A DNA stretch of 40,033 nt, taken from the UHGV virus genome UHGV-0235137; one strand, given 5' to 3'. Made by a program: the position numbers and the translations under genes. Position 1 is the stretch's first letter. The number at the start of each line of letters is the position of its first letter. The notes below the pieces were generated by a model. That model had not been told where the DNA came from. It did not search any database and saw only the letters and a program-made list of their open reading frames with translations. This stretch comes from a virus. Shown piece by piece: positions 1-40,033 of this stretch.

Positions 1-5065: not shown

Positions 5066-6667
5066 ATGGACTTAAATGCTGTTAAGCAGAAGCGAGTGGA
5101 AGATGTTAGGAAAGTCCTAGCTGGAGAGTTGGGGCTTTCTGATGAAGTAAAAGAAATTATCAAATCATTCGGTAAAGACCCCTCTAAATTCCTTCCAACT
5201 CAAATTCTGACTTTATTAAGATACACACCAGACCAAGTTAGACTTATCTTCAAATTGATGACTGATAAGAACTATGTAGCCCCTCAGCCGGGTTCTCAAG
5301 AGGTCTTTTTAAATACTAATGCTGATTTGGTTCTCTATGGTGGTGCTGCTGGTGCTGGTAAGACGGCTGCATTGTTAATGGACTCTTTAAGGTTTATTGA
5401 TGACCCTAACTATAACGCTGTCTATTTCCGTCGAAACACAACACAGTTACAAGGTGGTTTGTGGCCTGCTGCAAAGAAACTATTTGGTAAGTTTGGTGGG
5501 GTTCCTCACGAGCAGAAGATGACTATCACATTCCCTTCTGGGGCAACTATCAAGTTTACCTACCTAGAACTTGAAAAGCACGCTGAAGGTCATCAGGGTA
5601 TTGAATACTCAGCTATTTACTTTGACGAAGGTACGCACTTCTCTGCTTCACAGATTTCATACCTACAGACTCGTCTACGTTCTGGGGCTGAAGGTGATTC
5701 ATACATGAAGATTTCTATGAACCCAGACAGAGACCACTTTATTTACGATTGGGTAGAACCATTCTTAGATGAAGAAGGTTACCCAGACCCTGAAAAGTGT
5801 GGTCGTATTCGTTGGTATGTAATGAATGATGGTGTTATGGTTTCTGATTGGGAGAGGGACAAGATTCTTGAAATGTTTCCTCTTGAGATTCCTCAAACAT
5901 ATACATTCATCTCTGGTACGATTGATGATAACCCAATTCTTGACTTCTTAGAACCAAAGTATCGCGGTAAGTTGGAAAACAACACTCCTGTAAACGTTGC
6001 AAGACTTCGTTTCGGTAACTGGAAGGCTCGTGCAGAAGGTTCAAACTATTGGCAAAGACAATGGTGTGAGATTGTTGATTCACTCCCAGAAGATGTATTC
6101 GATGTCAGAGCATGGGACTTAGCAGCAACTTTACCATCTGAGATTAACCCTAATCCAGACTGGACAGCAGGTGTTAAGATGGGTAAATCTAAAAAAGACG
6201 GTTGCTATTATATCATTGATGTAGTAAGATTTAGAGATAGACCCTCTGGAGTCGAAACACAAATTAATTTGACTGCTGAAAGTGACGGTAAGCGAACTGG
6301 TATTTTTATCCCTCAAGACCCAGGCGCTGCTGGTAAATCCTACGCGACATCCCTCATCAGGAAACTTGCCGAGAAAGGCTATCGTGCAAGAGCTAAACCA
6401 ACAAATAAAGATAAAGTTACCCGCTTTGCGGGATTTTCTGCTGCTTCTGAAGCTGGACTTGTAAAAGTCTTGAGAGGTAGCTGGAATGAAGCTTACTTTC
6501 AAGAGCTTGAAGGCTTTTGTGGTGATGGCAAAACTAAAGATGACCAAGTGGATGCTACCAGTGATGCTTTCAACAGTCTTAACGAAGTTAAATTATTCAA
6601 GCCACCATCAATGGGTGCTCACACAGACTTAGTGAGAGGAAACCCATATGAGGGGCTTAGACGTTGA
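5066..6667 (+). CDS. terminase large subunit
   Basis: Walker A GGAAGAGKT, Walker B-like YFDEG, size about 530 aa, followed by portal-sized gene; start moved to the ATG after a GGAGG RBS. Confidence 0.85.
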   Translation: MDLNAVKQKRVEDVRKVLAGELGLSDEVKEIIKSFGKDPSKFLPTQILTLLRYTPDQVRLIFKLMTDKNYVAPQPGSQEVFLNTNADLVLYGGAAGAGKTAALLMDSLRFIDDPNYNAVYFRRNTTQLQGGLWPAAKKLFGKFGGVPHEQKMTITFPSGATIKFTYLELEKHAEGHQGIEYSAIYFDEGTHFSASQISYLQTRLRSGAEGDSYMKISMNPDRDHFIYDWVEPFLDEEGYPDPEKCGRIRWYVMNDGVMVSDWERDKILEMFPLEIPQTYTFISGTIDDNPILDFLEPKYRGKLENNTPVNVARLRFGNWKARAEGSNYWQRQWCEIVDSLPEDVFDVRAWDLAATLPSEINPNPDWTAGVKMGKSKKDGCYYIIDVVRFRDRPSGVETQINLTAESDGKRTGIFIPQDPGAAGKSYATSLIRKLAEKGYRARAKPTNKDKVTRFAGFSAASEAGLVKVLRGSWNEAYFQELEGFCGDGKTKDDQVDATSDAFNSLNEVKLFKPPSMGAHTDLVRGNPYEGLRR

Positions 6668-6683
6668 TAGCTAGGTGAGAAGA

Positions 6684-8150
6684 ATGGCAGAAATTACAGA
6701 AACACAAGAAAGCTTACCACCATTTAGAATGGGTGAAGTAGGTTCTTTGGGTCTGAAGGTTAAGAATGGAAGAATCTATGAAGAACCTCGTCAGGCACTA
6801 AGGTTCCCTGAAAGTATTAAAACTTTCCAATTAATGATGCGTGACCCTGCTGTAGCAGCATCTGTGAATATTATTAAGATGTTTGTCAGAAAAGTCAACT
6901 GGAGATTCGTACCTCCAAAGGGAAAAGAGCAAGACCCTAAAATGCTTGAAAGAGCAGACTTCTTTAATTCTTTAATGGATGACATGGAGCATGATTGGGC
7001 AGATTTTATTAACTCTGTAATGTCATTCTGCACTTATGGGTTCTGTGTTAACGAAAAGGTTTATAAGAAACGTCAGGGTAAAAAAGGAAAGTACCAGTCA
7101 AAATTTGATGATGGTCTAATTGGGTGGGCTAAATTACCAATCAGAAACCAGTCAACACTTGATAAGTGGTATTTTGACGAAGACTTTAGAAAAGTTACTG
7201 GTGTTAGACAGAATCTGAGAAATGTTTCACATATTGCTGGAGCAATTAATCTTGGAGAAAGACCACTAACAAGAAAACTCCCACGAGCTAAATTCATGCT
7301 GTTTAAGTATGACGATGAGTATGGTAACCCAGAAGGTCGTTCACCATTACTTAATGCTTATGTACCGTGGAAGTATAAAGTACAGATTGAAGAGTATGAA
7401 GCTGTTGGTGTTTCAAGAGACTTAGTAGGTATGCCAAAGATTGGTTTACCACCAGACTATCTAGATGAGAATGCAGAACCTGAAAAGAAAGCTTTCGTAC
7501 AATACTGCAAAACTGTTGTTAATGATATGATTGCTAATGACAGAGCAGGTTTAATCTGGCCTAGATATATCGACCCAGATACTAAAGAGGATATCTTTGA
7601 GTTCTCATTAGTTTCTAGACAGGGTGCTAAAGCATATGATACAGGTTCTATTATTGATAGATATTCCAAGCAGATTATGATGGCATTCATGTCAGATGTT
7701 CTTGCTATGGGTCAGTCAAAATATGGTTCATTCTCTCTTGCAGATTCTAAGACAAGCCTATTAGCAATGTCAGTAGATATTCTGCTAAAGCAAATTAAGA
7801 ACGTAATTAACCGTGATTTAGTTGCACAGACTTATGCTCTTAATATGTGGGATGATGAAGAACATGTACAAATCACATATGATGATATCGAAACTCCAGA
7901 CCTTGAAGCAATTGGTTCTTATATTCAGAAGACTGTTGCAGTAGGTGCTTTGGAAGTTGACAAAGAGCTATCTAACAAACTTAGAGAGCATATTGGTCTT
8001 CCTCCTGCTGATGAGTCTCAGCCAGTATCTGAAAAGCTTTCTCCAAATAGCCAAAGCCGTTCAGGAGATGGTTATAAGACCGCTGGGGAAGGTACTGCAA
8101 AGACACCTTCAGCGAAAGACCCAAGCACAGCAAATAAGGCAAATAAATAA
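6684..8150 (+). CDS. portal protein (candidate)
   Basis: about 490-aa ORF directly after terminase; assigned by position and size; ATG at 6684 preferred over GTG at 6675. Confidence 0.6.
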   Translation: MAEITETQESLPPFRMGEVGSLGLKVKNGRIYEEPRQALRFPESIKTFQLMMRDPAVAASVNIIKMFVRKVNWRFVPPKGKEQDPKMLERADFFNSLMDDMEHDWADFINSVMSFCTYGFCVNEKVYKKRQGKKGKYQSKFDDGLIGWAKLPIRNQSTLDKWYFDEDFRKVTGVRQNLRNVSHIAGAINLGERPLTRKLPRAKFMLFKYDDEYGNPEGRSPLLNAYVPWKYKVQIEEYEAVGVSRDLVGMPKIGLPPDYLDENAEPEKKAFVQYCKTVVNDMIANDRAGLIWPRYIDPDTKEDIFEFSLVSRQGAKAYDTGSIIDRYSKQIMMAFMSDVLAMGQSKYGSFSLADSKTSLLAMSVDILLKQIKNVINRDLVAQTYALNMWDDEEHVQITYDDIETPDLEAIGSYIQKTVAVGALEVDKELSNKLREHIGLPPADESQPVSEKLSPNSQSRSGDGYKTAGEGTAKTPSAKDPSTANKANK

Positions 8151-8650
8151 TGGCTGAAGTTATCTCTATTTCAAATGCTACACGAGTGCATTCGTATAGG
8201 GGTGTCCTTATCATTACTGATAAGCTATCTGTAGAGGCTGGCTCAAGGGTCAGCCTTTCAGGTTATGTTAGTGATGGTGGAATCTCTGACGTTTTCACTA
8301 TTTGCAGGTTACTTGATGCACCAATGAGTGGAAAACCGTTTATTTCAGGAAATTGTAGTGAAATTGTTAAAATTCCATTTGACAGTTCATGCCTTTTGGG
8401 TGTAAAGTTATATAACTGCGAGAATAAACGTATCAATGTTAATAGCATTGAAGCCGCTTTCATTACCCTCGATACTGCATTTCAATCTCCAATGACAGTT
8501 AATAAAGAAACAAACAGACTTGAATACATTTTTTCACAAAATGATTACAAAGTACTTGTCAAAGGTAAAGTATATGATATGATTGTAAATGTGGTAGATG
8601 AATCTGGTAACCATTCAACAGTCCTTAAACAAAAAGTAAGGTTTAATTAA
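8150..8650 (+). CDS. hypothetical head-module protein
   Basis: 166-aa ORF whose start overlaps the portal stop. Confidence 0.5.
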   Translation: MAEVISISNATRVHSYRGVLIITDKLSVEAGSRVSLSGYVSDGGISDVFTICRLLDAPMSGKPFISGNCSEIVKIPFDSSCLLGVKLYNCENKRINVNSIEAAFITLDTAFQSPMTVNKETNRLEYIFSQNDYKVLVKGKVYDMIVNVVDESGNHSTVLKQKVRFN

Positions 8651-8982
8651 TGGGAACATTAACTATTGATGGTAAGAATAAAATCCTCGCCACGCTAACC
8701 CCAACGACTATTATTTTACACAATGTAGACCCAACGGCAGACCCTACAGCAAATAAGGTTACTCAGCCAGTGGCTATTTATTTTTCTGAACCGGATAATG
8801 GCTTAATTGCCTCAGAAGACACAGTTGATATTACTGTTCCAGCTTCTGCAACGGTCTCACACTATAGCTTGTGGGATGCTAACGATAAATGCGTGGCAAC
8901 TGGTGCTCTTAGCAAACCTCAATTCTTTGCTGAAGAAGGTATCTATGTTATCTCTTCAGTCTCTGTAGATTTAAACAAATAG
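8650..8982 (+). CDS. hypothetical head-module protein
   Basis: 110-aa ORF in the same orientation, start overlaps the previous stop. Confidence 0.5.
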   Translation: MGTLTIDGKNKILATLTPTTIILHNVDPTADPTANKVTQPVAIYFSEPDNGLIASEDTVDITVPASATVSHYSLWDANDKCVATGALSKPQFFAEEGIYVISSVSVDLNK

Positions 8983-8993
8983 GGTGAGTAAAA

Positions 8994-10340
8994 ATGAGTT
9001 CGAATATCTTCAGACTTGCTGATAGATTATTCAACCAACCTTTACTAGCCACTGAATCATTAGCTCACTCAGCAGCAACTTATGTGAATAACAGATTGCT
9101 GGGTGATGTCCAAGCAGCAGTAAACTTTGATACCCCAAAAGGTGATGCAAGAAGTCTTTTAAAAGTAAAAGATGATATTGCTATTATCCCTATTATGGGT
9201 GGCTTAACCCATCGTATGACATTCATTGATGCAATGTGCACAGGTGGTTTAAGTTCTTATGAAGGTTTACGCAGAGGCTTTGACGAAGCTTTAGCAGATG
9301 AGTCAATTAAGACTATTGTTCTGCACATTGATTCTGGTGGTGGTGAAGCTTCAGGTTGCTTTGAATTAGCACGTCACATTATGGCTTCAAGAGGCCAAAA
9401 GAAAATTATTGCTTATGTAGATGAGTTCGCTTGTTCCGCTGCATATGCTCTTGCATCTTCTGCTGAAGAAATTATTGCATCACCAGATGCAGATGTTGGT
9501 TCTATCGGTGTAATCATGGTTCATCAGGAATTAACTAAGGCATTTGAAAAGAATGGCGTAACAATTAACGTCATCAAAGCTGGTGAGTTTAAAGGTATGG
9601 GTTCACCATTCCAAGCACTTTCAGAAGAAAGCAAAGAAAGACTTCAAAAGAGAATTAATGATACCTACACAACCTTTACAGGTTTTGTAGCTGAATCTCG
9701 TAATCTCTCTGAAGAAGCTGTAAAGAATACTGAGGCGAATGTTTATTCTGCTCAGGAAGCTCTTGAACTTGGTTTAATTAACTCAATCATGTCTCAAGAT
9801 GATTTCTTAAATTACTTACAAGGTTCTGAAGAGGCTCCTGTAAGTTTAAACGTTAACAATTCAGGTGAAGAAATGACTGAACAAGAAAAGCAAGAACTAG
9901 AAGCTTTGCGTCTTCAGGTTGCTCAAATGAAAGCTAAAGAACAGGAAGCTGCTTTGTCAGATTTGACTAATAAGATTTCTGCTTCTGCTGAAGCTTTTGG
10001 ATTTGATGCAAAAGAAGCTGCAATGACTATTTTAGGTGCTGGTCTTGATAACCCTCTGAGTGTTCTGTTTATGAATGCTATGGAAGGTGCTAACCAGAAA
10101 CTTAATGAAACTATCGCATCCCATGCTTCTGCAATGGAAGAAAAAGAATCAGAAATTACCAAGCTGAAAGAAACTGCTGGTGCTGTTCTTGAACATTCCA
10201 ACGCTATGGAAGAAGTGGGTAATGACGGCGAAGCTGATTTGGTTGAAGAAGAAAAAGAACCAGCTAAGAATGCTTCCGAAGACACCGCTGAACAACGCAA
10301 ACTGGCTCTCCAGAATGCTCTAAAATCTCTTATTAAATAA
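8994..10340 (+). CDS. prohead protease (S49/ClpP-like, lambda C-like) fused to a coiled-coil scaffold-like C-terminal region
   Basis: N-terminal region with glycine-rich and ...CSAAYALAS... serine motif resembling SppA/S49 peptidases; Glu/Ala/Lys-rich C-terminal half; sits between portal and capsid genes. Confidence 0.65.
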   Translation: MSSNIFRLADRLFNQPLLATESLAHSAATYVNNRLLGDVQAAVNFDTPKGDARSLLKVKDDIAIIPIMGGLTHRMTFIDAMCTGGLSSYEGLRRGFDEALADESIKTIVLHIDSGGGEASGCFELARHIMASRGQKKIIAYVDEFACSAAYALASSAEEIIASPDADVGSIGVIMVHQELTKAFEKNGVTINVIKAGEFKGMGSPFQALSEESKERLQKRINDTYTTFTGFVAESRNLSEEAVKNTEANVYSAQEALELGLINSIMSQDDFLNYLQGSEEAPVSLNVNNSGEEMTEQEKQELEALRLQVAQMKAKEQEAALSDLTNKISASAEAFGFDAKEAAMTILGAGLDNPLSVLFMNAMEGANQKLNETIASHASAMEEKESEITKLKETAGAVLEHSNAMEEVGNDGEADLVEEEKEPAKNASEDTAEQRKLALQNALKSLIK

Positions 10341-10351
10341 GGAACACAACA

Positions 10352-10729
10352 ATGGCATATCAAGGTTTTACTAAGTTAGGTAAAAGAGAACCTCTGAATG
10401 ATATCATTCTTTGGGAACAGGTTACCCCAACAGGCCACTCTCGTAAAGAGTACACTCCGGTTGCTTCAACAGAATATCGTGTAGGTGAAGTTCTGAAGGC
10501 AGACGGTACTAAAGTTACAGCAGGGCAAGAAGCTCAGGCTGATTCGGTATGTATCGTTAACTTCTATGCAGACCTGCAACTGTCTTACCACGGTCAGTTG
10601 AAAGTTGTTGGTATTTACCGCGACGCAGAACTAAAAGACCTGCTTACTCTTGAGTCAGGTGTTGATGCTGCCGCAGTCAAGACAGCTCTGGCTGCCAAAG
10701 GTATCGATTTCGTACCAACTGGCCTGTAA
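10352..10729 (+). CDS. head decoration protein (candidate)
   Basis: 125-aa ORF immediately upstream of the major capsid gene; position only. Confidence 0.4.
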   Translation: MAYQGFTKLGKREPLNDIILWEQVTPTGHSRKEYTPVASTEYRVGEVLKADGTKVTAGQEAQADSVCIVNFYADLQLSYHGQLKVVGIYRDAELKDLLTLESGVDAAAVKTALAAKGIDFVPTGL

Positions 10730-10762
10730 TAACAATAATAAGACATTCTGGAGAATTTTACA

Positions 10763-11869
10763 ATGTTGACTAATTCTGAAAAAAGCAGATTTTTCCTTGC
10801 TGACCTGACTGGTGAAGTCCAGTCTATCCCAAATACTTATGGGTATATTTCCAACTTAGGTCTGTTCCGTTCAGCACCAATCACCCAAACTACTTTCCTT
10901 ATGGACTTGACCGATTGGGATGTTAGCTTGCTTGATGCGGTAGACCGTGATAGCCGTAAAGCAGAGACTAGCGCACCTGAGCGTGTTCGTCAAATCAGCT
11001 TCCCAATGATGTATTTCAAAGAAGTTGAAAGCATCACTCCTGATGAAATTCAGGGTGTACGTCAGCCAGGCACTGCAAACGAACTGACTACTGAAGCTGT
11101 AGTACGTGCTAAGAAGCTGATGAAGATTCGTACCAAGTTCGACATTACTCGTGAGTTCCTGTTTATGCAAGCTCTGAAGGGTAAAGTTGTCGATGCTCGT
11201 GGTACTCTGTACGCTGACCTGTACAAGCAGTTCGACGTTGAGAAGAAGACTATTTACTTCGACCTTGACAATCCTAATGCTGACATTGACGCTGCTATTG
11301 AAGAACTGCGTATGCACATGGAAGATGAAGCTAAGACTGGCACTGTAATCAACGGTGAAGAAATTCACGTAGTTGTTGACCGCTTATTCTTCAGCAAACT
11401 GGTTAAACACCCTAAGATTCGTGATGCTTATCTTGCACAGCAGACTCCGCTGGCTTGGCAACAGATTACTGGTTCTCTGAGAACTGGTGGTACTGACGGC
11501 GTTCAGGCTCACATGAACACTTTCTACTACGGTGGTGTTAAGTTTGTCCAGTACAACGGTAAGTTCAAAGACAAGCGCGGTAATGTTCACACTCTGGTGA
11601 GCATTGACAGCGTAGCAGCAACTGTTGGTGTAGGTCACGCTTTCCCTAACGTTTCTATGCTGGGTGAAGCAAACAACATCTTCGAAGTGGCATATGGTCC
11701 ATGTCCTAAGATGGGTTATGCAAATACACTTGGTCAGGAACTGTACGTATTCGAATACGAAAAAGACCGTGACGAAGGTATTGACTTCGAAGCTCACTCT
11801 TACATGCTGCCATACTGCACACGTCCTCAGTTGTTGGTAGACGTCCGTTCTGACGCTAAACCAAGCTAA
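10763..11869 (+). CDS. major capsid protein (lambda E-like)
   Basis: 368-aa ORF after protease/scaffold and decoration candidate; C-terminal region recalled as resembling lambda gpE; strong RBS. Confidence 0.75.
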   Translation: MLTNSEKSRFFLADLTGEVQSIPNTYGYISNLGLFRSAPITQTTFLMDLTDWDVSLLDAVDRDSRKAETSAPERVRQISFPMMYFKEVESITPDEIQGVRQPGTANELTTEAVVRAKKLMKIRTKFDITREFLFMQALKGKVVDARGTLYADLYKQFDVEKKTIYFDLDNPNADIDAAIEELRMHMEDEAKTGTVINGEEIHVVVDRLFFSKLVKHPKIRDAYLAQQTPLAWQQITGSLRTGGTDGVQAHMNTFYYGGVKFVQYNGKFKDKRGNVHTLVSIDSVAATVGVGHAFPNVSMLGEANNIFEVAYGPCPKMGYANTLGQELYVFEYEKDRDEGIDFEAHSYMLPYCTRPQLLVDVRSDAKPS

Positions 11870-11890
11870 TATTCTTAAGGAGGGTTATTA

Positions 11891-12340
11891 ATGTGTTATA
11901 CAGGCGACCCAGCCAATAACCCTCTTGATAGAGTAAGAATCCTCTGCACAGACACCAATAATGATGAAATTCTTATTGAGCAGTCTGTGCTAGAGTGGTT
12001 CTATCTAGAATCTGGAAAGGATGAAAAGAAAGCAGCCATCAAAGCTCTTAAATATTTACTCTTTCAAGTAGCCAAGATGGGAGATGAGAAGGTTGGTGGT
12101 GTTTATTTACGTAACTCTTCCAGATTCAAGTCTCTGAAGGCTGTTTATGACGACCTTGTTAAAAGCTCTGTTTCAGGACTGCCCTATGCAGGTGGTATTA
12201 GTCAGTGTGATATTGACATGCGTCGTCATAATCCTTGCTCTGTCAAGAAATACACAGAATATGGTGATGCTGCCAGATACGAAGGCAGGGATTACTGCAA
12301 CCGTGTTAATGGCGTATTTATTATCGAGCGAGATGAATAA
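11891..12340 (+). CDS. hypothetical head-completion / head-tail joining protein
   Basis: position between capsid and tail genes. Confidence 0.45.
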   Translation: MCYTGDPANNPLDRVRILCTDTNNDEILIEQSVLEWFYLESGKDEKKAAIKALKYLLFQVAKMGDEKVGGVYLRNSSRFKSLKAVYDDLVKSSVSGLPYAGGISQCDIDMRRHNPCSVKKYTEYGDAARYEGRDYCNRVNGVFIIERDE

Positions 12341-12822
12341 TGGTTAAAAGGGTTATTCACCCCGCTAGAGCAAAATTAGTCGGGGCTATGAAGAACTTGC
12401 AAACGGCTAATGCTCAAGTTGGGTATTTTCAAGAACAAGGTCAACATAGCTCTGGTTTTTCTTATCCTGCTTTAATGTATTTACAAGAAGTTATTGGGGT
12501 TCCTTCAGCTTCTGGTAAAGTATATCGTAGGTTGTTTGAAATCACTATGATGCTAAACAAACAGACCTTGTTAGAGCAGACTAAGAAGAATCTATATAAG
12601 CAACTTAGCAGTCTCAACACAGACCCTTCAAATACCTTAGAAGCATTTGCAAAGAATGCTCAGAAGGCAATTAAAAGAGGCTTTGGTAATTCTGCTATCC
12701 TCCCTCCTAACGCACCTTCCACAGTCAAGAAAAAAGGCTTTAATGCACCTCTTGTTGAGACAGGTGACTTAAGGGATAACCTTGCTTATAAAATTTCTAC
12801 TAAGAAGGGTATTAAAAAATGA
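12340..12822 (+). CDS. hypothetical head-tail joining protein
   Basis: start overlaps previous stop; position. Confidence 0.45.
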   Translation: MVKRVIHPARAKLVGAMKNLQTANAQVGYFQEQGQHSSGFSYPALMYLQEVIGVPSASGKVYRRLFEITMMLNKQTLLEQTKKNLYKQLSSLNTDPSNTLEAFAKNAQKAIKRGFGNSAILPPNAPSTVKKKGFNAPLVETGDLRDNLAYKISTKKGIKK

Positions 12823-13220
12823 GACTCTTAAACAGACACAGCTTTGTAGTAAAGCGTAAAGTCTCTGAAGACGGTTATTATAATGATGATGGTGATTGGG
12901 TAGCTTCACAAGATATTGTAGAGGTTAACTGTAAAGGTAATATCCAGCCATATATCAAAGGTTCTGTAAAGAATGGTACACAGATTGCTTTACCGGAAGG
13001 TATTAGGCTTACCGATACAAGAATCCTGTATACTACATATAAACTTAGAACTTCAGATGATGTAGAGTGGAATGAGTCTGACATTGTTATGATTGATAGT
13101 CATGAGTATGAAGTATTTATGACTATGGATTGGTCACAGCAATTAGCCCATACGTCCCATTATGAATATATCATTATTAGAAGGGATAAAATGAATGCAG
13201 TTAGAAACAGCAGAACTTGA
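12819..13220 (+). CDS. hypothetical head-tail joining protein
   Basis: overlapping start/stop with neighbours. Confidence 0.45.
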   Translation: MRLLNRHSFVVKRKVSEDGYYNDDGDWVASQDIVEVNCKGNIQPYIKGSVKNGTQIALPEGIRLTDTRILYTTYKLRTSDDVEWNESDIVMIDSHEYEVFMTMDWSQQLAHTSHYEYIIIRRDKMNAVRNSRT

Positions 13221-13794
13221 AAAAGGTCTAGTTAGAACCTTAGTGGATGTTATTGGTCACAGACTAGCTCGTGATAAGAATAATAGACCAAACGTAATTA
13301 GAGCTTACCCTTCTGATAACTCAAATGACAAAGGTTTAAAACCTGACCAGCCATTTATTACCGTATATTGTCAAGATGCTGCAACACCTTATGGTTGGGT
13401 TCTTGATAAGTTTGTTGAGGATGATGTAGTTTGCTACAGAATTGCTTTTCAGATTCCAGTATTAATTACGGTAAATGGTAAAGGTGCTCACAGTATTATG
13501 CTTGAGCTTAAACAACGATTAGAGATGAGTTCAGTCAGAGATTTAATTCTTGAAGAGACAGGAGCTACAGTTCTAGATACTGGAGCTATCCCAAATGACT
13601 ATACTTATCTTAATACAGATTTCGAAAATTCTGCACCTCTTGTTGTAACTCTTGTAAAAAATTCAGTCCTGAAAGATGAACGTGGAAGTATTATTGAACG
13701 TGTCATCGTTGATGGTGAATTAGTTTACGAAGAAGGACAAGAGCCACCAGAATATACTATCCATCTAGATGTAGACTCCAAAGGGGTAAAATAA
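13195..13794 (+). CDS. hypothetical tail-completion protein
   Basis: position. Confidence 0.45.
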   Translation: MQLETAELEKGLVRTLVDVIGHRLARDKNNRPNVIRAYPSDNSNDKGLKPDQPFITVYCQDAATPYGWVLDKFVEDDVVCYRIAFQIPVLITVNGKGAHSIMLELKQRLEMSSVRDLILEETGATVLDTGAIPNDYTYLNTDFENSAPLVVTLVKNSVLKDERGSIIERVIVDGELVYEEGQEPPEYTIHLDVDSKGVK

Positions 13795-15147
13795 ATGTGG
13801 AATCCAATTGTTAATGTAGATATTACATTGAACACCGCAGGAACTACAAGAGAAGGTTTTGGGCTACCACTATTTTTAGCTTCAACAGATAACTTTGAAG
13901 AAAGAGTCCGTGGTTACACTTCCTTAACTGAAGTTGCTGAAGATTTCGATGAGAATACTGCTGCATATAAGGCTGCTAAACAACTTTGGAGTCAAACTCC
14001 TAAAGTAACTCAGCTTTATATTGGCAGACGTGCTATGCAGTACACTGTATCAATTCCTGATGCCGTTACCGAAAGTACAGACTACTCAATTACTGTAGCT
14101 GCTGGCGGTGGAATTTCTCAAACATATCAGTATACAGCACTAGAGTCAGATACTGCTGAAAAAGTATTGCAACAGCTCAAAACACAGATTGAAGCTGACC
14201 CAACAATCAAAGATAAGGTTTCTGTGAACGTAACTGGTAGTGGTGCTTCTGCCACAATGATTATTACCAAAGCTGGTGATAATGACTTTGTGAAAGTAAC
14301 AACTACAGCACAGACTGTATATATCGCAAGTACAACTGCTGATACAGCGTCAACTGCTCTGGCAGCCATTGAAGCTTATTCTACCGACTGGTATTTCATT
14401 GCAGCAGAAGACAGAACTCAACAGTTTGTCTTAGCAATGGCTTCTGAGATTCAGGCTCGTAAGAAAATCTTCTTCACTGCTAACTCTGATGTATCAGCAC
14501 TACAAGGTACAGAATTAAACAGTGCAAACGATGTTCCAGCACAACTTGCTAAGAGTATGTATACTCGCACAGTTTGCTTGTGGCATCACACAGCAGCAGA
14601 AGACTATCCAGAGATGGCATACATTGCTTATGGTGCTCCATACGATGCAGGGTCAATTGCTTGGGGTAATGCTCAGTTGACTGGTGTAGCGGCTTCTCTA
14701 CAGCCAGCTAATAAGAGACCTCTGACAAGTATTCAGAAGTCAGCTTTAGATGCGCGTCACTGTAACTTTATCGACCTTGATGGTGGTGTTCCAGTGGTTC
14801 GTAGAGGGATTACTTCTGGTGGGGAATGGATTGATATCATCCGTGGTGTTGACTGGTTGGAATCAGACCTGAAAACTTCTCTGAGAGACTTGCTAATTAA
14901 CCAGAAGGGTGGTAAGATTACTTATGATGATACTGGTATTACCCGTATTCGTCAAGTCATTGAAACCTCTCTACAAAGAGCAGTCAACAGAAACTTCCTG
15001 TCATCTTACACAGTTAATGTTCCTAAAGCCTCTCAAGTTGCTTTGGCAGACAAGAAAGCTCGTATCCTGAAAGACGTTACCTTCGCAGGTATCTTGGCAG
15101 GGGCTATCTTGGATGTTGACTTGAAAGGTACAGTGGCTTACGAATAA
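13795..15147 (+). CDS. tail sheath protein (candidate)
   Basis: 450-aa ORF followed by a 148-aa tube-sized ORF, chaperone pair and tape measure. Confidence 0.55.
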   Translation: MWNPIVNVDITLNTAGTTREGFGLPLFLASTDNFEERVRGYTSLTEVAEDFDENTAAYKAAKQLWSQTPKVTQLYIGRRAMQYTVSIPDAVTESTDYSITVAAGGGISQTYQYTALESDTAEKVLQQLKTQIEADPTIKDKVSVNVTGSGASATMIITKAGDNDFVKVTTTAQTVYIASTTADTASTALAAIEAYSTDWYFIAAEDRTQQFVLAMASEIQARKKIFFTANSDVSALQGTELNSANDVPAQLAKSMYTRTVCLWHHTAAEDYPEMAYIAYGAPYDAGSIAWGNAQLTGVAASLQPANKRPLTSIQKSALDARHCNFIDLDGGVPVVRRGITSGGEWIDIIRGVDWLESDLKTSLRDLLINQKGGKITYDDTGITRIRQVIETSLQRAVNRNFLSSYTVNVPKASQVALADKKARILKDVTFAGILAGAILDVDLKGTVAYE

Positions 15148-15162
15148 TAGAGGTAAATTGGA

Positions 15163-15609
15163 ATGGCTATGTATCAGCAATATTCCCCTAAAGACGTTGT
15201 ATGTAGCTGGAATGGCATCGCTATTGAAGGCTTTGCTCCAGATTCATTTTTACGTCTACAGAGAACATCACCACTTATCACACCAGTTGTAGGTGCAGGT
15301 GGTCAGGTTGCTCTGACAAGAAATGCAGACAAGACAGGTACTATTGAGATTGAGCTAATGCAGACTTCTCTCTCTAATCAGATGCTTTCTGCAATTCAAG
15401 CTAAACAAGACAATATGGAACTTGAAGAAGATATCTCTTCTAACTTCGTAATCTACGACCCATCAGGCTCTGTTCTGGCAACTGGTATTAATGCTTGGTT
15501 GCAGGAACTACCACAGATTGAACTTGGTCGTGACCAGAACTCTAAAACTTGGATTTTTGGTTGTGAGAAGCTAGACTACACTTCAACAATTCCAGCGTCA
15601 AGTGTTTAA
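15163..15609 (+). CDS. tail tube protein (candidate)
   Basis: 148-aa ORF between sheath candidate and chaperone genes. Confidence 0.55.
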   Translation: MAMYQQYSPKDVVCSWNGIAIEGFAPDSFLRLQRTSPLITPVVGAGGQVALTRNADKTGTIEIELMQTSLSNQMLSAIQAKQDNMELEEDISSNFVIYDPSGSVLATGINAWLQELPQIELGRDQNSKTWIFGCEKLDYTSTIPASSV

Positions 15610-15682
15610 TAAATCCTATAAGGGGGAGACTTTAAAAGGTCTTCCCCTTTTTTGTTTCTTTTAAAAGTATTAAGGAATCACA

Positions 15683-16081
15683 ATGAAAACAGAATCTAGA
15701 GTAATTAATGGTAAGAAAGTAAATATCGTTCTGCTTGGGGCAAGAGATGGTATTAAGATGTCTATGAAGTTGGGTAAAATTGTTGTTCCAACATTTGCAC
15801 AGATGCTGTCAAGTCTGACTGATAAAGATAAGAAAGAAGCTCCAATGGTTCCATTTAAAGAACTTGTTGAAGCTTGTTTTGACAGAATTGAAGAAATTAA
15901 CCTTGAAGAAATGGCTACCCTGTTATTTCAAGGGGCAACTGTTGATGACTTTCCACTTAATATTGATACATACTTCCAAGCAAACTACGGTGAGTTTATT
16001 GATTACTTAGCATTTGCGCTGGAGGCAAACTTCGGAAGTTTTTTCGAAGCAAGCATTTTCAAAAGCCTAACTTCTCAGTAA
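15683..16081 (+). CDS. tail assembly chaperone (G-like)
   Basis: directly upstream of tape measure; slippery heptamer near its 3' end. Confidence 0.6.
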   Translation: MKTESRVINGKKVNIVLLGARDGIKMSMKLGKIVVPTFAQMLSSLTDKDKKEAPMVPFKELVEACFDRIEEINLEEMATLLFQGATVDDFPLNIDTYFQANYGEFIDYLAFALEANFGSFFEASIFKSLTSQ

Positions 16082-16083
16082 AC

Positions 16084-16322
16084 ATGGGTAATACTCTACA
16101 GACACCACTGACTGATGCTGCTGTAGAGGCAACCTATGAAGAAGCAGACGAGATGAAATTTGTGCTTGCTATTTATGGTATGGAAGGGTGTAAAGAAACA
16201 CTTGACCAACTCTTTGCTATGACATTCTCTGATTTATTATCATTGAGACAATTTCTTGAAATTCAGAGGTCGTATAAAGAGGAAATTGCTTACAACGAAC
16301 TTAGAAGAGCAGGAAAAATGTA

Positions 16323-16323
<1 letters not shown>
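16084..16323 (+). CDS. tail assembly chaperone extension (T-like), likely expressed as a -1 frameshift fusion
   Basis: its frame equals the -1 frame of the upstream ORF at T TTT TTC (16039-16045); no stop between. Confidence 0.55.
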
Positions 16324-24339
<8,016 letters not shown>

Positions 24340-24341
24340 TA

Positions 24342-25529
24342 ATGGCAGTAGGTGAAATTCAAATTAGTGCCTTGCCTCAAGCAGCCTTACCAATTGACCT
24401 TAGTGATATCTTCCATCTTAAGCAGGGTATTGAGGATAAGAGGTGTACTCTTGAGCAATTACTTGCTCCACACGCAAGCCTAAGAAATAACCCTCATGGT
24501 GTTACTAAGACACAAATTGGTTTAGATAATGTTATTAATGCTCTTCAGTTAGTTGCTGCAAATAACTTATCAGATATTGTTAATGTAGCTGAGGCAAGAG
24601 CAAATCTACAGATTATGTCTTCAGAAGAGGTTAATAACCTTGTCCAGCAACATATTCAGGACAAGAGTAACCCACACAATACAACTAAGGCACAGGTTGG
24701 TTTAAGTAATGTTCAGAACTGGACAACATCTAACCTGTATAACGAAGATGCAGATAAGTATGCTACAGCAAGAGCAGTAAATAACTTGTACAAGGCTGTT
24801 CAGGCTTCTTATCCAGTAGGTACTATCCATCTTTCTATGAACTCTGCAAACCCTTCTACATACTTAATTTGTGGAGGTACTTGGGAGTTAGTTTCAAAAG
24901 GTAGGGCATTGGTTGGCTATGACTCTGATACAAGGCCAGCAGGTTCTGTATTTGGTGCTTCAACTGTCACTTTGTCAGTTAATAATATGCCTCAACACTC
25001 ACACTCTGTGTCTCTCAGTGGTGGTGGTCACACTCATAATGCAACTGTTTCAATCTCAGCTTTTGACTATGGAACTAAGACTACCAACTCTTTTGACTAT
25101 GGAACAAAGACCACTAACACAACTGGTAACCACAATCACGTTGGTAGTGGGTCAACAAGTGCTGCTGGTGCTCACAACCACAGATTGACTTATGAAGCAG
25201 GTGGTGGTCTGTCGGAAAGACCTGCAATGGTTTGGTCTACAAGGAATGACCAATCGTGGTACTCAGCAGATGCTGTCTGCGAAGTCGCTGGTTCGCACAC
25301 CCACTCTTTTAGCGTTACCACTAACACAACTGGTAACCACAATCACACAGTGGGGATTGGTGCTCATAGCCATACAGTTGGTATTGGTTCACATACACAC
25401 AATGGTACTGTGACAGTTTCTTCTTCTGAGCATACACATAGTGGAAACACGAATAGTGTTGGTGGTGGACAAGCTTTCAACATTGAGCAGCCATCCTTCG
25501 TACTGTATGTATGGCAGAGAACAGCTTAA
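24342..25529 (+). CDS. tail fibre protein with C-terminal His-rich HxH repeat domain
   Basis: repeated SHSHS, GHTHN, GNHNH, AHNH, GSHTHS, AHSHT motifs; C-terminal end similar to the next gene. Confidence 0.7.
   Translation: MAVGEIQISALPQAALPIDLSDIFHLKQGIEDKRCTLEQLLAPHASLRNNPHGVTKTQIGLDNVINALQLVAANNLSDIVNVAEARANLQIMSSEEVNNLVQQHIQDKSNPHNTTKAQVGLSNVQNWTTSNLYNEDADKYATARAVNNLYKAVQASYPVGTIHLSMNSANPSTYLICGGTWELVSKGRALVGYDSDTRPAGSVFGASTVTLSVNNMPQHSHSVSLSGGGHTHNATVSISAFDYGTKTTNSFDYGTKTTNTTGNHNHVGSGSTSAAGAHNHRLTYEAGGGLSERPAMVWSTRNDQSWYSADAVCEVAGSHTHSFSVTTNTTGNHNHTVGIGAHSHTVGIGSHTHNGTVTVSSSEHTHSGNTNSVGGGQAFNIEQPSFVLYVWQRTA
25061..25120 (+). repeat. 30-bp tandem duplication inside the tail-fibre gene (encodes FDYGTKTTN twice)
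   Basis: ttttgactatggaactaagactaccaactc / ttttgactatggaacaaagaccactaacac. Confidence 0.8.
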
Positions 25530-25575
25530 TTTCTTTACAGGGGCTTTATAGCCCCTTTTAAGAGGATAATATATA

Positions 25576-27633
25576 ATGGCAGATTACAAATTGAGTGAAT
25601 TAAACTCAATCGACACAATCCGTTCAGATGACCTTCTTCATGTCAGAGTTAAAAAGAGACCTGAAATGCTGGGTGATGAAGACCGTCGAATGACCTATCA
25701 AGATTTCTTAGCATCTTTTAAGCTTGAGAGATTTGTTCAGATTGCTGGCAGCACTATGACGGGTGACTTAGGAATTGTCAAGTTACTTTATGGTGGTAAG
25801 GCAGTCTTTGACCCAACAGGTTCTTCTGAGATTACTATTGGGGATGTTTTAAAGACTTTTAAAATTAACGCAAATGGTCTTAAACTAACTATTGCAGATG
25901 CTTCAAGGTCGGCAACTGTTTACCATACTCTGAATAAACCAAGTCCTAATGAGCTTGGGATGAGAACTAATGAACAGAATGATACAAGGTATGCAAGGCT
26001 AAGCGTTGGTAATACATTTAAAGCTAAACAGATTATCACAGTAGATGGTGAAGCATTAGCACTTAAAAATACTTCTGATATGCCATCTTTATATATTAGA
26101 GGTAAAGATTCAGGAGATAGATTAAAGTGGTACGTTGGATTTAACACAGATAATAAACTTGGTTTATCTAATAGTGTTACTGGTACAACACTACTATTAG
26201 ATGATACCGGTATTAACTCAAATAAAAATCTAAATATCACTGGTCAGGTTAAACCCTCTGATTGGTCTAACTTAGATGCTAGATATTTTACTCAGACAGT
26301 AGCTAATCAGAGATTTGCACAGTTAGCTGGGAATAACACTTTTAGTGGCACTAATACGTTTAAAAAAGATGTTATCTTTAACTCAGATGTTCCGGTTGTT
26401 CTTAAGAACTTAACAGCTAATAGACCATTGTATATTCAGGGTAAGGATTACCAGAATACTAGTTTGTGGTTTGTTGGTAAGGGTGGAACTGGTACTGAGA
26501 TTAAATTTTATAACTATGTGACTGATACAGTTTTAGAGTTGTCTGAGACGGCTAGATTTAATAAAACTTTGAAGGTTACTGGACAGGTTCAACCGTCTGA
26601 TTGGGCTAACCTAGATGCTAGATACTATACAGGTTCAGCAGCAAATGCCAGATATATGTATGCGGAAAGAACTGGTGAAGGTGCTGATGAGGGTGCTATT
26701 GCTTGGAATGCTAAGACAGGAGTATATAATGTCAAGACGGGGGGAGCCACATCATCAAATCTTGTACTTCAGTTCTATCAGGGGTCGGGGTCTATCACAT
26801 CTACGCCATCTGCGCAGCTAAGATTTAAATGGGCGAATGGTGGTATGTGGTATAGGACATCAAGAGATGGTAATGGCTTTGAGAAAGGTTGGTCTATGGT
26901 GTACACAACTGCACAGAAGCCAACCCCTTCAGATATTGGTGCATACACTAAAGCAGAAACTGACCAGAAGATTGCACAGGCAATTAGTGACTCTACAGAC
27001 CTTAACAAAATCTATCCAGTAGGCATTGTAACGTGGTTTAACAGTAATGTTAACCCTAACACAGCGTTGCCTGGGTTAACTTGGACGTACCTGAACAATG
27101 GTGTTGGTAGAACTATCAGAATCGCAGCAGCAAACGGTTCAGATGTTGCTACAACTGGTGGTTCAGACTCTGTAACTTTAGCTGTTGGTAACTTACCATC
27201 ACACACTCACAGTTTCTCTGCTACCACTTCATCTTTTGATTATGGTACGAAGGGCACTAATAGTACTGGTGGACATACTCACTATGTAAGTGGTACAACA
27301 AGTGCTGCTGGTAACCATGCTCACCACTTAGGTCTGTTATTAGTTAACGGTGGTGATGCTTTGTACGGGTATACAACCATTGGTAACGGTCTCCCTAGAA
27401 CGCTTGACTGGCTTGATAGAAGAGATAACAAGTTCCCTAACACTAACACAACTGGTGACCATACACACACATGGTCTGGTACTGCAAGCGGTGCTGGTGA
27501 CCATTCCCACTCTGTAGGTATCGGTGCTCACAGCCACACAGTTAGTGGTAACACTGGTAGTACAGGTTCTGGTTCAGCATTTAGTGTTACTAACCAGTTC
27601 TATAAGCTAATGGCTTGGGTAAGAACTGCTTAA
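25576..27633 (+). CDS. tail fibre protein (long), internal ~105-aa duplication and C-terminal HxH domain paralogous to 24342-25529
   Basis: PSDW(S/A)NLDARY repeated; C-terminal SHTHSFS...GGHTHY...GDHTHT...GDHSHSVGIGAHSHTV. Confidence 0.7.
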   Translation: MADYKLSELNSIDTIRSDDLLHVRVKKRPEMLGDEDRRMTYQDFLASFKLERFVQIAGSTMTGDLGIVKLLYGGKAVFDPTGSSEITIGDVLKTFKINANGLKLTIADASRSATVYHTLNKPSPNELGMRTNEQNDTRYARLSVGNTFKAKQIITVDGEALALKNTSDMPSLYIRGKDSGDRLKWYVGFNTDNKLGLSNSVTGTTLLLDDTGINSNKNLNITGQVKPSDWSNLDARYFTQTVANQRFAQLAGNNTFSGTNTFKKDVIFNSDVPVVLKNLTANRPLYIQGKDYQNTSLWFVGKGGTGTEIKFYNYVTDTVLELSETARFNKTLKVTGQVQPSDWANLDARYYTGSAANARYMYAERTGEGADEGAIAWNAKTGVYNVKTGGATSSNLVLQFYQGSGSITSTPSAQLRFKWANGGMWYRTSRDGNGFEKGWSMVYTTAQKPTPSDIGAYTKAETDQKIAQAISDSTDLNKIYPVGIVTWFNSNVNPNTALPGLTWTYLNNGVGRTIRIAAANGSDVATTGGSDSVTLAVGNLPSHTHSFSATTSSFDYGTKGTNSTGGHTHYVSGTTSAAGNHAHHLGLLLVNGGDALYGYTTIGNGLPRTLDWLDRRDNKFPNTNTTGDHTHTWSGTASGAGDHSHSVGIGAHSHTVSGNTGSTGSGSAFSVTNQFYKLMAWVRTA

Positions 27634-27640
27634 TCCCTTA

Positions 27641-27669
27641 TTGACTGATTGTTAAGATGGTGTTAATAT
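27641..27669 (+). promoter_or_regulatory. possible sigma70-type promoter: -35 TTGACT, 17-bp spacer, -10 TAATAT
   Basis: hexamers at 27641-27646 and 27664-27669, upstream of the 27712 ORF. Confidence 0.4.
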
Positions 27670-27711
27670 TCTCTAGGGTATTCTCACCATCTTGGCTGAT
27701 GAGGTGATTAA

Positions 27712-27906
27712 ATGCCTACAATCCTAGCAATTCTTCTAAAAAATCTAGGTAGCTTCTTCTGGAAACTCATTTTATCCCTTCTAAGTGAATACATGATTGA
27801 GAAAGTGTTCTTTAGGCTTGCAAGATACCTTGCGAGTAAAACAGACACACCTATTGATGATGAGTTCGTAGATAACTTAGAGAAAGCTTTTAAGGGGGGA
27901 GAATAA
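27712..27906 (+). CDS. small hydrophobic protein (holin-like candidate)
   Basis: 64-aa ORF with hydrophobic N-terminal half, after tail fibres. Confidence 0.45.
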   Translation: MPTILAILLKNLGSFFWKLILSLLSEYMIEKVFFRLARYLASKTDTPIDDEFVDNLEKAFKGGE

Positions 27907-28278
27907 ATGAAGTGGCTAGAGGAAGCTTTTAAAAATAATATTGGTGCAATTGTAGTTGGTATTTTTAGTGTTATTGGGATGTATACCACCATGCAAGTTT
28001 CGGATGGTAAACAAGAAGTGTCTATCACAACAAAGTTACAGCAGTTAGATAATTATTCCAAAAGTAATTATTCAGCTATTCGTGATTTACAGTCTGATAT
28101 GAGGCTGCTTCAGCTAGGGATGGAGAACCAGAAAGTCCAGTTAGAGAATGTTAAGGGTGAGAATGCAAAACTTACTAAGACTCTTGATAAATTCTCTGAT
28201 AGTGTGAACAATCTGGCTCAATCAGTATCAGCCCTCCAAGCTATTACTGAAAAGAACACAAAGAATACTGAAAAGTAA
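27907..28278 (+). CDS. membrane-anchored coiled-coil protein (lysis-associated candidate)
   Basis: N-terminal hydrophobic segment then heptad-like polar region; start overlaps previous stop. Confidence 0.45.
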   Translation: MKWLEEAFKNNIGAIVVGIFSVIGMYTTMQVSDGKQEVSITTKLQQLDNYSKSNYSAIRDLQSDMRLLQLGMENQKVQLENVKGENAKLTKTLDKFSDSVNNLAQSVSALQAITEKNTKNTEK

Positions 28279-28285
28279 AGTTTAA

Positions 28286-28311
28286 GGCTCCTTTTTACGG
28301 GAGCCTTTTTT
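28286..28311 (+). terminator. rho-independent terminator at the convergence of + and - gene blocks
   Basis: hairpin ggctcc-ttttac-gggagcc followed by tttttt. Confidence 0.6.
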
Positions 28312-28314
28312 GTT

Positions 28315-29214
28315 TTATTTACCTACTGACAAAGGTGCTTCAATCTTTCCTGCATGTTGGTAATTGTTAATACCACCAATAAAGTCACTTGCAGTGAGAT
28401 GTTTTAAGTCACTTAAAGTGTTAAGTGGGATACCAATCTCAAAAGTTGGTGCATGGAACTCTTCATTGTTCATCAGTTCATAAACCTGCTTCATATGATT
28501 CTGATAAATCTGAGTATCTCCAAAGACACCTATCAAGTACCGTGGAGTGTACCCAGTCATCTTACAAAGAACTTCCAGAATAAAACCATAAGATGCAATA
28601 TTAAACGGAAGTCCTAAAAAGGTGTCTACTGAACGCTGATACCATTGTAAATCAACTTCACCTCCATTAGTGATATAAATCTGAAACAGAACATGACAAG
28701 GTGCTAAAGCCATTGAGTTTGCTGCAATATCTGCTGCATTCCAAGCATTAACAAGCATGTAACGGTCTGTGATATCACCCTTCATCTTTGTTACTAAGGT
28801 CTCTAACTGGTCTACAACACAACCATTATGACCTTCAAAGTTTCTCCACTGAACTCCGTAGATTCTCCCACCTGCATCTTCTAACCAATCTTGTTCAGAA
28901 GAATAGTTAGAGCTTAACCAGCGTTTAAAATCATCTGACCAGATAGTCCAACGTTCCCCATCATTTTCACCCCAAGTACGATAACGGAGTTCACCCAGCT
29001 TATTCTCGCCATTCAGGAACCATAAAGCTTCCCCAATAACTTGCCGTGTAAACACCTGTTTAGATGTTAAGAGCGGGAAACCAGTTCGCATATCAAAACG
29101 AAACTGAGGTGGAGCAAATGCAGAGATGACATCTCCAGTTCGTGTAGTACGCAGTTCACCAACTGATAAAACATGGTTCAGGATATTTTTGTAACTTGAA
29201 TCTGCTTGTGACAT
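28315..29214 (-). CDS. thyA: thymidylate synthase
   Basis: GFPLLTSK...ALWFLNG and catalytic ALAPCH motifs characteristic of ThyA. Confidence 0.95.
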   Translation of the reverse strand: MSQADSSYKNILNHVLSVGELRTTRTGDVISAFAPPQFRFDMRTGFPLLTSKQVFTRQVIGEALWFLNGENKLGELRYRTWGENDGERWTIWSDDFKRWLSSNYSSEQDWLEDAGGRIYGVQWRNFEGHNGCVVDQLETLVTKMKGDITDRYMLVNAWNAADIAANSMALAPCHVLFQIYITNGGEVDLQWYQRSVDTFLGLPFNIASYGFILEVLCKMTGYTPRYLIGVFGDTQIYQNHMKQVYELMNNEEFHAPTFEIGIPLNTLSDLKHLTASDFIGGINNYQHAGKIEAPLSVGK

Positions 29215-29215
29215 A

Positions 29216-29761
29216 TCAAAAGTGTCCTTTTACTTGTGGAACATAAATTTCAAAAGTTGCTTTACCATCCTCTGATGGTTTTGACTGTACCTTTGTAAAT
29301 ACACGGTTATCATACAGCTTCTCAAAGAAGTTTTCAAAAGGTAAATGCACAGTGGCCTCTTCAGTCACTTTATGAAAAACAGTATGGAACACCACACCAG
29401 CATACGGTAAAGCCTTTACAAGGACACCTGCACCACCAATTACAAAGACATCTTCATCAATAGAGCTATCAAGATACTTCAAAAATGCTCCAAATGACTC
29501 TTTACTGGCTTTAGCATACATTACATCATCTTTGCCAAAGTCTATGCCTAAGTATGGTACAGAGTTTGTTAAGATGAGGTTTGCACGTTCTGGTAAAGGT
29601 TTACTACCCAGAGTCTTAAAAGTCTCATTACCCATAACTACTAAGTTATTTTTAGTGAGTCTCTTAAACTCTTGCATGTCCTGTTTATGTCGAGGCCACG
29701 GCATACCAGTTGGAGTACCAAACTCCCCATTTTCACCACTTGCAAAGATTAATTTAATCAT
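29216..29761 (-). CDS. folA: dihydrofolate reductase
   Basis: N-terminal IFA...GMPW motif and LILT segment typical of DHFR; adjacent to thyA. Confidence 0.9.
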   Translation of the reverse strand: MIKLIFASGENGEFGTPTGMPWPRHKQDMQEFKRLTKNNLVVMGNETFKTLGSKPLPERANLILTNSVPYLGIDFGKDDVMYAKASKESFGAFLKYLDSSIDEDVFVIGGAGVLVKALPYAGVVFHTVFHKVTEEATVHLPFENFFEKLYDNRVFTKVQSKPSEDGKATFEIYVPQVKGHF

Positions 29762-30018
29762 TTTGTAAATCCTTTCTTAATGAACCAGTTGATAACATTC
29801 TTCACAGCTTTATTACTATGGTAGATTAAGTGTGGTGTAGGTTGGTATAAACCATAAGCCCAGAAAGCAATGATTTCATTACATCCTGTACACCTTGTAC
29901 TCTCTTCGGCAATATGACCGTTGACTATTTCACTTACCTCACCTTGTAAGTCTGTACACCCACAATGTGGGCATCGGATAGGTGTTCCATCAGACTCATA
30001 GCAGTGTTCAATTTTCAT
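29758..30018 (-). CDS. small zinc-ribbon protein (hypothetical)
   Basis: CPHCGC ... CTGC cysteine pairs. Confidence 0.5.
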   Translation of the reverse strand: MKIEHCYESDGTPIRCPHCGCTDLQGEVSEIVNGHIAEESTRCTGCNEIIAFWAYGLYQPTPHLIYHSNKAVKNVINWFIKKGFTK

Positions 30019-30534
30019 TTATTTAACCTCAAAAACTGGCTCAAGAGCCAATATAAAGTCTACACAGTCATCTTCTTCATCCAGAATACCATCAAAGTTC
30101 TTAGGAACGAAGTCGAAGAGGCTCATAACAAAACAGTCAGAAGTAACCCTTATAGTGCCTCCCATATTCTCTACAGTCAACACTGTACGACTTTCTTTTA
30201 CCTCTCGCAGAAGATTGCTCACAAAGTCATCTAAGAAGTACTTCATCAGTGACTTAAAGCCTTTAGGGTAATCTGTACCAGAGTATGTTTCAATCTGAGG
30301 TACAAGCTTAACATTTATACTAGTCTTTGCTAAGAACGTGCTAGAGAACATACTATCAGGTAACTTGCAAACAGTCTTTCCAGTGCCTTCATGCTCAATC
30401 TCAACAAAACCAGCTTCGTCGCCACATGTAACTATTTTAAAAGATGCTTCATTCTCATACTGTGAAGCCATAAACTTTTTAAGCATCACTTTAAGGAAGT
30501 CTGCATGAGCATCTTGCAAGTAGATATCAATCAT
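30019..30534 (-). CDS. hypothetical protein
   Basis: 171-aa ORF, tightly packed with neighbours. Confidence 0.5.
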   Translation of the reverse strand: MIDIYLQDAHADFLKVMLKKFMASQYENEASFKIVTCGDEAGFVEIEHEGTGKTVCKLPDSMFSSTFLAKTSINVKLVPQIETYSGTDYPKGFKSLMKYFLDDFVSNLLREVKESRTVLTVENMGGTIRVTSDCFVMSLFDFVPKNFDGILDEEDDCVDFILALEPVFEVK

Positions 30535-30547
30535 AATTCATCACCTA

Positions 30548-30907
30548 TTATGGGAACAGACACTTGATGTCATCGTTTTTGAAAACGAAACTTGTGTAGT
30601 TGTGACCGTCAACATCCAGCCAAACCGCCTGAACATCTACACCATCAAGATTGTGGTAAAGCTCTTTGATGAAGTGGTCTTTCACAATCTGACTGCTGGT
30701 TGTTTCCAGCTTAATGTTTGAGATTGCTGAACCTACAGCCATATAACCCATGACGCGTTTCTTCTCAGTATGCTTAATCTTACCATCTTTGTAGGCCATA
30801 ATGAGATTGGAAAGAATCTTCACACCATAATATTTTTCAAGGTGAGTCGGTACACCATAAAAACCTAATGCGAAGTTTTCAGAGTGGATAATGTTTTCAC
30901 GTTTCAT
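30548..30907 (-). CDS. hypothetical protein
   Basis: 119-aa ORF. Confidence 0.5.
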   Translation of the reverse strand: MKRENIIHSENFALGFYGVPTHLEKYYGVKILSNLIMAYKDGKIKHTEKKRVMGYMAVGSAISNIKLETTSSQIVKDHFIKELYHNLDGVDVQAVWLDVDGHNYTSFVFKNDDIKCLFP

Positions 30908-30908
30908 A

Positions 30909-31208
30909 TTAATCTGCCAGCCTTAAATTAAAATTAACACCAAATTTTTCGCATACTTCCAACATAAACTCAAGAGAGACATTACCAGTGAGATTGATTA
31001 TGTTGGATACACGAGCCTGAGAGATACCACAAATTTTAGCAACTTGCTCTTGAGAAAGACCTCTGGATTTAATCTCTCTCTTAAAACGATGTGCAACGAA
31101 ATCTCTCATTTCGTCTACATCCATTGGACAAATATAACTCTCCATTTCAGCCTCTCTGTCAGCCTCCCAATCATCTTGTGGAGCATAAGGGTCAAAAGTC
31201 TCATTCAT
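30909..31208 (-). CDS. helix-turn-helix DNA-binding protein (XRE/Cro-like regulator)
   Basis: LSQEQVAKICGISQARVSNIIN HTH segment; ATG at 31208 overlaps the upstream stop in ATGAATGA; ORF-track TTG extension to 31238 rejected. Confidence 0.65.
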   Translation of the reverse strand: MNETFDPYAPQDDWEADREAEMESYICPMDVDEMRDFVAHRFKREIKSRGLSQEQVAKICGISQARVSNIINLTGNVSLEFMLEVCEKFGVNFNLRLAD

Positions 31209-31413
31209 CTTTCTTCTTCCGTTTACGTGAAGTGTCAATCAATGAATCTATGTTTGTAGCCCTAACCTTTTCACGTTCATCGTTAAGATAATCGTCAAGA
31301 ACTTTTTCAATCTGTGAATCATCTTGACAGATAACTGTAAAGACTGTAAAGCCGTCTGTATCGTCAATTATCTTACCATAGCCGCTTCTGGGATGTAACT
31401 TTTTAAGAGCCAT
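31201..31413 (-). CDS. hypothetical small basic protein
   Basis: 70-aa ORF translationally coupled to the HTH gene. Confidence 0.5.
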   Translation of the reverse strand: MALKKLHPRSGYGKIIDDTDGFTVFTVICQDDSQIEKVLDDYLNDEREKVRATNIDSLIDTSRKRKKKDE

Positions 31414-31414
31414 A

Positions 31415-31723
31415 TCAAATACCTGTGCAGCTTCTGTTTTCTAAGAAATACTCAACACCATACATAGCTTTTTGCATCAAATCTTCTTTAAACTGAATAC
31501 GATGATTAAGCATAGCCTGTACATCAATATCATCATGGTGCTTCTCTTTAATATTTGCAGATTGCAGGAAATACTCTGCAAGAACACGATACTGATAGTC
31601 AGTTACCTTGTCAGTCATCTCTGTTAAAGACTCTTCAGAGATTGGTTTAAGTAACTCACCATTAGCCAGAGCAACACCTTTAACAATCTGGCAAGTGTCT
31701 TCTGGAACACCTGATAAGTCCAC
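31415..31723 (-). CDS. hypothetical protein (start uncertain; ORF track uses GTG)
   Basis: 102-aa ORF; an alternative overlapping 57-aa ATG ORF with a better RBS exists at 31624-31797. Confidence 0.4.
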   Translation of the reverse strand: MDLSGVPEDTCQIVKGVALANGELLKPISEESLTEMTDKVTDYQYRVLAEYFLQSANIKEKHHDDIDVQAMLNHRIQFKEDLMQKAMYGVEYFLENRSCTGI

Positions 31724-31841
31724 ATTTGGGAGTTCTGTTGCATTGACTGTAAATTCATTGACATAACCATTGCAGCAGCTAATAAAATCTTTTTCATAAT
31801 GACCTCAAAGCTATATTAAATTTTGTATTACATTGGATATA

Positions 31842-31871
31842 AAAATAAGCTATAACACCTGACTTGTCAAC
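31842..31871 (-). promoter_or_regulatory. possible leftward sigma70-type promoter overlapped by an 11-bp inverted repeat (operator-like)
   Basis: minus-strand TTGACA (plus 31865-31870), about 17-bp spacer, TATTTT; inverted repeat aataagctata (31844-31854) / tatagcttatt (31878-31888). Confidence 0.35.
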
Positions 31872-32229
31872 AGATTTTATAGCTTATTTTGGCAGATTTT
31901 TTATAAGGATACTGCCATCCTTCCATACCAGACCACACCATGCAAAACCAGACTTCACATCACCCTACCGTGCAATACATCACTTAAAAACCCTCTTAGA
32001 AGACTCTTAAGTGATGCTGGTGAGTACACGTTGGTTTATGCTGCTCAGTATACTCACCAAATTTTCTATGTCAACAACTTTATATAAAAGCCCTGATAGC
32101 TATATGTGTTACAAAACAAAAGATTGTGAACAAAACACCCATTGCAAAGGATGTGTTCAAAAGTTTACTTGTGATGTAAGACAATACAAAGACAACTAAT
32201 GCAAACAGAATGATTGTGCTTAACATAGT

Positions 32230-33333
32230 TTACTCATAATCCCTAATAACTAGCCCAACAGGGAACTGTAAAGAACCCTTACGAGTCATCTTCTGGAACT
32301 GAACCGTTAGAGGCTTCCCGATAAACTCTTCAGGATGCTCAGCAAGATACTGTTTCTTCTCACGAGTAGTCTTCCATGAGACATCTACAAAGACGTTAGG
32401 AAGAGTCTCTACAACGAACTTGCCATGACCACGCTTATCAGTCTTTACACCAGTCACTTTAAACTCTTCAGTGTGCATCTTCTTGTGCTTAATCAAGAAG
32501 TATGAACGGTGACAACACTCATAGAAGGAGTCTTCAGAGATTGAACGGTACATTGCACCTTCAAACTTAGCCTCAACCCACTTATCATGAGCTTCATCAA
32601 ACTCTTCCCAAGAATTTACACGACGAGACTTAACAGGAACAACTTTACAGCCGTCTCTAAAGTCATTCAATGGTGAAGTCTCAATAATATCTCTACGCTC
32701 AGGCCATGTCTTAGTACTGTCACAGATATCGTACCAGTAAAACTTGAGCAAGTGTCTGTCAGAATTGTCTTCATTTTTAATCATAGAGACAATATCTTCT
32801 AAGTCCCACCCATGAGCATAAATCTCACCATCAAATTCATCAACATCTTTGTGGAGCCTTAACATTGCCATAATGTCAGGTATTAGTTCAGTAGGGATTT
32901 TGTAAACAGTATTTTCACGAGAGTATGCTGTGAATACACTGCCAATACTTAAGTGCCTTGAAATCCTACAACGGACACCATCAAGTTTCGGTTGAGCATC
33001 AGCAGGGAACTTCAGATACTTTGCATGGCTAACCTTTGCAGCATCATGAGCAAGCTGTACACCTACCTTTTCAGTATTCTGTGCAGACTCTTTTGTGTAA
33101 GCATAACCTTTACGGTCAACTTGCTTTTTATACTTAGCAGCAACTTCAAAGAGAGCTTGCTGCTCAGCGTTACGCTCATTCTTTTTACCGATGTTTTTAG
33201 GTTCTGCTGTATACTCTTCAAACATCATCTTGCCATTTTCTTTACCGTAGGTTGTAATAACTTTGTCACCTACAGCAACACATGACCAGACGTTAAAAGA
33301 GCCGTCTTTATTTTGTTTGTATAGAATTGTCAT
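32230..33333 (-). CDS. ATP-dependent DNA ligase
   Basis: adenylation motif I KLDGVR (PKLDGVRCR); size about 367 aa as in T7-type phage ligases. Confidence 0.9.
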   Translation of the reverse strand: MTILYKQNKDGSFNVWSCVAVGDKVITTYGKENGKMMFEEYTAEPKNIGKKNERNAEQQALFEVAAKYKKQVDRKGYAYTKESAQNTEKVGVQLAHDAAKVSHAKYLKFPADAQPKLDGVRCRISRHLSIGSVFTAYSRENTVYKIPTELIPDIMAMLRLHKDVDEFDGEIYAHGWDLEDIVSMIKNEDNSDRHLLKFYWYDICDSTKTWPERRDIIETSPLNDFRDGCKVVPVKSRRVNSWEEFDEAHDKWVEAKFEGAMYRSISEDSFYECCHRSYFLIKHKKMHTEEFKVTGVKTDKRGHGKFVVETLPNVFVDVSWKTTREKKQYLAEHPEEFIGKPLTVQFQKMTRKGSLQFPVGLVIRDYE

Positions 33334-33412
33334 TTATTTCTTGCCTCACAAGCTATACACCCTTTTGAATAGAATGAGTGCCAATCGCACCCACCAAAAT
33401 CTTCTTTGATGA

Positions 33413-33661
33413 TTAAATTGGATTTGTTGCTTTCTTGTATCTTTCGTAGTAATCTAAACATTTTTCATCCATATCGGCTATATACTGTTCGTAGTAATCG
33501 TCTATTCGTGGCTTCACAAAGGATGCTTTTGCCTTACAATAGTACTCCTCATAGGAGTAATTATTCATCCAAGAATTAAAAAGTAGTATGTTTTCGCCAC
33601 GCTTTGGTGGCATTCTTAAACTTTTCTTGTATAATTCCTTCATTTCTTGAGTTATCTTCAT
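33413..33661 (-). CDS. hypothetical protein
   Basis: 82-aa ORF. Confidence 0.5.
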   Translation of the reverse strand: MKITQEMKELYKKSLRMPPKRGENILLFNSWMNNYSYEEYYCKAKASFVKPRIDDYYEQYIADMDEKCLDYYERYKKATNPI

Positions 33662-33861
33662 TGCATATCCTTAATCTTACCTAAGAACCTTACACCACAA
33701 TTATTACACTCGTATATGTCTAAATTTGTGTTATCAGGTTTATGAAAACAGTTTGACCCACAACGACACCGGAATAGTTTACCATCAACACGGAGAATAA
33801 ATGTTTCAAGCTCACCCTCTTCTGTAAGGACGGCGTTCTTAAACTTATCTTCTACAGTCAT
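33658..33861 (-). CDS. small zinc-ribbon protein (hypothetical)
   Basis: CRCGSNC ... CNNCG cysteine pairs. Confidence 0.5.
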   Translation of the reverse strand: MTVEDKFKNAVLTEEGELETFILRVDGKLFRCRCGSNCFHKPDNTNLDIYECNNCGVRFLGKIKDMQ

Positions 33862-34064
33862 TTTCTCTTACCACCAATCTCTACGTCGATAACCTGAACA
33901 TCACCAGCAACATCAAACTTATGAATGATGCTTCCCACAGTGTAAGTCCAACCCTCGATTCGAACCAACTCACCTTCTCGTGGGACGATTGGATTACGTT
34001 GAGCTACGGTTGTAGTGGAGTGAACAACATCATAACAATAGATATAGTTTACTAGGACTTCCAT
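33858..34064 (-). CDS. hypothetical protein
   Basis: ORF-track 33858-34163 trimmed to the internal ATG at 34064, which has a GAGGT RBS and removes the overlap with the lipoprotein gene. Confidence 0.45.
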   Translation of the reverse strand: MEVLVNYIYCYDVVHSTTTVAQRNPIVPREGELVRIEGWTYTVGSIIHKFDVAGDVQVIDVEIGGKRK

Positions 34065-34074
34065 CGTGAAAACC

Positions 34075-34311
34075 TCACTCAATAACCGTAGTATGTGATT
34101 GACCATTTTTACCATATTTATAAGATGTTGTTGTTTGAGAGTTTGGACATCTGACAACAACAATATCTATGCTTACAGTATCTCCATATAGCTTATAGAC
34201 CTTGCAATCTTGCATCTCTGGTGGGAGGCTATAAGAAGCATTCTTATCTTCATAAGAAGGGTTACAACCAGTTAGAAAAATAACACCAAGTGCAATTATT
34301 ACTTTCCACAT
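34075..34311 (-). CDS. small lipoprotein (signal peptide with lipobox LTGC)
   Basis: N-terminus MWKVIIALGVIFLTGC: positively charged start, hydrophobic core, L-T-G-C lipobox. Confidence 0.6.
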   Translation of the reverse strand: MWKVIIALGVIFLTGCNPSYEDKNASYSLPPEMQDCKVYKLYGDTVSIDIVVVRCPNSQTTTSYKYGKNGQSHTTVIE

Positions 34312-34326
34312 AACACATCTCCTGTT

Positions 34327-34482
34327 TTATTGTTCACGATGTTCTACTTCTCTGTATGTACGCCGGTAGTTTATGATGAGAGGTGCTAATTCGTTGCTTT
34401 TAACATTAGAACGTAACAATTGCCAATCAAAACCTTTGGCGACTCTGCCATATAAATTGAAAAACTTTGCTTTGCGTTTCAT
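34327..34482 (-). CDS. unlisted small ORF (51 aa), candidate
   Basis: hand translation MKRKAKFFNLYGRVAKGFDWQLLRSNVKSNELAPLIINYRRTYREVEHREQ; GGAG RBS 9 nt upstream; below ORF-track length cutoff. Confidence 0.35.
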   Translation of the reverse strand: MKRKAKFFNLYGRVAKGFDWQLLRSNVKSNELAPLIINYRRTYREVEHREQ

Positions 34483-34500
34483 TTTTGGTGTCTCCAATAC

Positions 34501-34713
34501 TCAAAAGTTAATATTAATACGTTCACCCTTAAGGACTCCTGTACGGTCTCTTGCAATCTTACCGTCAACAATGAGGATATGCGCAGACTTTAAAGATTCA
34601 CTATTAAAACCTTTTACGAACTTACTAGGCATCACCACAATAAGCATCTCTTGAATCAACTCTGGAGTATAGCAATTGTCGTGAAGTTGCTGAATAACGT
34701 CTGCAAGTGTCAT
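34501..34713 (-). CDS. hypothetical protein
   Basis: ORF-track 34501-34728 trimmed to the ATG at 34713, preceded by GGAG and overlapping the upstream stop in ATGA. Confidence 0.5.
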   Translation of the reverse strand: MTLADVIQQLHDNCYTPELIQEMLIVVMPSKFVKGFNSESLKSAHILIVDGKIARDRTGVLKGERININF

Positions 34714-34919
34714 TTTTGATGTCTCCAATATTCAATGTCAATAAGTTCTTGTGCAATGCTTTTCAGATTACCTTTCAAGAAAACCTTCTCAGAACCTGAA
34801 AGAGATGAATTGTCAATTAACCTGTTCATTCTCTCAAACAACTTCTGTTTACGATTCTTGATAGTTTCCTTTGAAGCACCTTTCATCATTGCTGCATGGG
34901 TTCTTCCACGGTGGCTCAT
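34710..34919 (-). CDS. hypothetical small basic protein
   Basis: 69-aa ORF. Confidence 0.5.
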   Translation of the reverse strand: MSHRGRTHAAMMKGASKETIKNRKQKLFERMNRLIDNSSLSGSEKVFLKGNLKSIAQELIDIEYWRHQK

Positions 34920-34970
34920 AAGCCCTCCTATATAAGATATTGTATAAGGTACTCTTCCATGAGCACCTTG

Positions 34971-35483
34971 TCAACTTAGTTTTGCAAACTCTCCGTGGAG
35001 TTTCATAGCAGCTTCACAGTAAGCTTTATGGGCTTCTTCTTCTGTTATGTATGTCCCTATATGCACTGTCTTGCCATTATGGTTAACCTGTGCTTTCCAC
35101 TTACCAGATTTGCTTCTACTTGTACCTTTCAAGTTTTTTGATGTTCTAGGTTGTCCCCTATTAGACATGTTCTGTTCTTTTGTGGCCTCTCTAAGATTGT
35201 TCCAAGCATTATTCAAACCATCTCCATCTTTGTGGTCAATGTGTTTATCAGGCCACTTACCTGTCATCCAGAACCAAGCAATTCGGTGATTACCTGTTCT
35301 GTATCCTAGAATCTGTGTGTGCATATACACACCAGACCTTGTGCGCTTGATTGCTCCGGCTTTGCTTCCAATAACCACTCTACTACTATGTGGAGGTCTT
35401 CCAATCCATGTTAAGACCCCTGTTTCGGGGTCATAGTCTAACCAAGATTTTAACTGTTCATGTGTGAATCCACAATCCCGCAT
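34971..35483 (-). CDS. HNH homing endonuclease with AP2-like DNA-binding domain
   Basis: HIDHKDGDGLNNAWNNLREAT HNH motif; C-terminal GKWKAQV...HIGTY...EEAHKAY AP2-like segment; directly downstream of the polymerase gene. Confidence 0.8.
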   Translation of the reverse strand: MRDCGFTHEQLKSWLDYDPETGVLTWIGRPPHSSRVVIGSKAGAIKRTRSGVYMHTQILGYRTGNHRIAWFWMTGKWPDKHIDHKDGDGLNNAWNNLREATKEQNMSNRGQPRTSKNLKGTSRSKSGKWKAQVNHNGKTVHIGTYITEEEAHKAYCEAAMKLHGEFAKLS

Positions 35484-38182
35484 CAGTGTACCTCATACCA
35501 CGATTTACCAACCTTACCAGTACCTGTAACAAGCGTTTCTTTCTTAAGACCTAAGTTCTTAGAAGCTTGTCCATAATACCAGTCAGTAACTGCTTTCACA
35601 TCTGCCGTCATACTTTCTGGACATTCCCAACTCGTCTCATCGTGATATGCGCAGAGCAAACGAGCACCAATAGCTGGTTGACGACCATTCAACTTCATCA
35701 AACCTTCGTCAATCATACGACGACAAGCAAGGTTAATTGCCTCATTTTGAATCTGAGCCTCTGAACCCATCAAAAGATAGTTCAACAGTTTGTGTGGAGA
35801 TTTACACCACAACCAAGCTCCAGCAACCTTTACAAAACCACCTTTAGAGATTGCAGCAGTCTTACCAAACACCTCTTCAAGTGCCTTCTTAGTTGCTTTG
35901 TAGTCAGCTTCCAAGTCATCTAGCAGCTTCTTAATCTTAGGCAAACGGATAAAGTAAGTCTGCTTAGTCAGTGCACCTTCCTGAGTAGTTGCAGCTTTAA
36001 TCGTCTTAGCAAACTTCTCATCACCTGCACCGAACAGCAGTGCATAGATACCATTCTTAGCTTTCTTACGACCCTTGCTAATCTCATGGAGAAGGTTCTC
36101 ATCCTGAGTAGCTCGACAAGTCAAGATATCCTGCTCATCATTCAAGCTAAAGTAAATACTGTTCAGTGTGTGTGCATCAGTCCCTGAATAGACAACGTAA
36201 AGGTCGTTCTCAGAGTCATAGCGAAGGTACTTATCAATCTCTGGGTTGAGGTACTCATCAAAGTGTTTGCAGTAATAGCGTCCATCTTCTTGACGAATAA
36301 ACTCAATCTCTTCTTTACCTTGCGTTACCGCTTTGGTGAAGTCTTTGTCACCCATAAAGTTACAAAGAAGAACTAGCTGGGCTGAGTTCATGTCTACAGA
36401 GACAACGTTAGTACCTTCTTCACAAATCCACACTGCCCTCATTGGTTCCCCATAGACAGCAGCACCAGACGGTACGTTTACAATACCATATTGTGTCATA
36501 CGTCCAGTTGAAGTACCAAACACCATTGCACCAGCACTAAGGCGACCATCAGGACGAATCTGGTTCAACCAACCTTTTTCATCATCCTTTGAGTTCTCAA
36601 TAGTTCTGCGTCGGTGCATCAAAGTATAGTACTTAGCAATTTTCTGTCCAAGCTCACCTTCAATCGTATCATAAGATGACTCAGTAAGTTTTGGTGAAGT
36701 ACGGATTAAGCAAGGTTCAAGCAAATCTGTGTACTTCTTAACAGACCAGTTATGCTCAATGTACTGGACACCTTCATGTTCAACATAACTCAAACCACAC
36801 CGTTCAACCATCTCCTGCCATTTAGGATGCTTTGTAATCATCTTTTTGTTGTCTTTGAAGCGACAAACCTTAACAGGACGACCATCAGAGTCTTTCTTAT
36901 AGTTCCAGTCATCTGGAATCCAACCAACTGATTTCAAGTAGTCTTTAACAACTGCTACCTGAGTCATACGAGAAACTTCGAACTCAATTGGTGTATATGG
37001 TGCATCAATCAAACCTGTGTAGCGACTTGACTCAAGTTCAAAGTGGTTAACAACATGACTGTTATAGTACTTCACAGTTTTAACTGTTTTTACTGGCTTC
37101 CAGTCTTTGCATTTCTTACCAATCTTTGCGTTCAACTCATTGCAAATTGCACGAGCATCCTTCATTGCTACAAAGCCTTCCTTGTACTCTTCACCAGTTA
37201 CAGAGTTGGTTGGTGTATAGCAATTCCGCTTTTCAATGTTAAAAATCTTGGTAGTTGGTTTACCAAATGGCTTGATTTCATATGTCTGCATCTCACCATT
37301 ACGTACCTGCTGACGATACTTTGTCTTAGGGTACTTAGTAATTCTCTTCAGTCCATCTGCATGACCGAATGCTTCAACATACTCATTCCAAGCTTTTGCA
37401 AATTCTTCTCCAGTAACTTTACCTTTGGTCTTAATAGTTGGTGGAAGGTGTGGTTCAACTTCTGAAGCAAGCTCATTAGTCAACTTGTCAAGTTCCTTTA
37501 CATGGAACTCCATAAGTTCTTTATCAGCTTTCCAACCATTAATAGCTTGTTGACTCATCCAGAAAGATGTTTCTTTAGCTCGCATGTAGGTTTCATAAGT
37601 ATCTACGCCACACTTCTTCAGCTTAAGATATTCATTATCCAGTGCACGTTTAGTTTTGGCGTTAATACGGATATCTTCCACAACACGAGTGAATATTTCT
37701 GCATTCCACACACCCCAATGTTCAATCTCTGGTTTACGGACACCAACACGAGCACCCCATGCTGCCAAGCCATGAGCACCCTTATAGCCCTTTGGAGTTG
37801 GTCTATCCATCCACTGAACACGAGACTGGATAAGAGAATCCTGAAAGAAATTACTCCACGGCTTACACTTTGGATTATCAAAGTTCCACAAATCAGGTGC
37901 AATGTGATTGAAAACCCACCAGTCATATCCCAGACCATTATGGATGCAAAGTCGTTTTGCCTTTAACGCAAACTCAACACCTTCACGCAAGCCACCCTTA
38001 ATGTACTTGGTATACTTGTGACCGAGGATAGGCTCATCTGTAAAGACCCATACAGGTGGCTCTTCATCGTCAGATTTATAGTCTGCGAAAGCCATTACGT
38101 GCACTTTAGTGAACTCAAGGAGTAAACCATCAGTTTCTGTATCACCAACTAAATGTAAGTTTTTAAAATCTACGTTTTCCAT
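35483..38182 (-). CDS. DNA polymerase, family A (Pol I / T7 gp5-like) with 3'-5' exonuclease domain
   Basis: exo motif DTETDG; motif A-like SVDMNSAQL; motif B-like KKAKNGIYALLFGAG; motif C YHDE; start set at the ATG (38182) preceded by AGGGAG. Confidence 0.9.
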   Translation of the reverse strand: MENVDFKNLHLVGDTETDGLLLEFTKVHVMAFADYKSDDEEPPVWVFTDEPILGHKYTKYIKGGLREGVEFALKAKRLCIHNGLGYDWWVFNHIAPDLWNFDNPKCKPWSNFFQDSLIQSRVQWMDRPTPKGYKGAHGLAAWGARVGVRKPEIEHWGVWNAEIFTRVVEDIRINAKTKRALDNEYLKLKKCGVDTYETYMRAKETSFWMSQQAINGWKADKELMEFHVKELDKLTNELASEVEPHLPPTIKTKGKVTGEEFAKAWNEYVEAFGHADGLKRITKYPKTKYRQQVRNGEMQTYEIKPFGKPTTKIFNIEKRNCYTPTNSVTGEEYKEGFVAMKDARAICNELNAKIGKKCKDWKPVKTVKTVKYYNSHVVNHFELESSRYTGLIDAPYTPIEFEVSRMTQVAVVKDYLKSVGWIPDDWNYKKDSDGRPVKVCRFKDNKKMITKHPKWQEMVERCGLSYVEHEGVQYIEHNWSVKKYTDLLEPCLIRTSPKLTESSYDTIEGELGQKIAKYYTLMHRRRTIENSKDDEKGWLNQIRPDGRLSAGAMVFGTSTGRMTQYGIVNVPSGAAVYGEPMRAVWICEEGTNVVSVDMNSAQLVLLCNFMGDKDFTKAVTQGKEEIEFIRQEDGRYYCKHFDEYLNPEIDKYLRYDSENDLYVVYSGTDAHTLNSIYFSLNDEQDILTCRATQDENLLHEISKGRKKAKNGIYALLFGAGDEKFAKTIKAATTQEGALTKQTYFIRLPKIKKLLDDLEADYKATKKALEEVFGKTAAISKGGFVKVAGAWLWCKSPHKLLNYLLMGSEAQIQNEAINLACRRMIDEGLMKLNGRQPAIGARLLCAYHDETSWECPESMTADVKAVTDWYYGQASKNLGLKKETLVTGTGKVGKSWYEVH

Positions 38183-38242
38183 TTTTACTCCCTCTAAAAT
38201 CATTAACCTCATACATTACTGCAAAAAATTATAAAAAGCAAG

Positions 38243-38271
38243 TTGACAATGTACTTGACAAGGTGTTAATC
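38243..38271 (+). promoter_or_regulatory. possible rightward promoter (TTGACA, 16-17 bp spacer, GTTAAT/TTAATC)
   Basis: two TTGACA hexamers at 38243 and 38255 in the divergent intergenic region. Confidence 0.35.
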
Positions 38272-38439
38272 TTTGCGAAGTGGGTTTTTACTTAAAAGGT
38301 TACTTAACAGTTTAACTATACAGATACTTTAAAACTCTTAAAAGATTATTTAATAGCTTTTAAAAAGCTTTAAAGTATAACGTATAGAATACGTTAAGAT
38401 AAAAGATTAAAACTTAATAGTTACTTAAAAGAGGCTTAC

Positions 38440-38862
38440 ATGCAGAAAATGTTTGTTCACCCAGACATAGCTGACTTTGTTAGAGCTTTGCAGAAGTTGG
38501 AAGAACTTGACATTGCTGCTCAACGGGAATATGCTCACCATCACAGGAGAATGGTTGATATACAACATGAAATAGAGTTGTCTGAAAACTATGAAGATGA
38601 CTTAAAATGCTCTGTATTTGAGCATATGAAAGATGTTGCTACAGCGAGACGTAAAGCTAAAGACACAGTTGCTTTACTTGATTCTCTTAAAAAGAGGTTG
38701 CAAAGTGGTACAGACCTGTGTAATCTAGCGTCACTGATTAACGATGTTGAGACTTCTTGGGATAGACATTACTATCCACGTTCTGAAAAGACACTTGACT
38801 TTTCTTCATCAGAAAACTTAAAATGTTCTAGAAAGAAACTTAACCAACTGAGAGAGAAATAA
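38440..38862 (+). CDS. hypothetical protein
   Basis: 140-aa ORF with GAGG RBS. Confidence 0.55.
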   Translation: MQKMFVHPDIADFVRALQKLEELDIAAQREYAHHHRRMVDIQHEIELSENYEDDLKCSVFEHMKDVATARRKAKDTVALLDSLKKRLQSGTDLCNLASLINDVETSWDRHYYPRSEKTLDFSSSENLKCSRKKLNQLREK

Positions 38863-38863
38863 T

Positions 38864-39676
38864 ATGAACACTACTGTAGACCAAATGCTTAAAGAAAAAG
38901 GTATTGACGAAGCATTCTTAATCAATGCCGTAGAAAGCATGGCTATAATTCTTCGTGGAAACAACTACACAGAACAGTTTATGCCTGCAAGCTATAACTT
39001 GCCTAAAGACAAGTCTGATAACGGTGCTTTTGCAGAGCAGGTAAATATGATGCTGTGTGACAAAACACTTGCTTTAGCATCTATTGTTGTAGGTGTTGAT
39101 GCTCTTGCAGAGTTCATTTTTTATGAGATGCAGAAAAATGACTATATTGCCATGACCTCTGAAGAAAAAGACTCGCTACTGCTCTTAGGTTATGATGAGC
39201 TAGTTAACCTATTAATTTCGTCAACGAGTGCTGTTATGGCTGCTCTTGAGAAGCGCATGGAAGAGAAGCTGTCACGATATGAAAAACTTGATTGGGGTGT
39301 AGAAGAGTTAAACCCACGAATCAAAGAGATTATCCAGCAAACTAAAGACTCTTTAGCAGAAGCTGTGAAAGATGATTCTGTAGCTGATGTAGAACCACTA
39401 CAGGTGAAAGTTGCATTGATGATTCCAGCTATCTCTATGATGATGAATATCGTTGCACTAATCCAACTTTCACAGATGATGGGTACAAGCATTGAGTTCA
39501 TTGAGAGCATGACTGGTGGTGTGAGTATGCAAGCAATCAATGATGTTTTGGTAAGCATCGGTGCTTCAATCATTGAAGAGAAGCTTCGTATTAACTTCGG
39601 CGATGATTTTGTGAAGCAAATCTCGGCTATGGCTGAAAAAGAGCACTCACAAATTACTAGTGACCAACTGCACTAA
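38864..39676 (+). CDS. hypothetical protein
   Basis: 270-aa ORF immediately downstream. Confidence 0.55.
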   Translation: MNTTVDQMLKEKGIDEAFLINAVESMAIILRGNNYTEQFMPASYNLPKDKSDNGAFAEQVNMMLCDKTLALASIVVGVDALAEFIFYEMQKNDYIAMTSEEKDSLLLLGYDELVNLLISSTSAVMAALEKRMEEKLSRYEKLDWGVEELNPRIKEIIQQTKDSLAEAVKDDSVADVEPLQVKVALMIPAISMMMNIVALIQLSQMMGTSIEFIESMTGGVSMQAINDVLVSIGASIIEEKLRINFGDDFVKQISAMAEKEHSQITSDQLH

Positions 39677-39737
39677 ATCTTTATAAATCTTACAAGCCTC
39701 CTTAGTTGGGGGCTTTTTAGTAATTAAGGGAGACAAA

Positions 39738-40033
39738 ATGAGTAATATTATCGCATTTACTGGAAAGGCACGTTCTGGAAAAGATACCTCATGCTCTATT
39801 GTTAAGAATATCCTAGAAGATGAGTATGGCTACAATGTTGCAGTAATGGCCTATGCAGACAATCTTAAGCTATCTGCATCAAAGATATTTGACTTGACGT
39901 GGAATGACCTGTACGGTGAAACTAAAGAGACTCCACAGGTTTTTGATTTATCATACTCTGAACTTATGTTTAAAGTTACAGAAGCTATGGAGTTTACCTT
40001 CAGGGGCGAACGTTATCATACGGACTTCAAACT
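39738..40033 (+). CDS. P-loop nucleotide kinase, dNMP-kinase-like (3' truncated by window end)
   Basis: N-terminal IAFTGKARSGKDT Walker A motif; AAGGGAG RBS; reading frame open to the window edge. Confidence 0.55.
   Translation, partial: MSNIIAFTGKARSGKDTSCSIVKNILEDEYGYNVAVMAYADNLKLSASKIFDLTWNDLYGETKETPQVFDLSYSELMFKVTEAMEFTFRGERYHTDFK

Follow-up and report, generated by a model that had tools for sequence, protein, structure and literature searches.

Contractile-tail gene order in the late gene module of a Felix O1-like phage genome

The window analysed here is the whole 40,033-nt stretch of virus genome UHGV-0235137. Between nt 5066 and 27,633 it carries 26 genes, all on the same (+) strand, which run from the large terminase to the long tail fibre, with 99% of the sequence coding and intergenic gaps of −26 to +73 nt. 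Open reading frames exist at all of the coordinates given in an earlier sequence-only reading, which had proposed lambda-like head genes followed by a contractile-tail gene order. Three starts were corrected: the large terminase (TerL) most likely begins at ATG 5066, as in that reading, rather than at TTG 5051 as in the ORF list, the portal at ATG 6684 and baseplate wedge 1 at ATG 23,180, because each of these codons has a Shine-Dalgarno sequence and agrees with the annotation of the RefSeq phage VpaE1. Pfam and PHROG assignments span every tail and baseplate class. Near-identical PDB chains were found for the sheath, tube, tail terminator, major capsid protein (MCP), decoration protein (Dec), hub, spike, sheath initiator and wedge 2, and the solved virion entries of phage Bas63 that were matched are 9mt4, 9ncf and 9ndy.

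The module opens with a T4-type TerL (nt 5066–6667) that combines a Terminase_6 ATPase (Terminase_6N, PF03237, 5e-42) with an RNaseH-like nuclease (Terminase_6C, PF17289, 4e-33), has GGAGG upstream of its ATG and shares 99.3% amino acid identity with the VpaE1 protein. It is followed by a Mu-family portal (Bas63 gp3, nt 6684–8150; Portal_Mu PF06074, 1.6e-26; VpaE1 annotation; PMC12609058). The next protein (nt 8150–8650; PHROG 3977, 3e-100) carries Cys52, Cys69 and Cys90, exactly as the disulfide cysteines of the Bas63 collar (PMC12609058), a match that points to a collar protein with an Ig-like ring and an N-terminal 'rope'; by gene order it would be gp4. The whisker protein (Bas63 gp5, nt 8650–8982), related to podophage GP4 fibre I, was recognised by PHROG 240 (1.4e-28; PMC12609058), and its Pfam match (PF23140, Gp80, 1.4e-4) lies under the gathering cutoff. 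A lambda gpC-like head maturation protease of the S49 family is encoded at nt 8994–10,340 (Peptidase_S49, 4.8e-39). Its C-terminal ~155 residues are rich in E, A and K, an in-frame ATG lies at codon 294 with AGGTGA before it, and this part of the protein probably acts as a (nested) scaffold. The beta-tulip protein Dec (Bas63 gp7, nt 10,352–10,729) matches PDB 9ncf_J, 'Head stabilization/decoration protein' (6e-75), and PHROG 2680 'head decoration' (1.7e-4). Its best PHROG is 4146, mislabelled 'tail protease', which has been recognised as a misannotation (PMC12609058). By synteny with VpaE1, the second decoration gene of the family, Hex-Dec, lies outside the window.

The HK97-fold MCP (Bas63 gp8, nt 10,763–11,869) belongs to Phage_cap_E (PF03864, 4.3e-78; PDB 9ncf_A, 4e-247). 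The S49 protease, decoration candidate and E-like capsid of the sequence-only reading were thus identified by Pfam (protease and capsid) together with the 9ncf chains. The neck genes include the head-tail adaptor (Bas63 gp9, nt 11,891–12,340; PHROG 1732), which has the Cys2, Cys106 and Cys116 reported for its Bas63 counterpart (PMC12609058), and a conserved neck-module protein, tenth by gene order (nt 12,340–12,822; PHROG 222 'tail completion or Neck1', 2.5e-40), which is 100% identical to its VpaE1 homologue and for which no relative of solved structure was found. The head completion protein (Bas63 gp11, nt 12,819–13,220) matches PHROG 2874 and PHROG 939, its position and number following PMC12609058, and the tail terminator (Bas63 gp12, nt 13,195–13,794) matches Phage_tail_terminator_9 (5e-13) and PDB 9mt4_F, 'Tail terminator protein' (2.5e-131).

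How far this head is 'lambda-like' depends on the gene considered. Protease, decoration and E-family capsid genes stand in the C-D-E order of the lambda head module, which also includes Nu3; the protease belongs to the gpC Pfam family (BLASTP, 33% identity over 254 aa, E 3.6e-37), the MCP shares PF03864 with gpE at no significant pairwise match, and Dec has the beta-tulip fold according to published structures. On the other hand, the portal is Mu-family and not Phage_portal_2, TerL is Terminase_6 and not GpA, Dec gave no match to HDPD, the Pfam family of lambda decoration proteins, and the capsid, going by the published structure, has T=9 and not T=7 (PMC12609058). Among five head proteins compared with lambda, the protease alone gave a significant pairwise match. 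The description holds for protease and capsid family, therefore, and fails for portal, terminase and decoration family.

The sheath-sized gene of the sequence-only reading (nt 13,795–15,147) encodes a 450-aa contractile tail sheath protein (Bas63 gp13; DUF3383, 7.8e-23; PHROG 205 'tail sheath', 8e-124) that matches PDB 9mt4_Q (1.4e-284), 9cb9_A 'Tail sheath protein' and the Pam3 sheath 8hdr_M. The tube-sized gene (nt 15,163–15,609) likewise encodes the tail tube (Bas63 gp14, 148 aa; KPP10_Orf10, 3.6e-7; PDB 9mt4_P 'Tube protein', 4e-96), which also matches tube proteins of other myophages. A hairpin with a 13-bp stem and a T-run (nt 15,620–15,649) was picked up by a consensus scan within the 73-nt gap after the tube gene; its position and stem strength suggest a terminator, while the overall terminator count of the scan is not above that of shuffled sequences.

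Two chaperone ORFs follow, an upstream one with a lambda G-like role (nt 15,683–16,081; Phage_TAC_15, 1.2e-19) and a downstream one, in the −1 frame, with a lambda T-like role (nt 16,084–16,323; PHROG 4963 'tail assembly chaperone', 2.8e-55). They are joined by a candidate −1 programmed frameshift heptamer, T_TTT_TTC (nt 16,039–16,045), which lies in the correct 0-frame register, the −1 frame being open from nt 16,003 to 16,323. The identical heptamer, its register and a 92–94-aa extension ending at the tape measure start occur in VpaE1, Sf14, Roscha1 and Wc4, and in the Erwinia phage records among the matches listed it is the sole island of conserved DNA. The pair is probably produced through −1 frameshifting. 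The site is conserved yet unannotated. The tape measure protein (TMP; Bas63 gp17, nt 16,323–18,551) matches TMP_3 (3e-17) and is annotated as such in VpaE1.

The run of baseplate-sized genes begins with a Dit-like tube initiator (Bas63 gp18, nt 18,551–19,348; Dit_like, 3.9e-20; PMC12609058) and a baseplate spacer (Bas63 gp19, nt 19,348–19,689; Pam3_gp18 baseplate plug, 3.5e-17; PMC12609058). A search of nt 19,689–23,177 against baseplate families returned a hub, the puncture apparatus, a sheath initiator and a J-like wedge. The hub (Bas63 gp20, nt 19,689–20,666) matches PHROG 196 'baseplate hub' (1.6e-82) and PDB 9ndy_E 'Hub protein (gp020)' (5.5e-219). The puncture apparatus, or central spike (Bas63 gp21, nt 20,666–21,289; spike N-terminal domain PF18352, 6e-20; PDB 9ndy_G 'Puncture apparatus (gp021)', 5.9e-143; also Pam3 spike gp20), has H188 and H190, the HxH iron-binding residues named in the Bas63 paper. 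The next gene (Bas63 gp22, nt 21,289–21,708) matches PHROG 120, PDB 9ndy_C 'Sheath initiator (gp022)' (4e-89) and the sheath initiators of other myophages. We take this protein to belong to the gp25/W-like class. The J-like wedge 2 (Bas63 gp23, nt 21,708–23,177) was assigned by Baseplate_J (4e-16), PHROG 6 (1.2e-72), PDB 9ndy_H 'Wedge protein 2 (gp023)' (E=0) and Pam3 wedge gp22; the PHROG label for nt 21,289–23,177 is 'baseplate wedge subunit'. Wedge 1 (Bas63 gp24, nt 23,180–24,037; PHROG 4017 'baseplate protein', 2.9e-174) aligns through residues 3–287 to positions 1–285 of the profile, and from its ATG, which has AAGGAG upstream, its length is 285 aa, the value given in PMC12609058. The order of sheath, tube, chaperones, TMP and a Mu/P2-type 'simple' baseplate bears out the PBSX/Mu-type arrangement first suggested from gene sizes.

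Three fibre-related genes close the module. The long-tail-fibre platform (Bas63 gp25, nt 24,037–24,339; PHROG 4141, 9.5e-62) is described as T4 gp9-like (PMC12609058). The short tail fibre (Bas63 gp26, nt 24,342–25,529; Gp10_C, 1.3e-18; PHROG 2097 'tail fiber', 1e-137) is 86.6% identical to that of VpaE1. The long tail fibre (Bas63 gp27, nt 25,576–27,633) has a T4 gp37-like tip (gp37_trimer, 3e-42; gp37_C, 7.5e-16; PHROG 4277, E=0). Relative to VpaE1, its repeat region shows 64% identity over the first 350 aa, the region just after is more divergent, and conservation largely returns over the last ~235 residues. When aligned to DE7 and VpaE1, the fibre proves shorter than in relatives, DE7 among them, by one 106-aa beta-helix repeat unit, through a 318-nt in-frame deletion at a 50-nt direct repeat, the junction of which is contiguous in 0 of 50,697 phage records.

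A megablast search with nt 5051–25,000 returned 304 matching records, 244 of which cover at least 80% of the query. The best was Escherichia phage vB_EcoM-LTH02 (97.6% identity, 100% coverage, 19,950 nt), and those listed are Escherichia, Salmonella and Shigella phages of the Felix O1 type (Felixounavirus, Ounavirinae). The module is colinear with VpaE1 (taxonomy Ounavirinae; Felixounavirus), non-fibre proteins share 93–100% amino acid identity with relatives including that phage, and the window aligns along its length to complete 85–90 kb Felix O1-type isolate genomes. The flanks fit the same lineage, with a 19-tRNA array and genes on the opposite strand for thymidylate synthase, DHFR, ligase and DNA polymerase A. 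With Felixounavirus phages (Bas63/JohannRWettstein, VpaE1, Felix O1; PDB 9mt4, 9mt5, 9ncf, 9ndy) the match is gene for gene at 96–97.6% DNA identity, and the collar and adaptor cysteines and the spike HxH are conserved. Nothing seen contradicts the assignment, and nt 5066–27,633 is almost certainly the entire late (virion) module of a virulent, Felix O1-like Escherichia/Salmonella myophage of the genus Felixounavirus, subfamily Ounavirinae. The tRNA-region and replication-side indel pattern differs from that of relatives, and no record in the collection is identical to the window, the best match being 97.6% in the structural module and ~95% with indels to its right, which marks the source phage, as judged from these comparisons, as a distinct isolate.

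Shigella phage Sf14 (Mooglevirus, Ounavirinae; PDB 9c39, 9c3b, 9c2d, 9c3a) has the same architecture in a different genus: a T=9 E-family capsid, beta-tulip Dec, whiskers, a contractile tail and two retracted fibres. Chains of this phage match the sheath, tube, MCP, Dec and terminator proteins with E-values from 1e-75 to 1e-260, and the chaperone region is ~80% identical in DNA. The 'simple' contractile tails of Mu, P2 and Pam3 show the same order of functions from sheath through fibres, the portal falls in the Mu Pfam family, and homology to the sheath, spike, sheath initiator, wedge and plug of Pam3 can be detected, although sequence similarity is only remote. Unlike these, Felix O1-type phages are virulent, have genomes of 85–90 kb and add the gp9-like platform and gp37-type fibre tips; Mu-type fibre chaperones are absent (PMC11821841).

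A non-contractile siphovirus tail, with the 450-aa protein as an oversized major tail protein and the downstream genes as a distal tail complex, has next to no probability. The head does share the S49 and Phage_cap_E families with lambda and one protein matches the Dit_like model, but the Bas63 structure identifies the latter as the tube initiator (PMC12609058), the 450-aa protein is a sheath by DUF3383, PHROG and PDB chains and is followed by a separate tube protein, hub, spike, sheath initiator and wedge homologues are all present, and none of the window's tail proteins is significantly similar to any of the lambda tail proteins compared (Z, U, V and G). The matches to families and structures refute this reading. 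Equally hard to credit is a bacterial chromosomal locus, either a defective prophage of the PBSX kind or a tailocin cluster: the order from sheath to baseplate is common to PBSX-type and R-pyocin-type elements, but the block contains terminase, portal, protease, capsid and decoration genes, the flanks carry phage tRNA, replication and nucleotide-metabolism genes, the window matches complete isolate genomes, and no integrase or host gene was found among the flank genes scanned.

A recent recombinant chimera, with a Mu/PBSX-type tail module freshly attached to a lambdoid head module at a novel mosaic boundary near 12–13.8 kb, would account for the C-D-E and Mu/P2 orders, and mosaicism is common in phages; it is nevertheless very unlikely. 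The whole block is conserved across Felixounavirus and is kept, at lower DNA identity, in Sf14 and in Citrobacter, Erwinia and Pectobacterium phage records (the last two Ounavirinae). E-family capsid and DUF3383 sheath recur together in other, more distant solved myophage virions, with MCP and sheath matches both in entry 9mjn and likewise in the Phi92 entries 21uy and 21vm and in 9zbi and 9zdk. Among the five head proteins compared with lambda, pairwise similarity is significant for the protease alone (33% identity), portal and terminase are not of the lambda type, GC content (0.37–0.44) shows no step at the head/tail boundary, and none of the 304 matching records carries one half of the module on a different head or tail type at >90% nucleotide identity. 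Given this colinearity, recurrent pairing, weak lambda similarity and even GC content, any mosaic origin is therefore ancient; such an origin has already been discussed (PMC11821841, PMC12609058). An assembly chimera of two unrelated genomes is also unlikely, since many independent complete genomes are colinear.

For the Felixounavirus module, a working model can be drawn from the published Bas63 and Sf14 virions. By cryo-EM, the capsid of Bas63 is T=9 and carries beta-tulip Dec, its contractile tail comprises 26 hexameric discs of sheath and tube, and its baseplate is built of hub, wedges and fibres (PMC12609058). The T4-type terminase would package DNA via the Mu-family portal into an HK97-fold capsid of the E-family MCP, processed by the S49 protease, with its C-terminal domain probably serving as scaffold, and cemented by Dec trimers. 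The tube would polymerise around the tape measure, starting on the tube initiator and hub and helped by the chaperone pair, and the sheath would polymerise from the gp25/W-like sheath initiator on a 'simple' baseplate of hub, iron-tipped spike, spacer and two wedge proteins, bearing the short fibre and the long gp37-tipped fibre. Once the fibres have bound a receptor, the baseplate may rearrange and trigger contraction of the sheath, driving spike and tube through the envelope. That the source isolate has such a tail is read here from its genes, with the morphology taken from the literature.

For nt 5066–27,633, the sequence establishes which genes are present and in what order, the families to which they belong and their near-identity to solved structures. 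The contractile-tail gene order is confirmed as an observation, and the earlier reading is supported in that every element it drew from gene sizes and order holds. Felix O1-like phages have long been known to be contractile-tailed, and their cryo-EM structures are published (PMC12609058, Sci Adv 2025). The pairing of a lambda-like head with a Mu-type tail has been described explicitly (PMC12609058, PMC11821841), and for the sister phage Sf14 a 'simple Mu-like baseplate' was reported alongside a beta-tulip decoration protein termed 'lambda-like' (PMC11821841). The combination of head and tail genes in this module is thus not new; a classical lineage of myophages has it as its standard architecture.

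The late block carries the virion genes from the large terminase to the long tail fibre (nt 5066-27633, plus strand), and consists of 26 tightly packed genes (gaps of -26 to +73 nt, 99% coding). A megablast search with nt 5051-25000 returned 304 phage records, in 244 of which the match spans 80% or more of that query. The best match is Escherichia phage vB_EcoM-LTH02, with 97.6% identity over 100% of the 19,950 nt. The matches listed are phages of the Felix O1 type from Escherichia, Salmonella and Shigella, and all other matching records bear the names of phages infecting related enterobacteria. The RefSeq relative VpaE1 (Ounavirinae; Felixounavirus) is colinear with the window, gene for gene, and shares 93-100% amino acid identity across the non-fibre proteins, so that nucleotide identity and colinearity both place the window within Felixounavirus. 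Identity to relatives is about 95% in the right-hand part of the window and 92-96% in the tRNA region, in both cases with indels, and these values mark the window as a distinct isolate within a genus of many members. The GC content lies between 0.37 and 0.44, with no step at the boundary between the head and tail genes.

The surroundings of the late block are also of the Felixounavirus type and are the same in VpaE1, with a large tRNA array on the 5' side of the terminase gene and convergent nucleotide-metabolism and DNA polymerase A genes downstream. The array (nt 94-4621) specifies 19 tRNAs and shows an indel pattern unlike that of VpaE1. Small ORFs are interspersed within it, two of which (nt 1374-1766 and 2684-3097) have no Pfam match, and some ORFs of the mechanical listing, such as nt 3650-4447 (at its 5' end) and nt 4510-4737, overlap with tRNA genes. 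Two small ORFs separate the large terminase gene from the gene for a DUF7217 protein on its 5' side (nt 3713-4447; Pfam, 2e-89), and no gene of the window was identified as a small terminase subunit. The minus-strand genes downstream of the late block specify thymidylate synthase, DHFR, an ATP-dependent ligase, an HNH-AP2 endonuclease and a family A DNA polymerase (DNA_pol_A). The homing-endonuclease-like HNH-AP2 gene (nt 34971-35483) directly adjoins the polymerase gene (nt 35483-38212). In the related phage DE7 the polymerase is annotated in two pieces, which suggests that endonuclease insertions around this gene are variable. A scan of nt 10000-28400 gave 51 promoters (48.2 in shuffled sequences) and 8 terminators (10.7 in shuffles). 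As neither count exceeds the shuffles, only the two strongest terminator-like hairpins with T-runs are named, as positional observations: one at nt 15620-15649, in the 73-nt gap 3' of the tube gene, and one at nt 28284-28307, at the end of the late block and facing the convergent minus-strand genes.

The sequence-only reading had described this block as lambda-like head genes joined to a contractile tail of PBSX/Mu-type gene order, and the tail half of that interpretation is supported by family and structure matches. The 450-aa protein at nt 13795-15147 is a tail sheath and not the major tail protein of a siphovirus (DUF3383, 7.8e-23; PHROG 205 'tail sheath', 8e-124; PDB 9mt4_Q, 1.4e-284), and it matches, more weakly, the sheath chains of other phages (9cb9_A; Pam3, 8hdr_M). 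The 148-aa protein that follows (nt 15163-15609) is the tube, matching PDB 9mt4_P ('Tube protein', 4e-96) and other myophage chains named 'Tail tube protein'. A tail terminator (Pfam, 5e-13; PDB 9mt4_F) is encoded 5' of the sheath, together with neck proteins, so that a separate inner tube protein and a tail terminator are both present, as in contractile tails. On the 3' side of the tube gene are a chaperone pair (TAC_15 match), the tape measure protein (TMP_3), the tube initiator ('Dit_like') and a spacer ('Pam3 plug'), all by Pfam.

The region nt 19689-23177, predicted to hold baseplate genes, specifies four such proteins. In the PDB searches the hub matched 9ndy_E (5.5e-219), the puncture apparatus matched 9ndy_G (5.9e-143) and the Pam3 spike, and the sheath initiator, which we take to be of the gp25/W-like class, matched 9ndy_C and the sheath initiators of four other phages (five in all). 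The fourth, a J/gp6-like wedge 2, matched Baseplate_J (4e-16), 9ndy_H ('Wedge protein 2') and the Pam3 wedge. Wedge homologs are therefore present, and the sheath, the sheath initiator with a J-like wedge, and the central hub with its spike constitute the machinery of a simple, Mu/P2-type baseplate. The wedge genes are followed by those for the long tail fibre platform, the short fibre and the long fibre, the last with tip domains of the T4 gp37 type. Cryo-EM has shown sheath contraction and a myovirus morphology for the near-identical phage Bas63 and for Sf14 (PMC12609058, PMC11821841), and both are predicted for the present phage. Its mechanism would be that of a simple-baseplate myophage, with an assembly and contraction pathway as in the established contractile-tail model and the structures of Bas63 and Sf14.

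The chain names and gp numbers of PDB entries 9mt4, 9mt5, 9ncf and 9ndy, such as 'Hub protein (gp020)', fit the virion study of the Felixounavirus Bas63 (PMC12609058), and the ORF order of the window maps one-to-one onto the Bas63 gp numbering. The Bas63 capsid is of T=9 symmetry and is built of the major capsid protein (MCP) gp8 and a beta-tulip decoration protein, gp7; the connector consists of portal gp3, adaptor gp9, head completion protein gp11 and tail terminator gp12, along with a collar and gp5 whiskers (PMC12609058). The contractile tail has 26 hexameric discs of sheath gp13 and tube gp14, and the baseplate comprises gp18 (tube initiator), gp19 (spacer), gp20 (hub), gp21 (puncture apparatus), gp23 (wedge 2), gp24 (wedge 1), gp25 (long tail fibre platform), gp26 (short tail fibre) and gp27 (long tail fibre) (PMC12609058). 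Residues named in the Bas63 paper are also found in the window, namely Cys52/69/90 of the collar (nt 8150-8650), Cys2/106/116 of the adaptor (nt 11891-12340) and the HxH motif of the spike (His188/His190). An independent structure exists for the sister phage Sf14 (PMC11821841), and given these two descriptions the mosaic noticed in the sequence-only reading is real and has already been published. Among the neck genes, nt 12340-12822 specify a 160-aa protein that shares 100% identity with the VpaE1 homologue. Its PHROG match is 222 ('tail completion or Neck1'), and a PDB search found no relative of solved structure. The best PHROG for the decoration protein (nt 10352-10729) is 4146, labelled 'tail protease', a name that it also carries in RefSeq VpaE1. 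This label is a propagated misannotation, an error already flagged by the Bas63 authors (PMC12609058).

The description of the head as lambda-like holds for the S49 protease, the E-family MCP and the protease-decoration-capsid gene order, which is that of lambda C-D-E, but not for the portal, the terminase or the decoration protein family. The prohead protease is of the S49 (gpC) type (PF01343, 4.8e-39), and the MCP belongs to the gpE family (PF03864, Phage_cap_E, 4.3e-78), in which lambda gpE itself scores 1.7e-72. The decoration protein had no Pfam match to the gpD family (HDPD, PF02924). The portal is Portal_Mu and not the lambda-family Phage_portal_2 (PF05136), and the large terminase is Terminase_6N/6C and not of the gpA type (GpA_ATPase and GpA_nuclease; PF05876, PF20454), whereas lambda B and A match their own families in Pfam. 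When the 26 module proteins were compared with lambda A, W, B, C, D, E, FI, FII, Z, U, V and G by BLASTP and phmmer, the only significant pairwise match was that of the protease to gpC (33% identity over 254 aa, E = 3.6e-37), and none was returned between the MCP and gpE. A literal lambda head was rejected in favour of two families and a gene order held in common. The pairing of an E-family capsid with a DUF3383 sheath is not peculiar to this lineage, as it is found in virions independent of 9mt4: the single entry 9mjn has both an MCP match and a sheath match, and the Phi92 entries (21uy, 21vm) and the entries 9zbi/9zdk each provide one of either kind. No separate scaffold gene lies between the portal and the MCP. 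The protease gene (nt 8994-10340) has an E/A/K-rich C-terminal region of about 155 aa, with an in-frame ATG at codon 294 (about nt 9873) after AGGTGA, features that suggest a putative nested scaffold in its 3' part, in the style of lambda C/Nu3.

Phages of the Felix O1 type have been known since the 1940s, and 2025 saw the publication of virion structures at near-atomic resolution. The virion module is already known; the observation made from the sequence is confirmed and its interpretation supported, with the term 'lambda-like' confined to part of the head.

The two chaperone ORFs (nt 15683-16081 and 16084-16323) lie in different frames and would be joined by a candidate -1 frameshift heptamer, T_TTT_TTC (nt 16039-16045, plus strand), which has the correct register. 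Reading in the -1 frame is open between nt 16003 and a stop at nt 16321-16323, which overlaps the start codon of the tape measure gene by one base. The same heptamer, in the same register and with an extension of 92-94 aa ending at the tape measure start, recurs in VpaE1, Sf14 (Mooglevirus), Erwinia phage Roscha1 (Kolesnikvirus) and Pectobacterium phage Wc4, which with the present phage make a sample of five Ounavirinae genomes, three from named genera. Across the Erwinia phage records shown, the sole DNA similarity to this 641-nt chaperone region is a 41-nt island (92.7%) over the heptamer, and for Wc4 it is confined to 69 nt (81%), likewise over the heptamer. The downstream chaperone frame carries no annotated gene in Roscha1 and Wc4. 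No joined CDS was annotated in any record inspected, neither structural paper mentions a chaperone frameshift (PMC12609058, PMC11821841), and a literature search for one described in Felixounavirus found nothing relevant. Folding of the 80 nt 3' of the heptamer gave no structure beyond shuffled controls (z = 0.46), and for this reason no stimulatory hairpin is claimed. A conserved frameshift in tail chaperone genes, of the lambda G/GT type, is familiar from general phage biology.

The long tail fibre (nt 25576-27633) is 685 aa in length and 97% identical to the 791-aa fibre of its closest relative, DE7, compared with which it is without 318 nt (106 aa), corresponding to a single beta-helix unit with a GQVQPSDW..RY linker on either side. 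This shortened long fibre is either a natural length variant or an artefact of deletion or assembly. The deletion junction (about nt 26576-26625) lies inside a 50-nt direct repeat, the copies of which are 82% identical, and recombination between such linker repeats, which separate the beta-helix units, would remove exactly one 106-aa unit. The junction of the shortened long fibre was not found contiguously in any of 50,697 phage records, and a published survey of 18 species put the low conservation of the long tail fibre repeats down to sequence variation and not to large deletions or variable repeat number. On balance we lean towards a combined reading in which the chaperone ORFs of the five Ounavirinae genomes form a G/GT-type pair by way of the T_TTT_TTC frameshift and the long tail fibre is a natural length variant produced by recombination.

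The practical value of these results lies in annotation, as the Bas63 atlas labels the window gene by gene and corrects database names, that of the decoration protein being an example. The candidate frameshift site would be a possible addition to the annotation of Ounavirinae genomes. If the shortened long tail fibre is a natural variant, then the repeat number of Felixounavirus long fibres does vary, and the shortened fibre may bear on the host range of this isolate.

Follow-up and report, generated by a model that had tools for sequence, protein, structure and literature searches.

Phages of the Felix O1 group raise the question of which gene provides the scaffolding protein of the head. The Felix O1 genome paper (2010) proposed that the protease removes a scaffold, which was not identified there, and no scaffold is mentioned in the cryo-EM papers of 2025 on Bas63 and Sf14. 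The window analyzed here, which is the whole stretch of 40,033 nucleotides of the virus genome UHGV-0235137, belongs to Felixounavirus and shares about 98% identity with many phages of E. coli and Salmonella. One of its ORFs, on the plus strand like all the features described below, extends from the ATG at 8994 to the TAA at 10338-10340 (8994..10340) and encodes an S49 prohead protease with a scaffold-like C-terminal module (448 aa, 48.3 kDa). This ORF is Felix O1 gp56 and an analogue of lambda gpC. In the databases, the gene is named 'head maturation protease', 'signal peptide peptidase', or 'hypothetical protein'. A Shine-Dalgarno (SD)-like GGTGAG, read from the sequence at 8983..8988, 5 nt upstream of the ATG, serves the full-length protein. 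Its duplex with the 16S 3' end has an energy of -6.9 kcal/mol, and the relatives' own start codons present similar GGTG-type sites.

The initial annotation of this ORF considered its N-terminal half as an S49/ClpP-type prohead protease, and the domain search agrees with this. Pfam Peptidase_S49 (PF01343) matches aa 134-275 with an E-value of 4.8e-39 and 134.2 bits (curated gathering cut-off 24.9), whereas PHROG 53 ('head maturation protease') matches over the full length (E 8.6e-118). A sequence match was also obtained with B. subtilis SppA (3rst/4kwb, E 3e-20), and tblastn retrieved gene C of lambda and lambdoid phages with E-values of 1e-21 to 3e-24. The protease domains of this protein and lambda gpC are homologous, the best of these values corresponding to lambda gpC with approximately 33% identity over aa 46-281. 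The AlphaFold2 model of the full-length protein has a mean pLDDT of 82.8 and shows a globular core at aa 57-275. The protease core, with the S49/SppA fold, comprises aa 57-277 (9162..9824) according to PF01343, AlphaFold2, Foldseek, and tblastn to lambda C, and its pLDDT is mostly 87-98, with a value of about 69 at aa 71-90. When this model was used in Foldseek, the best 20 matches were SppA, with ClpP next. The comparison with SppA 3rst/4kwb gave E-values from 9e-19 to about 1e-18, a target TM of 0.82-0.85, and an rmsd of 2.0-2.6 A over some 220 residues.

Regarding the active site, the predicted nucleophile is Ser148 (codon 9435..9437), located in the motif FACSAAY. Its counterparts in the alignments are the Ser of AASGGY in SppA and Ser166 of lambda gpC, the latter being reportedly the nucleophile of that protease. 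Lys200 (codon 9591..9593) aligns with lambda gpC Lys218 and, by analogy with the S49 family mechanism, would act as the general base of a Ser-Lys dyad. Both residues are invariant in 74 homologs. By profile, fold, and conserved Ser-Lys dyad, the protein is a member of peptidase family S49 with predicted catalysis. Bacterial SppA (MEROPS S49; 3rst, 4kwb, 3bf0) has the same fold and Ser-Lys catalytic type; however, SppA is a membrane-anchored cellular enzyme without a scaffold-like tail, while the phage protein lacks an anchor and is extended by additional regions at both termini. The N-terminal region, aa 1-56 (8994..9161), is modeled as two short helices followed by the disordered aa 42-54 (pLDDT 42-70). 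It contains the motif FNQPLL, paired with FNEPLM of lambda gpC in the pairwise alignment, so that FNxPL is common to both proteins, whose lengths are 448 aa here and 439 aa in lambda. Residues P16, L17, and L18 are invariant in the alignment of 25 homologs (A1).

The protease core is followed by a variable, acidic, and disordered linker, aa 278-293 (9825..9872), with pLDDT values below 50 at aa 279-291. No other stretch of A1 is less conserved, and its length varies. Beyond it, Glu, Ala, and Lys make up 41.9% of residues 294-448, versus 23.8% of residues 1-277, and Cys, Trp, and Tyr are missing. AlphaFold2 predicts helices at aa 296-335, 339-349, 354-401, and 432-447. This half of the protein had been described as a Glu/Ala/Lys-rich, coiled-coil-like region. 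The composition and the long predicted helices support the description, but the heptad periodicity does not. A crude test of 3.5-residue hydrophobic periodicity (Fourier power at 3.5 versus shuffles) was not significant in the segments tested (P 0.69, 0.07, 0.21, and 0.37), and for this reason the evidence supports the term 'long alpha-helices' better than 'coiled coil'.

The 155-aa module fits the traits of the scaffold class, being mostly helical, highly charged, within the range of about 100-300 aa, and with a pI of 4.5. When all ORFs with 90 aa or more in the 40-kb window were scanned for composition, the most scaffold-like 100-aa stretch was located in this C-terminal part, and the tape-measure protein came second. 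The module ends in an amphipathic basic helix, aa 432-447 (AEQRKLALQNALKSLI, 10287..10334), with a pLDDT of about 83 in the AlphaFold2 model, which is divided from the main helices by the disordered acidic aa 407-429 and whose R..AL..AL pattern is conserved in A1. This helix is a candidate capsid-protein-binding element, a role proposed by analogy with other scaffolds.

Residues 294-448 alone did not match any PHROG family in the PHROG scan; lambda Nu3, by contrast, matches PHROG 8399, 8940, and 53. Likewise, sequence similarity between the module and Nu3 was not detected, and a 25-sequence C-terminal profile gave an hhalign probability of 0.1% against Nu3. The module is more acidic than Nu3 and is predicted to be strongly helical. 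The comparison with two separate scaffold-like proteins from relatives in which the gene is split gave hhalign probabilities below 1%. A BLASTP match of the module (E 0.007) was off-register and of low complexity and was not counted as homology. On these sequence comparisons, the C-terminal module is analogous to Nu3 in position and design and not a demonstrable homolog. Because sequence homology to characterized scaffolds was not detected, a capsid scaffold is only inferred as the most likely function of this module.

The genomic context consists of the portal gene, two whisker genes, the protease/scaffold gene, the decoration protein gene, and the gene of a lambda-E-type capsid protein, and the same order was found in the eight relatives examined. 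It is also the B-C/Nu3-D-E order of lambda, with the two whisker genes as an addition after the portal; unlike that of the lambda locus, the portal of the window is of the Mu type (PF06074). The two small genes between portal and protease (8150..8982, 166 aa and 110 aa) encode virion whisker proteins, not scaffolds. Felix O1 gp54 and gp55 have been found in virions, Sf14 gp30 and gp31 have been named 'whisker', and Bas63 gp5 is the whisker protein. Furthermore, the 110-aa protein presents a weak Pfam match to Gp80, the GP4 fiber I protein. On the other side, a beta-tulip decoration protein of 125 aa (10352..10729) occupies the position of lambda gene D. It matches PHROG 4146 'tail protease' and, weakly, 'head decoration'. 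The Bas63 paper, where Dec is gp7, names the 'tail protease' annotation as an error, and Sf14 gp33 is the counterpart of this protein. The major capsid protein, of 368 aa (10763..11869), belongs to the lambda gpE family (Pfam Phage_cap_E, E 4e-78) and is devoid of a delta domain. The Felix O1 capsid protein was judged to be uncleaved by its authors because 40 kDa was observed on the gel versus 41.5 kDa predicted. Regarding the virion proteome of Felix O1, gp53, 54, 55, 57, and 58 are present and gp56 is missing; Sf14 gp32 is also absent from the virion protein table. With portal, whisker, decoration, and capsid proteins as the flanks, the claim that the decoration and capsid genes are not preceded by a stand-alone scaffold gene holds. 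A distinct scaffold gene was not found elsewhere in the 40-kb window by the composition and PHROG scans either, since none of the other ORFs scanned, helical or unassigned, matched a scaffold family in PHROG.

Split versions of the gene were found in nine related loci, where the two modules are separate adjacent genes and the protease gene encodes 274-282 aa, ending at the equivalent of aa 275-277. In eight of the nine, the protease gene is directly followed by an E/A/K-rich ORF of its own (154-187 aa in the complete cases) that starts where the linker would be. Some candidates were discarded from this comparison. P0013 and P0014 (274-275 aa), considered as protease-only Felixounavirus genes, are N-terminally truncated fragments that start at Met175, and the only two proteins found by a C-terminal-only database search are artefacts, coming from a contig with 1.5x coverage and from a heavily fragmented assembly.

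An internal start was also looked for, as the initial annotation had suggested, and at the sequence level the outcome is positive. A predicted nested in-frame ORF from Met294 (9873..10340) would encode a product of 155 aa and 16.7 kDa, with a pI of 4.5, as a putative scaffold and lambda Nu3 analogue. Its ATG at 9873 is preceded, 4 nt upstream, by an SD-like AGGTGA (9863..9868) with a moderate energy of -6.8 kcal/mol, equal to that of the gene's own site. Met294 lies at the boundary between the protease and the helical module, which starts at aa 296. It is invariant in 25 homologs (45-91% identical) within an otherwise variable linker, and it is kept in at least 90% of 74 homologs (23-91% identical). 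In the pairwise alignment, Met294 pairs with Met309 of lambda gpC (SGEEMTEQE vs SGGRMTKET), and in lambda C it is Met309 that follows the strongest internal SD (caGGAGGgcgaATG, -10.8 kcal/mol). The database entries for the Nu3 start are conflicting (RefSeq 5132, lambda imm21 record 5023), and here it was taken from the SD analysis and from PHROG 8399 ('head scaffolding protein'), whose 131 positions match lambda 309-439 from end to end; the Nu3 form starting at Met309 has 131 aa. Thus, a linker Met with an SD stands at the aligned position in both phages.

The SD energy within the window gene was rejected as a start criterion on its own, considering that three other in-frame Mets have similar or slightly weaker upstream energies that are attributed to chance (Met202 -7.5, Met75 -6.9, and Met175 -5.5 kcal/mol). 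As these energies do not discriminate, only the comparative analysis is informative. An AGG core was found at -14..-6 of the Met294 equivalent in 11 of 11 Ounavirinae-type loci, with a background of about 10%. The cores fall in different codon phases, the encoded residues being SGEE, TEVS, TGTE, QVTE, QETE, QDNE, and SEELE, and in several relatives the core is only AGGT (-3.9 kcal/mol). In a wider set of 29 fused homologs with identities below 80%, a linker Met preceded by an SD of -5.5 kcal/mol or stronger occurs in 86%, versus 34-42% expected under a best-of-n null; in 20,000 simulations, a value as high as the observed one never appeared. Among non-Met codons of the same linker stretch, SD-like sites appeared at 18% only. 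From this pattern of conservation, the tail is probably also made alone, starting at Met294.

Other features of this region should be mentioned. The Gly and Glu codons of the linker are rich in purines, and this composition could yield part of the SD-like signal. The conserved Met could in principle be kept for a different reason, such as belonging to a cleavage site. In several distant homologs, the linker contains two Mets preceded by an SD, a hint that there may be more than one nested product. For lambda and HSV-1, RNA structure near the internal start has been reported; here, the predicted RNA fold of 9810-9910 was no better than that of shuffles (z 0.18).

The same data bear on the idea of a pure fusion, as in P2 gpO, which like the gene described here has an N-terminal protease and a C-terminal scaffold in one ORF, with no separate scaffold gene, and which has been reported to be synthesised only as a full-length protein and then self-cleaved. 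Under this explanation, only the 48-kDa protein would be made, every scaffold subunit would carry a protease domain, and autoproteolysis would separate and remove the parts. The ORF is single and uninterrupted, no nested gene is annotated among the records listed out of 263 related genomes, the internal SD is moderate with similar chance energies at some other internal Mets, and P2 gpO is a precedent for a working fusion synthesised as one protein. Nevertheless, a pure fusion does not account for the near invariance of Met294 within an otherwise variable linker, for the AGG kept at a fixed upstream distance in different codon phases, or for the enrichment of SD-preceded linker Mets among the 29 diverged homologs. 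The conserved internal start signal sets this gene apart from P2 gpO, and the closest characterized homolog of the protease domain, lambda gpC, has a nested start at the aligned position. Moreover, likeness to P2 gpO was absent from every search, the top matches being all S49, SppA, or lambda C. A pure fusion is thus rather unlikely. The initial reading of protease and scaffold as fused stands in that they share one ORF, but the locus is better described as a nested pair than as a simple fusion because Met294 and its SD are conserved, lie at the domain boundary, and align with Met309.

Two further explanations concern the function of the parts. The C-terminal helices could be a targeting or tethering domain for the protease only, in which case the capsid would be scaffolded in another way or assembled scaffold-free. 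Prohead proteases of other families (HK97, T4) use C-terminal tails for encapsidation, and the absence of detectable homology to characterized scaffolds would suit such a role. However, a three-helix module of 155 aa is far bigger than a targeting peptide, the window has no other scaffold-like ORF, and its capsid protein has no delta domain. Encoding the module as a separate gene, as the split relatives do, would be senseless for a mere tether, and the conserved internal start favors a free product, which makes this explanation improbable. It is highly improbable that the ORF encodes a non-head protein with another purpose, such as a cellular-type SppA signal peptide peptidase or an NfeD-like protease. 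The name 'signal peptide peptidase' in some database records and a sub-threshold Pfam NfeD1b_N match (36 bits versus a cut-off of 40) point in that direction, but no hydrophobic transmembrane helix is predicted in the AlphaFold2 model, the gene lies between the portal and capsid genes in every relative examined, and the full-length PHROG 53 match goes together with the direct likeness to lambda C.

Considering all of the above, the locus is probably a nested protease-scaffold gene of the lambda C/Nu3 type in a Felixounavirus. Translation from the ATG at 8994 would give the 48-kDa protein with the Ser148/Lys200 S49 protease, the flexible acidic linker, and the helical assembly module, while translation from the ATG at 9873, with its own AGGTGA, would give the 155-aa helical module alone, most likely in larger amounts. 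The module on its own would serve as an internal scaffold and co-assemble with the lambda-E-type capsid protein into a T=9 procapsid. Since this module is also part of the full-length protein, each procapsid would incorporate a few copies of the protease. Once assembly is complete, the protease would digest the head scaffold and itself, its presumed substrates, and the shell would be emptied for DNA packaging, after which the beta-tulip decoration protein would bind the expanded shell.

Nested protease-scaffold designs have been documented in lambda, HSV-1, and the archaeal virus HFTV1. The gp17/gp17.5 pair of HFTV1 and UL26/UL26.5 of herpesviruses follow the same logic, with a globular protease at the N-terminus, a C-terminal scaffold rich in helices, and an internal start in the same frame through which scaffold is made in excess over protease; for HFTV1, the reported excess of C-terminal over N-terminal peptides was 7.8-fold. 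Their protease families and hosts differ from those of the gene described here. In addition, the HFTV1 preprint found no SD or known ribosome-binding motif before the internal start, whereas a bacterial-type SD is conserved in this case. Compared with lambda, where nested translation is documented, it is predicted here from sequence, and the phages are also different: the phage that hosts this gene is a virulent myovirus with a T=9 head and about 87 kb of DNA, and lambda is a temperate T=7 siphovirus. Regarding evolution, the balance tips slightly towards the internal start being ancestral and nearly universal in the S49-type protease-scaffold genes of diverse tailed phages, mostly unannotated, with SD strength setting the scaffold:protease ratio and with repeated switching between nested and split arrangements. 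This reading would take in the virulent T=9 Ounavirinae.

The nested design itself is known from lambda and is so far unannotated in the Felix O1-like group; as a concept, nothing is added beyond the lambda C/Nu3 model. The conserved Met and SD within a variable linker provide a simple rule for finding nested scaffold genes inside S49 protease genes. The Felix O1 group is widely used in Salmonella typing, biocontrol, and therapy. If the proposed model is true, these phages would gain their missing scaffolding protein, and the annotation would be corrected in several hundred genomes.

The 4-kb slice around the ORF at 8994-10340 (+), the counterpart of Felix O1 gp56, showed 98% identity to many Felixounavirus phages (subfamily Ounavirinae) of Escherichia, Salmonella and Shigella. 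There were 263 matching phage records, and 253 of them cover at least 80% of the slice; in one, Salmonella phage SP116, the gene is labelled 'head maturation protease'. On the + strand, the local gene order is large terminase (5051-6667), Mu-type portal (6675-8150), two small ORFs (8150-8650 and 8650-8982), the protease/scaffold-like ORF under study, a 125-aa ORF (10352-10729) and a lambda-E-family major capsid protein (10763-11869). An HNH/endonuclease VII-type ORF (2684-3097, +; PHROG 2255, E = 1.8e-41) lies farther upstream, ~2 kb before the large terminase. The sign of the GC skew flips at ~28 kb and again at ~38 kb, and the block in between, which has two of its longer ORFs on the - strand (32230-33333 and 35483-38212), may reflect - strand transcription after the tail genes.

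The ORF extends from ATG 8994, with GGTGAG five bases upstream, to TAA 10340 and encodes 448 aa. Its N-terminal part is, beyond reasonable doubt, an S49 peptidase. This confirms the protease proposed by the initial annotation, given the match of Pfam PF01343 (S49; E = 4.8e-39), the sequence matches of this part to the SppA structures of B. subtilis and E. coli, and PHROG 53 'head maturation protease', which spans the full length of the protein. With 74 homologs as input, AlphaFold2 gave a model (mean pLDDT 82.8) whose protease core superposes on SppA at 2.0-2.6 Å, and Ser148 and Lys200 are invariant across these 74 homologs. The lambda C protease is directly similar to this domain (E = 3e-24). 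Outside the S49 Pfam domain, the N-terminal motif (L/A)-x-x-x-F-N-x-P-L-(L/M) is common to the window protein (aa 1-22, 8994-9060) and lambda gpC (aa 10-25), with P16, L17 and L18 invariant in close homologs.

Regarding the C-terminal module, Glu, Ala and Lys make up 41.9% of aa 294-448 versus 23.8% of the N-terminal part. The model predicts a linker at 279-291 (pLDDT <50) between protease and module. Helices span 296-335, 339-349 and 354-401, and a disordered, acidic segment divides them from a final amphipathic helix at 432-447. The Glu/Ala/Lys-rich, coiled-coil-like character attributed to this half therefore stands as to composition and long helices but not as to the coiled coil, since heptad periodicity was not significant in a simple Fourier test. 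No homology to lambda Nu3 or to the separate scaffold-like proteins of split relatives was detectable by sequence, and the module searched alone against PHROG matched no family. In a composition scan of all window ORFs of at least 90 aa, this half ranked first for scaffold-like character and the tape-measure protein came after it.

The other candidate ORFs, scanned against PHROG, matched no scaffold family. Together with the composition scan and the identities of the neighbours, this agrees with the earlier view that no separate scaffold gene precedes the decoration and capsid genes, and none was found by these scans in the 40-kb window. The ORFs at 8150-8650 and 8650-8982 are the counterparts of two virion proteins, Felix O1 gp54 and gp55, and of the whisker proteins in the Sf14 and Bas63 cryo-EM structures; lambda, in contrast, has no such insertion between portal and protease. 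The 110-aa product of 8650-8982 gave a sub-threshold Pfam match to Gp80, the fiber I protein of podophage GP4 (E = 1.4e-4). The major capsid protein lacks a delta domain. The 125-aa ORF is a beta-tulip decoration protein. It is called 'tail protease' by PHROG 4146 and RefSeq records, but this label is a propagated mis-annotation, since the gene occupies the position of lambda gene D and the Bas63 cryo-EM paper reports that the beta-tulip capsid decoration protein is commonly mis-annotated in this way. According to the same paper, a Hoc-like hexamer decoration protein is encoded >10 kb away from the structural module, and its gene usually carries a wrong label as a tail protein. A 270-aa ORF at 38864-39676 (+), ~10 kb beyond the point where the + strand structural block stops and matching PHROG 4251 'minor tail protein', could be this gene, since its location and tail label fit that description.

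Within the ORF, Met294 (in-frame ATG 9873) would start a nested ORF of 155 aa. This residue is invariant in an alignment of 25 homologs (45-91% identical), although no other stretch of the protein varies as much or has as many gaps, and is conserved in at least 90% of the 74 homologs, down to 23% identity. In pairwise alignment, Met294 (SGEE-M-TEQE) falls on Met309 of lambda gpC (SGGR-M-TKET), whose Shine-Dalgarno (SD) site (caGGAGGgcgaATG) is clearly the strongest of the internal ones in lambda C. Public records conflict about the Nu3 start: RefSeq (NC_001416, locus L002) gives 5132, which is Met239 of gpC, inside the protease fold, whereas the lambda imm21 record (L083) gives a different upstream site, 5023. 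However, PHROG 8399 'head scaffolding protein' (131 positions) matches lambda residues 309-439 end to end, as expected of a 131-aa Nu3 form that starts at Met309, and this match and the strongest internal SD point to a Nu3 start at Met309 (lambda coordinate 5342).

At the DNA level, AGGTGA precedes ATG 9873 with a 4-nt spacer, and the predicted pairing with the 16S 3' end (-6.8 kcal/mol) matches that of the gene's own start (-6.9). Three other in-frame Mets of the ORF have similar or only slightly weaker SD scores, so that this energy is unremarkable within a single sequence, and relatives were therefore compared. In Ounavirinae-type genes (the window's own and 10 relatives 45-70% identical to it), an AGG core lies 6-14 nt upstream of the conserved ATG in 11/11; the background rate, over the other codon positions of these genes, is ~10%. 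The motif is kept although the encoded residues differ (SGEE, TEVS, TGTE, QVTE, QETE, QDNE, SEELE) and it occupies different codon phases (tca-ggt vs cag-gta), which points to selection on nucleotides rather than on the peptide. Viral metagenomes supplied 29 representative fused homologs sharing <80% identity with one another, and in 86% of these a Met of the linker reaches an SD energy of at least -5.5 kcal/mol in strength. A null that keeps the strongest of equally many Mets taken from other positions expects 34-42%, and 0 of 20,000 simulations attained the observed value. Composition alone does not explain this signal, since only 18% of non-Met codons in the same linker stretch have such sites. 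No special RNA structure was found around ATG 9873. From this conservation we infer that initiation probably occurs at Met294; the internal start yielding a separate scaffold, raised by the initial annotation, thus finds support at the sequence level in Met294 and the AGG motif.

In many distant fused homologs (loci L068, L075, L054, L060, L070, L079, L049, L050 and L056) the linker holds two in-frame Mets, each with an SD before it, at a distance of ~15-30 codons. In L068 these are Met286, which follows aaAGGAGGagcaATG (-11.6), and Met303 (-5.7). These pairs suggest possible alternative or multiple nested products.

In nine related loci (L053, L058, L059, L061, L062, L064, L066, L067 and L082) the protease is 274-282 aa long and stops exactly where the linker of the window protein starts. 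Directly 3' of it, 8/9 carry a separate E/A/K-rich ORF with its own SD (154-187 aa where complete; two are cut by the locus end). Hence, protease and C-terminal module work as units that can be separated, and lineages switch between the split and the nested layout. The claim of a fusion in one ORF holds for the single ORF, but a simple fusion, for which P2 gpO is the known example, is the less likely reading given the conserved internal start signal. In the L062 group, the separate ORFs hold an internal '...EQEKEETM...' Met ~36 codons after their own start, which recalls the nested one. The search for a natural split within Felixounavirus turned up only truncated or low-quality gene calls. Stand-alone matches to the C-terminal module of 152 and 85 aa (L092, L093) are likely sequencing artefacts rather than real split genes; their sources are a 1.5x-coverage contig and an assembly with many fragmented genes.

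Taking together position, composition, predicted structure, absence from the virion, the lack of an alternative candidate and analogy, the C-terminal module is a putative scaffold. Late in infection, ribosomes starting at 8994 would produce a 48-kDa protease with an assembly tail, and those starting at 9873, probably more often, the 16.7-kDa tail alone. The free module would scaffold the capsid protein into a procapsid around the portal (T=9, taken from the Bas63 structure), perhaps contacting it through the basic amphipathic helix at aa 432-447, beyond the disordered acidic spacer, and the full-length protein would be co-incorporated via the same module. The Ser148/Lys200 protease would then remove the scaffold and itself, before DNA is packaged, the shell expands and the decoration protein binds. 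This removal step fits the absence of gp56 and its Sf14 counterpart from the virion protein lists of Felix O1 and Sf14, and an apparently uncleaved capsid protein, which is how the authors of the Felix O1 study judged theirs (probably uncleaved).

The proposed design matches the textbook arrangement of lambda, whose S49 protease gene C contains Nu3, the gene for the scaffold, in frame and precedes D and E. A 2026 preprint reports this 'nested' scheme not only for lambda but also for HSV-1 and the archaeal virus HFTV1. The Felix O1, Bas63 and Sf14 papers identified no scaffold for this group, and the matching phage records listed carry no nested ORF annotation. What is new is only the assignment of the nested protease-scaffold design to the Felix O1 group, and the comparative data show that the putative signal for an internal start occurs widely among fused S49 protease genes.

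Follow-up and report, generated by a model that had tools for sequence, protein, structure and literature searches.

A probable programmed −1 frameshift in the tail chaperone gene of a FelixO1-like myovirus

We propose, with a probability of roughly 0.88, that the tail assembly chaperone gene of this FelixO1-like myovirus undergoes a programmed −1 ribosomal frameshift at the slippery heptamer T TTT TTC, close to the end of its first open reading frame (ORF1). Most ribosomes would translate positions 15683–16081 and release a 132-aa chaperone. In a minority, the tRNA-Phe on UUU in the P site and the tRNA-Phe on UUC in the A site would slip back by one base on U UUU UUC; both would re-pair on UUU, and the −1 frame would be read to position 16323 to yield a 213-aa protein. 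Such tandem tRNA-Phe slippage is the most likely mechanism. By analogy with the G/GT proteins of phage lambda and E/E+E′ of phage P2, the common N-terminal part would bind and coat the tape measure protein, and the rare C-terminal extension would bind and recruit the tube (major tail) protein, so that, in this proposal, the shift would keep both forms at a fixed ratio. The frameshift site itself is already known, having been annotated and published for FelixO1-like phages. The residual novelty is modest and consists of a conserved Shine–Dalgarno (SD)-like element at fixed spacing from the heptamer and, possibly, of a 3′ hairpin in certain distant lineages.

The chaperone locus and its slippery heptamer

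The analyzed window is a 40,033-nt stretch of the virus genome UHGV-0235137. It belongs to Felixounavirus, a genus placed in Andersonviridae, subfamily Ounavirinae, and is 97.8% identical to Escherichia phage vB_EcoM-LTH02 over positions 13795–18551. Genes in this region follow the order sheath, tube, ORF1, ORF2 and tape measure, which places the chaperone pair between tube and tape measure:

13795–15147, + strand: tail sheath gene (Pfam DUF3383; phrog_205 ‘tail sheath’, E = 8e-124)
15163–15609, + strand: tail tube gene (Pfam KPP10_Orf10, E = 3.6e-07; phrog_280; annotated as tail tube protein in Harbringer)
15683–16081, + strand: ORF1, short tail assembly chaperone (G or TAC-N analogue), the 0-frame product of 132 aa and 14.8 kDa, assigned by Pfam, PHROG and its SD sequence
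16084–16323, + strand: mechanical ORF2, 79 aa, read here as the distal part of the −1 segment and given as a separate gene in many records
16323–18551, + strand: tape measure protein gene (Pfam TMP_3, 63.4 bits; phrog_4036, 1527 bits)

ORF1 matches Pfam PF21822 (Phage_TAC_15) with 71.5 bits against a cutoff of 22 (E = 1.2e-19), above the curated gathering threshold, in an alignment that spans residues 9–124 and profile positions 1–124 of 127. It also matches phrog_1613 (E = 8e-49) and phrog_3840, both described as ‘tail assembly chaperone’, and its ATG is preceded by a good SD sequence, AAGGA (ΔG −6.1). A PDB search with an ORF1 profile returned a non-significant full-length match to 5ir0_A, ‘Uncharacterized protein ORF19’ (E = 0.12, residues 8–124 versus 10–128), a solved structure that may represent this family of chaperones; coiled-coil matches to nsp8 in that search were rejected as spurious. 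Between the tube stop (15609) and the chaperone start (15683) lies a strong hairpin at 15620–15655 (13 bp, −19.7 kcal/mol, z = −2.6) with a T run after it. The arrangement resembles an intrinsic terminator and could lower chaperone and tape measure expression relative to sheath and tube; the record of Citrobacter phage Michonne carries an annotated terminator at the matching place.

The elements of the proposed frameshift are the following:

16039–16045, + strand: slippery heptamer T TTT TTC, read as X XXY YYZ (this register holds at all 94 loci and in each of the 27 lineages)
16045–16323, + strand: −1 frame segment after the shift (T or TAC-C analogue), 92 codons and a stop, conserved as a protein between lineages
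join(15683..16045, 16045..16323), + strand: long chaperone (GT or TAC-NC analogue), 213 aa, 24.3 kDa, annotated as a two-piece CDS in the phages Mushroom and Michonne

A preliminary description of this DNA had placed T TTT TTC in the X XXY YYZ register of the 15683–16081 frame, and the codon phase bears this out. Across the site, the 0 frame reads AGT TTT TTC GAA; since an ORF1 codon begins at 16040 (offset 357 = 3 × 119), the TTTTTTC at 16039–16045 is read as T TTT TTC. The distance of 36 nt from heptamer to stop given there holds if counted to the last base of the stop codon, whereas the TAA itself begins after 33 nt, or 11 sense codons. As also described, the −1 frame is open and is the frame of the 16084–16323 ORF: it runs without interruption from 16003 to a stop at 16321–16323, and the first 33 nt of the −1 segment are dual-coding with the end of ORF1. 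Computing a −1 shift at the heptamer reproduced the expected junction, ...EANFGSFF-RSKHFQKPNFSVNMGNT....

The long form thus defined comprises 121 N-terminal residues common with the short form and a new C-terminal segment of 92 residues. Its profile matches extend over both parts. The phrog_3840 alignment crosses the junction to fusion residue 151, with the fusion scoring above ORF1 alone, and phrog_4963 covers fusion residues 135–213. For the short form, the predicted peptide at this place is ANFGSFFE; the predicted junction peptide of the long form is ANFGSFFRSKHFQKPNFSVNMGNTLQTPLTDAAVE (or ANFGSFFR).

ORF1 has no in-register X XXY YYZ heptamer besides T TTT TTC. Throughout the plus-strand ORFs of at least 100 codons in the window, 35 in-register heptamers occur in 9355 codons, and a −1 ORF of more than 30 codons is reached from only 2 of these 35. 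The chance expectation is about 0.1 heptamer in the 26-codon zone in which a −1 shift would reach ORF2, so that a single sequence is only suggestive. With odds of about 10% for an in-register heptamer in this overlap, the run of T could in principle be a by-product of a Ser-Phe-Phe motif, with no recoding at all and the −1 ORF unexpressed. What places the site far beyond chance is the conservation of synonymous positions in all 27 diverged lineages, including genomes with a GC content of 0.62–0.65, and the constant presence of a −1 extension that is stop-free, protein-like and alignable. In view of these comparative data, set out below, we assign the by-product reading a negligible probability.

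Conservation of the heptamer and the −1 frame

T TTT TTC or T TTT TTT is present in register in all 94 related loci, which fall into 27 clusters at 60% protein identity (termed lineages here) with locus GC contents of 0.35–0.65. The last heptamer base is C in 20 lineages and T in the other 7. Phages with the heptamer in register comprise VpaE1, radambza, BPS17W1, Mushroom, Michonne, phiEa21-4, Harbringer and Yersinia P778, together with Pectobacterium Wc4, Silverhawkium and the Vequintavirinae A5-4, CR8 and Av-05, which were reached by tblastn at 27–30% identity. Mooglevirus, Kolesnikvirus, Vequintavirinae and GC-rich metagenomic phages are all represented among the lineages with the site. In every relative examined, down to 23–30% protein identity, both the site and the open −1 frame are kept. 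For Erwinia phages, the sole surviving nucleotide match to a 641-nt query corresponds to window positions 16028–16068 (92.7%), with the site at its centre.

Part of this nucleotide conservation reflects protein constraint, since the Phe-Phe dipeptide is itself invariant. In addition, 80 loci were contributed by an IMG/VR scan, for which only synonymous positions are informative because the seed peptide pattern contained Phe-Phe (FF); relatives derived from tblastn are independent of that pattern. At the synonymous positions, all 27 lineages use TTT for the first Phe codon and have a T at the end of the Ser or Cys codon before it. Judged by background Phe and Ser/Cys codon usage of the same loci, this synonymous choice has a probability of ~0.14 per lineage and ~1e-23 jointly if the 27 lineages are independent, an independence that is approximate. 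The restriction of the last heptamer base to C or T agrees with the Escherichia coli A-site hierarchy, A_AAG >> U_UUC > U_UUU; IS elements employ U_UU.U_UU.C as one of their efficient heptamers (PMC4066793).

In each lineage, the −1 extension measures 69–124 codons, and the extensions can be aligned as a single protein family around a common core. In 20 of the 26 lineages in which the tape measure start was located, the extension stops at most 10 nt from that start, and in the other six it ends 33 to 290 nt upstream. In the window, the ORF2 TAA (16321–16323) and the tape measure ATG (16323) overlap by one base. The −1 residues encoded between the heptamer and the ORF2 ATG (R-S/G-K-H-F-Q-K-P) are conserved as well. 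The fusion had been called conserved before any relatives were consulted, a view now borne out by a heptamer and open −1 frame in 94 of 94 loci and in 27 of 27 lineages with less than 60% identity to each other.

Most GenBank records, RefSeq VpaE1 included, contain two separate CDSs at this locus, and the ORF2 ATG is situated only 2 nt after the ORF1 TAA. ORF2 (16084–16323) might accordingly be a separate gene, translated from its own ATG by termination–reinitiation into a free 79-aa protein, with the heptamer being incidental. The start signals argue against this. At ATG 16084, the anti-SD ΔG is +0.7 kcal/mol compared with −5.1 to −7.9 kcal/mol at 10 neighbouring starts, making it the only one of 11 tail-module starts in the window without SD pairing. 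An ATG at the ORF2 position is absent in Mooglevirus, Kolesnikvirus, Wc4 and Vequintavirinae relatives; Michonne, phiEa21-4, Wc4 and Vequintavirinae relatives lack a start here or nearby, often for 20–70 codons. More generally, the first possible start codon in the −1 frame of nearly every lineage occurs 20–70 codons in and lacks an SD sequence, and in none of the lineages does an SD-preceded start codon accompany the beginning of the extension. A free ORF2 would, moreover, not need the conserved R-S/G-K-H-F-Q-K-P residues upstream of its ATG. The ORF2 ATG without SD and the distant, SD-less starts in relatives imply that the −1 segment depends on the shift. We consider an independent ORF2 gene quite unlikely, with reinitiation as a minor additional route that could operate in Felixounavirus only.

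Sequences flanking the heptamer

Upstream of the heptamer, ORF1 contains one further candidate element:

16021–16025, + strand: SD-like GGAGG (codons CTG GAG GCA), candidate 5′ stimulator, 13 nt 5′ of the heptamer

The duplex of GGAGG with the anti-SD sequence, at −9.3 kcal/mol, beats all 627 background coding positions of the locus, and the equivalent position lies below the 10th percentile in 20 of 27 lineages. The Glu codon that makes up the SD-like element is GAG in 20 of 24 lineages versus 9.4 expected (P about 5e-6). As a counterpoint, conserved Leu-Glu-Ala/Val residues partly force GGAGG. Its 13-nt spacing falls within the 9–14 nt of dnaX-type 5′ stimulators, which is the SD spacing reported for −1 frameshifting (PMC5009743). 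On these grounds, GGAGG probably helps the shift: it would pair with the anti-SD of the translating ribosome and thereby raise the shift frequency.

Downstream of the heptamer, no stem-loop or pseudoknot above shuffled controls was detected in the lineage of the window. Values of z = +0.46 for 16046–16125 and z = +1.34 for the segment from +3 to +62 led us to reject a downstream stimulatory RNA structure in this phage. An Rfam search of 15550–16450 at E ≤ 1 gave no match, with only three irrelevant sub-threshold ones. Given no 3′ stimulator, the shift efficiency may be low.

Across all 27 lineages, folding of the 60-nt segment 3′ of T TTT TTY gave a mean z of −1.04 (p = 0.0016), with z < −2 in 7 distant lineages (L068, L062, L078, L082, L080, L054 and L064). 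Several of the latter have in common GGTATTGG, which encodes Gly-Ile-Gly and is paired with a downstream CCAAT-like arm. This hairpin may represent a lineage-specific 3′ stimulator, absent from the window’s own lineage.

A weak, terminator-like 6-bp hairpin with two G-U pairs is located directly 5′ of the T run (16019–16035), overlapping GGAGG. It would pair the third bases of the GAG and Asn codons and was considered as the cause of the GAG bias; this was rejected for want of covariation, as GAA lineages keep AAC, and the hairpin is probably fortuitous. Together, hairpin and T run (16019–16045) resemble a pause or terminator signal, and the homopolymeric run extends to T7 or longer in 7 of 27 lineages. 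Both features would suit transcriptional slippage, in which RNA polymerase adds one U on the T6 run and standard translation then gives the same fusion. Bacterial transcriptional slippage, however, is described in a review on runs of 9 A or T, compared with 6 here. Polymerase slippage should also favour longer runs, whereas a C interrupts the run in 20 of 27 lineages, and C as last base is better for ribosomal A-site slippage. The SD-like element, at a spacing specific to ribosomal −1 shifts, and the missing covariation of the hairpin likewise speak against a transcriptional origin, which we regard as very unlikely.

Returning to ribosomal frameshifting, we tentatively suggest, with confidence somewhat short of even, that the site forms part of a two-part cassette. 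It would consist of an SD-like GAGG or GGAGG at a fixed distance of 13 nt and U UUU UUY, maintained at synonymous sites across the Phage_TAC_15 family (Ounavirinae, Vequintavirinae and GC-rich uncultured phages), with a distant subset adding the GGTATTGG 3′ hairpin. If true, this would amount to a dnaX-like, SD-stimulated frameshift that tunes the chaperone ratio. We found no description of a cassette of SD and U UUU UUY in the accessible portions of the literature on this frameshift.

Known frameshift systems and annotation

The closest precedents are FelixO1-like phages with an annotated frameshift. Salmonella phage Mushroom (KP143762), 97.5% identical in this region, carries a CDS in two pieces that begins where ORF1 starts and finishes with ORF2. 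For Citrobacter phage Michonne (KT001916), the joined CDS bears the note ‘ribosomal slippage (47149)’, a coordinate equal to position 754 of its locus (L005) and thus inside the TTTTTTC at 751–757. The genome announcements of the Citrobacter phages Moogle and Michonne (2015) state the frameshift (PMC4319497, PMC4591319), and a 2025 article gives an invariant poly-T motif, GTTTTT, in 231 Andersonviridae TAC-N genes (PMC12846349). The gene and heptamer are the same as in the window and the joined span is homologous; nothing substantive differs. In their accessible parts, these records and articles present the motif as GTTTTT, not as an in-register heptamer, and leave the SD-like element unmentioned. 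The published statements are computational, and we found no experimental proof of the fusion protein in the literature for this phage family.

Phage lambda is a siphovirus with the heptamer G GGA AAG. Its G/GT system is reportedly the subject of work by Levin in 1993 and by Xu, Hendrix and Duda in 2004, 2013 and 2014. Lambda and the present locus have in common a −1 shift near the end of a chaperone ORF just before the tape measure gene, but the proteins belong to different families. A fixed ratio of short to long form and assembly roles of G and GT have been reported for lambda (PMC5009743). The features of the G/GT class (Xu, Hendrix & Duda 2004) are found here in the gene order, the −1 ORF overlap without initiation signals, the in-register heptamer and its conservation. 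The original proposal of a G/GT-type fusion upstream of the tape measure gene thereby gains support from the chaperone identity of ORF1, its tube and tape measure flanks, the conservation and the joined CDS in relatives.

In P2, the chaperone pair follows the tube gene. Like the present phage, P2 has a contractile tail, and its chaperone pair, E/E+E′, directly precedes the tape measure gene. Translation from one start there yields a shorter and a longer protein by way of a −1 shift at TTTTTTG, with no 3′ structure (PMC3091744). The last heptamer base is C here and G in P2, so that the A-site codon is Phe UUC here and Leu UUG in P2, and the proteins have 132 and 213 aa here versus 91 and 142 aa in P2. 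A Pfam scan of ORF1 at E ≤ 1 yielded no link to the P2 gpE family (only PF21822 and one spurious match); as judged from that scan, what the locus shares with P2 is mechanism and synteny rather than a protein family. E. coli dnaX resembles the locus in its internal SD-like element 5′ of an X XXY YYZ heptamer, with a spacing of 9–14 nt and 13 nt here. In dnaX, however, A AAA AAG is combined with a 3′ stem-loop for an efficiency of about 50%, whereas U UUU UUC in the window has no 3′ structure above chance.

The site matters mainly for annotation, the correct product being the 213-aa joined CDS, and opens no new biological question. In most deposited FelixO1-like genomes, RefSeq included, the −1 segment appears as a small gene of its own, carries no annotation or has a wrong label. 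Taken with the SD-like element, the invariant U UUU UUY supplies an easy rule by which the long chaperone can be annotated across hundreds of Andersonviridae, Vequintavirinae and related metagenomic phages. The locus further offers a compact natural cassette for the study of SD-stimulated −1 frameshifting without 3′ structure. Among individual records, those of phiEa21-4 and Wc4 have the −1 segment unannotated, that of Harbringer contains two short CDS calls where the −1 frame runs, and those of VpaE1_ev108 and SUT_S920 label the chaperone as ‘head closure protein’.

A second shifty site in the window, A AAG GGG at 19333–19339, precedes the stop of the gene at 18551–19348 by 2 codons and would lead into the −1 gene at 19348–19689. 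It was rejected as a frameshift site, being not conserved in Michonne and P778 and occurring at a different offset in phiEa21-4. Located 8 nt before the ATG and with an anti-SD ΔG of −7.8, A AAG GGG is most likely the ribosome-binding site of gene 19348–19689. Lastly, an identity of 97.3% to this Felixounavirus region was seen for MG065664.1, a 70.7-kb record under the name Campylobacter phage A132 with Campylobacter jejuni given as host, which suggests a mislabelled host or a contaminant.

Follow-up and report, generated by a model that had tools for sequence, protein, structure and literature searches.

Two adjacent genes in the virus genome UHGV-0235137 (40,033 nt; this whole stretch of DNA is referred to here as the window) very probably encode the short (STF) and the long tail fibre (LTF) of a Felixounavirus, each with a T4 gp37-type tip predicted to be held together by metal ions at HxH motifs. 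Fibre tips related to gp37 are already published for both fibres of the genus, for phage VpaE1 in 2015 (PMC4690856) and, with HxH motifs, for phage Bas63 in 2025 (PMC12609058), and the interpretation given in an earlier note on this DNA is stated nearly verbatim for Bas63 in the latter paper. The main finding changes little, as it re-derives from raw sequence the published picture of two fibres, HxH metal sites and variable heads linked to host range. It has value for annotation, where many database records label both genes merely 'tail fiber' or 'hypothetical'.

The sequence places the window in the genus Felixounavirus of Felix O1-like myophages, and 241 phage records proved to be related to it. 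We identified the two genes as STF and LTF on the basis of 96.5% DNA identity to Escherichia phage vB_EcoM_DE7 (Felixounavirus), the gene order of Bas63 and neighbouring baseplate proteins that are 95–98% identical to their Bas63 counterparts (wedge 2, 97% to gp23; wedge 1, 95% to gp24). The order is the same in both phages: wedge 2, wedge 1, the LTF platform gene (gp25 in Bas63; both PDB 9NDY and PMC12609058 call its product 'LTF platform protein'), STF, LTF, two small ORFs and, on the opposite strand, thyA and DHFR. The fibre genes thus lie next to each other, directly 3' of the platform gene, and the ORFs downstream of the LTF gene matched only PHROG families of unknown function. A scan for promoters and terminators around both fibre genes returned no more sites than in shuffled sequence; a hairpin in the gap between them was absent from the terminator output because it is followed by only four T.

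The STF aligned with Bas63 gp26 over its full length (75% identity, 395 aa) and matched phrog_2097 (tail fiber; 1e-137); 395-aa alleles of 98% identity are common in public data. The LTF matched phrog_4277 (E 0) and was 54–69% identical to Bas63 gp27, over the full length in two segments, and 97% identical to the 791-aa fibre of DE7 apart from a 107-aa gap. Together the two proteins gave Pfam matches to Gp10_C, gp37_trimer, gp37_C and Phage_fiber. The proposal that both genes encode tail fibres was supported by these PHROG and Pfam matches and by the Bas63-like synteny behind the baseplate wedge genes. The features are compiled in Table 1.

Table 1 Features of the tail fibre region of the window (aa, residue numbers of the respective protein)
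Feature	Position	Strand	Basis or remark
Baseplate wedge 2 (489 aa, Baseplate_J) and wedge 1 (287 aa)	21708..24037	+	Pfam; directly upstream
LTF platform protein, 100 aa, predicted baseplate anchor of the LTF	24037..24339	+	98% identity to Bas63 gp25
STF gene, 395 aa, ends VWQRTA	24342..25529	+	Intact ORF; homologue of Bas63 gp26
STF N-terminal baseplate-binding and helical region, aa 1-135	24342..24746	+	Role from Bas63 cryo-EM (PMC12609058)
STF collar domain, aa ~140-218, T4 gp10/gp11/gp12/gp37-D10 type	24759..24995	+	Pfam Gp10_C
STF descending needle strand, aa 219-280, 4 HxH (219, 230, 264, 278)	24996..25181	+	Motif scan, T4 alignment
STF head, aa 281-316, presumed receptor-contacting tip	25182..25289	+	Aligns with T4 gp37 tip subdomain after H929/H931
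STF ascending needle strand, aa 317-368, 5 HxH (319, 333, 342, 351, 364)	25290..25445	+	Motif scan, T4 alignment
STF C-terminal strand back to collar, aa 369-395 (...FVLYVWQRTA), and stop	25446..25529	+	Aligns with T4 gp37 C-terminus ...NYIVRLA
Hairpin GGGGCT-TTAT-AGCCCC, then TTTT, in the 46-nt STF-LTF gap	25540..25559	+	Read from sequence
LTF gene, 685 aa, ends AWVRTA	25576..27633	+	Intact ORF; homologue of Bas63 gp27, one shaft module shorter
LTF N-terminal baseplate-binding domain, aa 1-135	25576..25980	+	gp25-platform attachment from Bas63 structure (PMC12609058)
LTF shaft, with beta-helix repeat modules at aa ~136-225 and ~256-335 and a GQVxPSDWxNLDARY linker after either module	25981..26601	+	Pfam gp37_trimer
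Junction of the 321-nt (107-aa) in-frame deletion, inside 9-nt microhomology TGGGCTAAC	26602..26610	+	MAFFT, window against DE7 gene
LTF gp37_C-type domain, aa ~361-450	26656..26925	+	Pfam gp37_C 7.5e-16
LTF collar domain, aa ~470-542	26983..27201	+	phrog_4618; aligns with STF and T4 collars
LTF descending needle strand, aa 543-584, 3 HxH (543, 567, 581) and H584	27202..27327	+	Motif scan, T4 alignment
Head cassette common to T4-like phages, 304 nt ungapped, 89% identity to Shigella phage SHBML-50-1 gp37	27227..27530	+	Local blastn
LTF head, aa 585-626, presumed receptor-contacting tip	27328..27453	+	Position relative to T4 H929/H931
LTF ascending needle strand, 3 HxH (629, 643, 652), C-terminal return strand (...YKLMAWVRTA) and stop	27454..27633	+	

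The N-terminal parts of the two fibres showed no significant sequence similarity to each other. Residues 1–135 of the STF contain two NPHxxTKxQ[IV]GLxNV repeats (aa 50–64 and 110–124) and were conserved with an identity of 0.5–0.85 across 66 homologues; for residues 1–135 of the LTF, the identity was 0.9–1.0 across 56 homologues. The LTF shaft matched gp37_trimer in two stretches (3e-42), and among the same 56 homologues its module cores were variable (0.36–0.58 identity) and its linkers conserved (0.88). In the following gp37_C-type domain, aa 369–467 matched the tail fibre S of phage Mu (8JU3; phmmer, 6.6e-22); this domain is variable among homologues, with a 65-aa insertion in 7 of 55. The STF collar scored 68.7 bits against Gp10_C (cut-off, 27) and matched 2FKK and 5HX2 in phmmer, and the LTF collar scored 26.0 bits, marginally under this cut-off, and matched phrog_4618 (tail collar fiber protein; 8.7e-16). 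Both proteins end on the W-RTA signature described earlier (WQRTA and WVRTA): Y389, W391 and R393 of the STF were invariant in its 66 homologues, and AWVRTA terminates 119 of the 120 best LTF homologues. In T4 gp37, the corresponding C-terminal residues 1010–1026 are part of the collar domain D10 (PMC6957217).

Alignment of the two C-terminal domains showed that they are homologous over ~250 aa (BLASTP, 34% identity, E 2e-30). Both also matched the T4 gp37 tip structure 2XGF (gp37 residues 785–1026), the STF with residues 146–367 (phmmer E 2.6e-26) and the LTF with residues 541–665 (E 2.4e-16), at identities to T4 gp37 of 39% and 43%, respectively. Neither tip is more distant from T4 gp37 than the STF is from the LTF. 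Therefore, the description of the two fibres as paralogous holds for the homology of their C-termini and does not extend to a recent duplication.

The density of HxH motifs noted earlier for both C-termini was confirmed, including the strings GNHNH, GSHTHS and GAHSHTV, all of which were found. We counted nine HxH in the STF, and six in the LTF along with the additional H584; in composition-preserving shuffles the means were 1.39 and 0.30, and the observed count was reached in none of 20,000 shuffles of either protein. Among the remaining ORFs of 100 aa or longer in the window, HxH occurred once at most. The region is indeed compositionally biased, and the BLAST filter masked part of a query (the first ~19 residues), as would be expected if the motifs were an accident of a low-complexity tail rich in Gly, Ser, Thr and His and had no structural meaning. 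We consider this reading refuted, with practically no probability left to it, by the shuffling result together with the homology results, i.e. the positional conservation of the motifs across families and their alignment with crystallographic ligands. The STF has two HxH more than T4 or Bas63, a detail that is new.

The seven iron-binding HxH of T4 gp37 (positions 883, 915, 929, 966, 980, 989 and 998) are in register with all six LTF motifs and with seven of the nine STF motifs. Six were invariant in a three-way alignment of T4 gp37, STF and LTF, and the seventh T4 motif was present in the STF only; the spacings around the head (14 before it, 14 and 9 after it) were identical in all three proteins. 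The T4 gp37 tip binds seven iron atoms, and the exchanges H929A and H931A are lethal (PMC6957217). The match of both tips to 2XGF and the alignment of their HxH with T4 iron ligands, including H929/H931, support the idea of a common metal-stabilised fold put forward earlier, and binding of metal by the HxH of STF and LTF is expected. Judging from the homologues in Bas63 and T4, each fibre would be a homotrimer, docked through its N-terminal domain on wedge 2 (STF) or on the gp25 platform (LTF). In its C-terminal ~250 residues, the chain would leave the collar, run down a six-stranded beta needle, form a small head and run back up, and the last strand (...W-RTA) would re-enter the collar. Both histidines of every HxH would face the three-fold axis, so that three chains would supply six ligands to one octahedrally coordinated metal ion (iron in T4). 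Up to nine such sites are predicted for the STF (four descending and five ascending) and six for the LTF (three and three), where the metal ions would rivet the thin needle in register, and the variable head would bind the receptor, probably the LPS core for this genus; LPS has been reported as the receptor of Felixounavirus (PMC8594841; PMC4690856). Trimer formation, the occupancy and identity of the metal, the receptor and the order in which LTF and STF engage are points that we infer.

AlphaFold2 monomer models of these intertwined trimers were poor, with a mean pLDDT of 65 for the STF (66-sequence alignment) and 46 for the LTF (56 sequences), and a Foldseek search of PDB with these poor models returned nothing at E < 0.001. 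The PDB sequences searched by phmmer with STF and LTF included no Felixounavirus fibre chain. The fibre densities of Bas63 were stated to be too weak for side-chain modelling (PMC12609058), so metal sites have not been seen directly in the genus.

The conservation of the histidines points in the same direction as the alignment with T4. H230 and H232 of the STF were invariant and H219, H221, H278 and H280 at least 90% conserved in the 66 homologues; among these, down to 39% identity, every repeat that exists kept its histidines, either without exception or in 90% or more of the sequences, and the x position was occupied by 7–11 different residues. In the ascending strand of the STF, the histidines did not vary in any repeat that is present. 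In the LTF, the histidines of the descending strand were invariant (56 homologues), and all 120 best homologues had exactly six HxH. The His codons alternate between CAT and CAC among homologues, which indicates that selection acts on the protein.

Between the needle strands, the heads of STF (281–316) and LTF (585–626) are mutually unrelated, and nowhere is the STF family more variable than in its head (0.10–0.15 identity between 66 homologues and the window sequence), which is consistent with the different receptor specificities suggested earlier. The window's type of LTF tip occurs in only about 44 phage records. We rejected the idea of a conserved LTF tip opposed to a hypervariable STF head as an artefact of choosing the 120 best-scoring LTF homologues, since most other Felixounavirus LTF tips are only 60–80% identical to that of the window (tblastn, all phage genomes), in agreement with the Bas63 paper (PMC12609058).

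Part of the LTF tip is shared with T4-like phages. Over aa 552–641, a needle-plus-head cassette, the LTF was 92% identical to gp37 of the Tequatrovirus SHBML-50-1; the head itself was 95% identical to the SHBML-50-1 head and 17% to the T4 head, and the flanks of the cassette had 18% and 48% protein identity to SHBML-50-1 gp37. In 38 phage records with this head, about 30 were Felixounavirus and about 6 Tequatrovirus. The FDYGTK/GGHTH region contains the start of the cassette and the GDHSHSVGIGAHSH region its end, which places both borders within conserved His-box sequences; the STF descending strand carries a duplicated FDYGTKTTN unit. The likeness of this cassette to some T4-like gp37 at 89% nucleotide identity is a new detail, and for fibre engineering it maps the borders of a head cassette naturally exchanged between two myophage families. 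His-box recombination was reportedly proposed by Tetart et al. in 1996 and 1998 from work on T-even gp37/gp38. The GxHxH could accordingly be kept mainly as DNA recombination sites for head swaps and not as metal ligands; the sharing of the head between the two groups and the position of the cassette borders between divergent flanks favour this view. Yet the histidines persist despite CAT/CAC changes and divergence of their neighbours, and the aligned T4 histidines bind iron and are essential (PMC6957217). We regard a mainly recombinational role as rather unlikely, and both roles can hold, as the metal role stays compatible with it.

The LTF belongs to the family but departs from its full shaft in the number of modules, and this lack of a shaft module is likewise a new detail. 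Felixounavirus LTFs have been reported with five beta-helix repeat domains, a number constant across the genus. The earlier note had considered that one gene might be a pseudogene; neither reading frame is broken, and the LTF carries an in-frame deletion of 107 aa compared with all its relatives. The 685-aa LTF could still be defective or artefactual, the result of a repeat collapse or a dead deletion mutant, leaving only one functional fibre type. Indeed, of the 120 best homologue clusters, the 119 others (775–854 aa) had the deleted module without exception, the gap was filled in each of the 55 other aligned homologues, a search of 50,697 phage genomes returned no record across the junction, and only three contigs are known to carry the 685-aa protein, with one ENA sample among the matches listed. 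However, the deletion removed exactly one linker-plus-module period and left a native-looking junction and an intact frame, and the identical protein turned up in assemblies from two sources, ENA and Logan. The exact identity shared by the repeat borders extends over only 9–11 nt, a small fraction of the k=141 behind the MEGAHIT contig with this allele; a repeat collapse, and with it an assembly artefact, is therefore unlikely. A defective or artefactual LTF altogether seems improbable to us. For fibre engineering, the natural in-frame deletion could help by marking a place at which a shaft module may be taken out.

Taken jointly, we tentatively propose, at somewhat less than an even chance, that the short-shaft LTF is natural and functional and that the head cassette recently moved between Felixounavirus LTF and T4-like gp37 by His-box recombination. 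If so, shaft length would be tunable in the genus, contrary to the published constant number of repeats, and one head would fold both with and without a gp38-type chaperone. Note that SHBML-50-1 has a gp38-type assembly gene downstream of gp37, whereas the window yielded no homologue of the T4 gp38 chaperone (tblastn, no match at E up to 10). Dependence on gp38 is a trait of T4 assembly and not of the fold.

The closest structural counterpart is Bas63 (Escherichia phage JohannRWettstein), for which cryo-EM showed collar, needle, HxH and head in both fibres (Sci Adv 2025, PMC12609058). There, STF and LTF were seen in the virion as baseplate-attached trimers (PMC12609058). The LTFs of both phages have six HxH and one extra His at the head-proximal motif, located after the motif here (HAHH) and before it in Bas63 (HHNH). 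The STF has nine HxH here (four descending and five ascending) and seven in Bas63 gp26 (two and five), the LTF is 685 aa long compared with 784 aa for gp27, with one beta-helix shaft module fewer, and the head sequences differ. In VpaE1, gp74 and gp75 are adjacent tail fibre proteins detected in the virion by mass spectrometry, with C-termini homologous to the T4 gp37 adhesin, conserved N-termini and a variable middle of the long fibre (PMC4690856). The VpaE1 paper does not discuss HxH or metal sites; the phage, likened to the window by description, is specific for the truncated LPS core of E. coli B (PMC4690856).

T4 gp12 has a single HxH-coordinated Zn site. Comparison of STF and LTF with PDB sequences gave no match to gp12, and the authors of the Bas63 study describe the Felixounavirus STF as resembling a shortened LTF in its construction, and not gp12 (PMC12609058). 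The collar domain here matches the T4 gp10 family (Pfam Gp10_C; 2FKK, 5HX2), and the gp37_C/Mu S-like domain is internal in the LTF, upstream of the collar, instead of standing at the fibre end. The T4-like gp37 of the SHBML-50-1 type, also found in Tequatrovirus sutha, AV122, BYEP01 and N2, combines a T4-like collar (18% identical to that of the window) with a T4-like C-terminal part that has extra HxH repeats. With the T4 gp37 tip itself (D10 and D11; 2XGF), the homology of both fibres spans the collar, the needle and the C-terminal strand, and all of them have a variable head between the descending and the ascending strands. They differ in the number of HxH (nine in the STF and six in the LTF compared with seven in T4 gp37) and in the expected receptor, which would be LPS core only here and not OmpC as in T4. 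Outside the tip, the fibres described here also fall far short of the 1026-aa gp37 in length, and either one consists of a single gene product, whereas the T4 fibre is built from the four proteins gp34–gp37.

The two fibre genes lie exactly where the earlier note had placed them, and both reading frames are intact. The first encodes a short tail fibre (STF) and the second a long tail fibre (LTF), and the PHROG assignments were consistent with these identities. The His-rich ends described in that note were found as well, including all of the strings it quoted. In the STF, 18 of the 24 His residues sit in nine HxH motifs (residues 219, 230, 264, 278, 319, 333, 342, 351 and 364); the LTF has six (543, 567, 581, 629, 643 and 652) and an extra, adjacent His (H584). 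Shuffled proteins contained on average 1.39 (STF) and 0.30 (LTF) such motifs, and the observed counts were reached in none of 20000 shuffles. Across the 40-kb window, every other ORF with 100 aa or more had at most one HxH. The two fibres proved to be homologous over their C-terminal ~250 residues (34% identity, E 2e-30 in BLASTP) and end in the common W-RTA tail that had been noticed before; in their N-terminal parts, BLASTP detected no similarity. The spacer between the genes contains a hairpin that may act as a weak terminator or stabilise the mRNA; a consensus terminator scan did not pick it up.

When all PDB sequences were searched, both tips matched the same chain, 2XGF, the crystallised receptor-binding tip of T4 gp37: STF residues 146-367 aligned with gp37 785-1026 (E 2.6e-26), and LTF residues 541-665 were found with an E value of 2.4e-16. 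The STF collar region also matched T4 gp10 in the PDB sequences, and Pfam Gp10_C scored 68.7 bits with the STF and 26.0 bits with the LTF, just under the cut-off of 27. The LTF contains, in addition, the 14-residue Phage_fiber repeat (Pfam). The HxH motifs of T4 gp37 (positions 883, 915, 929, 966, 980, 989 and 998) are reported ligands of seven iron atoms along the needle, and H929 and H931 are essential (PMC6957217; PMC12609058). In a three-way alignment, all six LTF motifs paired with T4 motifs, T4 998 being the only one without an LTF partner, and seven of the nine STF motifs paired with all seven of T4. STF H278/H280 and LTF H581/H583 are the counterparts of T4 H929/H931. The two unpaired STF motifs are GGHTHNA at 230 on the descending needle strand and SEHTHSG at 364 on the ascending strand; a longer hairpin needle needs such an addition to both strands. 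On the descending and ascending strands, T4 gp37 has 3+4 motifs, the STF 4+5 and the LTF 3+3. The W-RTA ends of both fibres paired with the VRLA end of T4 gp37; since the T4 segment 1010-1026 is part of the collar domain D10 (PMC6957217), this tail corresponds to the strand closing the collar. The term "paralogous" used for the two genes holds only loosely: the C-termini are homologous, but each tip resembles T4 gp37 (39% and 43% identity) as closely as it does the other tip (34%). We conclude that the two tips stem from separate acquisitions, or from old copies, of a module that is widely shared, and not from a recent duplication.

Conservation was analysed in 66 STF homologues with identities down to 39%, from phages of Erwinia, Pectobacterium, Yersinia and Hafnia and from metagenomes. 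Wherever a repeat was present, its His residues were invariant or at least 90% conserved, and the x position was occupied by 7-11 different amino acids. The His codons switched between CAT and CAC from homologue to homologue; therefore, the constraint acts on the protein. Nine was the commonest HxH number among the STF homologues (variants: 6, 7, 8, 10 and 11), with nine motifs in most Felixounavirus STFs, seven in some and six in the Erwinia-phage group, and these count variants suggest that the needle changes its length in steps. The STF family had its minimum of conservation (0.10-0.15 identity) at residues 281-316, from the last descending to the first ascending motif, which fits a receptor-contacting head. 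For the LTF, six HxH motifs were found in all 120 best homologues and the AWVRTA C-terminus in 119 of them. The impression of an almost invariant LTF tip on a variable shaft was an artefact of aligning only the best-scoring homologues. A tblastn search with the tip against all phage genomes returned 44 records with at least 80% identity and 180 with 60-80%; the LTF tip is therefore also polymorphic in the genus, in agreement with the authors of the study on Bas63 (Escherichia phage JohannRWettstein, a Felixounavirus) (PMC12609058).

Compared with the 791-aa LTF of Escherichia phage vB_EcoM_DE7 (DE7), the LTF studied here has a clean in-frame deletion of 321 nt (107 aa), exactly one period of linker plus beta-helix module. 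The length of 685 aa was confined to the window's own cluster (3 contigs, from ENA and Logan), the other 119 of the 120 best homologue clusters, which all keep the module, having 775-854 aa, and no junction-spanning sequence was present among phage records. Since the module number is invariant across the genus according to the Bas63 paper (PMC12609058), the 685-aa LTF is a rare exception to it, in an allele that may or may not be viable. The internal domain of the LTF is variable, with a 65-aa insertion in 7 of 55 aligned homologues (the 851-854-aa forms), and could provide a second binding site in a lateral position.

In DNA, the needle-plus-head cassette of the LTF matched gp37 of Shigella phage SHBML-50-1, which is T4-like, at 89% identity without gaps (positions 3490-3793 of the sequence compared), and LTF residues 552-641 were 92% identical to that protein. 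In contrast, the flanks of the shared cassette in SHBML-50-1 gp37 are unrelated to the LTF or T4-like, the upstream collar being 18% and the C-terminus 48% identical to the LTF. About 30 records of Felixounavirus and about 6 of Tequatrovirus carry the same head. In an older idea, the His-box motifs double as recombination sites, and the cassette borders, which fall within conserved His-box sequences, fit this idea. These comparisons point to exchange across His-box sequences between two myophage families.

Features of the fibre region and its surroundings
Feature	Position	Strand	Description
207-aa protein	20666-21289		99% identical to Bas63 gp21, a baseplate puncturing-apparatus protein
STF ORF	24342-25529	+	intact, 395 aa, C-terminus VWQRTA
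STF needle	24996-25445		nine HxH, 4 descending and 5 ascending
Spacer hairpin	25540-25559		GGGGCT-TTAT-AGCCCC, then TTTT; in the 46-nt gap from STF stop to LTF start
LTF ORF	25576-27633	+	intact, 685 aa, adjoins STF ORF, C-terminus AWVRTA
Deletion junction	26602-26610		inside the 9-nt microhomology TGGGCTAAC, the crossover site
LTF internal domain	26656-26925		aa 361-450; E 6.6e-22 with phage Mu tail fibre S (8JU3); Pfam gp37_C match
LTF needle-plus-head cassette	27227-27530		LTF aa ~552-652, 304 nt; head at aa 585-626
Small ORF	27712-27906		64 aa, directly 3' of LTF gene; kept in DE7 and Bas63
Small ORF	27907-28278		123 aa, follows the 64-aa ORF; kept in DE7 and Bas63
Terminator-like stem-loop	28284-28307		strong (9 bp, T-rich tail), 3' of the 123-aa ORF

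AlphaFold2 monomer models were poor (mean pLDDT 65 for the STF and 46 for the LTF, below 35 in the LTF tip), and we infer the metal sites in both tips from their homology to 2XGF. Each fibre would be a homotrimer with its N-terminus docked on the baseplate, by analogy with Bas63 on wedge 2 for the STF and on the gp25 platform for the LTF (PMC12609058). The shaft would be short and helical in the STF, and in the LTF it would consist of beta-helix modules with conserved GQVxPSDWxNLDARY linkers between them, plus the gp37_C/Mu-S-type domain. In both fibres, the shaft would lead into the collar, from which the chain would run down a thin six-stranded needle, form the head and return upwards into the collar. 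At each HxH, six imidazoles from three chains would surround one axial metal ion, which predicts nine ions for the STF and six for the LTF. As the heads of the STF and LTF are unrelated, they probably bind different epitopes. The observation of the earlier note was correct, and its interpretation, that the two fibres may differ in specificity on a common metal-stabilised fold, essentially right. The receptor of Felixounavirus is LPS; Bas63 requires an intact LPS core (PMC8594841), and the Felix O1-like coliphage VpaE1 targets the truncated core of E. coli B (PMC4690856). For the fibres described here, the identity of the metal, the receptor and the order of engagement are presumptive.

The DNA of the region is 96.5% identical to DE7, and nearly all of the 241 matched phage records are Felix O1-like myophages of E. 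coli, Salmonella and Shigella. The genes are arranged in the order wedge 2 (489 aa, Baseplate_J), wedge 1 (287 aa), a 100-aa protein, both fibres and two small ORFs, followed by thymidylate synthase and DHFR on the opposite strand. From their sequences, the 64-aa and 123-aa products look membrane-anchored; they had PHROG matches only to families of unknown function, and a precomputed Pfam match links the 64-aa one to PF26925 (Phage_PM2_Gpl). No gp38-like fibre chaperone was found within the window. The stem-loop behind the 123-aa ORF marks the meeting of the rightward structural genes and the leftward thyA/DHFR, and the GC skew switches its sign at this point. The 207-aa gp21 homologue has an HxH of its own (H188/H190), a third metal-type motif in the tail module; iron coordination at the spike tip has been reported for this HxH.

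Bas63 (MZ501086) has the identical gene order across the baseplate, fibre and thymidylate synthase-DHFR region. Its gp23, gp24 and gp25, the last being the "LTF platform protein" in PDB 9NDY, are 97%, 95% and 98% identical to the three proteins upstream of the fibres, its STF (gp26) is 75% identical to the 395-aa protein, and its LTF (gp27) is 54-69% identical to the 685-aa protein. The HxH-tipped fibre pair is not new, having been described for Felixounavirus before: in 2015, both fibres of VpaE1 were recognised as gp37 homologues (PMC4690856), and the 2025 cryo-EM study of Bas63 described a collar, a needle with conserved HxH and a head in both. Its motif count was seven for the STF, and for the LTF six with one additional His (PMC12609058). 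The modest leads are the module loss in the LTF, the cassette common to T4-like phages and the nine-HxH STF, compared with which Bas63 gp26, with 2+5 motifs, is without both head-proximal descending ones.

What the first reader, a model, noticed from the sequence alone, without database searches (positions are those of the whole stretch)
31624..31797. Alternative overlapping small ORF with signal-peptide-like N-terminus
On the - strand an ATG at 31797 preceded by GAGGT opens a 57-codon frame (MKKILLAAAMVMSMNLQS...) that overlaps the GTG-initiated 31415-31723 ORF in another frame and ends 6 nt before an in-frame ATG of that ORF at 31618. The first gene of this operon may therefore be miscalled by the ORF track.
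Basis: seen in the sequence. Interest (0 to 1): 0.35.

Follow-up and report, generated by a model that had tools for sequence, protein, structure and literature searches.

The report
Frameshifted copy of conserved phage gene
The small "alternative" ORF is the front end of an ordinary, conserved Felix O1-type phage gene for a small exported protein that a one-base deletion has split in two in this genome; it is a broken gene, not a new overlapping one.

Summary
On the - strand, an ATG at 31797 with a good Shine-Dalgarno (GAGGT, 4-nt spacer) opens a 57-codon frame that overlaps the GTG ORF 31723-31415.

The two ORFs are halves of one gene. The window is Felixounavirus DNA. In Felix O1 (ORF87/Felix01p159, PHROG 4332) and at least 211 of 215 relatives, the same ATG opens a single 127-aa ORF. 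The window has one C at 31749 where the 11 aligned relatives have CC, which shifts the frame after codon 16.

- The 57-aa product is 16 genuine signal-peptide residues plus 41 out-of-frame residues.
- The GTG "gene" is residues 26-127 of the real protein. It has no Shine-Dalgarno.
- pN/pS is 0.09 in the fused frame and about 2 in the other two frames.
- The out-of-frame tail has earlier stops in 10 of 11 relatives.
- No other gene among about 48 shared genes is broken.
- Three assemblies of the same metagenomic phage carry the deletion, so it is probably a real, recent null mutation.

The intact protein is a Sec-exported three-helix protein with two invariant cysteines. Its function is unknown. 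Its SUSP1 ortholog is "Not Fit" (dispensable) in a knockdown screen.

This is ordinary and of low interest.

The parts
31415..31797 (-). Whole disrupted gene: the frameshifted allele of Felix O1 ORF87 / Felix01p159 (PHROG 4332). It is 383 nt here and 384 nt (127 aa plus stop) in relatives.
   Evidence: Alignment with 5 and then 11 relatives. Annotated as a single 384-nt CDS in Felix O1, Meda, AYO145A, JLBYU32, KhF1, EF202P1, LTH02, REP11, ASO1A, LinBro and TP1. Full-length PHROG 4332 match of the intact protein, E = 3e-67.
31749..31749 (-). The lesion. There is a single C where all 11 aligned relatives have CC (TTTACCAGTC becomes TTTACAGTC). This deletes one base of codon 17 (Pro, CCA).
   Evidence: Re-inserting one C restores a 127-aa ORF that is 126/127 identical to the Felix O1 protein. 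The 27-mer carrying the deletion is absent from IMG/VR, JGI metagenomes and GTDB genomes. The deletion is present in all three ENA assemblies of this phage.
31750..31797 (-). Genuine 5' end: start codon plus codons 1-16 (MKKILLAAAMVMSMNL), which form the n- and h-regions of the Sec signal peptide.
   Evidence: Identical to relatives except A13S, a G-to-T change at 31761 that is the only substitution private to the window.
31624..31749 (-). Out-of-frame tail of the 57-codon ORF: 41 codons (QSMQQNSQ...LKSL) plus the TAA stop. It is not a conserved coding frame.
   Evidence: The same frame has earlier stops in 10 of 11 relatives. Pooled pN/pS in this frame is 1.99. The 57-aa product has no PHROG match and is not called as a gene anywhere in the 15-billion-protein collection.
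31415..31747 (-). Intact downstream reading frame: codons 18-127 of the true protein plus the TGA stop. It covers the end of the signal peptide (VNA, then TE) and the whole mature three-helix domain.
   Evidence: 100% identical at protein level to Felix O1 and EF202P1 over residues 17-127. Differences from relatives here are nearly all synonymous.
31721..31723 (-). GTG used as the start by the ORF track and by the gene callers of the public assemblies. It is really the internal codon Val26.
   Evidence: No Shine-Dalgarno (duplex +0.2 kcal/mol). It aligns to V26 of the 127-aa protein. The 102-aa call is on record for the three ENA contigs.
31616..31618 (-). In-frame ATG (Met61 of the true protein), 5 nt after the stop of the 57-codon ORF. 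It is a possible but weak re-initiation site that would give a signal-less 67-aa C-terminal fragment.
   Evidence: The Shine-Dalgarno duplex is only -2.4 kcal/mol, about the background average. Re-initiation is inferred and was not tested.
31802..31806 (-). Shine-Dalgarno GAGGT, 4 nt upstream of the ATG.
   Evidence: Duplex with the 16S rRNA 3' end is -6.3 kcal/mol. A ribosome-binding site is annotated just upstream of the start codon in phage Meda.
31842..31870 (-). Sigma-70-like promoter TTGACA-17-TATTTT, which serves this gene and the genes downstream of it.
   Evidence: Consensus scan, 10 of 12 matches. The homologous site is annotated as a promoter in AYO145A and ASO1A. Function was not tested.
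31201..31413 (-). Next gene (70 aa, PHROG 4473, homolog of Felix O1 ORF86). Its ATG lies 1 nt after the stop of the disrupted gene (TGA-T-ATG), so it may lose translational coupling in this allele.
   Evidence: Its own Shine-Dalgarno duplex is -3.8 kcal/mol. Loss of coupling is an inference.

Best explanation
The locus is a naturally frameshifted, probably null, allele of a conserved Ounavirinae gene (Felix O1 ORF87 / Felix01p159, PHROG 4332).

The intact gene:
- It is transcribed from a sigma-70-type promoter, in the middle period in Felix O1.
- It is translated from the GAGGT/ATG at 31797.
- It encodes a 127-aa precursor. Residues 1-20 are a type-I Sec signal peptide (MKK, a hydrophobic core, then VNA with cleavage before TE).
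- The roughly 107-aa acidic mature part is a three-helix bundle with two invariant cysteines (C36, C124). These probably form a periplasmic disulfide.

In this uncultured phage, one C of a CC dinucleotide at 31749 has been lost. The expected consequences are:
- Ribosomes starting at the true ATG read 16 correct codons, then 41 out-of-frame codons, and stop at 31624. They make a 57-aa hydrophobic nonsense peptide without the signal-peptidase site.
- The remaining 110 codons are intact but have no ribosome-binding site of their own. The exported protein is therefore not made, or only in traces.
- ORF finders report the leftovers as a 57-codon ORF plus a GTG-started 102-codon ORF.

The loss is tolerable because the gene is accessory.

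Shown: the homology, the deletion, frame selection, the start signals, the integrity of the other genes, and the presence of the deletion in three assemblies. Inferred: export, the disulfide, the null phenotype, and that the deletion is biological rather than a read-level error.
For: - One gene in relatives: the same ATG opens a single 384-nt CDS in all 11 relatives fetched. tblastn with the N-terminal 40 aa reads in frame across the junction in 211 of 215 Felixounavirus records. The full protein matches in 258 of 259 records.
- The lesion: a single-base gap at 31749. Restoring it gives a protein 126/127 identical to Felix O1's.
- Selection: pN/pS is 0.093 in the fused frame and 1.99 and 2.12 in the other two. 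In the mature part, 33 of 42 variable sites are at third codon positions.
- Recent event: the copy differs from EF202P1 by 4 nt (3 synonymous, 1 non-synonymous), with no further damage downstream.
- Not general poor quality: of about 48 genes shared with phages DE7 and P54, only this one is broken.
- Not an assembler artefact: SPAdes (NODE_777), MEGAHIT (k141_97125) and scaffold_445 all carry the single C.
- Start signals: -6.3 kcal/mol at the ATG and +0.2 at the GTG.
- Exported protein: signal peptide, A20 and both cysteines are invariant across Felixouna-, Susp- and Mooglevirus at 30-34% identity, and are kept in more distant members. In the AF2 model (pLDDT 85), residues 1-19 are disordered and the rest forms three helices.
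- Expressed and dispensable: Felix O1 ORF87 is maximally transcribed at 25 min (PMC3185647, Table 3). The SUSP1 ortholog AVU07_agp037 is 'Not Fit' in CRISPRi-ART (PMC11879866, supplementary file 16).
Against: - The three assemblies very probably come from one read set. The scaffold's N-run begins exactly where NODE_777 ends, and one record name carries BioSample SAMD00114966. They therefore do not give independent read support.
- SPAdes k-mer coverage is only 6.9.
- No reads were available to count C against CC.
- The gene is otherwise almost universally intact and under strong purifying selection, so a null allele in nature is somewhat unexpected.
- The only substitution private to the window (31761) lies 12 nt from the deletion. 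That could also point to a local low-quality patch.
- Export, the disulfide and the null phenotype are inferred from sequence rules only. No signal-peptide predictor or model coordinates were available.
- 'Not Fit' in the SUSP1 screen is weak evidence, because even the DNA ligase scored 'Not Fit'.
Confidence: 0.75

Rival explanations
1. Sequencing or consensus error. The phage really has CC at 31749 and an intact 127-aa gene, and the split into two ORFs exists only in the low-coverage metagenomic assemblies.
For: - SPAdes k-mer coverage is 6.9 (record name).
- The three assemblies are probably re-assemblies of the same reads, and they disagree at two other positions, 31139 and 37733.
- A private substitution lies 12 nt away.
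- The gene is intact in at least 211 of 215 relatives.
- The rest of the gene shows no decay.
- The one other broken copy in GenBank (MG969407.1, UNVERIFIED) is clearly error-ridden.
Against: - Three different assemblers all give the single-C path, so the k-mers with the deletion are in the reads and dominate.
- The context is only a 2-nt run, not an error-prone homopolymer (one search lists the runs).
- No other frameshift occurs in about 40 kb and about 48 genes. This is unlike MG969407.1, which has at least 4 indels in this one gene.
- From general knowledge, Illumina indel errors are rare and would not form a majority at one site.
Confidence: 0.18
2. Programmed or leaky recoding. Ribosomes slip -1 within the 57-codon frame, for example on U_UUA at codon 16 (31753-31750) immediately before the lesion. 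That would give MNL-T-VNA..., a P17T near-wild-type precursor, so the allele would still deliver exported protein.
For: - The required shift is -1.
- A Z_ZZN tetramer (T_TTA) sits exactly at codon 16, and A_AAG tetramers lie at codons 3 and 40.
- The downstream frame is fully intact.
Against: - No X_XXY_YYZ heptamer occurs anywhere in the frame.
- There is no SD-like stimulator upstream of the slip site (sequence).
- The downstream RNA fold is not significant: z = -1.79, and 12 of 200 shuffles fold as well.
- No homopolymer run is long enough for transcriptional slippage (the longest is A5).
- The two-frame arrangement is not seen in any other public sequence searched here, so it is not conserved as programmed frameshifts are.
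- Slips at codon 3 or codon 40 would destroy the signal peptide or the N-terminus and C36 of the mature protein.
Confidence: 0.04
3. A genuine alternative or overprinted small gene. The 57-aa peptide with a signal-like N-terminus would be a functional product that overlaps a separate GTG- or ATG-initiated gene.
For: - A strong Shine-Dalgarno and ATG.
- The peptide has two hydrophobic segments, with Kyte-Doolittle maxima at residues 4-14 and 38-48. It could insert into the membrane.
- The stop lies 5 nt before an in-frame ATG, which resembles a coupled gene pair.
Against: - The arrangement exists only in this phage.
- In relatives the ATG belongs to the long frame.
- The tail frame has earlier stops in 10 of 11 relatives and pN/pS of about 2.
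- There is no family match, and no such product exists among 15 billion proteins.
- The GTG has no Shine-Dalgarno.
Confidence: 0.02

Closest known systems
Felix O1 ORF87 / Felix01p159 (NP_944938.1); PHROG 4332, 'unknown function'
   Same: - Same start codon and Shine-Dalgarno.
- Same synteny: DNA ligase, then this gene, a 70-aa PHROG 4473 gene, an HTH regulator (PHROG 1373) and a PHROG 4116 gene.
- About 97% nucleotide identity.
- The restored protein is 126/127 identical.
   Different: The window's copy lacks one base at 31749 and cannot encode the full protein. The family itself has no known function.
Ordinary frameshift pseudogenes / split ORFs in phage genomes and metagenome assemblies
   Same: - A single-base indel turns one conserved ORF into two overlapping leftovers.
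- Gene callers pick the first downstream start codon.
- There is no decay elsewhere, so the event is recent.
   Different: Nothing distinctive. The only mildly unusual point is that the lesion is in a 2-nt run rather than a long homopolymer.
Programmed -1 frameshifting (E. coli dnaX; tail assembly chaperone G/GT of tailed phages)
   Same: Two overlapping frames with the downstream one at -1, and a shared start codon.
   Different: There is no slippery heptamer, no stimulatory element and no conservation of the two-frame layout. In relatives the frames are simply fused.
Small exported accessory proteins of lytic coliphages, e.g. T4 Sp and Imm and T5 Llp (superinfection exclusion). This comparison is recalled from general knowledge as a functional analogy only.
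   Same: A small, non-essential protein expressed before late genes and targeted to the cell envelope by an N-terminal signal.
   Different: - No sequence or fold similarity was detected.
- Llp is a lipoprotein, and this family has no lipobox.
- A role in exclusion is pure conjecture.

Membership tests
PHROG 4332 / Felix01p159 family | Full-length sequence match to the family profile | tested here: met
   The intact protein matches PHROG 4332 over residues 1-127 of a 126-position profile, E = 3e-67. The window's DNA encodes residues 1-16 and 18-127 in two frames. tblastn of relatives' proteins covers residues 16-127 at 97% identity.
PHROG 4332 / Felix01p159 family | Conserved gene neighbourhood (ligase upstream; PHROG 4473, HTH regulator PHROG 1373 and PHROG 4116 downstream) | tested here: met
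   The same order is found in Suspvirus and Mooglevirus.
PHROG 4332 / Felix01p159 family | Uninterrupted ORF of about 124-127 aa (a functional member) | tested here: not met
   The 1-nt deletion at 31749 splits the ORF. The window's copy is a disrupted allele, not a functional member.
Type-I Sec signal peptide (exported protein) | Positively charged n-region, hydrophobic h-region of about 10-15 residues, and small residues at -3 and -1 of the cleavage site | tested here: met
   Tested by rule only. The motif is MKK + ILLAAAMVMAMNL + P-V-N-A then TE. In other genera the site is ASA, AAA or AYA, and A20 is invariant in 31 sequences. Residues 1-19 are unstructured in the AF2 model. No dedicated predictor was available. 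In the window's 57-aa product the cleavage site is lost.
Bacterial lipoprotein signal (lipobox) | [LVI][ASTVI][GAS]-C at the end of the h-region | tested here: not met
   Felixounavirus proteins have no Cys within residues 1-35. The Cys at position 7 in some Mooglevirus members follows I-A-L, which is not a lipobox.
Programmed -1 ribosomal frameshift site | Slippery heptamer X_XXY_YYZ in the zero frame | tested here: not met
   None occurs in 31797-31624.
Programmed -1 ribosomal frameshift site | Stimulatory element (a downstream stable structure or an upstream SD-like sequence) | tested here: inconclusive
   The downstream 91 nt fold at -26.2 kcal/mol, z = -1.79, and 12 of 200 shuffles fold as well. 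No SD-like motif is visible upstream.
Programmed -1 ribosomal frameshift site | Conservation of the two-frame arrangement in related genomes | tested here: not met
   At least 211 of 215 relatives have one continuous frame. The sequence carrying the deletion is absent from three public collections.
Overprinted / overlapping functional gene | The alternative frame stays open and is under purifying selection in relatives | tested here: not met
   Earlier stops occur in 10 of 11 relatives. pN/pS is 1.99.

The most novel reading that the evidence does not exclude
The most novel reading not excluded has two parts. First, the frameshifted allele may not be null. Low-level -1 slippage on U_UUA at codon 16, directly before the lesion, could yield a P17T near-wild-type exported protein. 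Alternatively, the 57-aa peptide with two hydrophobic segments could have acquired a membrane activity of its own. Either would make this a natural example of expression tuning or de novo peptide birth in a wild phage. Second, and separately, the intact family (Sec-exported, disulfide-bonded three-helix bundle, confined to the Ounavirinae, with no detectable relatives among 1.84 billion cluster representatives) could turn out to be a new kind of envelope-acting accessory factor, for example in superinfection exclusion.
Probability: 0.04. Interest if true: 0.4.

Novelty: already known. Interest (0 to 1): 0.1.

Why it matters
It matters mainly for annotation. This is a clean example of how a single-base indel makes mechanical ORF lists and gene callers report a truncated, wrongly started gene (102 aa from a GTG with no Shine-Dalgarno) plus a tempting "alternative" ORF. 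All three public ENA assemblies of this phage carry the wrong 102-aa call.

The correct annotation is one pseudogene, or one frameshifted CDS, at 31797-31415.

Biologically it adds one small point. The conserved exported protein of Felix O1-like phages can be lost in a wild phage population, which agrees with knockdown data from SUSP1 showing it is dispensable in culture. The function of this family remains open, but this window does not make that question more tractable.

Tried and rejected
- **Alternative overlapping gene.** Rejected. The frame is not conserved: 10 of 11 relatives have earlier stops and pN/pS is about 2.
- **Programmed frameshift or transcriptional slippage.** Rejected as a designed mechanism. 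There is no heptamer, no significant structure, no long homopolymer and no conservation.
- **Independent occurrences of the deletion.** Exact 27-mer scans of IMG/VR, JGI metagenomes and GTDB genomes found nothing.
- **The identical 102-aa product on a Logan contig (SRR20141769).** This looked like an independent case. It is a contig-end artefact that begins with an untrimmed Nextera adapter downstream of the lesion site, in a phage only 94% identical.
- **Function from sequence.** No significant Pfam or NCBIfam match (sub-threshold hits only). PHROG 4332 is 'unknown function'. The PDB sequence profile search gave nothing below E = 0.1.
- **Function from fold.** Foldseek against the PDB gave only generic three-helix bundles with E > 0.6. 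Against BFVD only the protein's own family matched. The afdb50 library was unavailable.
- **Exhaustive profile search of 1.84 billion representatives.** It gave 9 hits. Three are the family's own clusters, three more are short relatives (two full-length ones keep the signal peptide and both cysteines), and three are long multi-stretch proteins, probably spurious.
- **General low sequence quality as the cause.** Rejected. No other shared gene is broken.
- **C36-C124 distance.** It could not be measured in the model because no coordinates are returned.

Full report
**1. Observation**

On the - strand, GAGGT (31806-31802) is followed after 4 nt by an ATG at 31797. This opens 57 sense codons (MKKILLAAAMVMSMNLQS...), ending at TAA 31626-31624.

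It overlaps the ORF-track entry GTG 31723-31415 (102 aa), which lies in the -1 frame. An in-frame ATG of that ORF (31618) follows the TAA after 5 nt.

Length alone is not remarkable. The same 3.5 kb contains 35 ORFs of at least 30 aa, several of them longer out-of-frame ones. The start signal is strong, however:
- ATG 31797: anti-SD duplex -6.3 kcal/mol, top 9% of 553 local start codons.
- GTG 31723: +0.2 kcal/mol, so no Shine-Dalgarno at all.
- ATG 31618: -2.4 kcal/mol, about average.

The GTG frame also stays open upstream of the GTG, back to a TGA that overlaps the Shine-Dalgarno.

**2. What it is**

The window is Felixounavirus DNA (Felix O1-like myovirus). About 260 GenBank phages match at 93-97% identity.

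In Felix O1 (ORF87, Felix01p159, NP_944938.1) and in every other annotated relative fetched, the same ATG opens one 384-nt CDS encoding 127 aa: MKKILLAAAMVMAMNLPVNATELPNVDLSG...RSCTGI.

The alignment shows a single gap. The relatives read TTTACCAGTC and the window reads TTTACAGTC, so one C of a CC pair is missing at 31749, within codon 17. It follows that:
- The 57-codon ORF is 16 genuine codons plus 41 out-of-frame codons.
- The GTG ORF is residues 26-127 of the real protein.
- Putting the C back restores a 127-aa ORF that is 126/127 identical to the Felix O1 protein.
- The only substitution private to the window is A13S (G to T at 31761), 12 nt from the lesion.

**3.

- Across the window plus 11 relatives, pooled pN/pS is 0.093 in the fused 127-aa frame. 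It is 1.99 and 2.12 in the other two frames.
- In the mature part, 33 of 42 variable sites are at third codon positions.
- The frame of the 57-codon tail has earlier stop codons in 10 of 11 relatives.
- tblastn with the N-terminal 40 aa, which spans the junction, is in frame in 211 of 215 Felixounavirus records. At least one of the other four (BPS17L1) is intact by the full-length search.
- The 57-aa product matches no PHROG and is not in a 15-billion-protein collection.

**4. Real mutation or error?**

The window's coordinates match ENA ERZ28526551 NODE_777_length_42991_cov_6.88 (SPAdes-style record name). Over 18.6 kb the window is identical to ERZ27316425 k141_97125 (MEGAHIT-style record name). 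It is nearly identical to ERZ28657901 YACH19-1_SAMD00114966_METAG-scaffold_445.

- All three contigs carry the single C, and all three carry the 102-aa gene call.
- They differ from one another only at 31139 and 37733.
- The scaffold's N-run starts where NODE_777 ends. They are therefore probably re-assemblies of one low-coverage read set.
- This excludes an assembler artefact but does not exclude a read-level one.

Several points argue against poor sequence quality. Of about 48 genes shared with phages DE7 and P54, only this one is broken. The context is a 2-nt run, not a long homopolymer. By contrast, the only other broken GenBank copy (MG969407.1, 'UNVERIFIED') has at least 4 indels in this one gene, two of them in A5 runs.

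The deletion-bearing 27-mer is absent from IMG/VR, JGI metagenomes and GTDB genomes. A Logan contig with the identical 102-aa call is an artefact of an untrimmed Nextera adapter at the contig end.

The downstream 110 codons show no decay: the copy differs from EF202P1 by 3 synonymous changes and 1 non-synonymous change. The lesion is therefore very recent if it is real. I put a real mutation at about 0.75-0.8 and an error at about 0.18-0.2.

**5. The intact protein**

- It has no significant Pfam or NCBIfam family. It matches PHROG 4332 ('unknown function') over its full length.
- The family is small. There are 32 clusters at 90% identity, all 116-127 aa long. Those that carry a source name are Ounavirinae phages, and tblastn finds the gene only in Felixouna-, Susp- and Mooglevirus-type phages.
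- An exhaustive profile search of 1.84 billion representatives adds only three more short relatives.
- At 30-34% identity between genera, the invariant features are MKK, A20 at the end of a small-x-small site (VNA, ASA, AAA or AYA), C36, G47-E-L-x-K-P52, and C124 near the C-terminus. The two full-length distant members keep the signal peptide and both cysteines.
- AlphaFold2 with 31 sequences gives pLDDT 85. Residues 1-19 are unstructured. Three helices (31-45, 55-86, 93-121) are predicted at pLDDT 94-99 for most blocks.
- Fold searches find only the protein's own family.

I infer a Sec-exported periplasmic three-helix protein with one disulfide. Export and the disulfide are inferences from standard signal-peptide rules, not measurements.

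From the literature:
- Felix O1 ORF87 is maximally transcribed at 25 min, in the 'middle' period, with its neighbours (PMC3185647, Table 3).
- The SUSP1 ortholog AVU07_agp037, which the authors map to PHROG 4332 and Felix01p159, is 'Not Fit' in the CRISPRi-ART screen (PMC11879866, supplementary files 8 and 16). It is therefore dispensable in culture, although that screen flagged only 19 of 138 genes.

**6. Mechanism in this genome (inferred)**

- Transcription from the TTGACA-17-TATTTT site (31870-31842; annotated as a promoter in AYO145A and ASO1A).
- Initiation at the ATG at 31797.
- Frameshifted read-through to 31624. This gives a 57-aa peptide that keeps the hydrophobic core but has lost the VNA cleavage site. 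By chance it contains a second hydrophobic stretch at residues 38-48.
- The mature domain is not translated, apart from possible weak re-initiation at Met61 (31618). That product would lack the signal peptide.
- The next gene (ATG 31413) normally starts 1 nt after this gene's stop, so it may lose translational coupling.

**7. Recoding considered**

Restoring the frame needs a -1 shift.
- There is no X_XXY_YYZ heptamer. Only tetramers occur: A_AAG at codons 3 and 40, T_TTA at codons 5 and 16, and A_AAC at codon 51.
- The T_TTA at codon 16 sits right before the lesion, and a slip there would give a P17T precursor.
- However, there is no stimulator. The fold z-score is -1.79, and 12 of 200 shuffles fold as well.
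- No run is long enough for transcriptional slippage, and the two-frame layout is not conserved in any relative.
- Trace-level leaky expression cannot be excluded. A programmed mechanism is very unlikely.

**8. Verdict**

The locus is a frameshifted allele of an already catalogued hypothetical gene. The correct annotation is one disrupted CDS at 31797-31415. It is of low interest (0.1). Its value is as an annotation caution and as a small data point that this conserved exported protein is dispensable.

Noticed in passing
window 31977-32017 (- strand): A 19-bp hairpin (some G-U pairs) with a 3-nt loop lies between two sigma-70-like promoters: 32074-32047 (TTGACA-16-TATACT) and 31870-31842. Fold z = -3.2, and 1 of 200 shuffles folds as well. 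The homologous place is annotated as a rho-independent terminator in phage ASO1A, although no T-run follows the stem here.
   Followed up: partly
window 32080-32226 (- strand): A 48-aa very hydrophobic ORF lies directly after the DNA ligase gene. It matches PHROG 22006 (unknown function) over its full length, and the corresponding gene is noted as 'membrane protein' in Citrobacter phage Maleficent. It is a second small envelope-targeted product just upstream of the exported-protein gene.
   Followed up: partly
window 30909-31238 (- strand): The start of the HTH regulator is uncertain. The ORF track gives a TTG start (109 aa) that overlaps the 70-aa gene. GenBank relatives annotate either a 330-nt or a 300-nt CDS for the same gene.
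   Followed up: no
L019/L021 (Logan SRR20141769_5967) 1-19: This public Logan contig begins with the Nextera mosaic-end adapter AGATGTGTATAAGAGACAG. The truncation it causes produces a spurious 102-aa gene call identical to the window's GTG ORF. It mimics an independent occurrence of the frameshift.
   Followed up: yes
window 31139 and 37733: The three ENA assemblies of this phage disagree at these two positions only (T/G and T/C). The cause is either low-coverage consensus noise or within-sample polymorphism.
   Followed up: partly
L024 (MG969407.1, Salmonella phage GE_vB_BS, UNVERIFIED) 200-640: This is the only other broken copy of the gene in GenBank. It has at least 4 indels, including two A5-to-A4 losses and a garbled 20-nt stretch, typical of a poor-quality sequence. 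The similarly named record MW006475.1 (GEC_vB_BS) is in frame across the N-terminal 40 aa that span the junction.
   Followed up: partly
window 25576-27630 (+ strand): The distal tail-fibre gene is only 63-72% identical to relatives in its C-terminal two thirds, while neighbouring genes are 97-99% identical. It shares a roughly 35%-identical C-terminal module with the adjacent fibre gene (24342-25526). This is probably a host-range determinant exchange.
   Followed up: no
window 35483-38212 (- strand) and the adjacent gene (L020 6241-6753): The DNA polymerase gene is one continuous ORF here and in P54, but it is annotated in two pieces with an intervening gene in phage DE7. An HNH/AP2-domain endonuclease gene sits immediately downstream in this phage. 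This suggests variable homing-endonuclease content around the polymerase gene.
   Followed up: no

Follow-up and report, generated by a model that had tools for sequence, protein, structure and literature searches.

The non-coding locus behind the ligase gene of the virus genome UHGV-0235137 is interpreted, with a probability of roughly 0.6, as a promoter (P1) followed by one orphan vrRNA gene belonging to a VIPR system of type II (SUSP1 clade), with a conserved hairpin (hairpin 1) as processing element of the transcript and the whole arrangement as the scar of a cassette deletion. It adds an orphan locus to VIPR, a recently reported system. VIPR, for Viral Interference Programmable Repeat, consists of the proteins Vipr and Vap and the RNA vrRNA, with SUSP1 as model phage (bioRxiv, 25 June 2026, 10.64898/2026.04.26.720920). 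Vipr is a minimal ancestral RAMP and Vap an accessory protein with predicted DNA binding. The vrRNA of ~100 nt comprises 9-16 YNNGG repeats and an invariant 3' tail, which is pseudoknotted in the SUSP1 clade; its NN dinucleotides pair with double-stranded DNA following a '1-nt skip' rule, and competing phages are repressed. In SUSP1, expression of a vrRNA of ~100 nt that co-purifies with Vipr was shown, and in other VIPR types hammerhead ribozymes are located between the vrRNAs (10.64898/2026.04.26.720920).

In the proposed mechanism, host sigma-70 would start an RNA from P1 at ~32040 on the minus strand. This RNA would run through a leader of ~25 nt, hairpin 1, ten GGY-NN pentamers and the pseudoknotted tail, and the NN dinucleotides would form a programmable, non-contiguous guide. 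Hairpin 1 would define the vrRNA ends, plausibly as substrate of RNase III or another nuclease, and would be the functional equivalent of the hammerhead ribozymes or tRNA-like minihelices between the vrRNAs of other VIPR clades. In relatives that keep vipr and vap, Vipr would bind such RNAs and repress the DNA of competing phages, a function established for SUSP1 (10.64898/2026.04.26.720920).

Genomic setting of the locus

The window, i.e. the whole stretch of 40,033 nucleotides analysed, derives from a Felix O1-like myovirus of the genus Felixounavirus, and 259 phage records matched a 1.3-kb query around the locus with 80-98% identity. The first guess, made from the ligase and a 909-aa polymerase, had been a T7-like early terminator/RNase III region after the ligase gene and was rejected with the assignment to Felixounavirus. 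The transcribed strand at the locus is the minus strand, on which all surrounding genes lie (Table 1). The earlier note had placed two inverted repeats in a non-coding region of 430 bp. Both repeats were borne out far above chance (I7, 31978-32016; I19, 32018-32059) and range, together with a third repeat (I3), among the strongest local inverted repeats of the 40-kb window. The non-coding region proved shorter, as its ligase-proximal part is a conserved ORF.

Table 1 Features of the locus in the window
Feature	Position	Strand	Remarks
Ligase gene	33333-32230	-	
Conserved 48-aa hydrophobic ORF	32080-32226	-	phrog_22006, E = 4e-30; between ligase gene and P1; optional among relatives
Non-coding stretch, ~282 bp	31798-32079		region holding P1, hairpins, tract and tail
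P1, -35 hexamer TTGACA	32069-32074	-	conserved AAGTTG just before
P1, -10 hexamer TATACT	32047-32052	-	
Hairpin 2, inverted repeat GGTGAGTA...TACTCACC	32019-32058	-	spans P1; -14.5 kcal/mol, z = -3.8
Hairpin 1, CAUCACUUAAGAGUCUUC-UAA-GAGGGUUUUUAAGUGAUG	31978-32016	-	18-bp stem, four G·U pairs, UAA loop; 5' boundary of vrRNA
vrRNA guide tract, 10 GGY-NN pentamers	31925-31974	-	in-register run to 31984 = 12 units
vrRNA 3' tail, H-type pseudoknot	31889-31924	-	S1 31922-31919 with 31908-31905; S2 31917-31912 with 31895-31890
Hairpin 3 (I3), ATAAGCTATA...TATAGCTTAT then TTTTT	31842-31890	-	-14.6 kcal/mol, z = -4.8
P2, promoter-like site inside hairpin 3	TTGACA 31870-31865, 17-nt spacer, TATTTT 31847-31842	-	upstream of next gene
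Signal-peptide protein gene	31415-31797	-	starts at 31797; next gene after the non-coding stretch

Several observations were made in the vicinity of the locus and elsewhere in these genomes. The signal-peptide gene of the window carries a 1-nt deletion near 31749, where TTTACCAGTC is changed to TTTA-CAGTC; in Ro111lw and further relatives the gene is intact and encodes 127 aa. As a result, the window gene is divided into two ORFs of 57 and 102 aa, which reflects a pseudogene or else a sequencing error within a CC run. Felix O1-type phages carry homing endonucleases, and upstream of the ligase gene of one relative Rfam gave a match to a group I intron that is weak and below threshold (L005, 699-789; 24 bits, E = 0.006). 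A cluster of 19 tRNA genes occupies positions 94-4621 of the window on the plus strand; according to the Bas63 PhageMaP preprint, some of the tRNAs might serve as Y-RNA-like partners of a Ro60-like protein, which is encoded beside the cluster in this group of phages.

The pentamer tract, its tail and the vipr-vap cassette

The features absent from the earlier note are a near-consensus promoter over hairpin 2 and, after hairpin 1, a tract of pentamers and a pseudoknot. The window tract reads TGCAC GGTAG GGTGA TGTGA AGTCT GGTTT TGCAT GGTGT GGTCT GGTAT and is the sole run of at least five units in the 40 kb on both strands; the maximum in 200 shuffles was seven. The pentamers have the form (G>T>A)-G-(T>C)-N-N. 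Among 78 unique tracts with 917 units, position 2 was always G, position 3 always T or C and positions 4-5 were free, with a modal tract length of 11-12 units. All tracts start at a fixed distance of 3 nt after hairpin 1, while their length and sequence vary even between near-identical phages. The window tract thereby has the properties of the vrRNA repeat, namely YNNGG units in a number of 9-16, a conserved GGY and a hypervariable NN.

The tracts end in a 36-nt module that occurs in four sequence classes and folds into two interleaved helices with an A-rich loop 3. In the covariation analysis of this pseudoknot 90.5% of the cells were paired and nine of the twelve pairs had changed on both sides; S1 was 100% paired, and slid registers reached 26-42%. 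In the window, the segment 31924-31889 (~36-40 nt) corresponds to the structured vrRNA tail of ~40 nt that is pseudoknotted in the SUSP1 clade. The relatives contain one to five head-tract-tail units per locus, each 130-150 nt long with a hypervariable centre. The head-tract-tail signature was absent from ~1 Mb of unrelated viral DNA, and in the complete genome of a relative it was found at one locus only. A search of IMG/VR with a loose core pattern returned mostly chance matches, with tracts on Felixounavirus contigs only. Rfam at gathering and at permissive thresholds gave no family for the window region or for loci with several units.

For comparison, 29 related loci were anchored on the ligase protein and thus chosen independently of the hairpins. 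In 18 of them the units surround a cassette of two genes encoding proteins of 200 and 146 aa (~4030-5080 in loci L002-L030); within one genus, Moogle has the cassette and Michonne is devoid of it. Neither protein had a match in Pfam or PADLOC. A RAMP/Cas7-like fold was confirmed for the 200-aa protein, encoded by vipr. The second gene, vap, overlaps the vipr stop codon in relatives as well as in distant loci and encodes 146-176 aa with the common motif GxGYRVVxP; three close homologues of Vap were retrieved. A type of protein that polymerises along RNA at a fixed step is hence linked to an RNA of 5-nt periodicity. In SUSP1 (locus L017) one tract lies upstream and three lie downstream of the genes, exactly as in the sRNA sequencing of the preprint (10.64898/2026.04.26.720920), and the sequence-based reconstruction is independently confirmed by experiment in this close relative. 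Other candidates had been considered for the locus. A type III toxin-antitoxin system (ToxIN/AbiQ) was rejected, since the long units are not exact repeats of ~35 nt and the 200-aa protein has a RAMP fold and neither a Pfam nor a PADLOC match. TRAP-like ring binding, a two-tetrad G-quadruplex, an R-loop replication origin and a sponge for CCA ends or anti-SD sequences were superseded by the Cas7/RAMP fold and the VIPR preprint.

Phages of the genera Felixounavirus, Suspvirus and Mooglevirus share 97-100% identity in the 200-aa protein and only 85-90% in the ligase. The sequence comparison suggests that the vipr-vap module spread horizontally and recently. Distant homologues of the 200-aa protein with 37-40% identity were found on unrelated viral contigs, in a Rhodococcus prophage, on a Xanthomonadaceae contig and in a metagenomic phage. 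There, GGY-NN tracts flank the gene on the gene strand, in the form GGCNN in GC-rich genomes. In a Rhodococcus globerulus prophage (L291, 5137-5650), and also in L287 (3640-3700), vrRNA-like GGCNN tracts are separated by a conserved tRNA-like acceptor/T-arm minihelix, GGTCCGG...GGCGGTTCGATTCCGCC GCCGGAC, which ARAGORN reported as 'tRNA-???'. Judged by its sequence, this minihelix may punctuate vrRNA arrays in an RNase P/Z-type manner; tRNA-like punctuation is missing from the architectures that the preprint lists (10.64898/2026.04.26.720920).

In tblastn searches of the window and of Ro111lw, its closest complete genome, neither vipr nor vap was detected. A complete VIPR system has an adjacent vipr and a downstream vap; with both absent, the vrRNA of the window is an orphan. 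Orphan loci are common, accounting for 11 of the 26 unit-bearing loci sampled (~40%). A comparison of tracts revealed no clear signal of decay in orphan vrRNAs (GG 0.73 vs 0.78; G2 and Y3 identical). The window unit combines the head that normally follows P1 with the type of tail that normally precedes P2 and hairpin 3. Most simply, the single unit between P1 and P2 is probably the scar of a vipr-vap deletion through recombination of the first and the last unit. Decoded under the rule of a 1-nt skip, the guide of the window reads AC AG GA GA CT TT AT GT CT AT. A search of the window with up to three mismatches gave no target, and the IMG/VR and GTDB genomes contained no full match; matches at nine of the ten positions were at chance level, without biological relevance and in an unrelated recombinase gene. 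The window vrRNA may be functionless without vipr. We consider it unlikely that orphan vrRNAs are kept for a role independent of an own vipr, either as decoys that soak up the Vipr of a competing phage or satellite, similar to RNA anti-CRISPRs, or as guides that borrow Vipr in trans during co-infection. If so, hairpin 1 would be a host-nuclease processing signal that frees the RNA from a need for phage proteins. The text of the VIPR preprint describes neither the hairpins nor orphan vrRNAs, nor P1 with the repeat built into it (10.64898/2026.04.26.720920), and none of these elements is mentioned in the genome papers on Felix O1 and UAB_Phi87 or in the Bas63 PhageMaP preprint.

Promoter P1 and the hairpins

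In the sigma-70 consensus scan, P1 (TTGACA-16-TATACT) matched the consensus at 11 of 12 positions with a 16-nt spacer, and hexamers, spacing and conservation are those of a sigma-70 promoter. The window contains no exact TTGACA-N15-18-TATAMT besides P1, and in the complete genome of a relative with 97.7% identity P1 is the sole such site between genes. With the pattern TTGACA-N16-18-TAYAMT, P1 (Ro111lw 44276) was again the only near-perfect intergenic site of a complete Felixounavirus genome. A promoter at this position is not listed in the paper on the Felix O1 genome. From the usual distance of 6-8 nt to the -10 hexamer, the transcription start is predicted at ~32042-32039, i.e. ~32040. P1 and the whole of hairpin 2, including its loop, are almost invariant in 27 of the 29 ligase-anchored loci, and P1 is also present in VIPR-less outgroups.

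The 5' arm of hairpin 2 lies in the P1 spacer and reaches up to the first T of the -10 hexamer, and the 3' arm covers ~+13 to +22. Because the 5' arm is located upstream of the predicted start, hairpin 2 would form solely in transcripts that read through from the ligase operon. With one extra flanking pair its folding energy reaches -17.1 kcal/mol (z = -4.7). Three divergent Ounavirinae (L018-L020) have a P1-type promoter directly upstream of the signal-peptide gene, and at the equivalent position they carry repeats of unrelated sequence, AAACATAGCAAGT/ACTTGCTATGTTT, TAGTGGGT/ACCCACTA and CCTGACGGGT/ACCCGTCAGG, with -15 to -24 kcal/mol. Four lineages therefore have complementary arms of different sequence at the same promoter position, with an arm spacing of 24-34 nt. 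The preservation of complementarity while sequence and spacing change speaks for nucleic-acid pairing rather than for a protein operator. Hairpin-2-like repeats accompany 13 of 114 other phage promoters with the same -35/-10 pattern, mostly in Ounavirinae, at a null rate of 3%; an explanation as generic property of strong promoters was rejected, as such repeats are rare among these 114. Hairpin 2 would mark, stabilise or process the read-through transcript and set it apart from P1-initiated RNA, but any role in read-through RNA is speculative. At an unrelated phage promoter (L161, IMG/VR 3300021400_003551, 5275-5309), the 5' arm in the spacer, TCCTCCTGAT, complements the downstream Shine-Dalgarno region ATCAGGAGGA. 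Possibly, this ribosome-binding site is masked only in read-through transcripts, which might be a general logic for hairpin arms embedded in promoters.

The P2 site at the other end of the locus is annotated as promoter in phage ASO1A. By its sequence, hairpin 3 looks like a combined end-of-vrRNA hairpin and promoter of the next gene. The motif TGTTGACA, the -35 context of P2 as well as of P1, could be a recombination site.

RNA folding, which the earlier note had proposed as a check, supported both of its hairpins. As minus-strand RNA, hairpin 1 reached -17.5 kcal/mol (z = -6.3; none of 200 shuffles folded as well), compared with -8.6 kcal/mol for the plus strand, and such a strand difference is the mark of an RNA structure transcribed from the minus strand. 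The stem had been described as 10 bp long; the hairpin itself stood, but folded as RNA the stem extends to the length given in Table 1 (18-19 bp predicted). Hairpin 1 is nearly invariant, with 36 copies in 26 loci and one to three copies per locus. In the covariation analysis 91.8% of the cells were paired and both partners had changed in six pairs (none of 500 shuffles did as well), mostly between two paralogue classes and thus in few independent events. The lower stems of the paralogous head hairpins H1a, H1b and H1c differ and nevertheless all pair, with conservation of G·U and U·G pairs, whereas the top (GUCUUY-loop-RAGGGU) is conserved in sequence across the paralogues. A head-type hairpin (H1a, H1b, H1c or hairpin 3) stands before every tract and after every tail. 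In the window, as in the complete genome of a relative, hairpin 1 occurs at this locus only.

We give an even chance to hairpin 1 being a punctuation or processing element, possibly via RNase III. Tract and tail together amount to ~90-100 nt and thus to the reported vrRNA size (10.64898/2026.04.26.720920), so that the 39-nt hairpin 1 should fall outside the mature RNA; by this size arithmetic, a position outside the ~100-nt mature vrRNA is most likely. Hammerhead ribozymes or tRNA-like minihelices take the same position elsewhere, and this common theme of cleavage between guides favours a processing role. With 18 bp, the stem is at the short end of the range of RNase III substrates, for which it is a candidate. 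Of the three functions that had been offered for the hairpins, i.e. termination, RNA processing and regulator binding, processing is the best supported, by inference, for hairpin 1. The earlier reading held with respect to processing, failed with respect to termination, and had recognised neither the promoter nor the guide-RNA gene.

An intrinsic terminator has a G+C-rich stem followed by a U-run. No U-run follows the stem of hairpin 1 or hairpin 2, and the consensus scan called neither, which makes a canonical terminator unlikely. In a related proposal, hairpin 1 acts as an attenuator or a leaky intrinsic terminator, which would end the RNA of the ligase operon and of the preceding vrRNA and set the ratio of vrRNA to downstream RNA. 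TransTermHP and WebGeSTer label hairpin 1 as rho-independent terminator in phage ASO1A, all head variants retain a GGGU(Y)UUUU run, and each vrRNA tail is followed by a head-type hairpin. This U-run, however, lies inside the 3' arm, where it is paired to the 5' arm, and the stem preceding it contributes -1.2 kcal/mol, compared with -9.1 kcal/mol for a genuine terminator in the same loci of relatives. Moreover, in SUSP1 the arrangement P1-hairpin 2-hairpin 1 precedes the expressed vrRNA1 and vipr (10.64898/2026.04.26.720920), and a leaky terminator is quite improbable in our estimate. A small but real chance is left to hairpin 1 as a retained 5' handle, by which Vipr or Vap assembly along the tract would be nucleated or phased in the manner of a crRNA repeat handle. 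The short fixed distance between hairpin and tract, the register of the pentamers that continues into the 3' arm and the sequence-conserved top of the hairpin would fit such a handle. The vrRNA as reported (~100 nt or <100 nt, consisting of repeats and 3' tail; 10.64898/2026.04.26.720920) is, on the other hand, too small to include a 39-nt hairpin, H1c follows a tail and precedes vipr without any tract downstream, and in other clades the equivalent position is occupied by ribozymes (10.64898/2026.04.26.720920) or tRNA-like elements.

The hairpins might also matter chiefly as DNA, namely as PeSL-like promoter/stem-loop cassettes and recombination sites for the gain and loss of vipr-vap, with no RNA role of their own. 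The cassette lies between copies of hairpin 1, at whose edges the BLAST breakpoints of relatives are clustered; in addition, the cassette is far more conserved than the ligase, the window unit joins a first-unit head to a last-unit tail, and TGTTGACA is common to P1 and P2. Recombination at repeats is, however, an expected by-product that is compatible with an RNA function, and the conserved G·U pairs, together with the compensatory changes, suggest that RNA pairing is under selection, which renders an exclusive DNA role very doubtful. Binding of a regulator to the DNA, as had been suggested in the earlier note, is unlikely for both hairpins, as the arms covary with preservation of complementarity, rely on G·U pairs and, in hairpin 2, vary in their spacing. 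In its most specific form, hairpin 2 would be the operator of a dimeric DNA-binding regulator of P1, e.g. the HTH protein encoded at 30909-31238. The inverted repeat indeed overlaps the -10 hexamer, and the gene of the HTH_3 protein is located four genes downstream. The half-sites are, however, approximately three helical turns apart, and arms that are wholly different between lineages and yet complementary, at a spacing from 24 to 34 nt, are typical of nucleic-acid pairing rather than of protein recognition; an operator is thus highly improbable. Processing of the vrRNA precursor at hairpin 1 is the reading we favour.

Significance and comparison with known systems

Felix O1-type phages are widely used for typing and therapy. 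They commonly carry VIPR guide-RNA genes, and 'terminators' and 'repeat regions' annotated at this locus are to be re-labelled as vrRNA genes. The promoter of vrRNA1 looks like the strongest host-type promoter of the genome and has an unusual built-in inverted repeat, and the behaviour of the vipr-vap-vrRNA module is that of a cassette with recent mobility, from which solo units stay behind. Every vrRNA of the clade is bounded by a hairpin that is conserved and covaries; this hairpin provides a testable handle on how vrRNA ends arise and goes undescribed in the text of the preprint, which presents VIPR as a minimal form of RNA-guided DNA recognition and proposes it to be older than CRISPR (10.64898/2026.04.26.720920).

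Hairpin 1 resembles RNase III hairpins such as the R sites of the T7 early mRNA and the stems flanking rRNAs in being a stem of ~18-19 bp with wobble pairs between functional segments of a polycistronic phage RNA. It is shorter than the classic ~20-22 bp, is devoid of an internal loop of the T7 R1.1 type and is a putative substrate. The PeSL cassettes of T4-type phages likewise are repeated promoter/stem-loop motifs that flank small accessory modules and coincide with indel breakpoints of close relatives (PMC2839356, PMC4122927). PeSLs are composites of a terminator and an early promoter distributed over many hyperplastic regions, whereas the repeats described here are confined to a single locus as parts of guide-RNA genes. 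The TRAP binding site of the Bacillus trp leader shares the succession of a 5' stem-loop and ~11 triplets with 2-nt spacers, one triplet per protein subunit. It differs in the triplet (G/UAG instead of GGY) and in the protein, a beta-sandwich ring instead of a RAMP fold, and in our locus the variable dinucleotides carry information.

Class 1 CRISPR systems also combine a protein of RAMP/Cas7 fold with an RNA of fixed nucleotide periodicity, cap a variable guide with a structured element and separate the guides of a precursor by hairpins; orphan CRISPR arrays are guide loci without effector genes. The period is 5 nt in the present locus, with a conserved GGY and a variable part of 2 nt, in contrast to 6 nt with a contiguous spacer in Class 1 CRISPR. 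CRISPR repeats, Cas6, Cas5 and Cas11 are absent here, and the guide is not acquired by Cas1-Cas2. The closest counterpart is the VIPR system of SUSP1. The window differs from it in the lack of vipr and vap, in the presence of one vrRNA only and in that no target was found. It agrees with the type II/SUSP1 clade in GGY-NN (YNNGG) repeats within the range of 9-16 and in a pseudoknotted 3' tail of ~36-40 nt. The window unit is located at the genomic position of vrRNA1 with the same promoter and head hairpin upstream, and relatives of the window carry a near-identical vipr-vap cassette.

Follow-up and report, generated by a model that had tools for sequence, protein, structure and literature searches.

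A compact run of eight small genes within the leftward replication and nucleotide-metabolism operon of a Felixounavirus (a Felix O1-like myovirus) is probably a mosaic array of independently exchangeable accessory genes, whose products would be small binding proteins or modulators of two functional classes. All eight ORFs are real protein-coding genes under purifying selection. The cluster is an ordinary, already catalogued block, that of Felix O1 ORF89-94, plus two rarer genes. The genome is UHGV-0235137, and "the window" refers to the whole 40,033-nucleotide stretch that was analysed. The original prediction for positions 33413-34919, a group of seven small early genes with host-takeover and anti-defence roles, is partly supported.

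Eight genes between polymerase and ligase

The cluster is embedded in an operon that runs from polymerase through ligase to thymidylate synthase. Genes occur in the order polymerase, HNH, A-B-C-D-E-F-G-H and ligase, and the unit then continues to DHFR and thymidylate synthase. The features are:

35483-38212, minus strand: DNA polymerase, first gene of the leftward unit
34971-35483, minus strand: HNH-AP2 homing endonuclease, upstream flank
34710-34919, minus strand: ORF A, 69 aa; phrog_5180, Felix O1 ORF94
34707-34735, minus strand: 29-nt direct repeat, copy 2; covers the 3' end of A and the SD and start of B
34501-34713, minus strand: ORF B, 70 aa; phrog_4230, Felix O1 ORF93
34476-34504, minus strand: 29-nt direct repeat, copy 1; covers the SD and start of C
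34327-34482, minus strand: ORF C, 51 aa; phrog_2381, allele of Felix O1 ORF92
34075-34311, minus strand: ORF D, predicted 78-aa lipoprotein precursor; phrog_902, Felix O1 ORF91
33858-34064, minus strand: ORF E, 68 aa, ATG at 34064; phrog_4427, Felix O1 ORF90
33658-33861, minus strand: ORF F, 67 aa, putative zinc-binding protein; phrog_5768, recombinant allele of Felix O1 ORF89
33413-33661, minus strand: ORF G, 82 aa, rare accessory gene; phrog_32421
33330-33461, minus strand: ORF H, 43-aa mini-gene; overlaps G and ligase
32230-33333, minus strand: ATP-dependent DNA ligase, downstream flank; in the same transcription unit as the cluster

ORFs A to G (51-82 aa) tile 98.8% of 33413-34919. Under a first-order Markov null (n = 2000), the mean number of ORFs of at least 50 aa was 1.08 and the maximum was 5, and seven were reached in 0 of 2000 simulations. 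Each of the seven has an SD-like sequence upstream and a full-length PHROG match, and dN/dS values range from 0 to 0.4, well below 1 for every ORF. The seven predicted genes are thus borne out where they were placed, as are their ligase and HNH-AP2 endonuclease flanks and their tight packing with translational coupling: ATGA overlaps occur at the A/B, E/F and F/G junctions, and the remaining gaps are 10-18 nt. The count was one gene short, as it missed ORF H. The 51-aa ORF C, thought to be unlisted, is real (dN/dS 0.03-0.16) but is already annotated in many relatives.

ORF H fills the apparent gap before the ligase. A 49-nt stretch is shared, in a different frame, with the 3' end of G, and the H stop overlaps the ligase ATG (ATGA). 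The C-terminal 27 aa are conserved (GGC-x-WH-x6-C-x2-C) and contain the Cys/His pattern C-x2-H...C-x2-C. The gene occurs in 35 phage records, including a CDS of 32 aa in Michonne and one of 43 aa in EC6, and is absent from Felix O1 and VSe11. Its pN/pS is 0.27 in its own frame vs 1.0-1.15 in the other two, and 28 of 50 substitutions fall at third codon positions. Given how short these ORFs are, and that H overlaps G, some might be suspected to be non-coding spacer that is open by chance. This is hardly credible in view of a tiling far above that of the simulations, dN/dS well below 1 throughout, the frame specificity of the H signal, conserved homologues in the hundreds, and the detection of three Felix O1 homologues by RT-PCR. 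For A to G, the idea is effectively refuted.

The two copies of the 29-nt direct repeat are 90% identical, where the chance expectation is 0 matches. A scan of the cluster for internal sigma-70 promoters and terminators returned counts at chance level, with no excess.

RT-PCR of Felix O1 showed that ORFs 89, 90 and 93 (the homologues of F, E and B) are transcribed and are maximal at 25 min, peaking together with the polymerase and ligase (ORFs 88 and 96), and genes 96-80 were defined as one transcription unit (PMC3185647). The timing of the Felix O1 homologues is therefore middle rather than early, contrary to the label originally given to the cluster. Nor does the location match the one considered typical of host-takeover genes, as the ORFs lie inside a replication and nucleotide-metabolism operon and not in an immediate-early region. 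From the gene arrangement and the Felix O1 RT-PCR we infer co-transcription, with A to H presumably carried on a long mRNA common to the polymerase and ligase.

Conserved and variable genes

ORFs A to F have counterparts in Felix O1 ORF94 to ORF89 (NP_944953, NP_944952, YP_001504373, NP_944949, NP_944947 and NP_944945, all annotated as hypothetical), in identical order and in the same operon between polymerase/HNH and ligase. Identities are 100% for A, 93% for B, 65% for C, 84% for D, 94% for E and 74% for F. Between F and ligase the window has two genes more than Felix O1, G and H, and it differs further in the recombinant C-terminal half of F and in an alternative C allele. It shares an F allele (97% identity), G (46-51%) and H with EC6/DE17-type Felixounavirus genomes, where the order is F-G-H-F'-ligase; the window lacks F', a second zinc-ribbon paralogue, so that H abuts the ligase directly. 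EC6 has neither A nor the HNH gene and carries another ORF in place of D, and the HNH-AP2 endonuclease site is polymorphic among relatives. Mooglevirus (Michonne gp38-gp45) carries a paralogue of B (B') upstream of A as well as other inserts, and H is annotated in Michonne as the 32-aa CDS coupled to ligase. Comparison with the accessory regions of related phages, suggested as a check on the original prediction, thus reveals a mosaic locus, with G in 12 phage records and F in three alleles.

The steadiest members are A and E, which are almost invariant among relatives and under strong purifying selection. ORF A is basic (pI 10.3) with a strong SD (AGGAGG) and dN/dS of 0-0.06. It occurs in 285 phage records, in 110 of them at ≥99% identity, with homologues of about 55% identity in Kolesnikvirus and about 50% in the T4-like Karamvirus CC31. 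ORF E occurs in 257 records, from Felixounavirus and Mooglevirus only and mostly at 95-100% identity (dN/dS 0-0.19). ORF C, also basic (pI 10.4), is found in 242 phage records that form two allele groups. Treating C and D as a module is not warranted, as their distant homologues in different phage groups, the Stephanstirmvirinae and Vequintavirinae, are not adjacent.

ORF B starts at the ATG at 34713, within the ATGA overlap with the stop of A, and the B' paralogues in DE17, Moogle and Michonne are 36-44% identical to it. The receptor of Felix O1 is the terminal GlcNAc on the outer core of LPS, built by the enzyme WaaK (RfaK). B and its close orthologues match NCBIfam PRK15484 (lipopolysaccharide N-acetylglucosaminyltransferase) with E = 1.3e-4 to 2.4e-4, residues 4-54 of B aligning with profile positions 122-171 of 380. 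B could on this basis be a diverged fragment or mimic of host WaaK that would disturb LPS core completion, sparing the loss of progeny on infected cells or debris, but we consider this highly improbable. At 20 bits, the match falls far short of the curated 618-bit cut-off for membership in the WaaK/RfaK family (PRK15484, GT4). The five matching proteins are about 90% identical to each other and amount to one observation, and the B' paralogues do not match. There is no Pfam glycosyltransferase match for B and no long glycosyltransferase among the 120 database homologues listed for it, and such a match is unsurprising given the roughly 30 query-by-library combinations tried.

The predicted zinc ribbon corresponds to ORF F, in which the motif CxCx3CxH...CxxC supplies the putative ligands C32, C34, C38, H40, C52 and C55. 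All six are retained without exception in seven homologues with identities as low as 46%, among them those of Chaseviridae and Kolesnikvirus, and provide two conserved Cys/His pairs about 15-20 residues apart, as in zinc ribbons. F reaches no named Pfam zinc-ribbon family (13.7 and 11.8 bits for Zn_ribbon_CSL and DUF7129 vs cut-offs of 30 and 29), and a PDB profile search with its family returned only generic zinc-finger noise (E ≥ 0.05). The 97% allele of the window is restricted to EC6/DE17-type phages, and the C-terminal half is recombinant relative to Felix O1 ORF89. Many F homologues are labelled 'DNA ligase' in GenBank. The protein is 67 aa long with no ligase domain (a nucleotidyltransferase domain with the KxDG motif), and the label is an annotation artefact that spreads from BPS17W1-type annotations. 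Although an F-type gene sits directly upstream of ligase in most Felixounaviruses, the homologues in Fifi44 and vEam_S_24 (Chaseviridae, Kolesnikvirus) stand alone, far from any ligase, and we therefore reject both F as a ligase and a functional link between the two.

ORF G, rich in Tyr, Lys and Glu, is confined to 12 phage records among about 260 related genomes. The best identity is 79%, in L27 (dN/dS 0.11), and the others are 46-51%; the exact sequence occurs on 18 public contigs. A resemblance to T4 UvsY (E = 0.012 with the single sequence) did not persist, as a four-member profile gave no PDB match at E ≤ 5.

Scans of the cluster ORFs against Pfam, NCBIfam, PADLOC and PHROG produced matches only to PHROG families without assigned function, apart from a single weak PADLOC match for A (E = 0.0036, 13.9 bits). 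PDB searches with the seven ORFs returned nothing below E = 0.0025, matches at that level being generic zinc fingers, and no significant match came from PDB searches with profiles of the D, G and F families. The expectation that the ORFs carry no recognisable enzymatic motif stands: no catalytic or other recognisable domain was found by Pfam, NCBIfam, PADLOC or PDB.

It is worth asking whether the genes are instead replication accessory factors for the flanking polymerase and ligase, with F and H, for example, as zinc-binding cofactors that would serve the minimal ATP-dependent ligase. The position between these genes, the shared expression class in Felix O1, the basic character of A and C, the frequent placement of F-type genes before ligase, and the translational coupling of H to ligase, or to the F' that precedes it, among relatives are all consistent with this. 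However, L27 and Moogle have no F, Felix O1 and VSe11 have no H, the F homologues of Chaseviridae and Kolesnikvirus are remote from ligase, and the ligase label on F homologues was propagated without a ligase motif. D, as a predicted exported protein, cannot act on replication. None of the ORFs matches a known replication accessory protein, a finding that would have counted against the original prediction had it held for all of them, and the UvsY hint for G was lost with the profile. A replication role for the cluster as a whole is thus quite improbable. Within the mosaic accessory array that we favour, F and H are putative mini zinc-binding proteins that cluster by the ligase and are not tied to it.

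A predicted lipoprotein family

ORF D, which accounts for the predicted lipoprotein, is the sole cluster ORF with a hydrophobic N-terminus. This region (M-W-K-VIIALGVIFL-TG-C16) resembles a signal peptide with the lipobox LTG-C16 and Asn at +2, and it combines the charged N-terminus, hydrophobic core and lipobox within about 25 residues that characterize lipoprotein precursors. Two further cysteines, C36 and C55, are invariant. The lipobox (pattern [LVI][ASTVI][GAS]C) is present in 133 of the 148 top representatives of the family, and 53 diverse aligned members retain it together with all three invariant cysteines. The conserved motif is Y-x-LP-x-EL-x-DCK...VVRCPNS-x-TTT...GK, with one predicted disulfide.

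The family comprises 587 phage records and 657 clusters at 50% identity among unrelated virulent phages, ranging over Demerecviridae, Vequintavirinae, jumbo phages and Ounavirinae, always within small-ORF clusters. The carriers are virulent phages of Gammaproteobacteria (Felixounavirus, T5-like Vibrio phages, rV5-like phages and jumbo phages), and the homologue in a T5-like Vibrio phage lies in an early small-ORF cluster near ligase. Precomputed tags assign PF16225 (DUF4884) to close and distant D homologues, and NCBI names one phage homologue 'DUF4884 domain-containing protein'; hmmscan with a local Pfam-A copy gave no PF16225 match for D or the 53 family members, even at E ≤ 10. AF2 models D, with moderate confidence (pLDDT 71), as a small beta sheet.

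In size (a 78-aa precursor), signal peptide II features and lipobox, D is similar to T5 Llp, phi80/N15 Cor and lambda Rz1, and its mature domain also carries two cysteines. The resemblance is limited to that of a phage lipoprotein predicted for the envelope. No similarity in sequence or fold to Llp/Cor-type superinfection-exclusion lipoproteins was found by PDB sequence search with D alone, with a profile of the 53 members, or by Foldseek of the model against the PDB (best E 0.37, with no Llp). The llp and cor genes adjoin the gene for a receptor-binding protein, whereas D is not beside a receptor-binding or tail-fibre gene and lies here between polymerase and ligase. The receptor of Felix O1-type phages is LPS and not FhuA, which leaves an Llp-like mechanism without an evident target among outer-membrane proteins. 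We also rejected D as an o-spanin. The Rz1 gene lies within or beside an i-spanin gene or lysis cassette. This is not so for D, whose neighbours C and E lack any hydrophobic segment and whose surroundings are replication and nucleotide-metabolism genes.

The D product is predicted to be exported, lipid-anchored and disulfide-bonded, and Asn at +2 points to anchoring in the outer membrane, on its inner leaflet. It would act in the periplasm on an envelope component, in superinfection exclusion or envelope protection.

Two candidate functional classes

Conservation patterns are the basis on which we suggest that the proteins of the array divide into two classes. One class, the near-invariant A and E and for the most part B and C, most likely works in the development of the phage itself, for instance as nucleic-acid-associated or replisome- or transcription-associated factors, A and C being very basic. 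D, F, G and H, variable in allele or presence, most likely mediate interactions with the host or competitors. EC6 lacks A, and even the conserved class is therefore dispensable in at least one isolate.

Could the whole cluster be a host-takeover or anti-defence island, each protein inhibiting a host defence or process early in infection? In favour are the small size and non-enzymatic nature of the proteins, the variable presence of G, F, D and A, allele swaps, and the occurrence of homologues of A, C, D and F in similar small-ORF clusters of unrelated phages (CC31, phi92-like, rV5-like, T5-like and Chaseviridae phages). Same-strand runs of small ORFs that vary among close relatives are also typical of the 'hyperplastic' regions of T4-type phages and the 'accessory regions' of Silas et al. 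(bioRxiv 10.1101/2023.04.06.535777). Unlike those variable clusters, however, half of this one (A, E and B) is highly conserved in the genus, and the dN/dS of about 0 for A and E is atypical of arms-race genes. The location in a replication operon and the Felix O1 peak at 25 min, not 5 min, also argue against an island, and PDB searches found no similarity to structurally solved anti-defence or host-takeover proteins, nor PADLOC a convincing one to known components of anti-phage defence systems. The main text of a large accessory-gene screen is silent on Felix O1-type phages, lipoproteins, ligase and zinc, and a literature search found none of A to H among the functionally tested genes of such variable clusters. 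In the literature on Felixounavirus lipoproteins, anti-defence and accessory regions, these genes appear only in the Felix O1 RT-PCR timing. An island comprising all eight genes is unlikely; for the variable genes F, G, H and D only, an anti-defence or host-takeover role is a reasonable prior.

At the present stage, the cluster matters little. Felix O1-type phages are used in the typing of Salmonella and E. coli, in biocontrol and in therapy. For these phages, the analysis provides a corrected map of eight genes, including the 43-aa zinc-knuckle-like mini-gene H coupled to ligase, and flags the wrong 'DNA ligase' label on the putative zinc-binding F. It also ranks candidates: D, from a widespread family of predicted envelope lipoproteins, and the unevenly distributed G, F and H lead for roles in exclusion or anti-defence, and the invariant A and E for core phage biology. 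The D family might, as a tentative and somewhat doubtful proposal, represent a new kind of periplasmic effector by which virulent phages alter the envelope of the infected cell. If so, D would differ in mechanism from Llp, Cor, Sp and Rz1, and may exclude competitors or protect against lysis from without or envelope-based defence.

Small genes within the leftward block

GC skew and the ORF map delimit a leftward (minus-strand) block spanning ~38.2 kb to ~28.3 kb in the window, in the order DNA polymerase, HNH-AP2 endonuclease, small ORFs, ligase, 48-aa hydrophobic ORF, HTH regulator, DHFR and thymidylate synthase. Megablast with window 32200-35500 as query matched 260 phage records (87-94% identity), almost all of them from Felixounavirus, the Felix O1-like myoviruses that infect Escherichia, Salmonella, Shigella and Citrobacter. 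The block matches the Felix O1 ‘genes 96-80’ transcription unit (Whichard et al. 2010, PMC3185647).

Genes from the DNA polymerase to the hydrophobic ORF downstream of the ligase
35483-38212, minus, DNA polymerase, one intact 909-aa ORF
34971-35483, minus, HNH-AP2 homing endonuclease
34710-34919, minus, ORF A, 69 aa
34501-34713, minus, ORF B, 70 aa
34327-34482, minus, ORF C, 51 aa
34075-34311, minus, ORF D, 78 aa, predicted lipoprotein
33858-34064, minus, ORF E, 68 aa
33658-33861, minus, ORF F, 67 aa
33413-33661, minus, ORF G, 82 aa
33330-33461, minus, ORF H, 43 aa, starting within the 3′ end of G in a different frame
32230-33333, minus, ATP-dependent DNA ligase
32080-32226, minus, strongly hydrophobic 48-aa ORF (phrog_22006), directly downstream of the ligase

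The 48-aa ORF likely encodes a small membrane protein. The polymerase, a single intact ORF here, is annotated as several pieces in the relatives VSe11 and EC6, and in VSe11 a CDS labelled ‘endonuclease’ sits between two of the pieces.

The original prediction of seven small, packed, same-strand ORFs at 33413-34919 was correct, far beyond chance. A-G cover 98.8% of the segment, and 0 of 2000 runs of Markov-simulated sequence reached seven ORFs (mean 1.08 of at least 50 aa per strand, maximum 5). The starts are ATG codons that agree with annotated homologues, a GGAG-like Shine-Dalgarno sequence lies upstream of every ORF, and each protein has an end-to-end match to a PHROG, in every case one of unknown function. 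Pairwise Nei-Gojobori dN/dS against relatives is 0-0.06 for A, 0.11-0.38 for B, 0.03-0.16 for C, 0.07-0.20 for D, 0-0.19 for E, 0.05-0.40 for F and 0.11 for G. Frequent translational coupling, also proposed, is borne out by ATGA-type start/stop overlaps at A/B, E/F and F/G; the remaining spacers are short (B-C 18 nt, C-D 15 nt, D-E 10 nt).

The description of these genes as early fits less well. A to F correspond to Felix O1 ORF94, 93, 92, 91, 90 and 89, respectively, and Felix O1 RT-PCR signals for ORFs 88 (ligase), 89 (F), 90 (E), 93 (B) and 96 (polymerase) are all maximal at 25 min, with ORF95 (HNH) maximal at 5 min (Table 3, PMC3185647); ORF96 is detectable within 5 min according to the text of that study. 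This timing indicates replication-class (early-to-middle) rather than immediate-early genes. A scan for promoters and terminators inside the cluster was at chance level.

An eighth gene and the encoded proteins

The 79-nt stretch between G and the ligase is occupied by H rather than empty, and the H stop codon overlaps the ligase ATG. Its conserved part, the last 27 codons (IIKEDFGGCDWHSFYSKGCIACEARNK), occurs in 35 phage records including Mooglevirus, and H is annotated as a 32-aa CDS coupled on both sides in Michonne and as a 43-aa CDS in EC6. Substitutions fall at third codon positions in 28 of 50 cases, and pN/pS is 0.27 in the H frame against 1.0-1.15 in the two others, i.e., frame-specific purifying selection. 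H may form a zinc knuckle, to judge from its conserved C-x2-H-x6-C-x2-C pattern. The exact H sequence has no gene call in a 15-billion-protein collection. DE17 2496-2582 and EC6 2949-3032 differ by one base in an A-run, which places H in frame with the downstream F′ (a paralogue of F) in DE17 only; the difference is due to a genuine H-F′ fusion or to a sequencing error in the homopolymer.

Six Cys/His are invariant in F, a putative zinc-binding protein that matches no named zinc-ribbon family at the required level. Its homologues (61-72 aa) are widely labelled ‘DNA ligase’ (momo_126, DE17 WAX24963.1, BPS17W1, GSP193, Fifi44 gp41), a label rejected as an artefact because the ligase domain is absent and the Chaseviridae and Kolesnikvirus homologues are encoded away from ligase. 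A and C are very basic (pI 10.3 and 10.4). A weak single-sequence match of G to T4 UvsY was lost with a family profile.

Only D has a hydrophobic N-terminus, with an LTG-C16 lipobox and Asn at +2. When 1.84 billion representatives were searched with a profile, 657 D-family clusters were recovered; the lipobox is present in 133 of the 148 top representatives, and 53 aligned members share three invariant Cys (the lipid Cys and two more) and the motif Y-x-LP-x-EL-x-DCK...VVRCPNS-x-TTT...GK. In precomputed annotations the family carries the tag PF16225/DUF4884, a match that the local Pfam scan did not reproduce. The AF2 model (pLDDT 71) shows a linker carrying a small beta sheet and has no PDB relative. 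Elsewhere, the D gene again lies amid small early-type ORFs, away from receptor-binding and lysis genes. The proposal that D/DUF4884 proteins are phage effectors of a novel type acting in the periplasm is tentative and rather doubtful.

B is modeled (AF2, pLDDT 81) as a small alpha/beta domain with an invariant, less ordered C-terminal motif, and fold searches returned no structural relative. B and its close orthologues give a weak yet repeatable match to NCBIfam PRK15484 (E ~2e-4, 20 bits), the LPS GlcNAc transferase WaaK, which completes the Felix O1 receptor. A relationship to WaaK is nevertheless very improbable, given that the cut-off is 618 bits, the matches are non-independent, the B′ paralogues of B give none, and neither the fold searches nor the homologues listed include a significant glycosyltransferase.

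Mosaicism among relatives

The genes differ widely in distribution. A occurs in 285 phage records (110 at ≥99% identity), with homologues in Kolesnikvirus (~55%) and the T4-like Karamvirus CC31/Cronus (~50%), where it sits in a small-ORF cluster of the tRNA region. E (257 records) is mostly 95-100% identical. B (255 records) is restricted to Felixounavirus/Mooglevirus, some of which carry B′ upstream of A, and C (242 records) has two allele groups and weak similarity to the phi92 gp205 N-terminus. D (587 records) is spread over many unrelated virulent phages, F (227 records) has three alleles, and G is found in 12 records (top identity 79%).

G and H are absent from VSe11 and Felix O1, and F from L27. 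DE17 and EC6 share the arrangement F-G-H-F′-ligase; in EC6, A and the HNH gene are missing and a different 84-aa ORF occupies the position of D, and Moogle and Michonne have a B′-A order plus further inserts. The polymerase-to-A slot is itself polymorphic: the HNH-AP2 allele of the window is shared with VSe11 and SeKF_63 (94%), those of Felix O1, momo and L27 are divergent (38-49%), and DE17 and Moogle have B′ there instead of HNH.

The N-terminal two-thirds of F resemble Felix O1 ORF89 and its C-terminus the EC6 type, so the window carries a recombinant allele. A 29-nt direct repeat (90% identical; 34476-34504 and 34707-34735) lies over the SD/start regions of C and B, and thus the last stretch of gene A (…EYWRHQK*) recurs in the B-C spacer, probably as a recombination scar tied to the alternative C allele. 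Close to the 5′ ends of G and F lies a further direct repeat, of 23 nt (87% identical; 33609-33631 and 33832-33854), which could be fortuitous or could provide microhomology for cassette exchange.

The exact G, F, D, C and A protein sequences are already present on public contigs. Felixounavirus sequences also turn up under other names, in the records of Campylobacter phage A126/A132 and Staphylococcus phage SA1 and in a protein assigned to Methanobrevibacter gottschalkii, probably through contaminated or chimeric assemblies in public databases.

Place of the array in the phage

These genes are already known, as hypothetical proteins since publication of the Felix O1 genome and in PHROGs, and neither structure nor organisation sets the cluster apart from what is usual in large virulent phages. 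The reading with the best support is an array of small, apparently non-enzymatic accessory genes, mosaic in composition, that would be part of the replication operon and rely on coupling for their translation. The original prediction, that the whole cluster serves anti-defence or host takeover, is compatible with the variable D, F, G and H, but A and E are conserved and the cluster lies within the replication operon, both of which speak against it as a description of the entire cluster. That F and H are replication cofactors is a weaker rival. Under the mosaic accessory array, and judging from sequence conservation, the near-invariant set (A, E, and largely B and C) probably serves phage development, and the genes that come in different alleles or are present in some relatives only (D, F, G, H) more likely target the host or competitors, with D, the predicted lipoprotein, acting in the envelope.

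Follow-up and report, generated by a model that had tools for sequence, protein, structure and literature searches.

A predicted early-type lipoprotein of the DUF4884 family in a Felix O1-like phage genome and its comparison with receptor-blocking lipoproteins and spanins

[quoted passage not shown] Small outer-membrane lipoproteins of phages are most often o-spanins. Among the receptor blockers, T5 Llp and Cor act on FhuA and Rtp45 acts on LptDE. The gene described here lies in the UHGV virus genome UHGV-0235137, of which the whole stretch analysed (40,033 nucleotides) is called the window below. A first-pass annotation, made from the sequence letters, had interpreted its 78-aa product as a small phage lipoprotein of an early-gene cluster and a candidate for superinfection exclusion, in the manner of T5 Llp and phi80 Cor, which block the phage's own receptor. 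The small lipoprotein and the early-type block stood up to analysis, and the receptor-blocker analogy did not. The product is not homologous to Llp, Cor or Rtp45 and is not the o-spanin of the phage, and profile matches assign it to Pfam DUF4884 / PHROG 902, a family of unknown function. We give a probability of about one half to the reading that this lipid-anchored periplasmic mini-protein acts on a conserved envelope component and not on the phage's own receptor.

The gene occupies positions 34075..34311 on the minus strand, with the stop codon TGA at 34075-34077, exactly where a 78-aa ORF had been reported at first, at that time with no strand given. The complete minus-strand ORF product of 34075-34311 is MWKVIIALGVIFLTGCNPSYEDKNASYSLPPEMQDCKVYKLYGDTVSIDIVVVRCPNSQTTTSYKYGKNGQSHTTVIE, which can be divided into MWKVIIALGVIFLTGC followed by NPSYEDKNASYSLPPEMQDCKVYKLYGDTVSIDIVVVRCPNSQTTTSYKYGKNGQSHTTVIE in the translation of the 78 residues. 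A ribosome-binding site AGGAG can be read at 34319..34323 (minus strand), 7 nt 5' of the ATG, and reading of the sequence upstream of this ATG revealed no in-frame start. A small ORF of 51 aa counted from its ATG (34327..34482, minus strand; PHROG 2381) ends 15 nt before the lipoprotein ATG, and another of 68 aa (33858..34064, minus strand; PHROG 4427) begins 10 nt past the lipoprotein stop. Both neighbours look soluble, and with gaps of this size the lipoprotein gene is tightly packed in a same-strand array. By sequence the window is assigned to a Felix O1-like myovirus, Felixounavirus, the 3 kb around the gene being 89-93% identical in DNA to many Felixounavirus genomes, and the gene itself is the ortholog of Felix O1 ORF213 and of Citrobacter phage Moogle gp40.

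The predicted signal peptide covers residues 1-15 (MWKVIIALGVIFLTG; 34267..34311, minus strand), with presumed cleavage by signal peptidase II. It has a single positive charge (K3) and a hydrophobic core of nine residues, and runs into the lipobox L-T-G-C at residues 13-16 (34264..34275, minus strand), with Cys16 at 34264-34266. As criteria for a lipoprotein we used an N-terminal positive charge, a hydrophobic core, the lipobox [LVI][ASTVI][GAS]C and a Cys at residues 15-35. The segment MWKVIIALGVIFLTGC conforms to this PROSITE PS51257-type rule, and among the ATG-started ORFs of at least 40 aa in the window no other does. Shuffling of the window (30 shuffles) gave 0.63 such ORFs per shuffled window, which means that the motif alone is not beyond chance. 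A chance ORF with a fortuitous lipobox-like motif, representing no functional gene, would be compatible with that expectation, and it is conservation, not the motif alone, that leads us to judge the gene real. The lipobox Cys is invariant, orthologs number in the hundreds and the family comprises about 1,300 clusters, and among eight Felix O1-like phages the dN/dS of the mature part is 0.00-0.16, with synonymous sites often saturated; the ribosome-binding site and the tight operon packing also speak against a chance ORF. We therefore rejected this reading on conservation, and its probability is negligible.

The lipobox Cys is present in 110/110 homologs and the canonical lipobox in 109/110, the remaining homolog having SSGC, while the sequence of the signal peptide drifts freely around the fixed Cys. 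A signal peptide of the lipoprotein type is common to all family members. Together with agreement to the PS51257-type rule, this invariance confirms the lipoprotein signal with lipobox LTGC that had been proposed initially, and Cys16 is predicted from the sequence to be the acylated N-terminus of the mature protein. According to the +2 rule of E. coli, the residue after the lipidated Cys decides sorting, and Asp at this position causes inner-membrane retention. By this rule the Asn17 of Felix-type copies predicts sorting to the outer membrane. The +2 residue varies among homologs (Glu 28, Asp 26, Thr 16, Asn 13, Ser 9), Asp being found in 26 of the 109 members, about a quarter, and occurring in enterobacterial rV5-like, jumbo and Pectobacterium homologs. 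Little can be concluded from the Glu at +2 of Vibrio homologs, since the rule is established for Enterobacteriaceae only. The switching between outer- and inner-membrane types suggests that the target of the protein is reachable from either membrane.

The mature domain of 63 aa (34078..34266, minus strand; ~7.1 kDa, pI ~5.7) was modelled with AlphaFold2, using 110 sequences for the full precursor and 150 for the mature part, and the models of both gave a mean pLDDT of 66-67. They predict a small antiparallel beta-sheet, preceded by a flexible tether at the N-terminus. In the alignment, Cys36 (34204..34206, minus strand) is invariant in the family, and residues 54-58 (34138..34152, minus strand) carry the family signature R-C-P-N-S, with an invariant Cys55-Pro56 and a Thr/Ser-rich strand next to it. 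Cys36 and Cys55 are a probable disulfide pair. The search for fold matches to the mature-domain model, which included Llp (PDB 7QJF / 8A60_B), returned none; given the moderate confidence of the model, this absence is weak evidence.

Orthologs at 63-91% protein identity were found in about 200 Felixounavirus and Mooglevirus records, and the window protein shares with them the lipobox, Cys36, Cys55-Pro56 and an R-C-P-N-S-x-T-T core. Over the alignment of 110 family members Cys16, Cys36, Cys55 and Pro56 are invariant, and N57 and K68 each occur in at least 90% of the family sequences. Between Felix O1, a Salmonella phage, and the K-12 coliphages heid and mio the mature protein differs at only 5/63 residues, and the main difference between the window copy and most Felix-type copies lies in the loop of residues 43-50 (YGDTVSI vs HGDAISR). 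The substitution rates given above indicate strong purifying selection on the mature part. Between the window and Moogle, amino acid identity is 82% for the lipoprotein, 87% for the ligase, 94% for the polymerase and 78% for the thymidylate synthase, as compared with 39-57% for the tail fibre and 63% for the tail pin. Judged by these identities, the lipoprotein evolves slowly, like the replication genes, and does not co-vary with the tail fibre.

The likeness to the receptor-blocking lipoproteins is one of general architecture. T5 Llp is made early from a phage-encoded precursor of ~77 aa, has two cysteines in the mature part and faces the periplasm (PMC9586334, as cited in PMC12685063); Cor of HK022, phi80 and N15 and Rtp45/PF24052 are likewise small lipoproteins of the outer membrane whose mature part contains cysteines. 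Size, lipid anchor, mature cysteine pair and Asn at +2 of the window protein would all suit an outer-membrane inner-leaflet lipoprotein that binds the phage's own receptor from the periplasmic side and stops further particles from adsorbing to infected cells and debris. The spacing of the cysteines is different, however, with residues 26 and 73 in Llp and 36 and 55 here. From the respective phage genomes we extracted T5 Llp, HK022 Cor, Rtp45 and its homolog in pSf-1. With signal peptides kept, hhalign aligned the family profile to Llp at 78% probability over 33 columns, a value that would favour a receptor blocker; with signal peptides trimmed, the probability fell to 0.4% for Llp (E = 0.13), 0.3% for HK022 Cor and 0.1% for the Rtp45/PF24052 alignment, scores indistinguishable from those of shuffled controls (20 shuffles for Llp). 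Homology to Llp was rejected, since the 78% came from the signal peptide and vanished on trimming, and homology to Cor and to Rtp45/PF24052 was rejected as well, their mature-profile values being at shuffle level. A match of the window protein to the Cor group phrog_1119 (PHROG 1119), which also favours a receptor blocker, is weak (E = 0.057).

The position of the gene also sets it apart from the known receptor blockers. In T5, llp adjoins the receptor-binding gene oad; rtp45 adjoins rtp44 and rtp43, and pSf-1 gp84 adjoins gp83 and gp82; HK022 cor lies ~1 kb downstream of a J-like tail gene. An exclusion factor is described as an accessory gene beside the RBP (bioRxiv 10.64898/2026.04.02.716166). 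The window gene has no such neighbour; it is situated between the genes for the polymerase and the ligase, and ~6.4 kb separate it from the tail-fibre gene. Thus the analogy with T5 Llp and phi80 Cor was not sustained, as there is no homology of the mature domain, the gene is distant from the tail fibre and the protein does not co-vary with it.

The receptors of the phages concerned argue in the same direction. Felixounavirus is among the clades that recognise LPS/O-polysaccharide, and 1,050 genome-wide screens assigned no receptor to these clades, Felixounavirus included, and found no protein receptor (bioRxiv 10.64898/2026.04.02.716166). A 7-kDa periplasmic lipoprotein presumably could not plug LPS as Llp plugs FhuA. 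The Llp family is narrow, with 34 records that are all at least 90% identical and a single receptor, whereas DUF4884 spans phages with unrelated receptors. [quoted passage not shown] A block of the phage's own receptor as by Llp or Cor is therefore disfavoured too, as the Felixounaviruses bind LPS and the family occurs in phages with differing receptors and hosts. On the other side, Rtp45 sets the precedent that an essential, conserved outer-membrane complex, LptDE, can serve as target (PMC12685063), and LptD, BamA, OmpA or another conserved protein of the outer membrane could be at once the target and an unrecognised secondary receptor, which would move the mechanism back towards the Rtp45 type. 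Weighing these points, we regard a receptor blocker as distinctly improbable.

Two further observations on names bear on this question. In the records of the jumbo phages fEgEco12 (PP777464) and vB_Ec-M-J (OQ718158), homologs are called 'lytic conversion lipoprotein' and 'superinfection exclusion protein', labels that would favour a receptor blocker. Our search for an experimental basis of these two names found none, and such names could spread by annotation transfer. In the gene table of the T1-like phage Henu8, which rests on BLAST-based annotation, ORF 6 is listed as a DUF4884 protein and ORF 45 as a Cor exclusion protein (PMC12210894), which suggests that the two proteins are not redundant. 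Superinfection exclusion was a reasonable analogy, mostly weakened by the evidence, and with no relationship to the known receptor-blocking lipoproteins it remains a guess.

The second comparison is with the o-spanins, and more generally with other parts of the lysis machinery. Like the o-spanins of two-component systems (lambda Rz1, the Felix O1/JH2 family), the window protein is a small phage lipoprotein predicted in the outer membrane, where o-spanins are the commonest of such proteins. A homolog from the Vibrio phage PhiImVa-1 is annotated 'putative spanin', and a weak match to a Rz-like spanin PHROG was obtained (E = 0.28). Unlike two-component o-spanins, however, the gene has no adjacent, embedded or overlapped i-spanin gene, and beside it no i-spanin-like type II membrane protein was found in any lineage examined. 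In Moogle, which carries the 82% identical ortholog, an overlapped i-/o-spanin pair is annotated apart from it, next to rIIB and the polynucleotide kinase gene, with a holin candidate and the endolysin elsewhere, and our comparison of the window protein with the Moogle spanins found no similarity. Felix01, Moogle, JH2 and wV8 form one dedicated family of overlapped two-component spanins (Kongari et al. 2018; PMC6139136). The 'putative spanin' label of PhiImVa-1 is probably an annotation guess, given the lack of spanin similarity and of an i-spanin-like neighbour. An identity as o-spanin was rejected because the phage group has its own i-/o-spanin pair elsewhere, no i-spanin neighbour is present and there is no similarity, and any such lysis role is highly improbable. 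Within the window, a 123-aa ORF directly after the tail-fibre gene (27907-28278, plus strand) is 93% identical to the 'putative holin' of Moogle and is followed by a strong terminator-like hairpin (28284-28307). The position of this holin-like ORF beside the tail fibre places the holin apart from the endolysin and spanins, both of which lie outside the window.

The lipoprotein gene is contained in a same-strand block (28315..38212, minus strand) which is presumably co-transcribed, as a scan revealed no convincing promoter or terminator within it. In order, the block holds the DNA polymerase (35483-38212, minus strand), an HNH/AP2 endonuclease, three small ORFs, the lipoprotein gene, further small ORFs, the ATP-dependent DNA ligase (32230-33333, minus strand), DHFR and thymidylate synthase. 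The early-type gene cluster described initially thus agrees with a location inside a block of replication and nucleotide-metabolism genes, and early or middle expression of the lipoprotein gene fits this setting. A scan for promoters and terminators gave sites no more numerous than in shuffled sequence, so that the timing of expression is unreadable from the DNA, and a search for transcript data on the lipoprotein gene found none.

The assignment to DUF4884 rests on a match to PHROG 902 (E = 9.9e-17 over residues 1-76 of the window protein) and on precomputed Pfam matches to PF16225 (DUF4884) on nearly all homologs. A local hmmscan against Pfam-A (E <= 10) returned PF16225 for neither the window protein nor 17 homologs, and scans of NCBIfam, PADLOC and local Pfam-A, together with phmmer against PDB sequences, gave no meaningful match to the window protein. 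Matches to Zn_ribbon_InsA, PepSY and similar domains were dismissed, their scores being under the respective cut-offs. An exhaustive profile search found 1,296 clusters at 50% identity with E <= 1e-3, and 797 at E <= 1e-10. All members are small single-domain proteins of about 75-150 aa, with a shared core to which the window protein conforms: the lipobox Cys, two more Cys, C-P-N-S, a Thr/Ser-rich strand and then G-K.

The family is spread over Felix O1-like, rV5-like, phi92-like, jumbo, T4-like, N4-like and T5-like phages. It was found in Ounavirinae, Vequintavirinae, Stephanstirmvirinae and jumbo coliphages of the Asteriusvirus type, in phages of Pectobacterium, Enterobacter, Erwinia and Yersinia, in T4-like phages of Acinetobacter and Aeromonas, in Vibrio Schitoviridae (N4-like) and 114-kb Vibrio phages, and in a prophage-like region of a Paraburkholderia genome. 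Comparison of six phage lineages found no neighbour gene common to them, and in each lineage examined the gene is surrounded by small early-type genes or by replication genes, while genes for receptor binding or lysis are never its neighbours. The DUF4884 gene moves as an independent cassette between many phage lineages that are unrelated and infect Gram-negative hosts. A lineage-specific synteny, absent from enterobacterial phages, was observed in the Paraburkholderia genome and in two soil metagenome contigs (270-417 kb). The order is RdgC, a ~170-aa ORF, DUF4884, a 90-aa ORF and a ~130-aa ORF, at positions 5643-9127 of the locus L010, where a Band_7 protein is inserted before DUF4884, and at 6566-9017 of both L011 and L012.

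Our literature searches found neither an experiment on any DUF4884 family member nor a functional investigation of DUF4884, PF16225 or Felix O1 exclusion. In the reading we prefer, action on a conserved envelope component, the lipoprotein would be expressed alongside the replication genes and leave the cytoplasm through Sec, with Cys16 as the site of lipidation and signal peptidase II as the cleaving enzyme. The mature part would then fold into a beta-sheet of ~50 residues stapled by a Cys36-Cys55 disulfide, on a tether of ~12 residues, and would bind some conserved component in the periplasm or envelope of the infected cell, and not the phage's own, variable receptor. The purpose is probably to condition the envelope of the infected cell, either by excluding secondary infection after adsorption, at tail-tip or peptidoglycan passage or at DNA entry, or by interfering with a conserved envelope machine.

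A related possibility is that the protein is a periplasmic factor of post-adsorption exclusion or lysis timing, functionally like T4 Spackle, Imm and RI, which would inhibit the tail peptidoglycan hydrolase or the DNA entry of a superinfecting phage, or sense superinfection and delay lysis. The periplasmic location and probable early expression agree with such a role, as do the independence from the tail fibre, the apparent indifference to the membrane of anchoring seen in the +2 variation, and the occurrence of the family mainly in large virulent phages, T4-like ones included. T4 Sp and RI work in the periplasm, as cited in bioRxiv 10.1101/2025.11.12.688109. On the other hand, no similar protein was found, with no PDB or PADLOC matches, and the gene has no linkage to lysis genes. 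Moreover, the tail lysozymes and holins of the carrier phages are very different and thus ill-suited to a single conserved inhibitor. We consider this possibility unlikely, though less so than a receptor blocker.

A broader proposal, which we hold only tentatively and think less probable than action on some conserved envelope component as such, is that DUF4884 is a widespread mobile family of phage effectors that bind one conserved envelope machine of Gram-negative bacteria and do not plug a receptor. Candidate targets would be Lpt, Bam, Tol-Pal, Lol or peptidoglycan enzymes. The disulfide-framed hairpin C-P-N-S-T-T-S-T-T might serve as the binding element, with an anchor in either membrane. 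If this is true, DUF4884 would stand for a general early 'envelope takeover', or for a broad heterologous exclusion, across myo-, sipho- and podophages.

DUF4884 lies outside both characterised groups of phage lipoproteins, yet it is conserved over ~1,300 clusters, whose range extends from coliphages of the Felix O1 type to elements of Vibrio, Acinetobacter, Aeromonas and the Burkholderia group. Phages of the Felix O1, rV5 and jumbo types are used in biocontrol and therapy. An envelope-remodelling or phage-excluding factor, if it is one, would bear on the design of phage cocktails, and the target of DUF4884 could expose a conserved weak point in the Gram-negative envelope. The window copy is an ordinary ortholog of an already catalogued domain of unknown function, with nothing surprising in its sequence. 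It is the family, large, mobile and strongly constrained, that makes a fair experimental target, and the window copy adds little to it.

Some minor observations concern the surrounding genes and the database records of relatives. The HNH/AP2-type homing endonuclease (34971-35483, minus strand), which has the DNA polymerase gene on one side and the small-ORF block on the other, is present in the heid, Sf13 and Felix O1-type records and missing at the same position in HMD-P10 and mio, and it looks like a mobile insertion polymorphism. Immediately 5' of the gene for the ATP-dependent ligase lies a small ORF (33330-33461, minus strand) for which the records of several relatives (heid, HMD-P10, mio) give a short 'DNA ligase' CDS of its own; it may be a split or mis-annotated N-terminus of the ligase. 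In the heid record (GenBank MN850577), an annotation gap holds an 86-aa DUF4884 lipoprotein ORF (HMM E = 2e-31; positions 4742-5002 of the locus L007, minus strand). The gene is present and simply uncalled in the record, and its absence from phage heid was ruled out by this HMM scan. Finally, two records labelled as Campylobacter jejuni phages ('Campylobacter phage A126/A132', GenBank MG065668 and MG065664) contain an 87% identical copy of this Felixounavirus gene, which indicates that the host label or the assembly is probably wrong.

What the first reader, a model, noticed from the sequence alone, without database searches (positions are those of the whole stretch)
34480..34735. Duplicated 25-bp translation-initiation cassette
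The - strand starts at 34482 and 34713 are each preceded by almost the same sequence (plus strand catttttgGtgtctccaataCtcaa versus catttttgAtgtctccaataTtcaa), although the encoded proteins are unrelated. This suggests a shared RBS/regulatory module or a recombination junction.
Basis: seen in the sequence. Interest (0 to 1): 0.35.

Follow-up and report, generated by a model that had tools for sequence, protein, structure and literature searches.

The report
Duplicated gene-junction scar in phage
Two neighbouring small genes of a Felix O1-like phage start behind the same 25-base ribosome-binding stretch because the second copy is a leftover of the first gene's tail, left by past recombination: a clear but ordinary example of how phages shuffle genes at gene boundaries.

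Summary
On the - strand, TTGAATATTGGAGACATCAAAAATG (34735-34711) and TTGAGTATTGGAGACACCAAAAATG (34504-34480) match at 23 of 25 positions. No shuffle of the window gave two such matches, and neither the window nor a full relative genome holds a third copy.

The window is a Felixounavirus. The repeats lie in the variable small-gene block between DNA polymerase/HNH and DNA ligase.

- **Copy A** is coding. It is the last eight codons (IEYWRHQK*) of a 69-aa gene, carries the GGAG Shine-Dalgarno 9 nt before the ATG of a 70-aa gene, and has an ATGA stop/start overlap.
- **Copy B** is non-coding. It supplies the TGA stop of the 70-aa gene and the RBS of a 51-aa gene.

An Erwinia phage homologue keeps ...ELIDIEY, so the left part of the cassette is native 69-aa coding sequence. 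Copy B is therefore most likely a relic of a 69-aa gene tail fused to a truncated 70-aa gene.

Across about 27 relatives, A and B occur independently. They join two upstream genes to at least five different downstream genes. B drifts, whereas A varies mostly at synonymous sites.

I found no RNA structure, no Rfam match and no regulon-like copy number. This is a recombination scar reused as an ordinary RBS, and its interest is low.

The parts
34711..34735 (-). Cassette copy A, TTGAATATTGGAGACATCAAAAATG. It is the last codons of the 69-aa gene (I-E-Y-W-R-H-Q-K, with the stop TGA at 34712-34710 overlapping the ATG). It also holds the Shine-Dalgarno GGAG (34726-34723), a 9-nt A-rich spacer and the ATG (34713-34711) of the 70-aa gene.
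   Evidence: It is nearly invariant in relatives, with changes mostly at synonymous sites (GAA/GAG, CAT/CAC) plus Y/F and one H/Y.
34480..34504 (-). Cassette copy B, TTGAGTATTGGAGACACCAAAAATG. It is non-coding apart from the TGA stop (34503-34501) that it gives the 70-aa gene. GGAG lies at 34495-34492 and the ATG of the 51-aa gene at 34482-34480. I read it as a relic of a 69-aa-gene tail.
   Evidence: It is 25/25 identical to the copy-A allele of another phage (L046) although both flanks are unrelated. It is variable in relatives.
34710..34919 (-). 69-aa gene (MSHRGRTH...ELIDIEYWRHQK*), function unknown. Its tail is copy A.
   Evidence: PHROG 5180 at E 2e-46, no Pfam family. The Erwinia phage M7 homologue is 58% identical and conserved up to ELIDIEY.
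34501..34713 (-). 70-aa gene (MTLADVIQQLHDNCYTPELIQEM...KGERININF*), function unknown. It is flanked by the two cassette copies, which start 231 nt apart.
   Evidence: PHROG 4230 at E 1e-41. 25 homologous loci were found. It has a paralogue (MTLSEIE..., 44% identity) in relatives, and the homology ends at KGER[IV]NI.
34327..34482 (-). 51-aa gene (MKRKAKFFNLYGRV...REVEHREQ*), function unknown. It is translated from copy B.
   Evidence: PHROG 2381 at E 6.5e-17. The wV8 homologue aligns only from residue 6, so the N-terminus is specific to this junction.
34920..34970 (-). Conserved untranslated leader (…TGGAAGAGTACCTTATACAATATCTTATATAGGAGGGCTT) between the HNH gene and the first small gene. It is another shared junction of this block.
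   Evidence: In different relatives it precedes the 69-aa gene, the 70-aa gene or the 70-aa paralogue.

Best explanation
The window comes from a Felix O1-like myovirus (Felixounavirus). Between DNA polymerase/HNH endonuclease and DNA ligase lies a block of small genes of unknown function, all on the - strand, that is reshuffled gene by gene among relatives.

The 25-nt cassette is the 3' tail of the 69-aa gene. It encodes IEYWRHQK-stop and, in the same bases, carries the ribosome-binding site (GGAG, 9-nt A-rich spacer, ATG) for whatever gene follows, with a stop/start overlap (ATGA).

Copy B is a second copy of that tail. It has lost its gene and is fused to a 70-aa-family gene truncated just after ...GERINI-N. 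At the joint (...ATTAACTT|TTGAGTATTGG...) the tail is read out of frame, so its TGA terminates the 70-aa protein. Its GGAG/ATG now starts the 51-aa gene.

The joint lies in a patch where both genes natively carry ATTGAY hexamers (E-x-I-D-I) that match at 13-15 of 18 bases. This makes short-homology or illegitimate recombination, for example deletion of a 69-aa gene from a [70]-[69]-cassette-[X] arrangement, the likely origin. The present order [69]-A-[70]-B-[51] can then be assembled by ordinary homologous recombination between lineages within shared genes.

Today both copies most likely act only as ordinary RBSs. Copy A would give translational coupling through ATGA. Copy B would give initiation, or re-initiation 19 nt after the stop.

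- **Shown:** the repeat, its coding versus non-coding status, the SD geometry, and its position at mosaic breakpoints with interchangeable partners.
- **Inferred:** the direction A to B, the recombination mechanism, and the present RBS function.
For: **Identity and location.**
- The window is a Felixounavirus. The region is 91-92% identical to Salmonella and Escherichia Felix O1-like phages, and the window holds a 19-tRNA cluster.
- The repeat is statistically non-random and has exactly two copies. A complete 88-kb genome of a relative 95% identical over this locus has no further copy.

**Coding status and direction of descent.**
- Copy A is coding with an ATGA overlap. Copy B follows a TGA in another frame.
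- The Erwinia phage M7 homologue of the 69-aa protein keeps ...ELIDIEY and then diverges. ATTGAGTAT, the left part of the cassette, is therefore ancestral 69-aa coding sequence, and B derives from A.

**The joint.**
- Left of the joint, copy B's flank matches the native tail of other 70-aa alleles (B3 type, ...GGTGAACGTATTAGCATTAACTT|ATCATTT...).
- Right of the joint, it matches the 69-aa tail.

**Interchangeable partners.**
- The window's B is 25/25 identical to the copy-A allele of L046, with unrelated flanks (53% and 52%, the background level).
- L027 ([70']-[69]-A-MTYEEA) and L043/SUSP1 ([70]-B-MT[FY]EEA) share the downstream gene (84%) but not the upstream one (55%).
- Downstream partners of A are the 70-aa gene, MSSREEE, MSSKEEE and MTYEEA. 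Downstream partners of B are the 51-aa gene and MT[FY]EEA.
- All four states exist among 27 genomes: A only 9, B only 7, both 7, neither 4.

**Breakpoints and sequence drift.**
- Homology breakpoints with relatives fall at query positions 186-193 and 389-395, which are the two cassettes. They also fall at every other gene boundary of the block.
- Copy B drifts in relatives (GGAG to GGGG, GGGA, GGAA or GGTA, with a 1-nt deletion), while copy A changes mostly at synonymous sites.

**Precedent.** Short repeated gene tails flanking an inserted gene, and conserved boundary sequences, are described in mycobacteriophages and lambdoid phages (PMC3029335).
Against: - The exact joint cannot be fixed. 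Relative to an in-register crossover in the ATTGAY patch, copy B carries 7 extra bases, so one hexamer shift plus a 1-nt insertion, or a direct illegitimate join, has to be assumed.
- The order of events (deletion of a 69-aa gene versus insertion of a 70-aa gene plus tail module) is not resolved.
- No phage with a 70-aa gene of the MTLADVI type directly followed by a 69-aa gene was seen. Only the paralogue MTLSEIE precedes the 69-aa gene.
- RBS use and expression of the three genes are inferred from sequence only.
- A-B identity is highest in this window (23/25, against 19-21 elsewhere). That could hint at selection or conversion, although L035 has the same B without any A.
Confidence: 0.75

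Rival explanations
1. Active portable recombination cassette. The 25-mer is a preferred substrate at which Ounavirinae currently exchange, delete or circularise small genes, comparable to PeSL-mediated shuffling in T4-type phages. The 231-nt unit (70-aa gene plus cassette) would behave as a mobile module.
For: - The cassette joins two upstream genes to at least five downstream genes, and all presence/absence combinations exist.
- Direct repeats flank the 70-aa gene.
- PeSL repeats do mediate such exchanges and form mini-circles (PMC2839356).
Against: - Every gene boundary in the block is a breakpoint, most of them without any shared repeat.
- There are only two copies per genome.
- The precise deletion product [69]-cassette-[51] was not found among 50,697 phage records.
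- The 70-aa gene always sits in the same genomic context.
- B copies diverge from A within genomes, at 19-21 of 25, so there is no sign of ongoing exchange.
Confidence: 0.13
2. Shared post-transcriptional operator. The identical leader binds a phage or host protein or a small RNA that co-regulates translation of the 70-aa and 51-aa genes. This would be of the RegA-operator or SAS type.
For: - The identity covers positions outside the Shine-Dalgarno core.
- The position is immediately 5' of the start codon, as with start-associated sequences in Cluster K mycobacteriophages (PMC3203893).
Against: - Conservation outside the SD is explained by coding in copy A.
- Copy B is not conserved among relatives that keep the same two genes.
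- There are two copies only, against 11-19 for SAS (PMC3203893).
- There is no structure (z = 0.2 and 1.2) and no Rfam match.
- The downstream genes differ between phages.
Confidence: 0.06
3. Independent convergence on an efficient RBS, or chance resemblance.
For: Both copies contain GGAG plus an A-rich spacer, features generally favoured at bacterial starts.
Against: - No shuffle out of 100 gave two matches.
- The window's B is 25/25 identical to a copy-A allele elsewhere, including 9 bases 5' of the SD that have no RBS role.
- No other gene start in 128 kb of sequence resembles it, even at 4-6 mismatches.
Confidence: 0.02

Closest known systems
Repeated gene-tail at an insertion/deletion joint in Cluster I mycobacteriophages (Island3 genes 67/68 versus Brujita), and the 'short conserved boundary sequence' model of phage mosaicism (PMC3029335 and the references cited there)
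   Same: - A short stretch from the 3' end of one gene recurs at the 3' end of the next gene, so direct repeats flank a small gene that is present or absent among relatives.
- The stretch sits at mosaic breakpoints between otherwise unrelated sequence.
- Recombination at or near gene boundaries keeps the genes functional.
   Different: - The repeat here is 25 nt rather than about 50 bp.
- The second copy is read out of frame and is essentially non-coding (it supplies a stop codon and an RBS), rather than encoding the same C-terminal peptide.
- The phage is a virulent enterobacterial myovirus.
PeSL (promoter-early stem-loop) mobile regulatory cassettes of T4-type phages (PMC2839356, PMC4122927)
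   Same: - Short repeated intergenic cassettes in hyperplastic regions of small ORFs.
- They end in a Shine-Dalgarno sequence and a start codon.
- They are located at insertion, deletion and replacement joints.
   Different: - There is no sigma-70 promoter inside the repeat.
- There is no stem-loop terminator.
- There are two copies rather than dozens.
- One copy is coding sequence.
- There is no evidence of circle formation.
Start-associated sequences (SAS/ESAS) of Cluster K mycobacteriophages (PMC3203893)
   Same: An asymmetric conserved motif containing the SD core lies a few bases upstream of ATG starts of non-structural genes from different families.
   Different: - SAS is 13 bp with 11-19 copies per genome and is conserved across subclusters.
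- Here there are two copies, both explained by common descent.
- The non-coding copy is not conserved.

Membership tests
Conserved boundary sequence / recombination scar at a phage mosaic joint | The same short sequence lies between flanks that are unrelated in different genomes. | tested here: met
   Upstream/cassette/downstream identities were 53/100/52 % (window B versus L046 A), 55/80/84 % (L027 A versus L043 B), 81/100/50 % (L027 A versus L018 A) and 90/92/54 % (window B versus SUSP1 B).
Conserved boundary sequence / recombination scar at a phage mosaic joint | Homology breakpoints between relatives coincide with the sequence. | tested here: met
   BLAST hit ends fall at query positions 186-193 and 389-395. 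HSP ends pile up at 34470-34510 and 34710, but also at every other gene boundary of the block.
Conserved boundary sequence / recombination scar at a phage mosaic joint | Recombination actually takes place within the short sequence, so it is a substrate and not only a product. | not testable with these tools
   This needs crosses or deep sequencing. The precise repeat-to-repeat deletion was not found in 50,697 records.
PeSL mobile regulatory cassette (T4-type phages) | A sigma-70-like early promoter lies within the repeat. | tested here: not met
   The only promoter-like match is TTGACA-18-AAAAAT at copy A, and its -35 element lies outside the repeat. There is none at copy B. The region has 10 promoter-like sites against 6.6 +/- 2.5 in shuffles.
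PeSL mobile regulatory cassette (T4-type phages) | A stable stem-loop (terminator/attenuator). | tested here: not met
   The 81-nt folds around both copies give -10.2 and -7.2 kcal/mol, with z = 0.20 and 1.24 against shuffles. No terminator-like site lies at either copy.
PeSL mobile regulatory cassette (T4-type phages) | Many copies concentrated in hyperplastic regions. | tested here: not met
   There are two copies in the 40-kb window. The 88-kb relative has one substitution-only match plus one copy with an indel.
Start-associated sequence (SAS) type translation-initiation motif | Multi-copy motif (11-19 per genome) directly upstream of start codons of many genes. | tested here: not met
   There are two copies only. 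The SAS definition is taken from PMC3203893.
Start-associated sequence (SAS) type translation-initiation motif | The motif is conserved at orthologous gene starts across related phages beyond what the SD requires. | tested here: not met
   Copy B varies at the same junction: GTATTGGAGATACCAAA, GTATTGGGGATACCAAA, GTATTGGTATACCAAA, GTATTGGGAACACCAAA and others.
Ordinary Shine-Dalgarno ribosome-binding site | A purine-rich match to the anti-SD lies 5-10 nt upstream of an ATG that opens a conserved ORF. | tested here: met
   GGAG lies 9 nt before the ATG in both copies. Both ORFs are conserved PHROG families. Actual ribosome use was not tested.

The most novel reading that the evidence does not exclude
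The cassette, the tail of the 69-aa gene together with its RBS, could be a working portable junction of Ounavirinae. In that reading, small accessory genes carrying this tail are exchanged, deleted or excised as circles by short-homology recombination between cassette copies in co-infecting phages. That would be a minimal, promoter-less counterpart of the T4-type PeSL system. The 231-nt unit (70-aa gene plus cassette) in this window would be one such mobile unit.
Probability: 0.1. Interest if true: 0.5.

Novelty: new member of a known kind. Interest (0 to 1): 0.2.

Why it matters
This is a clean, base-resolved example of how a virulent phage rebuilds its accessory-gene block. A gene's coding tail that doubles as the next gene's RBS survives loss of its own gene. 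It is then reused, out of frame, as stop codon plus RBS for new neighbours. The case illustrates mosaicism at gene boundaries and the overprinting of coding and translational signals.

It also has a practical use. Annotators of Felixounavirus genomes should start these ORFs at the ATG, not at the in-frame TTG inside the cassette. It does not reveal a new regulatory or mobile system.

Tried and rejected
- **More copies.** I searched the window with the 25-mer at up to 3 mismatches and with the 11-mer core at 1 mismatch. I then searched the window and a complete relative genome with the 25-mer at up to 6 mismatches, a 20-mer at up to 4 and a 16-mer at up to 2. The only extra match is one weak, unrelated 20-mer site in the relative (4 mismatches).
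- **Other phages.** An IMG/VR scan with the exact 18-mer gave 17 Ounavirinae contigs, all in this same locus, plus 8 unrelated single hits that look like chance.
- **Deletion product.** A synthetic query for repeat-to-repeat deletion, [69]-cassette-[51], was not found. All best hits are two pieces about 481 nt apart.
- **RNA structure or riboswitch.** The folds are no better than shuffles, and there were no Rfam hits at E <= 1.
- **Promoter or terminator within the cassette.** Not supported.
- **Protein function.** There is no Pfam family, and the PHROG families are all of unknown function.
- **Extended homology.** I considered that the two tails are homologous over about 45 nt with a 7-nt indel. 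I rejected this as the primary reading because GERI[DNS]I is native to all 70-aa-family alleles and ELIDIEY is native to the 69-aa family. The resemblance there is better seen as microhomology. MAFFT did not place the gap on its own, so the joint was read by eye from that output.
- **Gene conversion keeping A and B alike.** Rejected, because B differs more from A in other genomes, and L035 has the window's B with no A.

Full report
**1. Observation**

The quoted sequences are present at 34480-34504 and 34711-34735. On the - strand they read as follows:
- copy A: TTGAATATTGGAGACATCAAAAATG (34735-34711)
- copy B: TTGAGTATTGGAGACACCAAAAATG (34504-34480)

They match at 23 of 25 positions, and each ends in an ATG. 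With up to 3 mismatches these are the only two sites in the 40-kb window. None of 100 dinucleotide-preserving shuffles produced two matches. The 11-nt core at 1 mismatch also finds only these two sites. Similarity decays within a few bases on either side. The two downstream proteins (70 aa and 51 aa) show no similarity.

**2. Context**

The window is a Felix O1-like myovirus. The region is 91-92% identical to many Salmonella and Escherichia Felixounavirus genomes, and the window carries a cluster of 19 tRNA genes.

All genes in this region are on the - strand. In order they are:
- DNA polymerase (35483-38212)
- an HNH-AP2 homing endonuclease (34971-35483; Pfam HNH_3 and AP2)
- a short leader
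- the 69-aa gene (34710-34919)
- the 70-aa gene (34501-34713)
- the 51-aa gene (34327-34482)
- a putative lipoprotein (34075-34311) and further small ORFs
- DNA ligase (32230-33333)

The three small genes belong to PHROGs 5180, 4230 and 2381, all of unknown function, and have no Pfam family.

**3. Anatomy of the two copies**

In copy A the cassette is coding. ATT GAA TAT TGG AGA CAT CAA AAA TGA gives I-E-Y-W-R-H-Q-K-stop of the 69-aa protein. The stop overlaps the ATG of the 70-aa gene (ATGA).

In copy B the same bases follow ...ATT AAC TTT and are read one frame off. Bases 2-4 (TGA, 34503-34501) therefore terminate the 70-aa protein, and the remaining bases are untranslated.

In both copies GGAG lies 9 nt before the ATG and is followed by an A-rich spacer, which is a normal Shine-Dalgarno geometry. 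The ORF listing extends both ORFs to an in-frame TTG inside the cassette. That TTG overlaps the GGAG, and relatives annotate the ATG.

**4. Comparative evidence**

A BLAST of 34320-34925 against 50,697 phage records found 272 Ounavirinae records. Partial matches begin or end at query positions 186-193 and 389-395, which are the two cassettes.

I fetched nine annotated loci, 17 Ounavirinae contigs that contain the exact 18-mer and 25 loci that encode the 70-aa protein.

Copy A always follows the 69-aa gene, but the gene behind it differs:
- the 70/72-aa gene (most Felixounavirus)
- MSSREEE, 83 aa (Silverhawkium, L018)
- MSSKEEE, 85 aa (Moogle)
- MTYEEAIEAMK, 67 aa (L027)

The 70-aa gene has three kinds of 3' junction:
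- **B1:** TGA-GTATTGG..ACCAAA(A)ATG, leading to the 51-aa gene or to MT[FY]EEA
- **B2:** ...GERIDILELL* with an ATGA overlap
- **B3:** ...DLSF*-TAAGGAAAAG..ATG, leading to a 68-aa gene

Pairwise identities for upstream 178 nt / cassette / downstream 200 nt (about 50-56% is background):

| Comparison | Upstream | Cassette | Downstream |
|---|---|---|---|
| window B vs L046 A | 53 | 100 | 52 |
| L027 A vs L043 B | 55 | 80 | 84 |
| L027 A vs L018 A | 81 | 100 | 50 |
| window B vs SUSP1 B | 90 | 92 | 54 |

The cassette is therefore a junction shared by two different upstream genes and at least five downstream genes.

Among 27 genomes, A alone occurs in 9, B alone in 7, both in 7 and neither in 4. 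Many more INPHARED records hit both places with a copy-B query.

**5. Direction and origin**

The 69-aa protein has a 58%-identical homologue in Erwinia phage M7 (Kolesnikvirus). That homologue is conserved through ...ELIDIEY and then diverges. ATTGAGTAT, the left third of the cassette, is therefore ancestral 69-aa coding sequence. Its presence in non-coding copy B means that B descends from a 69-aa gene tail, not the reverse.

One search shows the two sides of the joint. Left of the joint, the window's B flank (GGTGAACGTATTAATATTAACTT) matches the native tail of B3-type 70-aa alleles (GGTGAACGTATTAGCATTAACTT|ATCATTTTAAGG). Right of the joint it switches to the 69-aa tail (TTGAGTATTGGAGACA...).

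Homology between the 70-aa gene and its paralogue MTLSEIE (44% identity) also ends at KGER[IV]NI. This confirms that the last residues of this family are specific to each junction.

Both genes natively carry ATTGAY hexamers here (GAACGTATTGATATTGAC against GAACTTATTGACATTGAG, 13-15 of 18 identical). This short homology may have guided the exchange. An in-register crossover would leave 7 fewer bases than observed, so one hexamer of slippage plus a 1-nt insertion, or a plain illegitimate join, must be assumed. This step is inference.

L027 ([70']-[69]-A-MTYEEA) and L043/SUSP1 ([70]-B-MT[FY]EEA) look like before and after states of a 69-aa gene loss. The window's order [69]-A-[70]-B-[51] can be assembled from an A-bearing and a B-bearing lineage by homologous recombination inside the shared 70-aa gene. 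L035 has the window's exact B with no A.

**6. Is it more than a scar plus RBS?**

- **Copy number.** There are two copies in the window. The complete 88-kb genome of a relative 95% identical over this locus has no further copies.
- **Conservation.** Copy A varies mostly at synonymous positions (GAA/GAG, CAT/CAC), plus Y/F and one H/Y. Copy B drifts freely, with GGAG becoming GGGG, GGGA, GGAA or GGTA and a 1-nt deletion in most lineages. That is unlike an operator under sequence-specific selection.
- **RNA structure.** The folds around both copies are no more stable than shuffles (z = 0.20 and 1.24). There are no Rfam hits at E <= 1.
- **Promoter and terminator.** The one promoter-like match uses a TTGACA outside the repeat and occurs at copy A only. 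No terminator-like site lies at either copy.
- **Recombination hot spot.** HSP ends pile up at every gene boundary of the block (33330, 33700, 33850, 34060, 34320, 34470-34510, 34710, 34910-34920, 34970, 35480). The cassettes are two of about ten mosaic joints and are not special.
- **Ongoing exchange.** The precise repeat-to-repeat deletion, [69]-cassette-[51], was not found in 50,697 records. Within-genome A-B identity is 19-23 of 25, with no sign of homogenisation.

**7. Comparison with known systems**

The closest precedent is the Island3/Brujita case in Cluster I mycobacteriophages. There, about 50 bp of one gene's 3' end recurs at the end of an inserted neighbouring gene. The authors relate this to the model of short conserved boundary sequences for phage mosaicism (PMC3029335).

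PeSL cassettes of T4-type phages also end in an SD plus start codon and sit at indel joints. They are defined, however, by a sigma-70 promoter, a stem-loop and high copy number (PMC2839356), none of which is met here.

Start-associated sequences of Cluster K mycobacteriophages are 13-bp motifs present in 11-19 copies and conserved at orthologous starts (PMC3203893). Those criteria are not met either.

A comparative Felixounavirus paper that I checked does not discuss this block or any recombination in it (PMC8300805).

**8. Verdict**

The finding is real and fully explicable. It is an RBS-bearing relic of the 69-aa gene's tail, duplicated by past recombination at a mosaic gene boundary and now serving as stop plus RBS for new neighbours. 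It is a new instance of a known kind of feature. Confidence is about 0.75 and interest about 0.2. The residual novel reading, an actively used portable junction, has a probability of about 0.1.

Noticed in passing
window 33858-33895 (- strand; tail of the 68-aa gene ending ...VIDVEIGGKRK*): A second conserved junction, GTTATCGACGTAGAGATTGGTGGTAAGAGAAAATGA. The tail of the 68-aa gene with an ATGA overlap precedes at least four different genes in relatives: MTVEDKF, DNA ligase MTILYKQ, MKTEPV and MKPKQ. The principle is the same as for the cassette, but this junction is single-copy per genome.
   Followed up: partly
window 34920-34970 (- strand): A conserved ~45-nt leader, TGGAAGAGTACCTTATACAATATCTTATATAGGAGG, lies after the HNH gene. 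In different phages it precedes the 69-aa gene, the 70-aa gene or its paralogue. It may carry a promoter, but the simple scan did not flag one.
   Followed up: partly
window 34971-35483 (- strand) and the equivalent position in L001-L009 and L035-L059: The HNH-AP2 homing endonuclease directly abuts the polymerase stop. Relatives carry different alleles or N-termini (MRDCGF, MVRR, MDLIL/MDFIL, MITQERL, MQDYGF) or no endonuclease at all (wV8). All alleles share the tail ...KLHG[ED]FAKLS.
   Followed up: no
L001 2273-2827 and L003 2667-3221 (relatives DE7 and fBSPA4): In these relatives the DNA polymerase is annotated as a separate 184-aa C-terminal fragment starting at TTG. This suggests an insertion (endonuclease or intron) that splits the gene. 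The window's polymerase is one 909-aa ORF.
   Followed up: no
window 94-4621: A cluster of 19 tRNA genes. It includes two tRNA-Lys(UUU) copies (811-886 and 2431-2506) that are 92% identical over 85 nt including flanks.
   Followed up: no
window 25060-27468: Internal direct repeats of 30-94 nt (76-100% identity) lie within what is probably a tail-fibre gene or genes, for example 26221-26314 with 26560-26653, and 25089-25169 with 27232-27312.
   Followed up: no
GenBank GU169904.1 (Staphylococcus phage SA1) 94606-95208; also two 'Campylobacter' phage records: Records labelled as Staphylococcus or Campylobacter phages contain this Felixounavirus locus at about 91% identity. These are probably chimeric or contaminated assemblies, or mislabelled hosts.
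   Followed up: no
window 34497 and 34728 (- strand): An in-frame TTG inside each cassette copy makes mechanical ORF callers extend both genes by five codons (METPK-/METSK-). This is a likely source of inconsistent start annotation in this phage group.
   Followed up: partly
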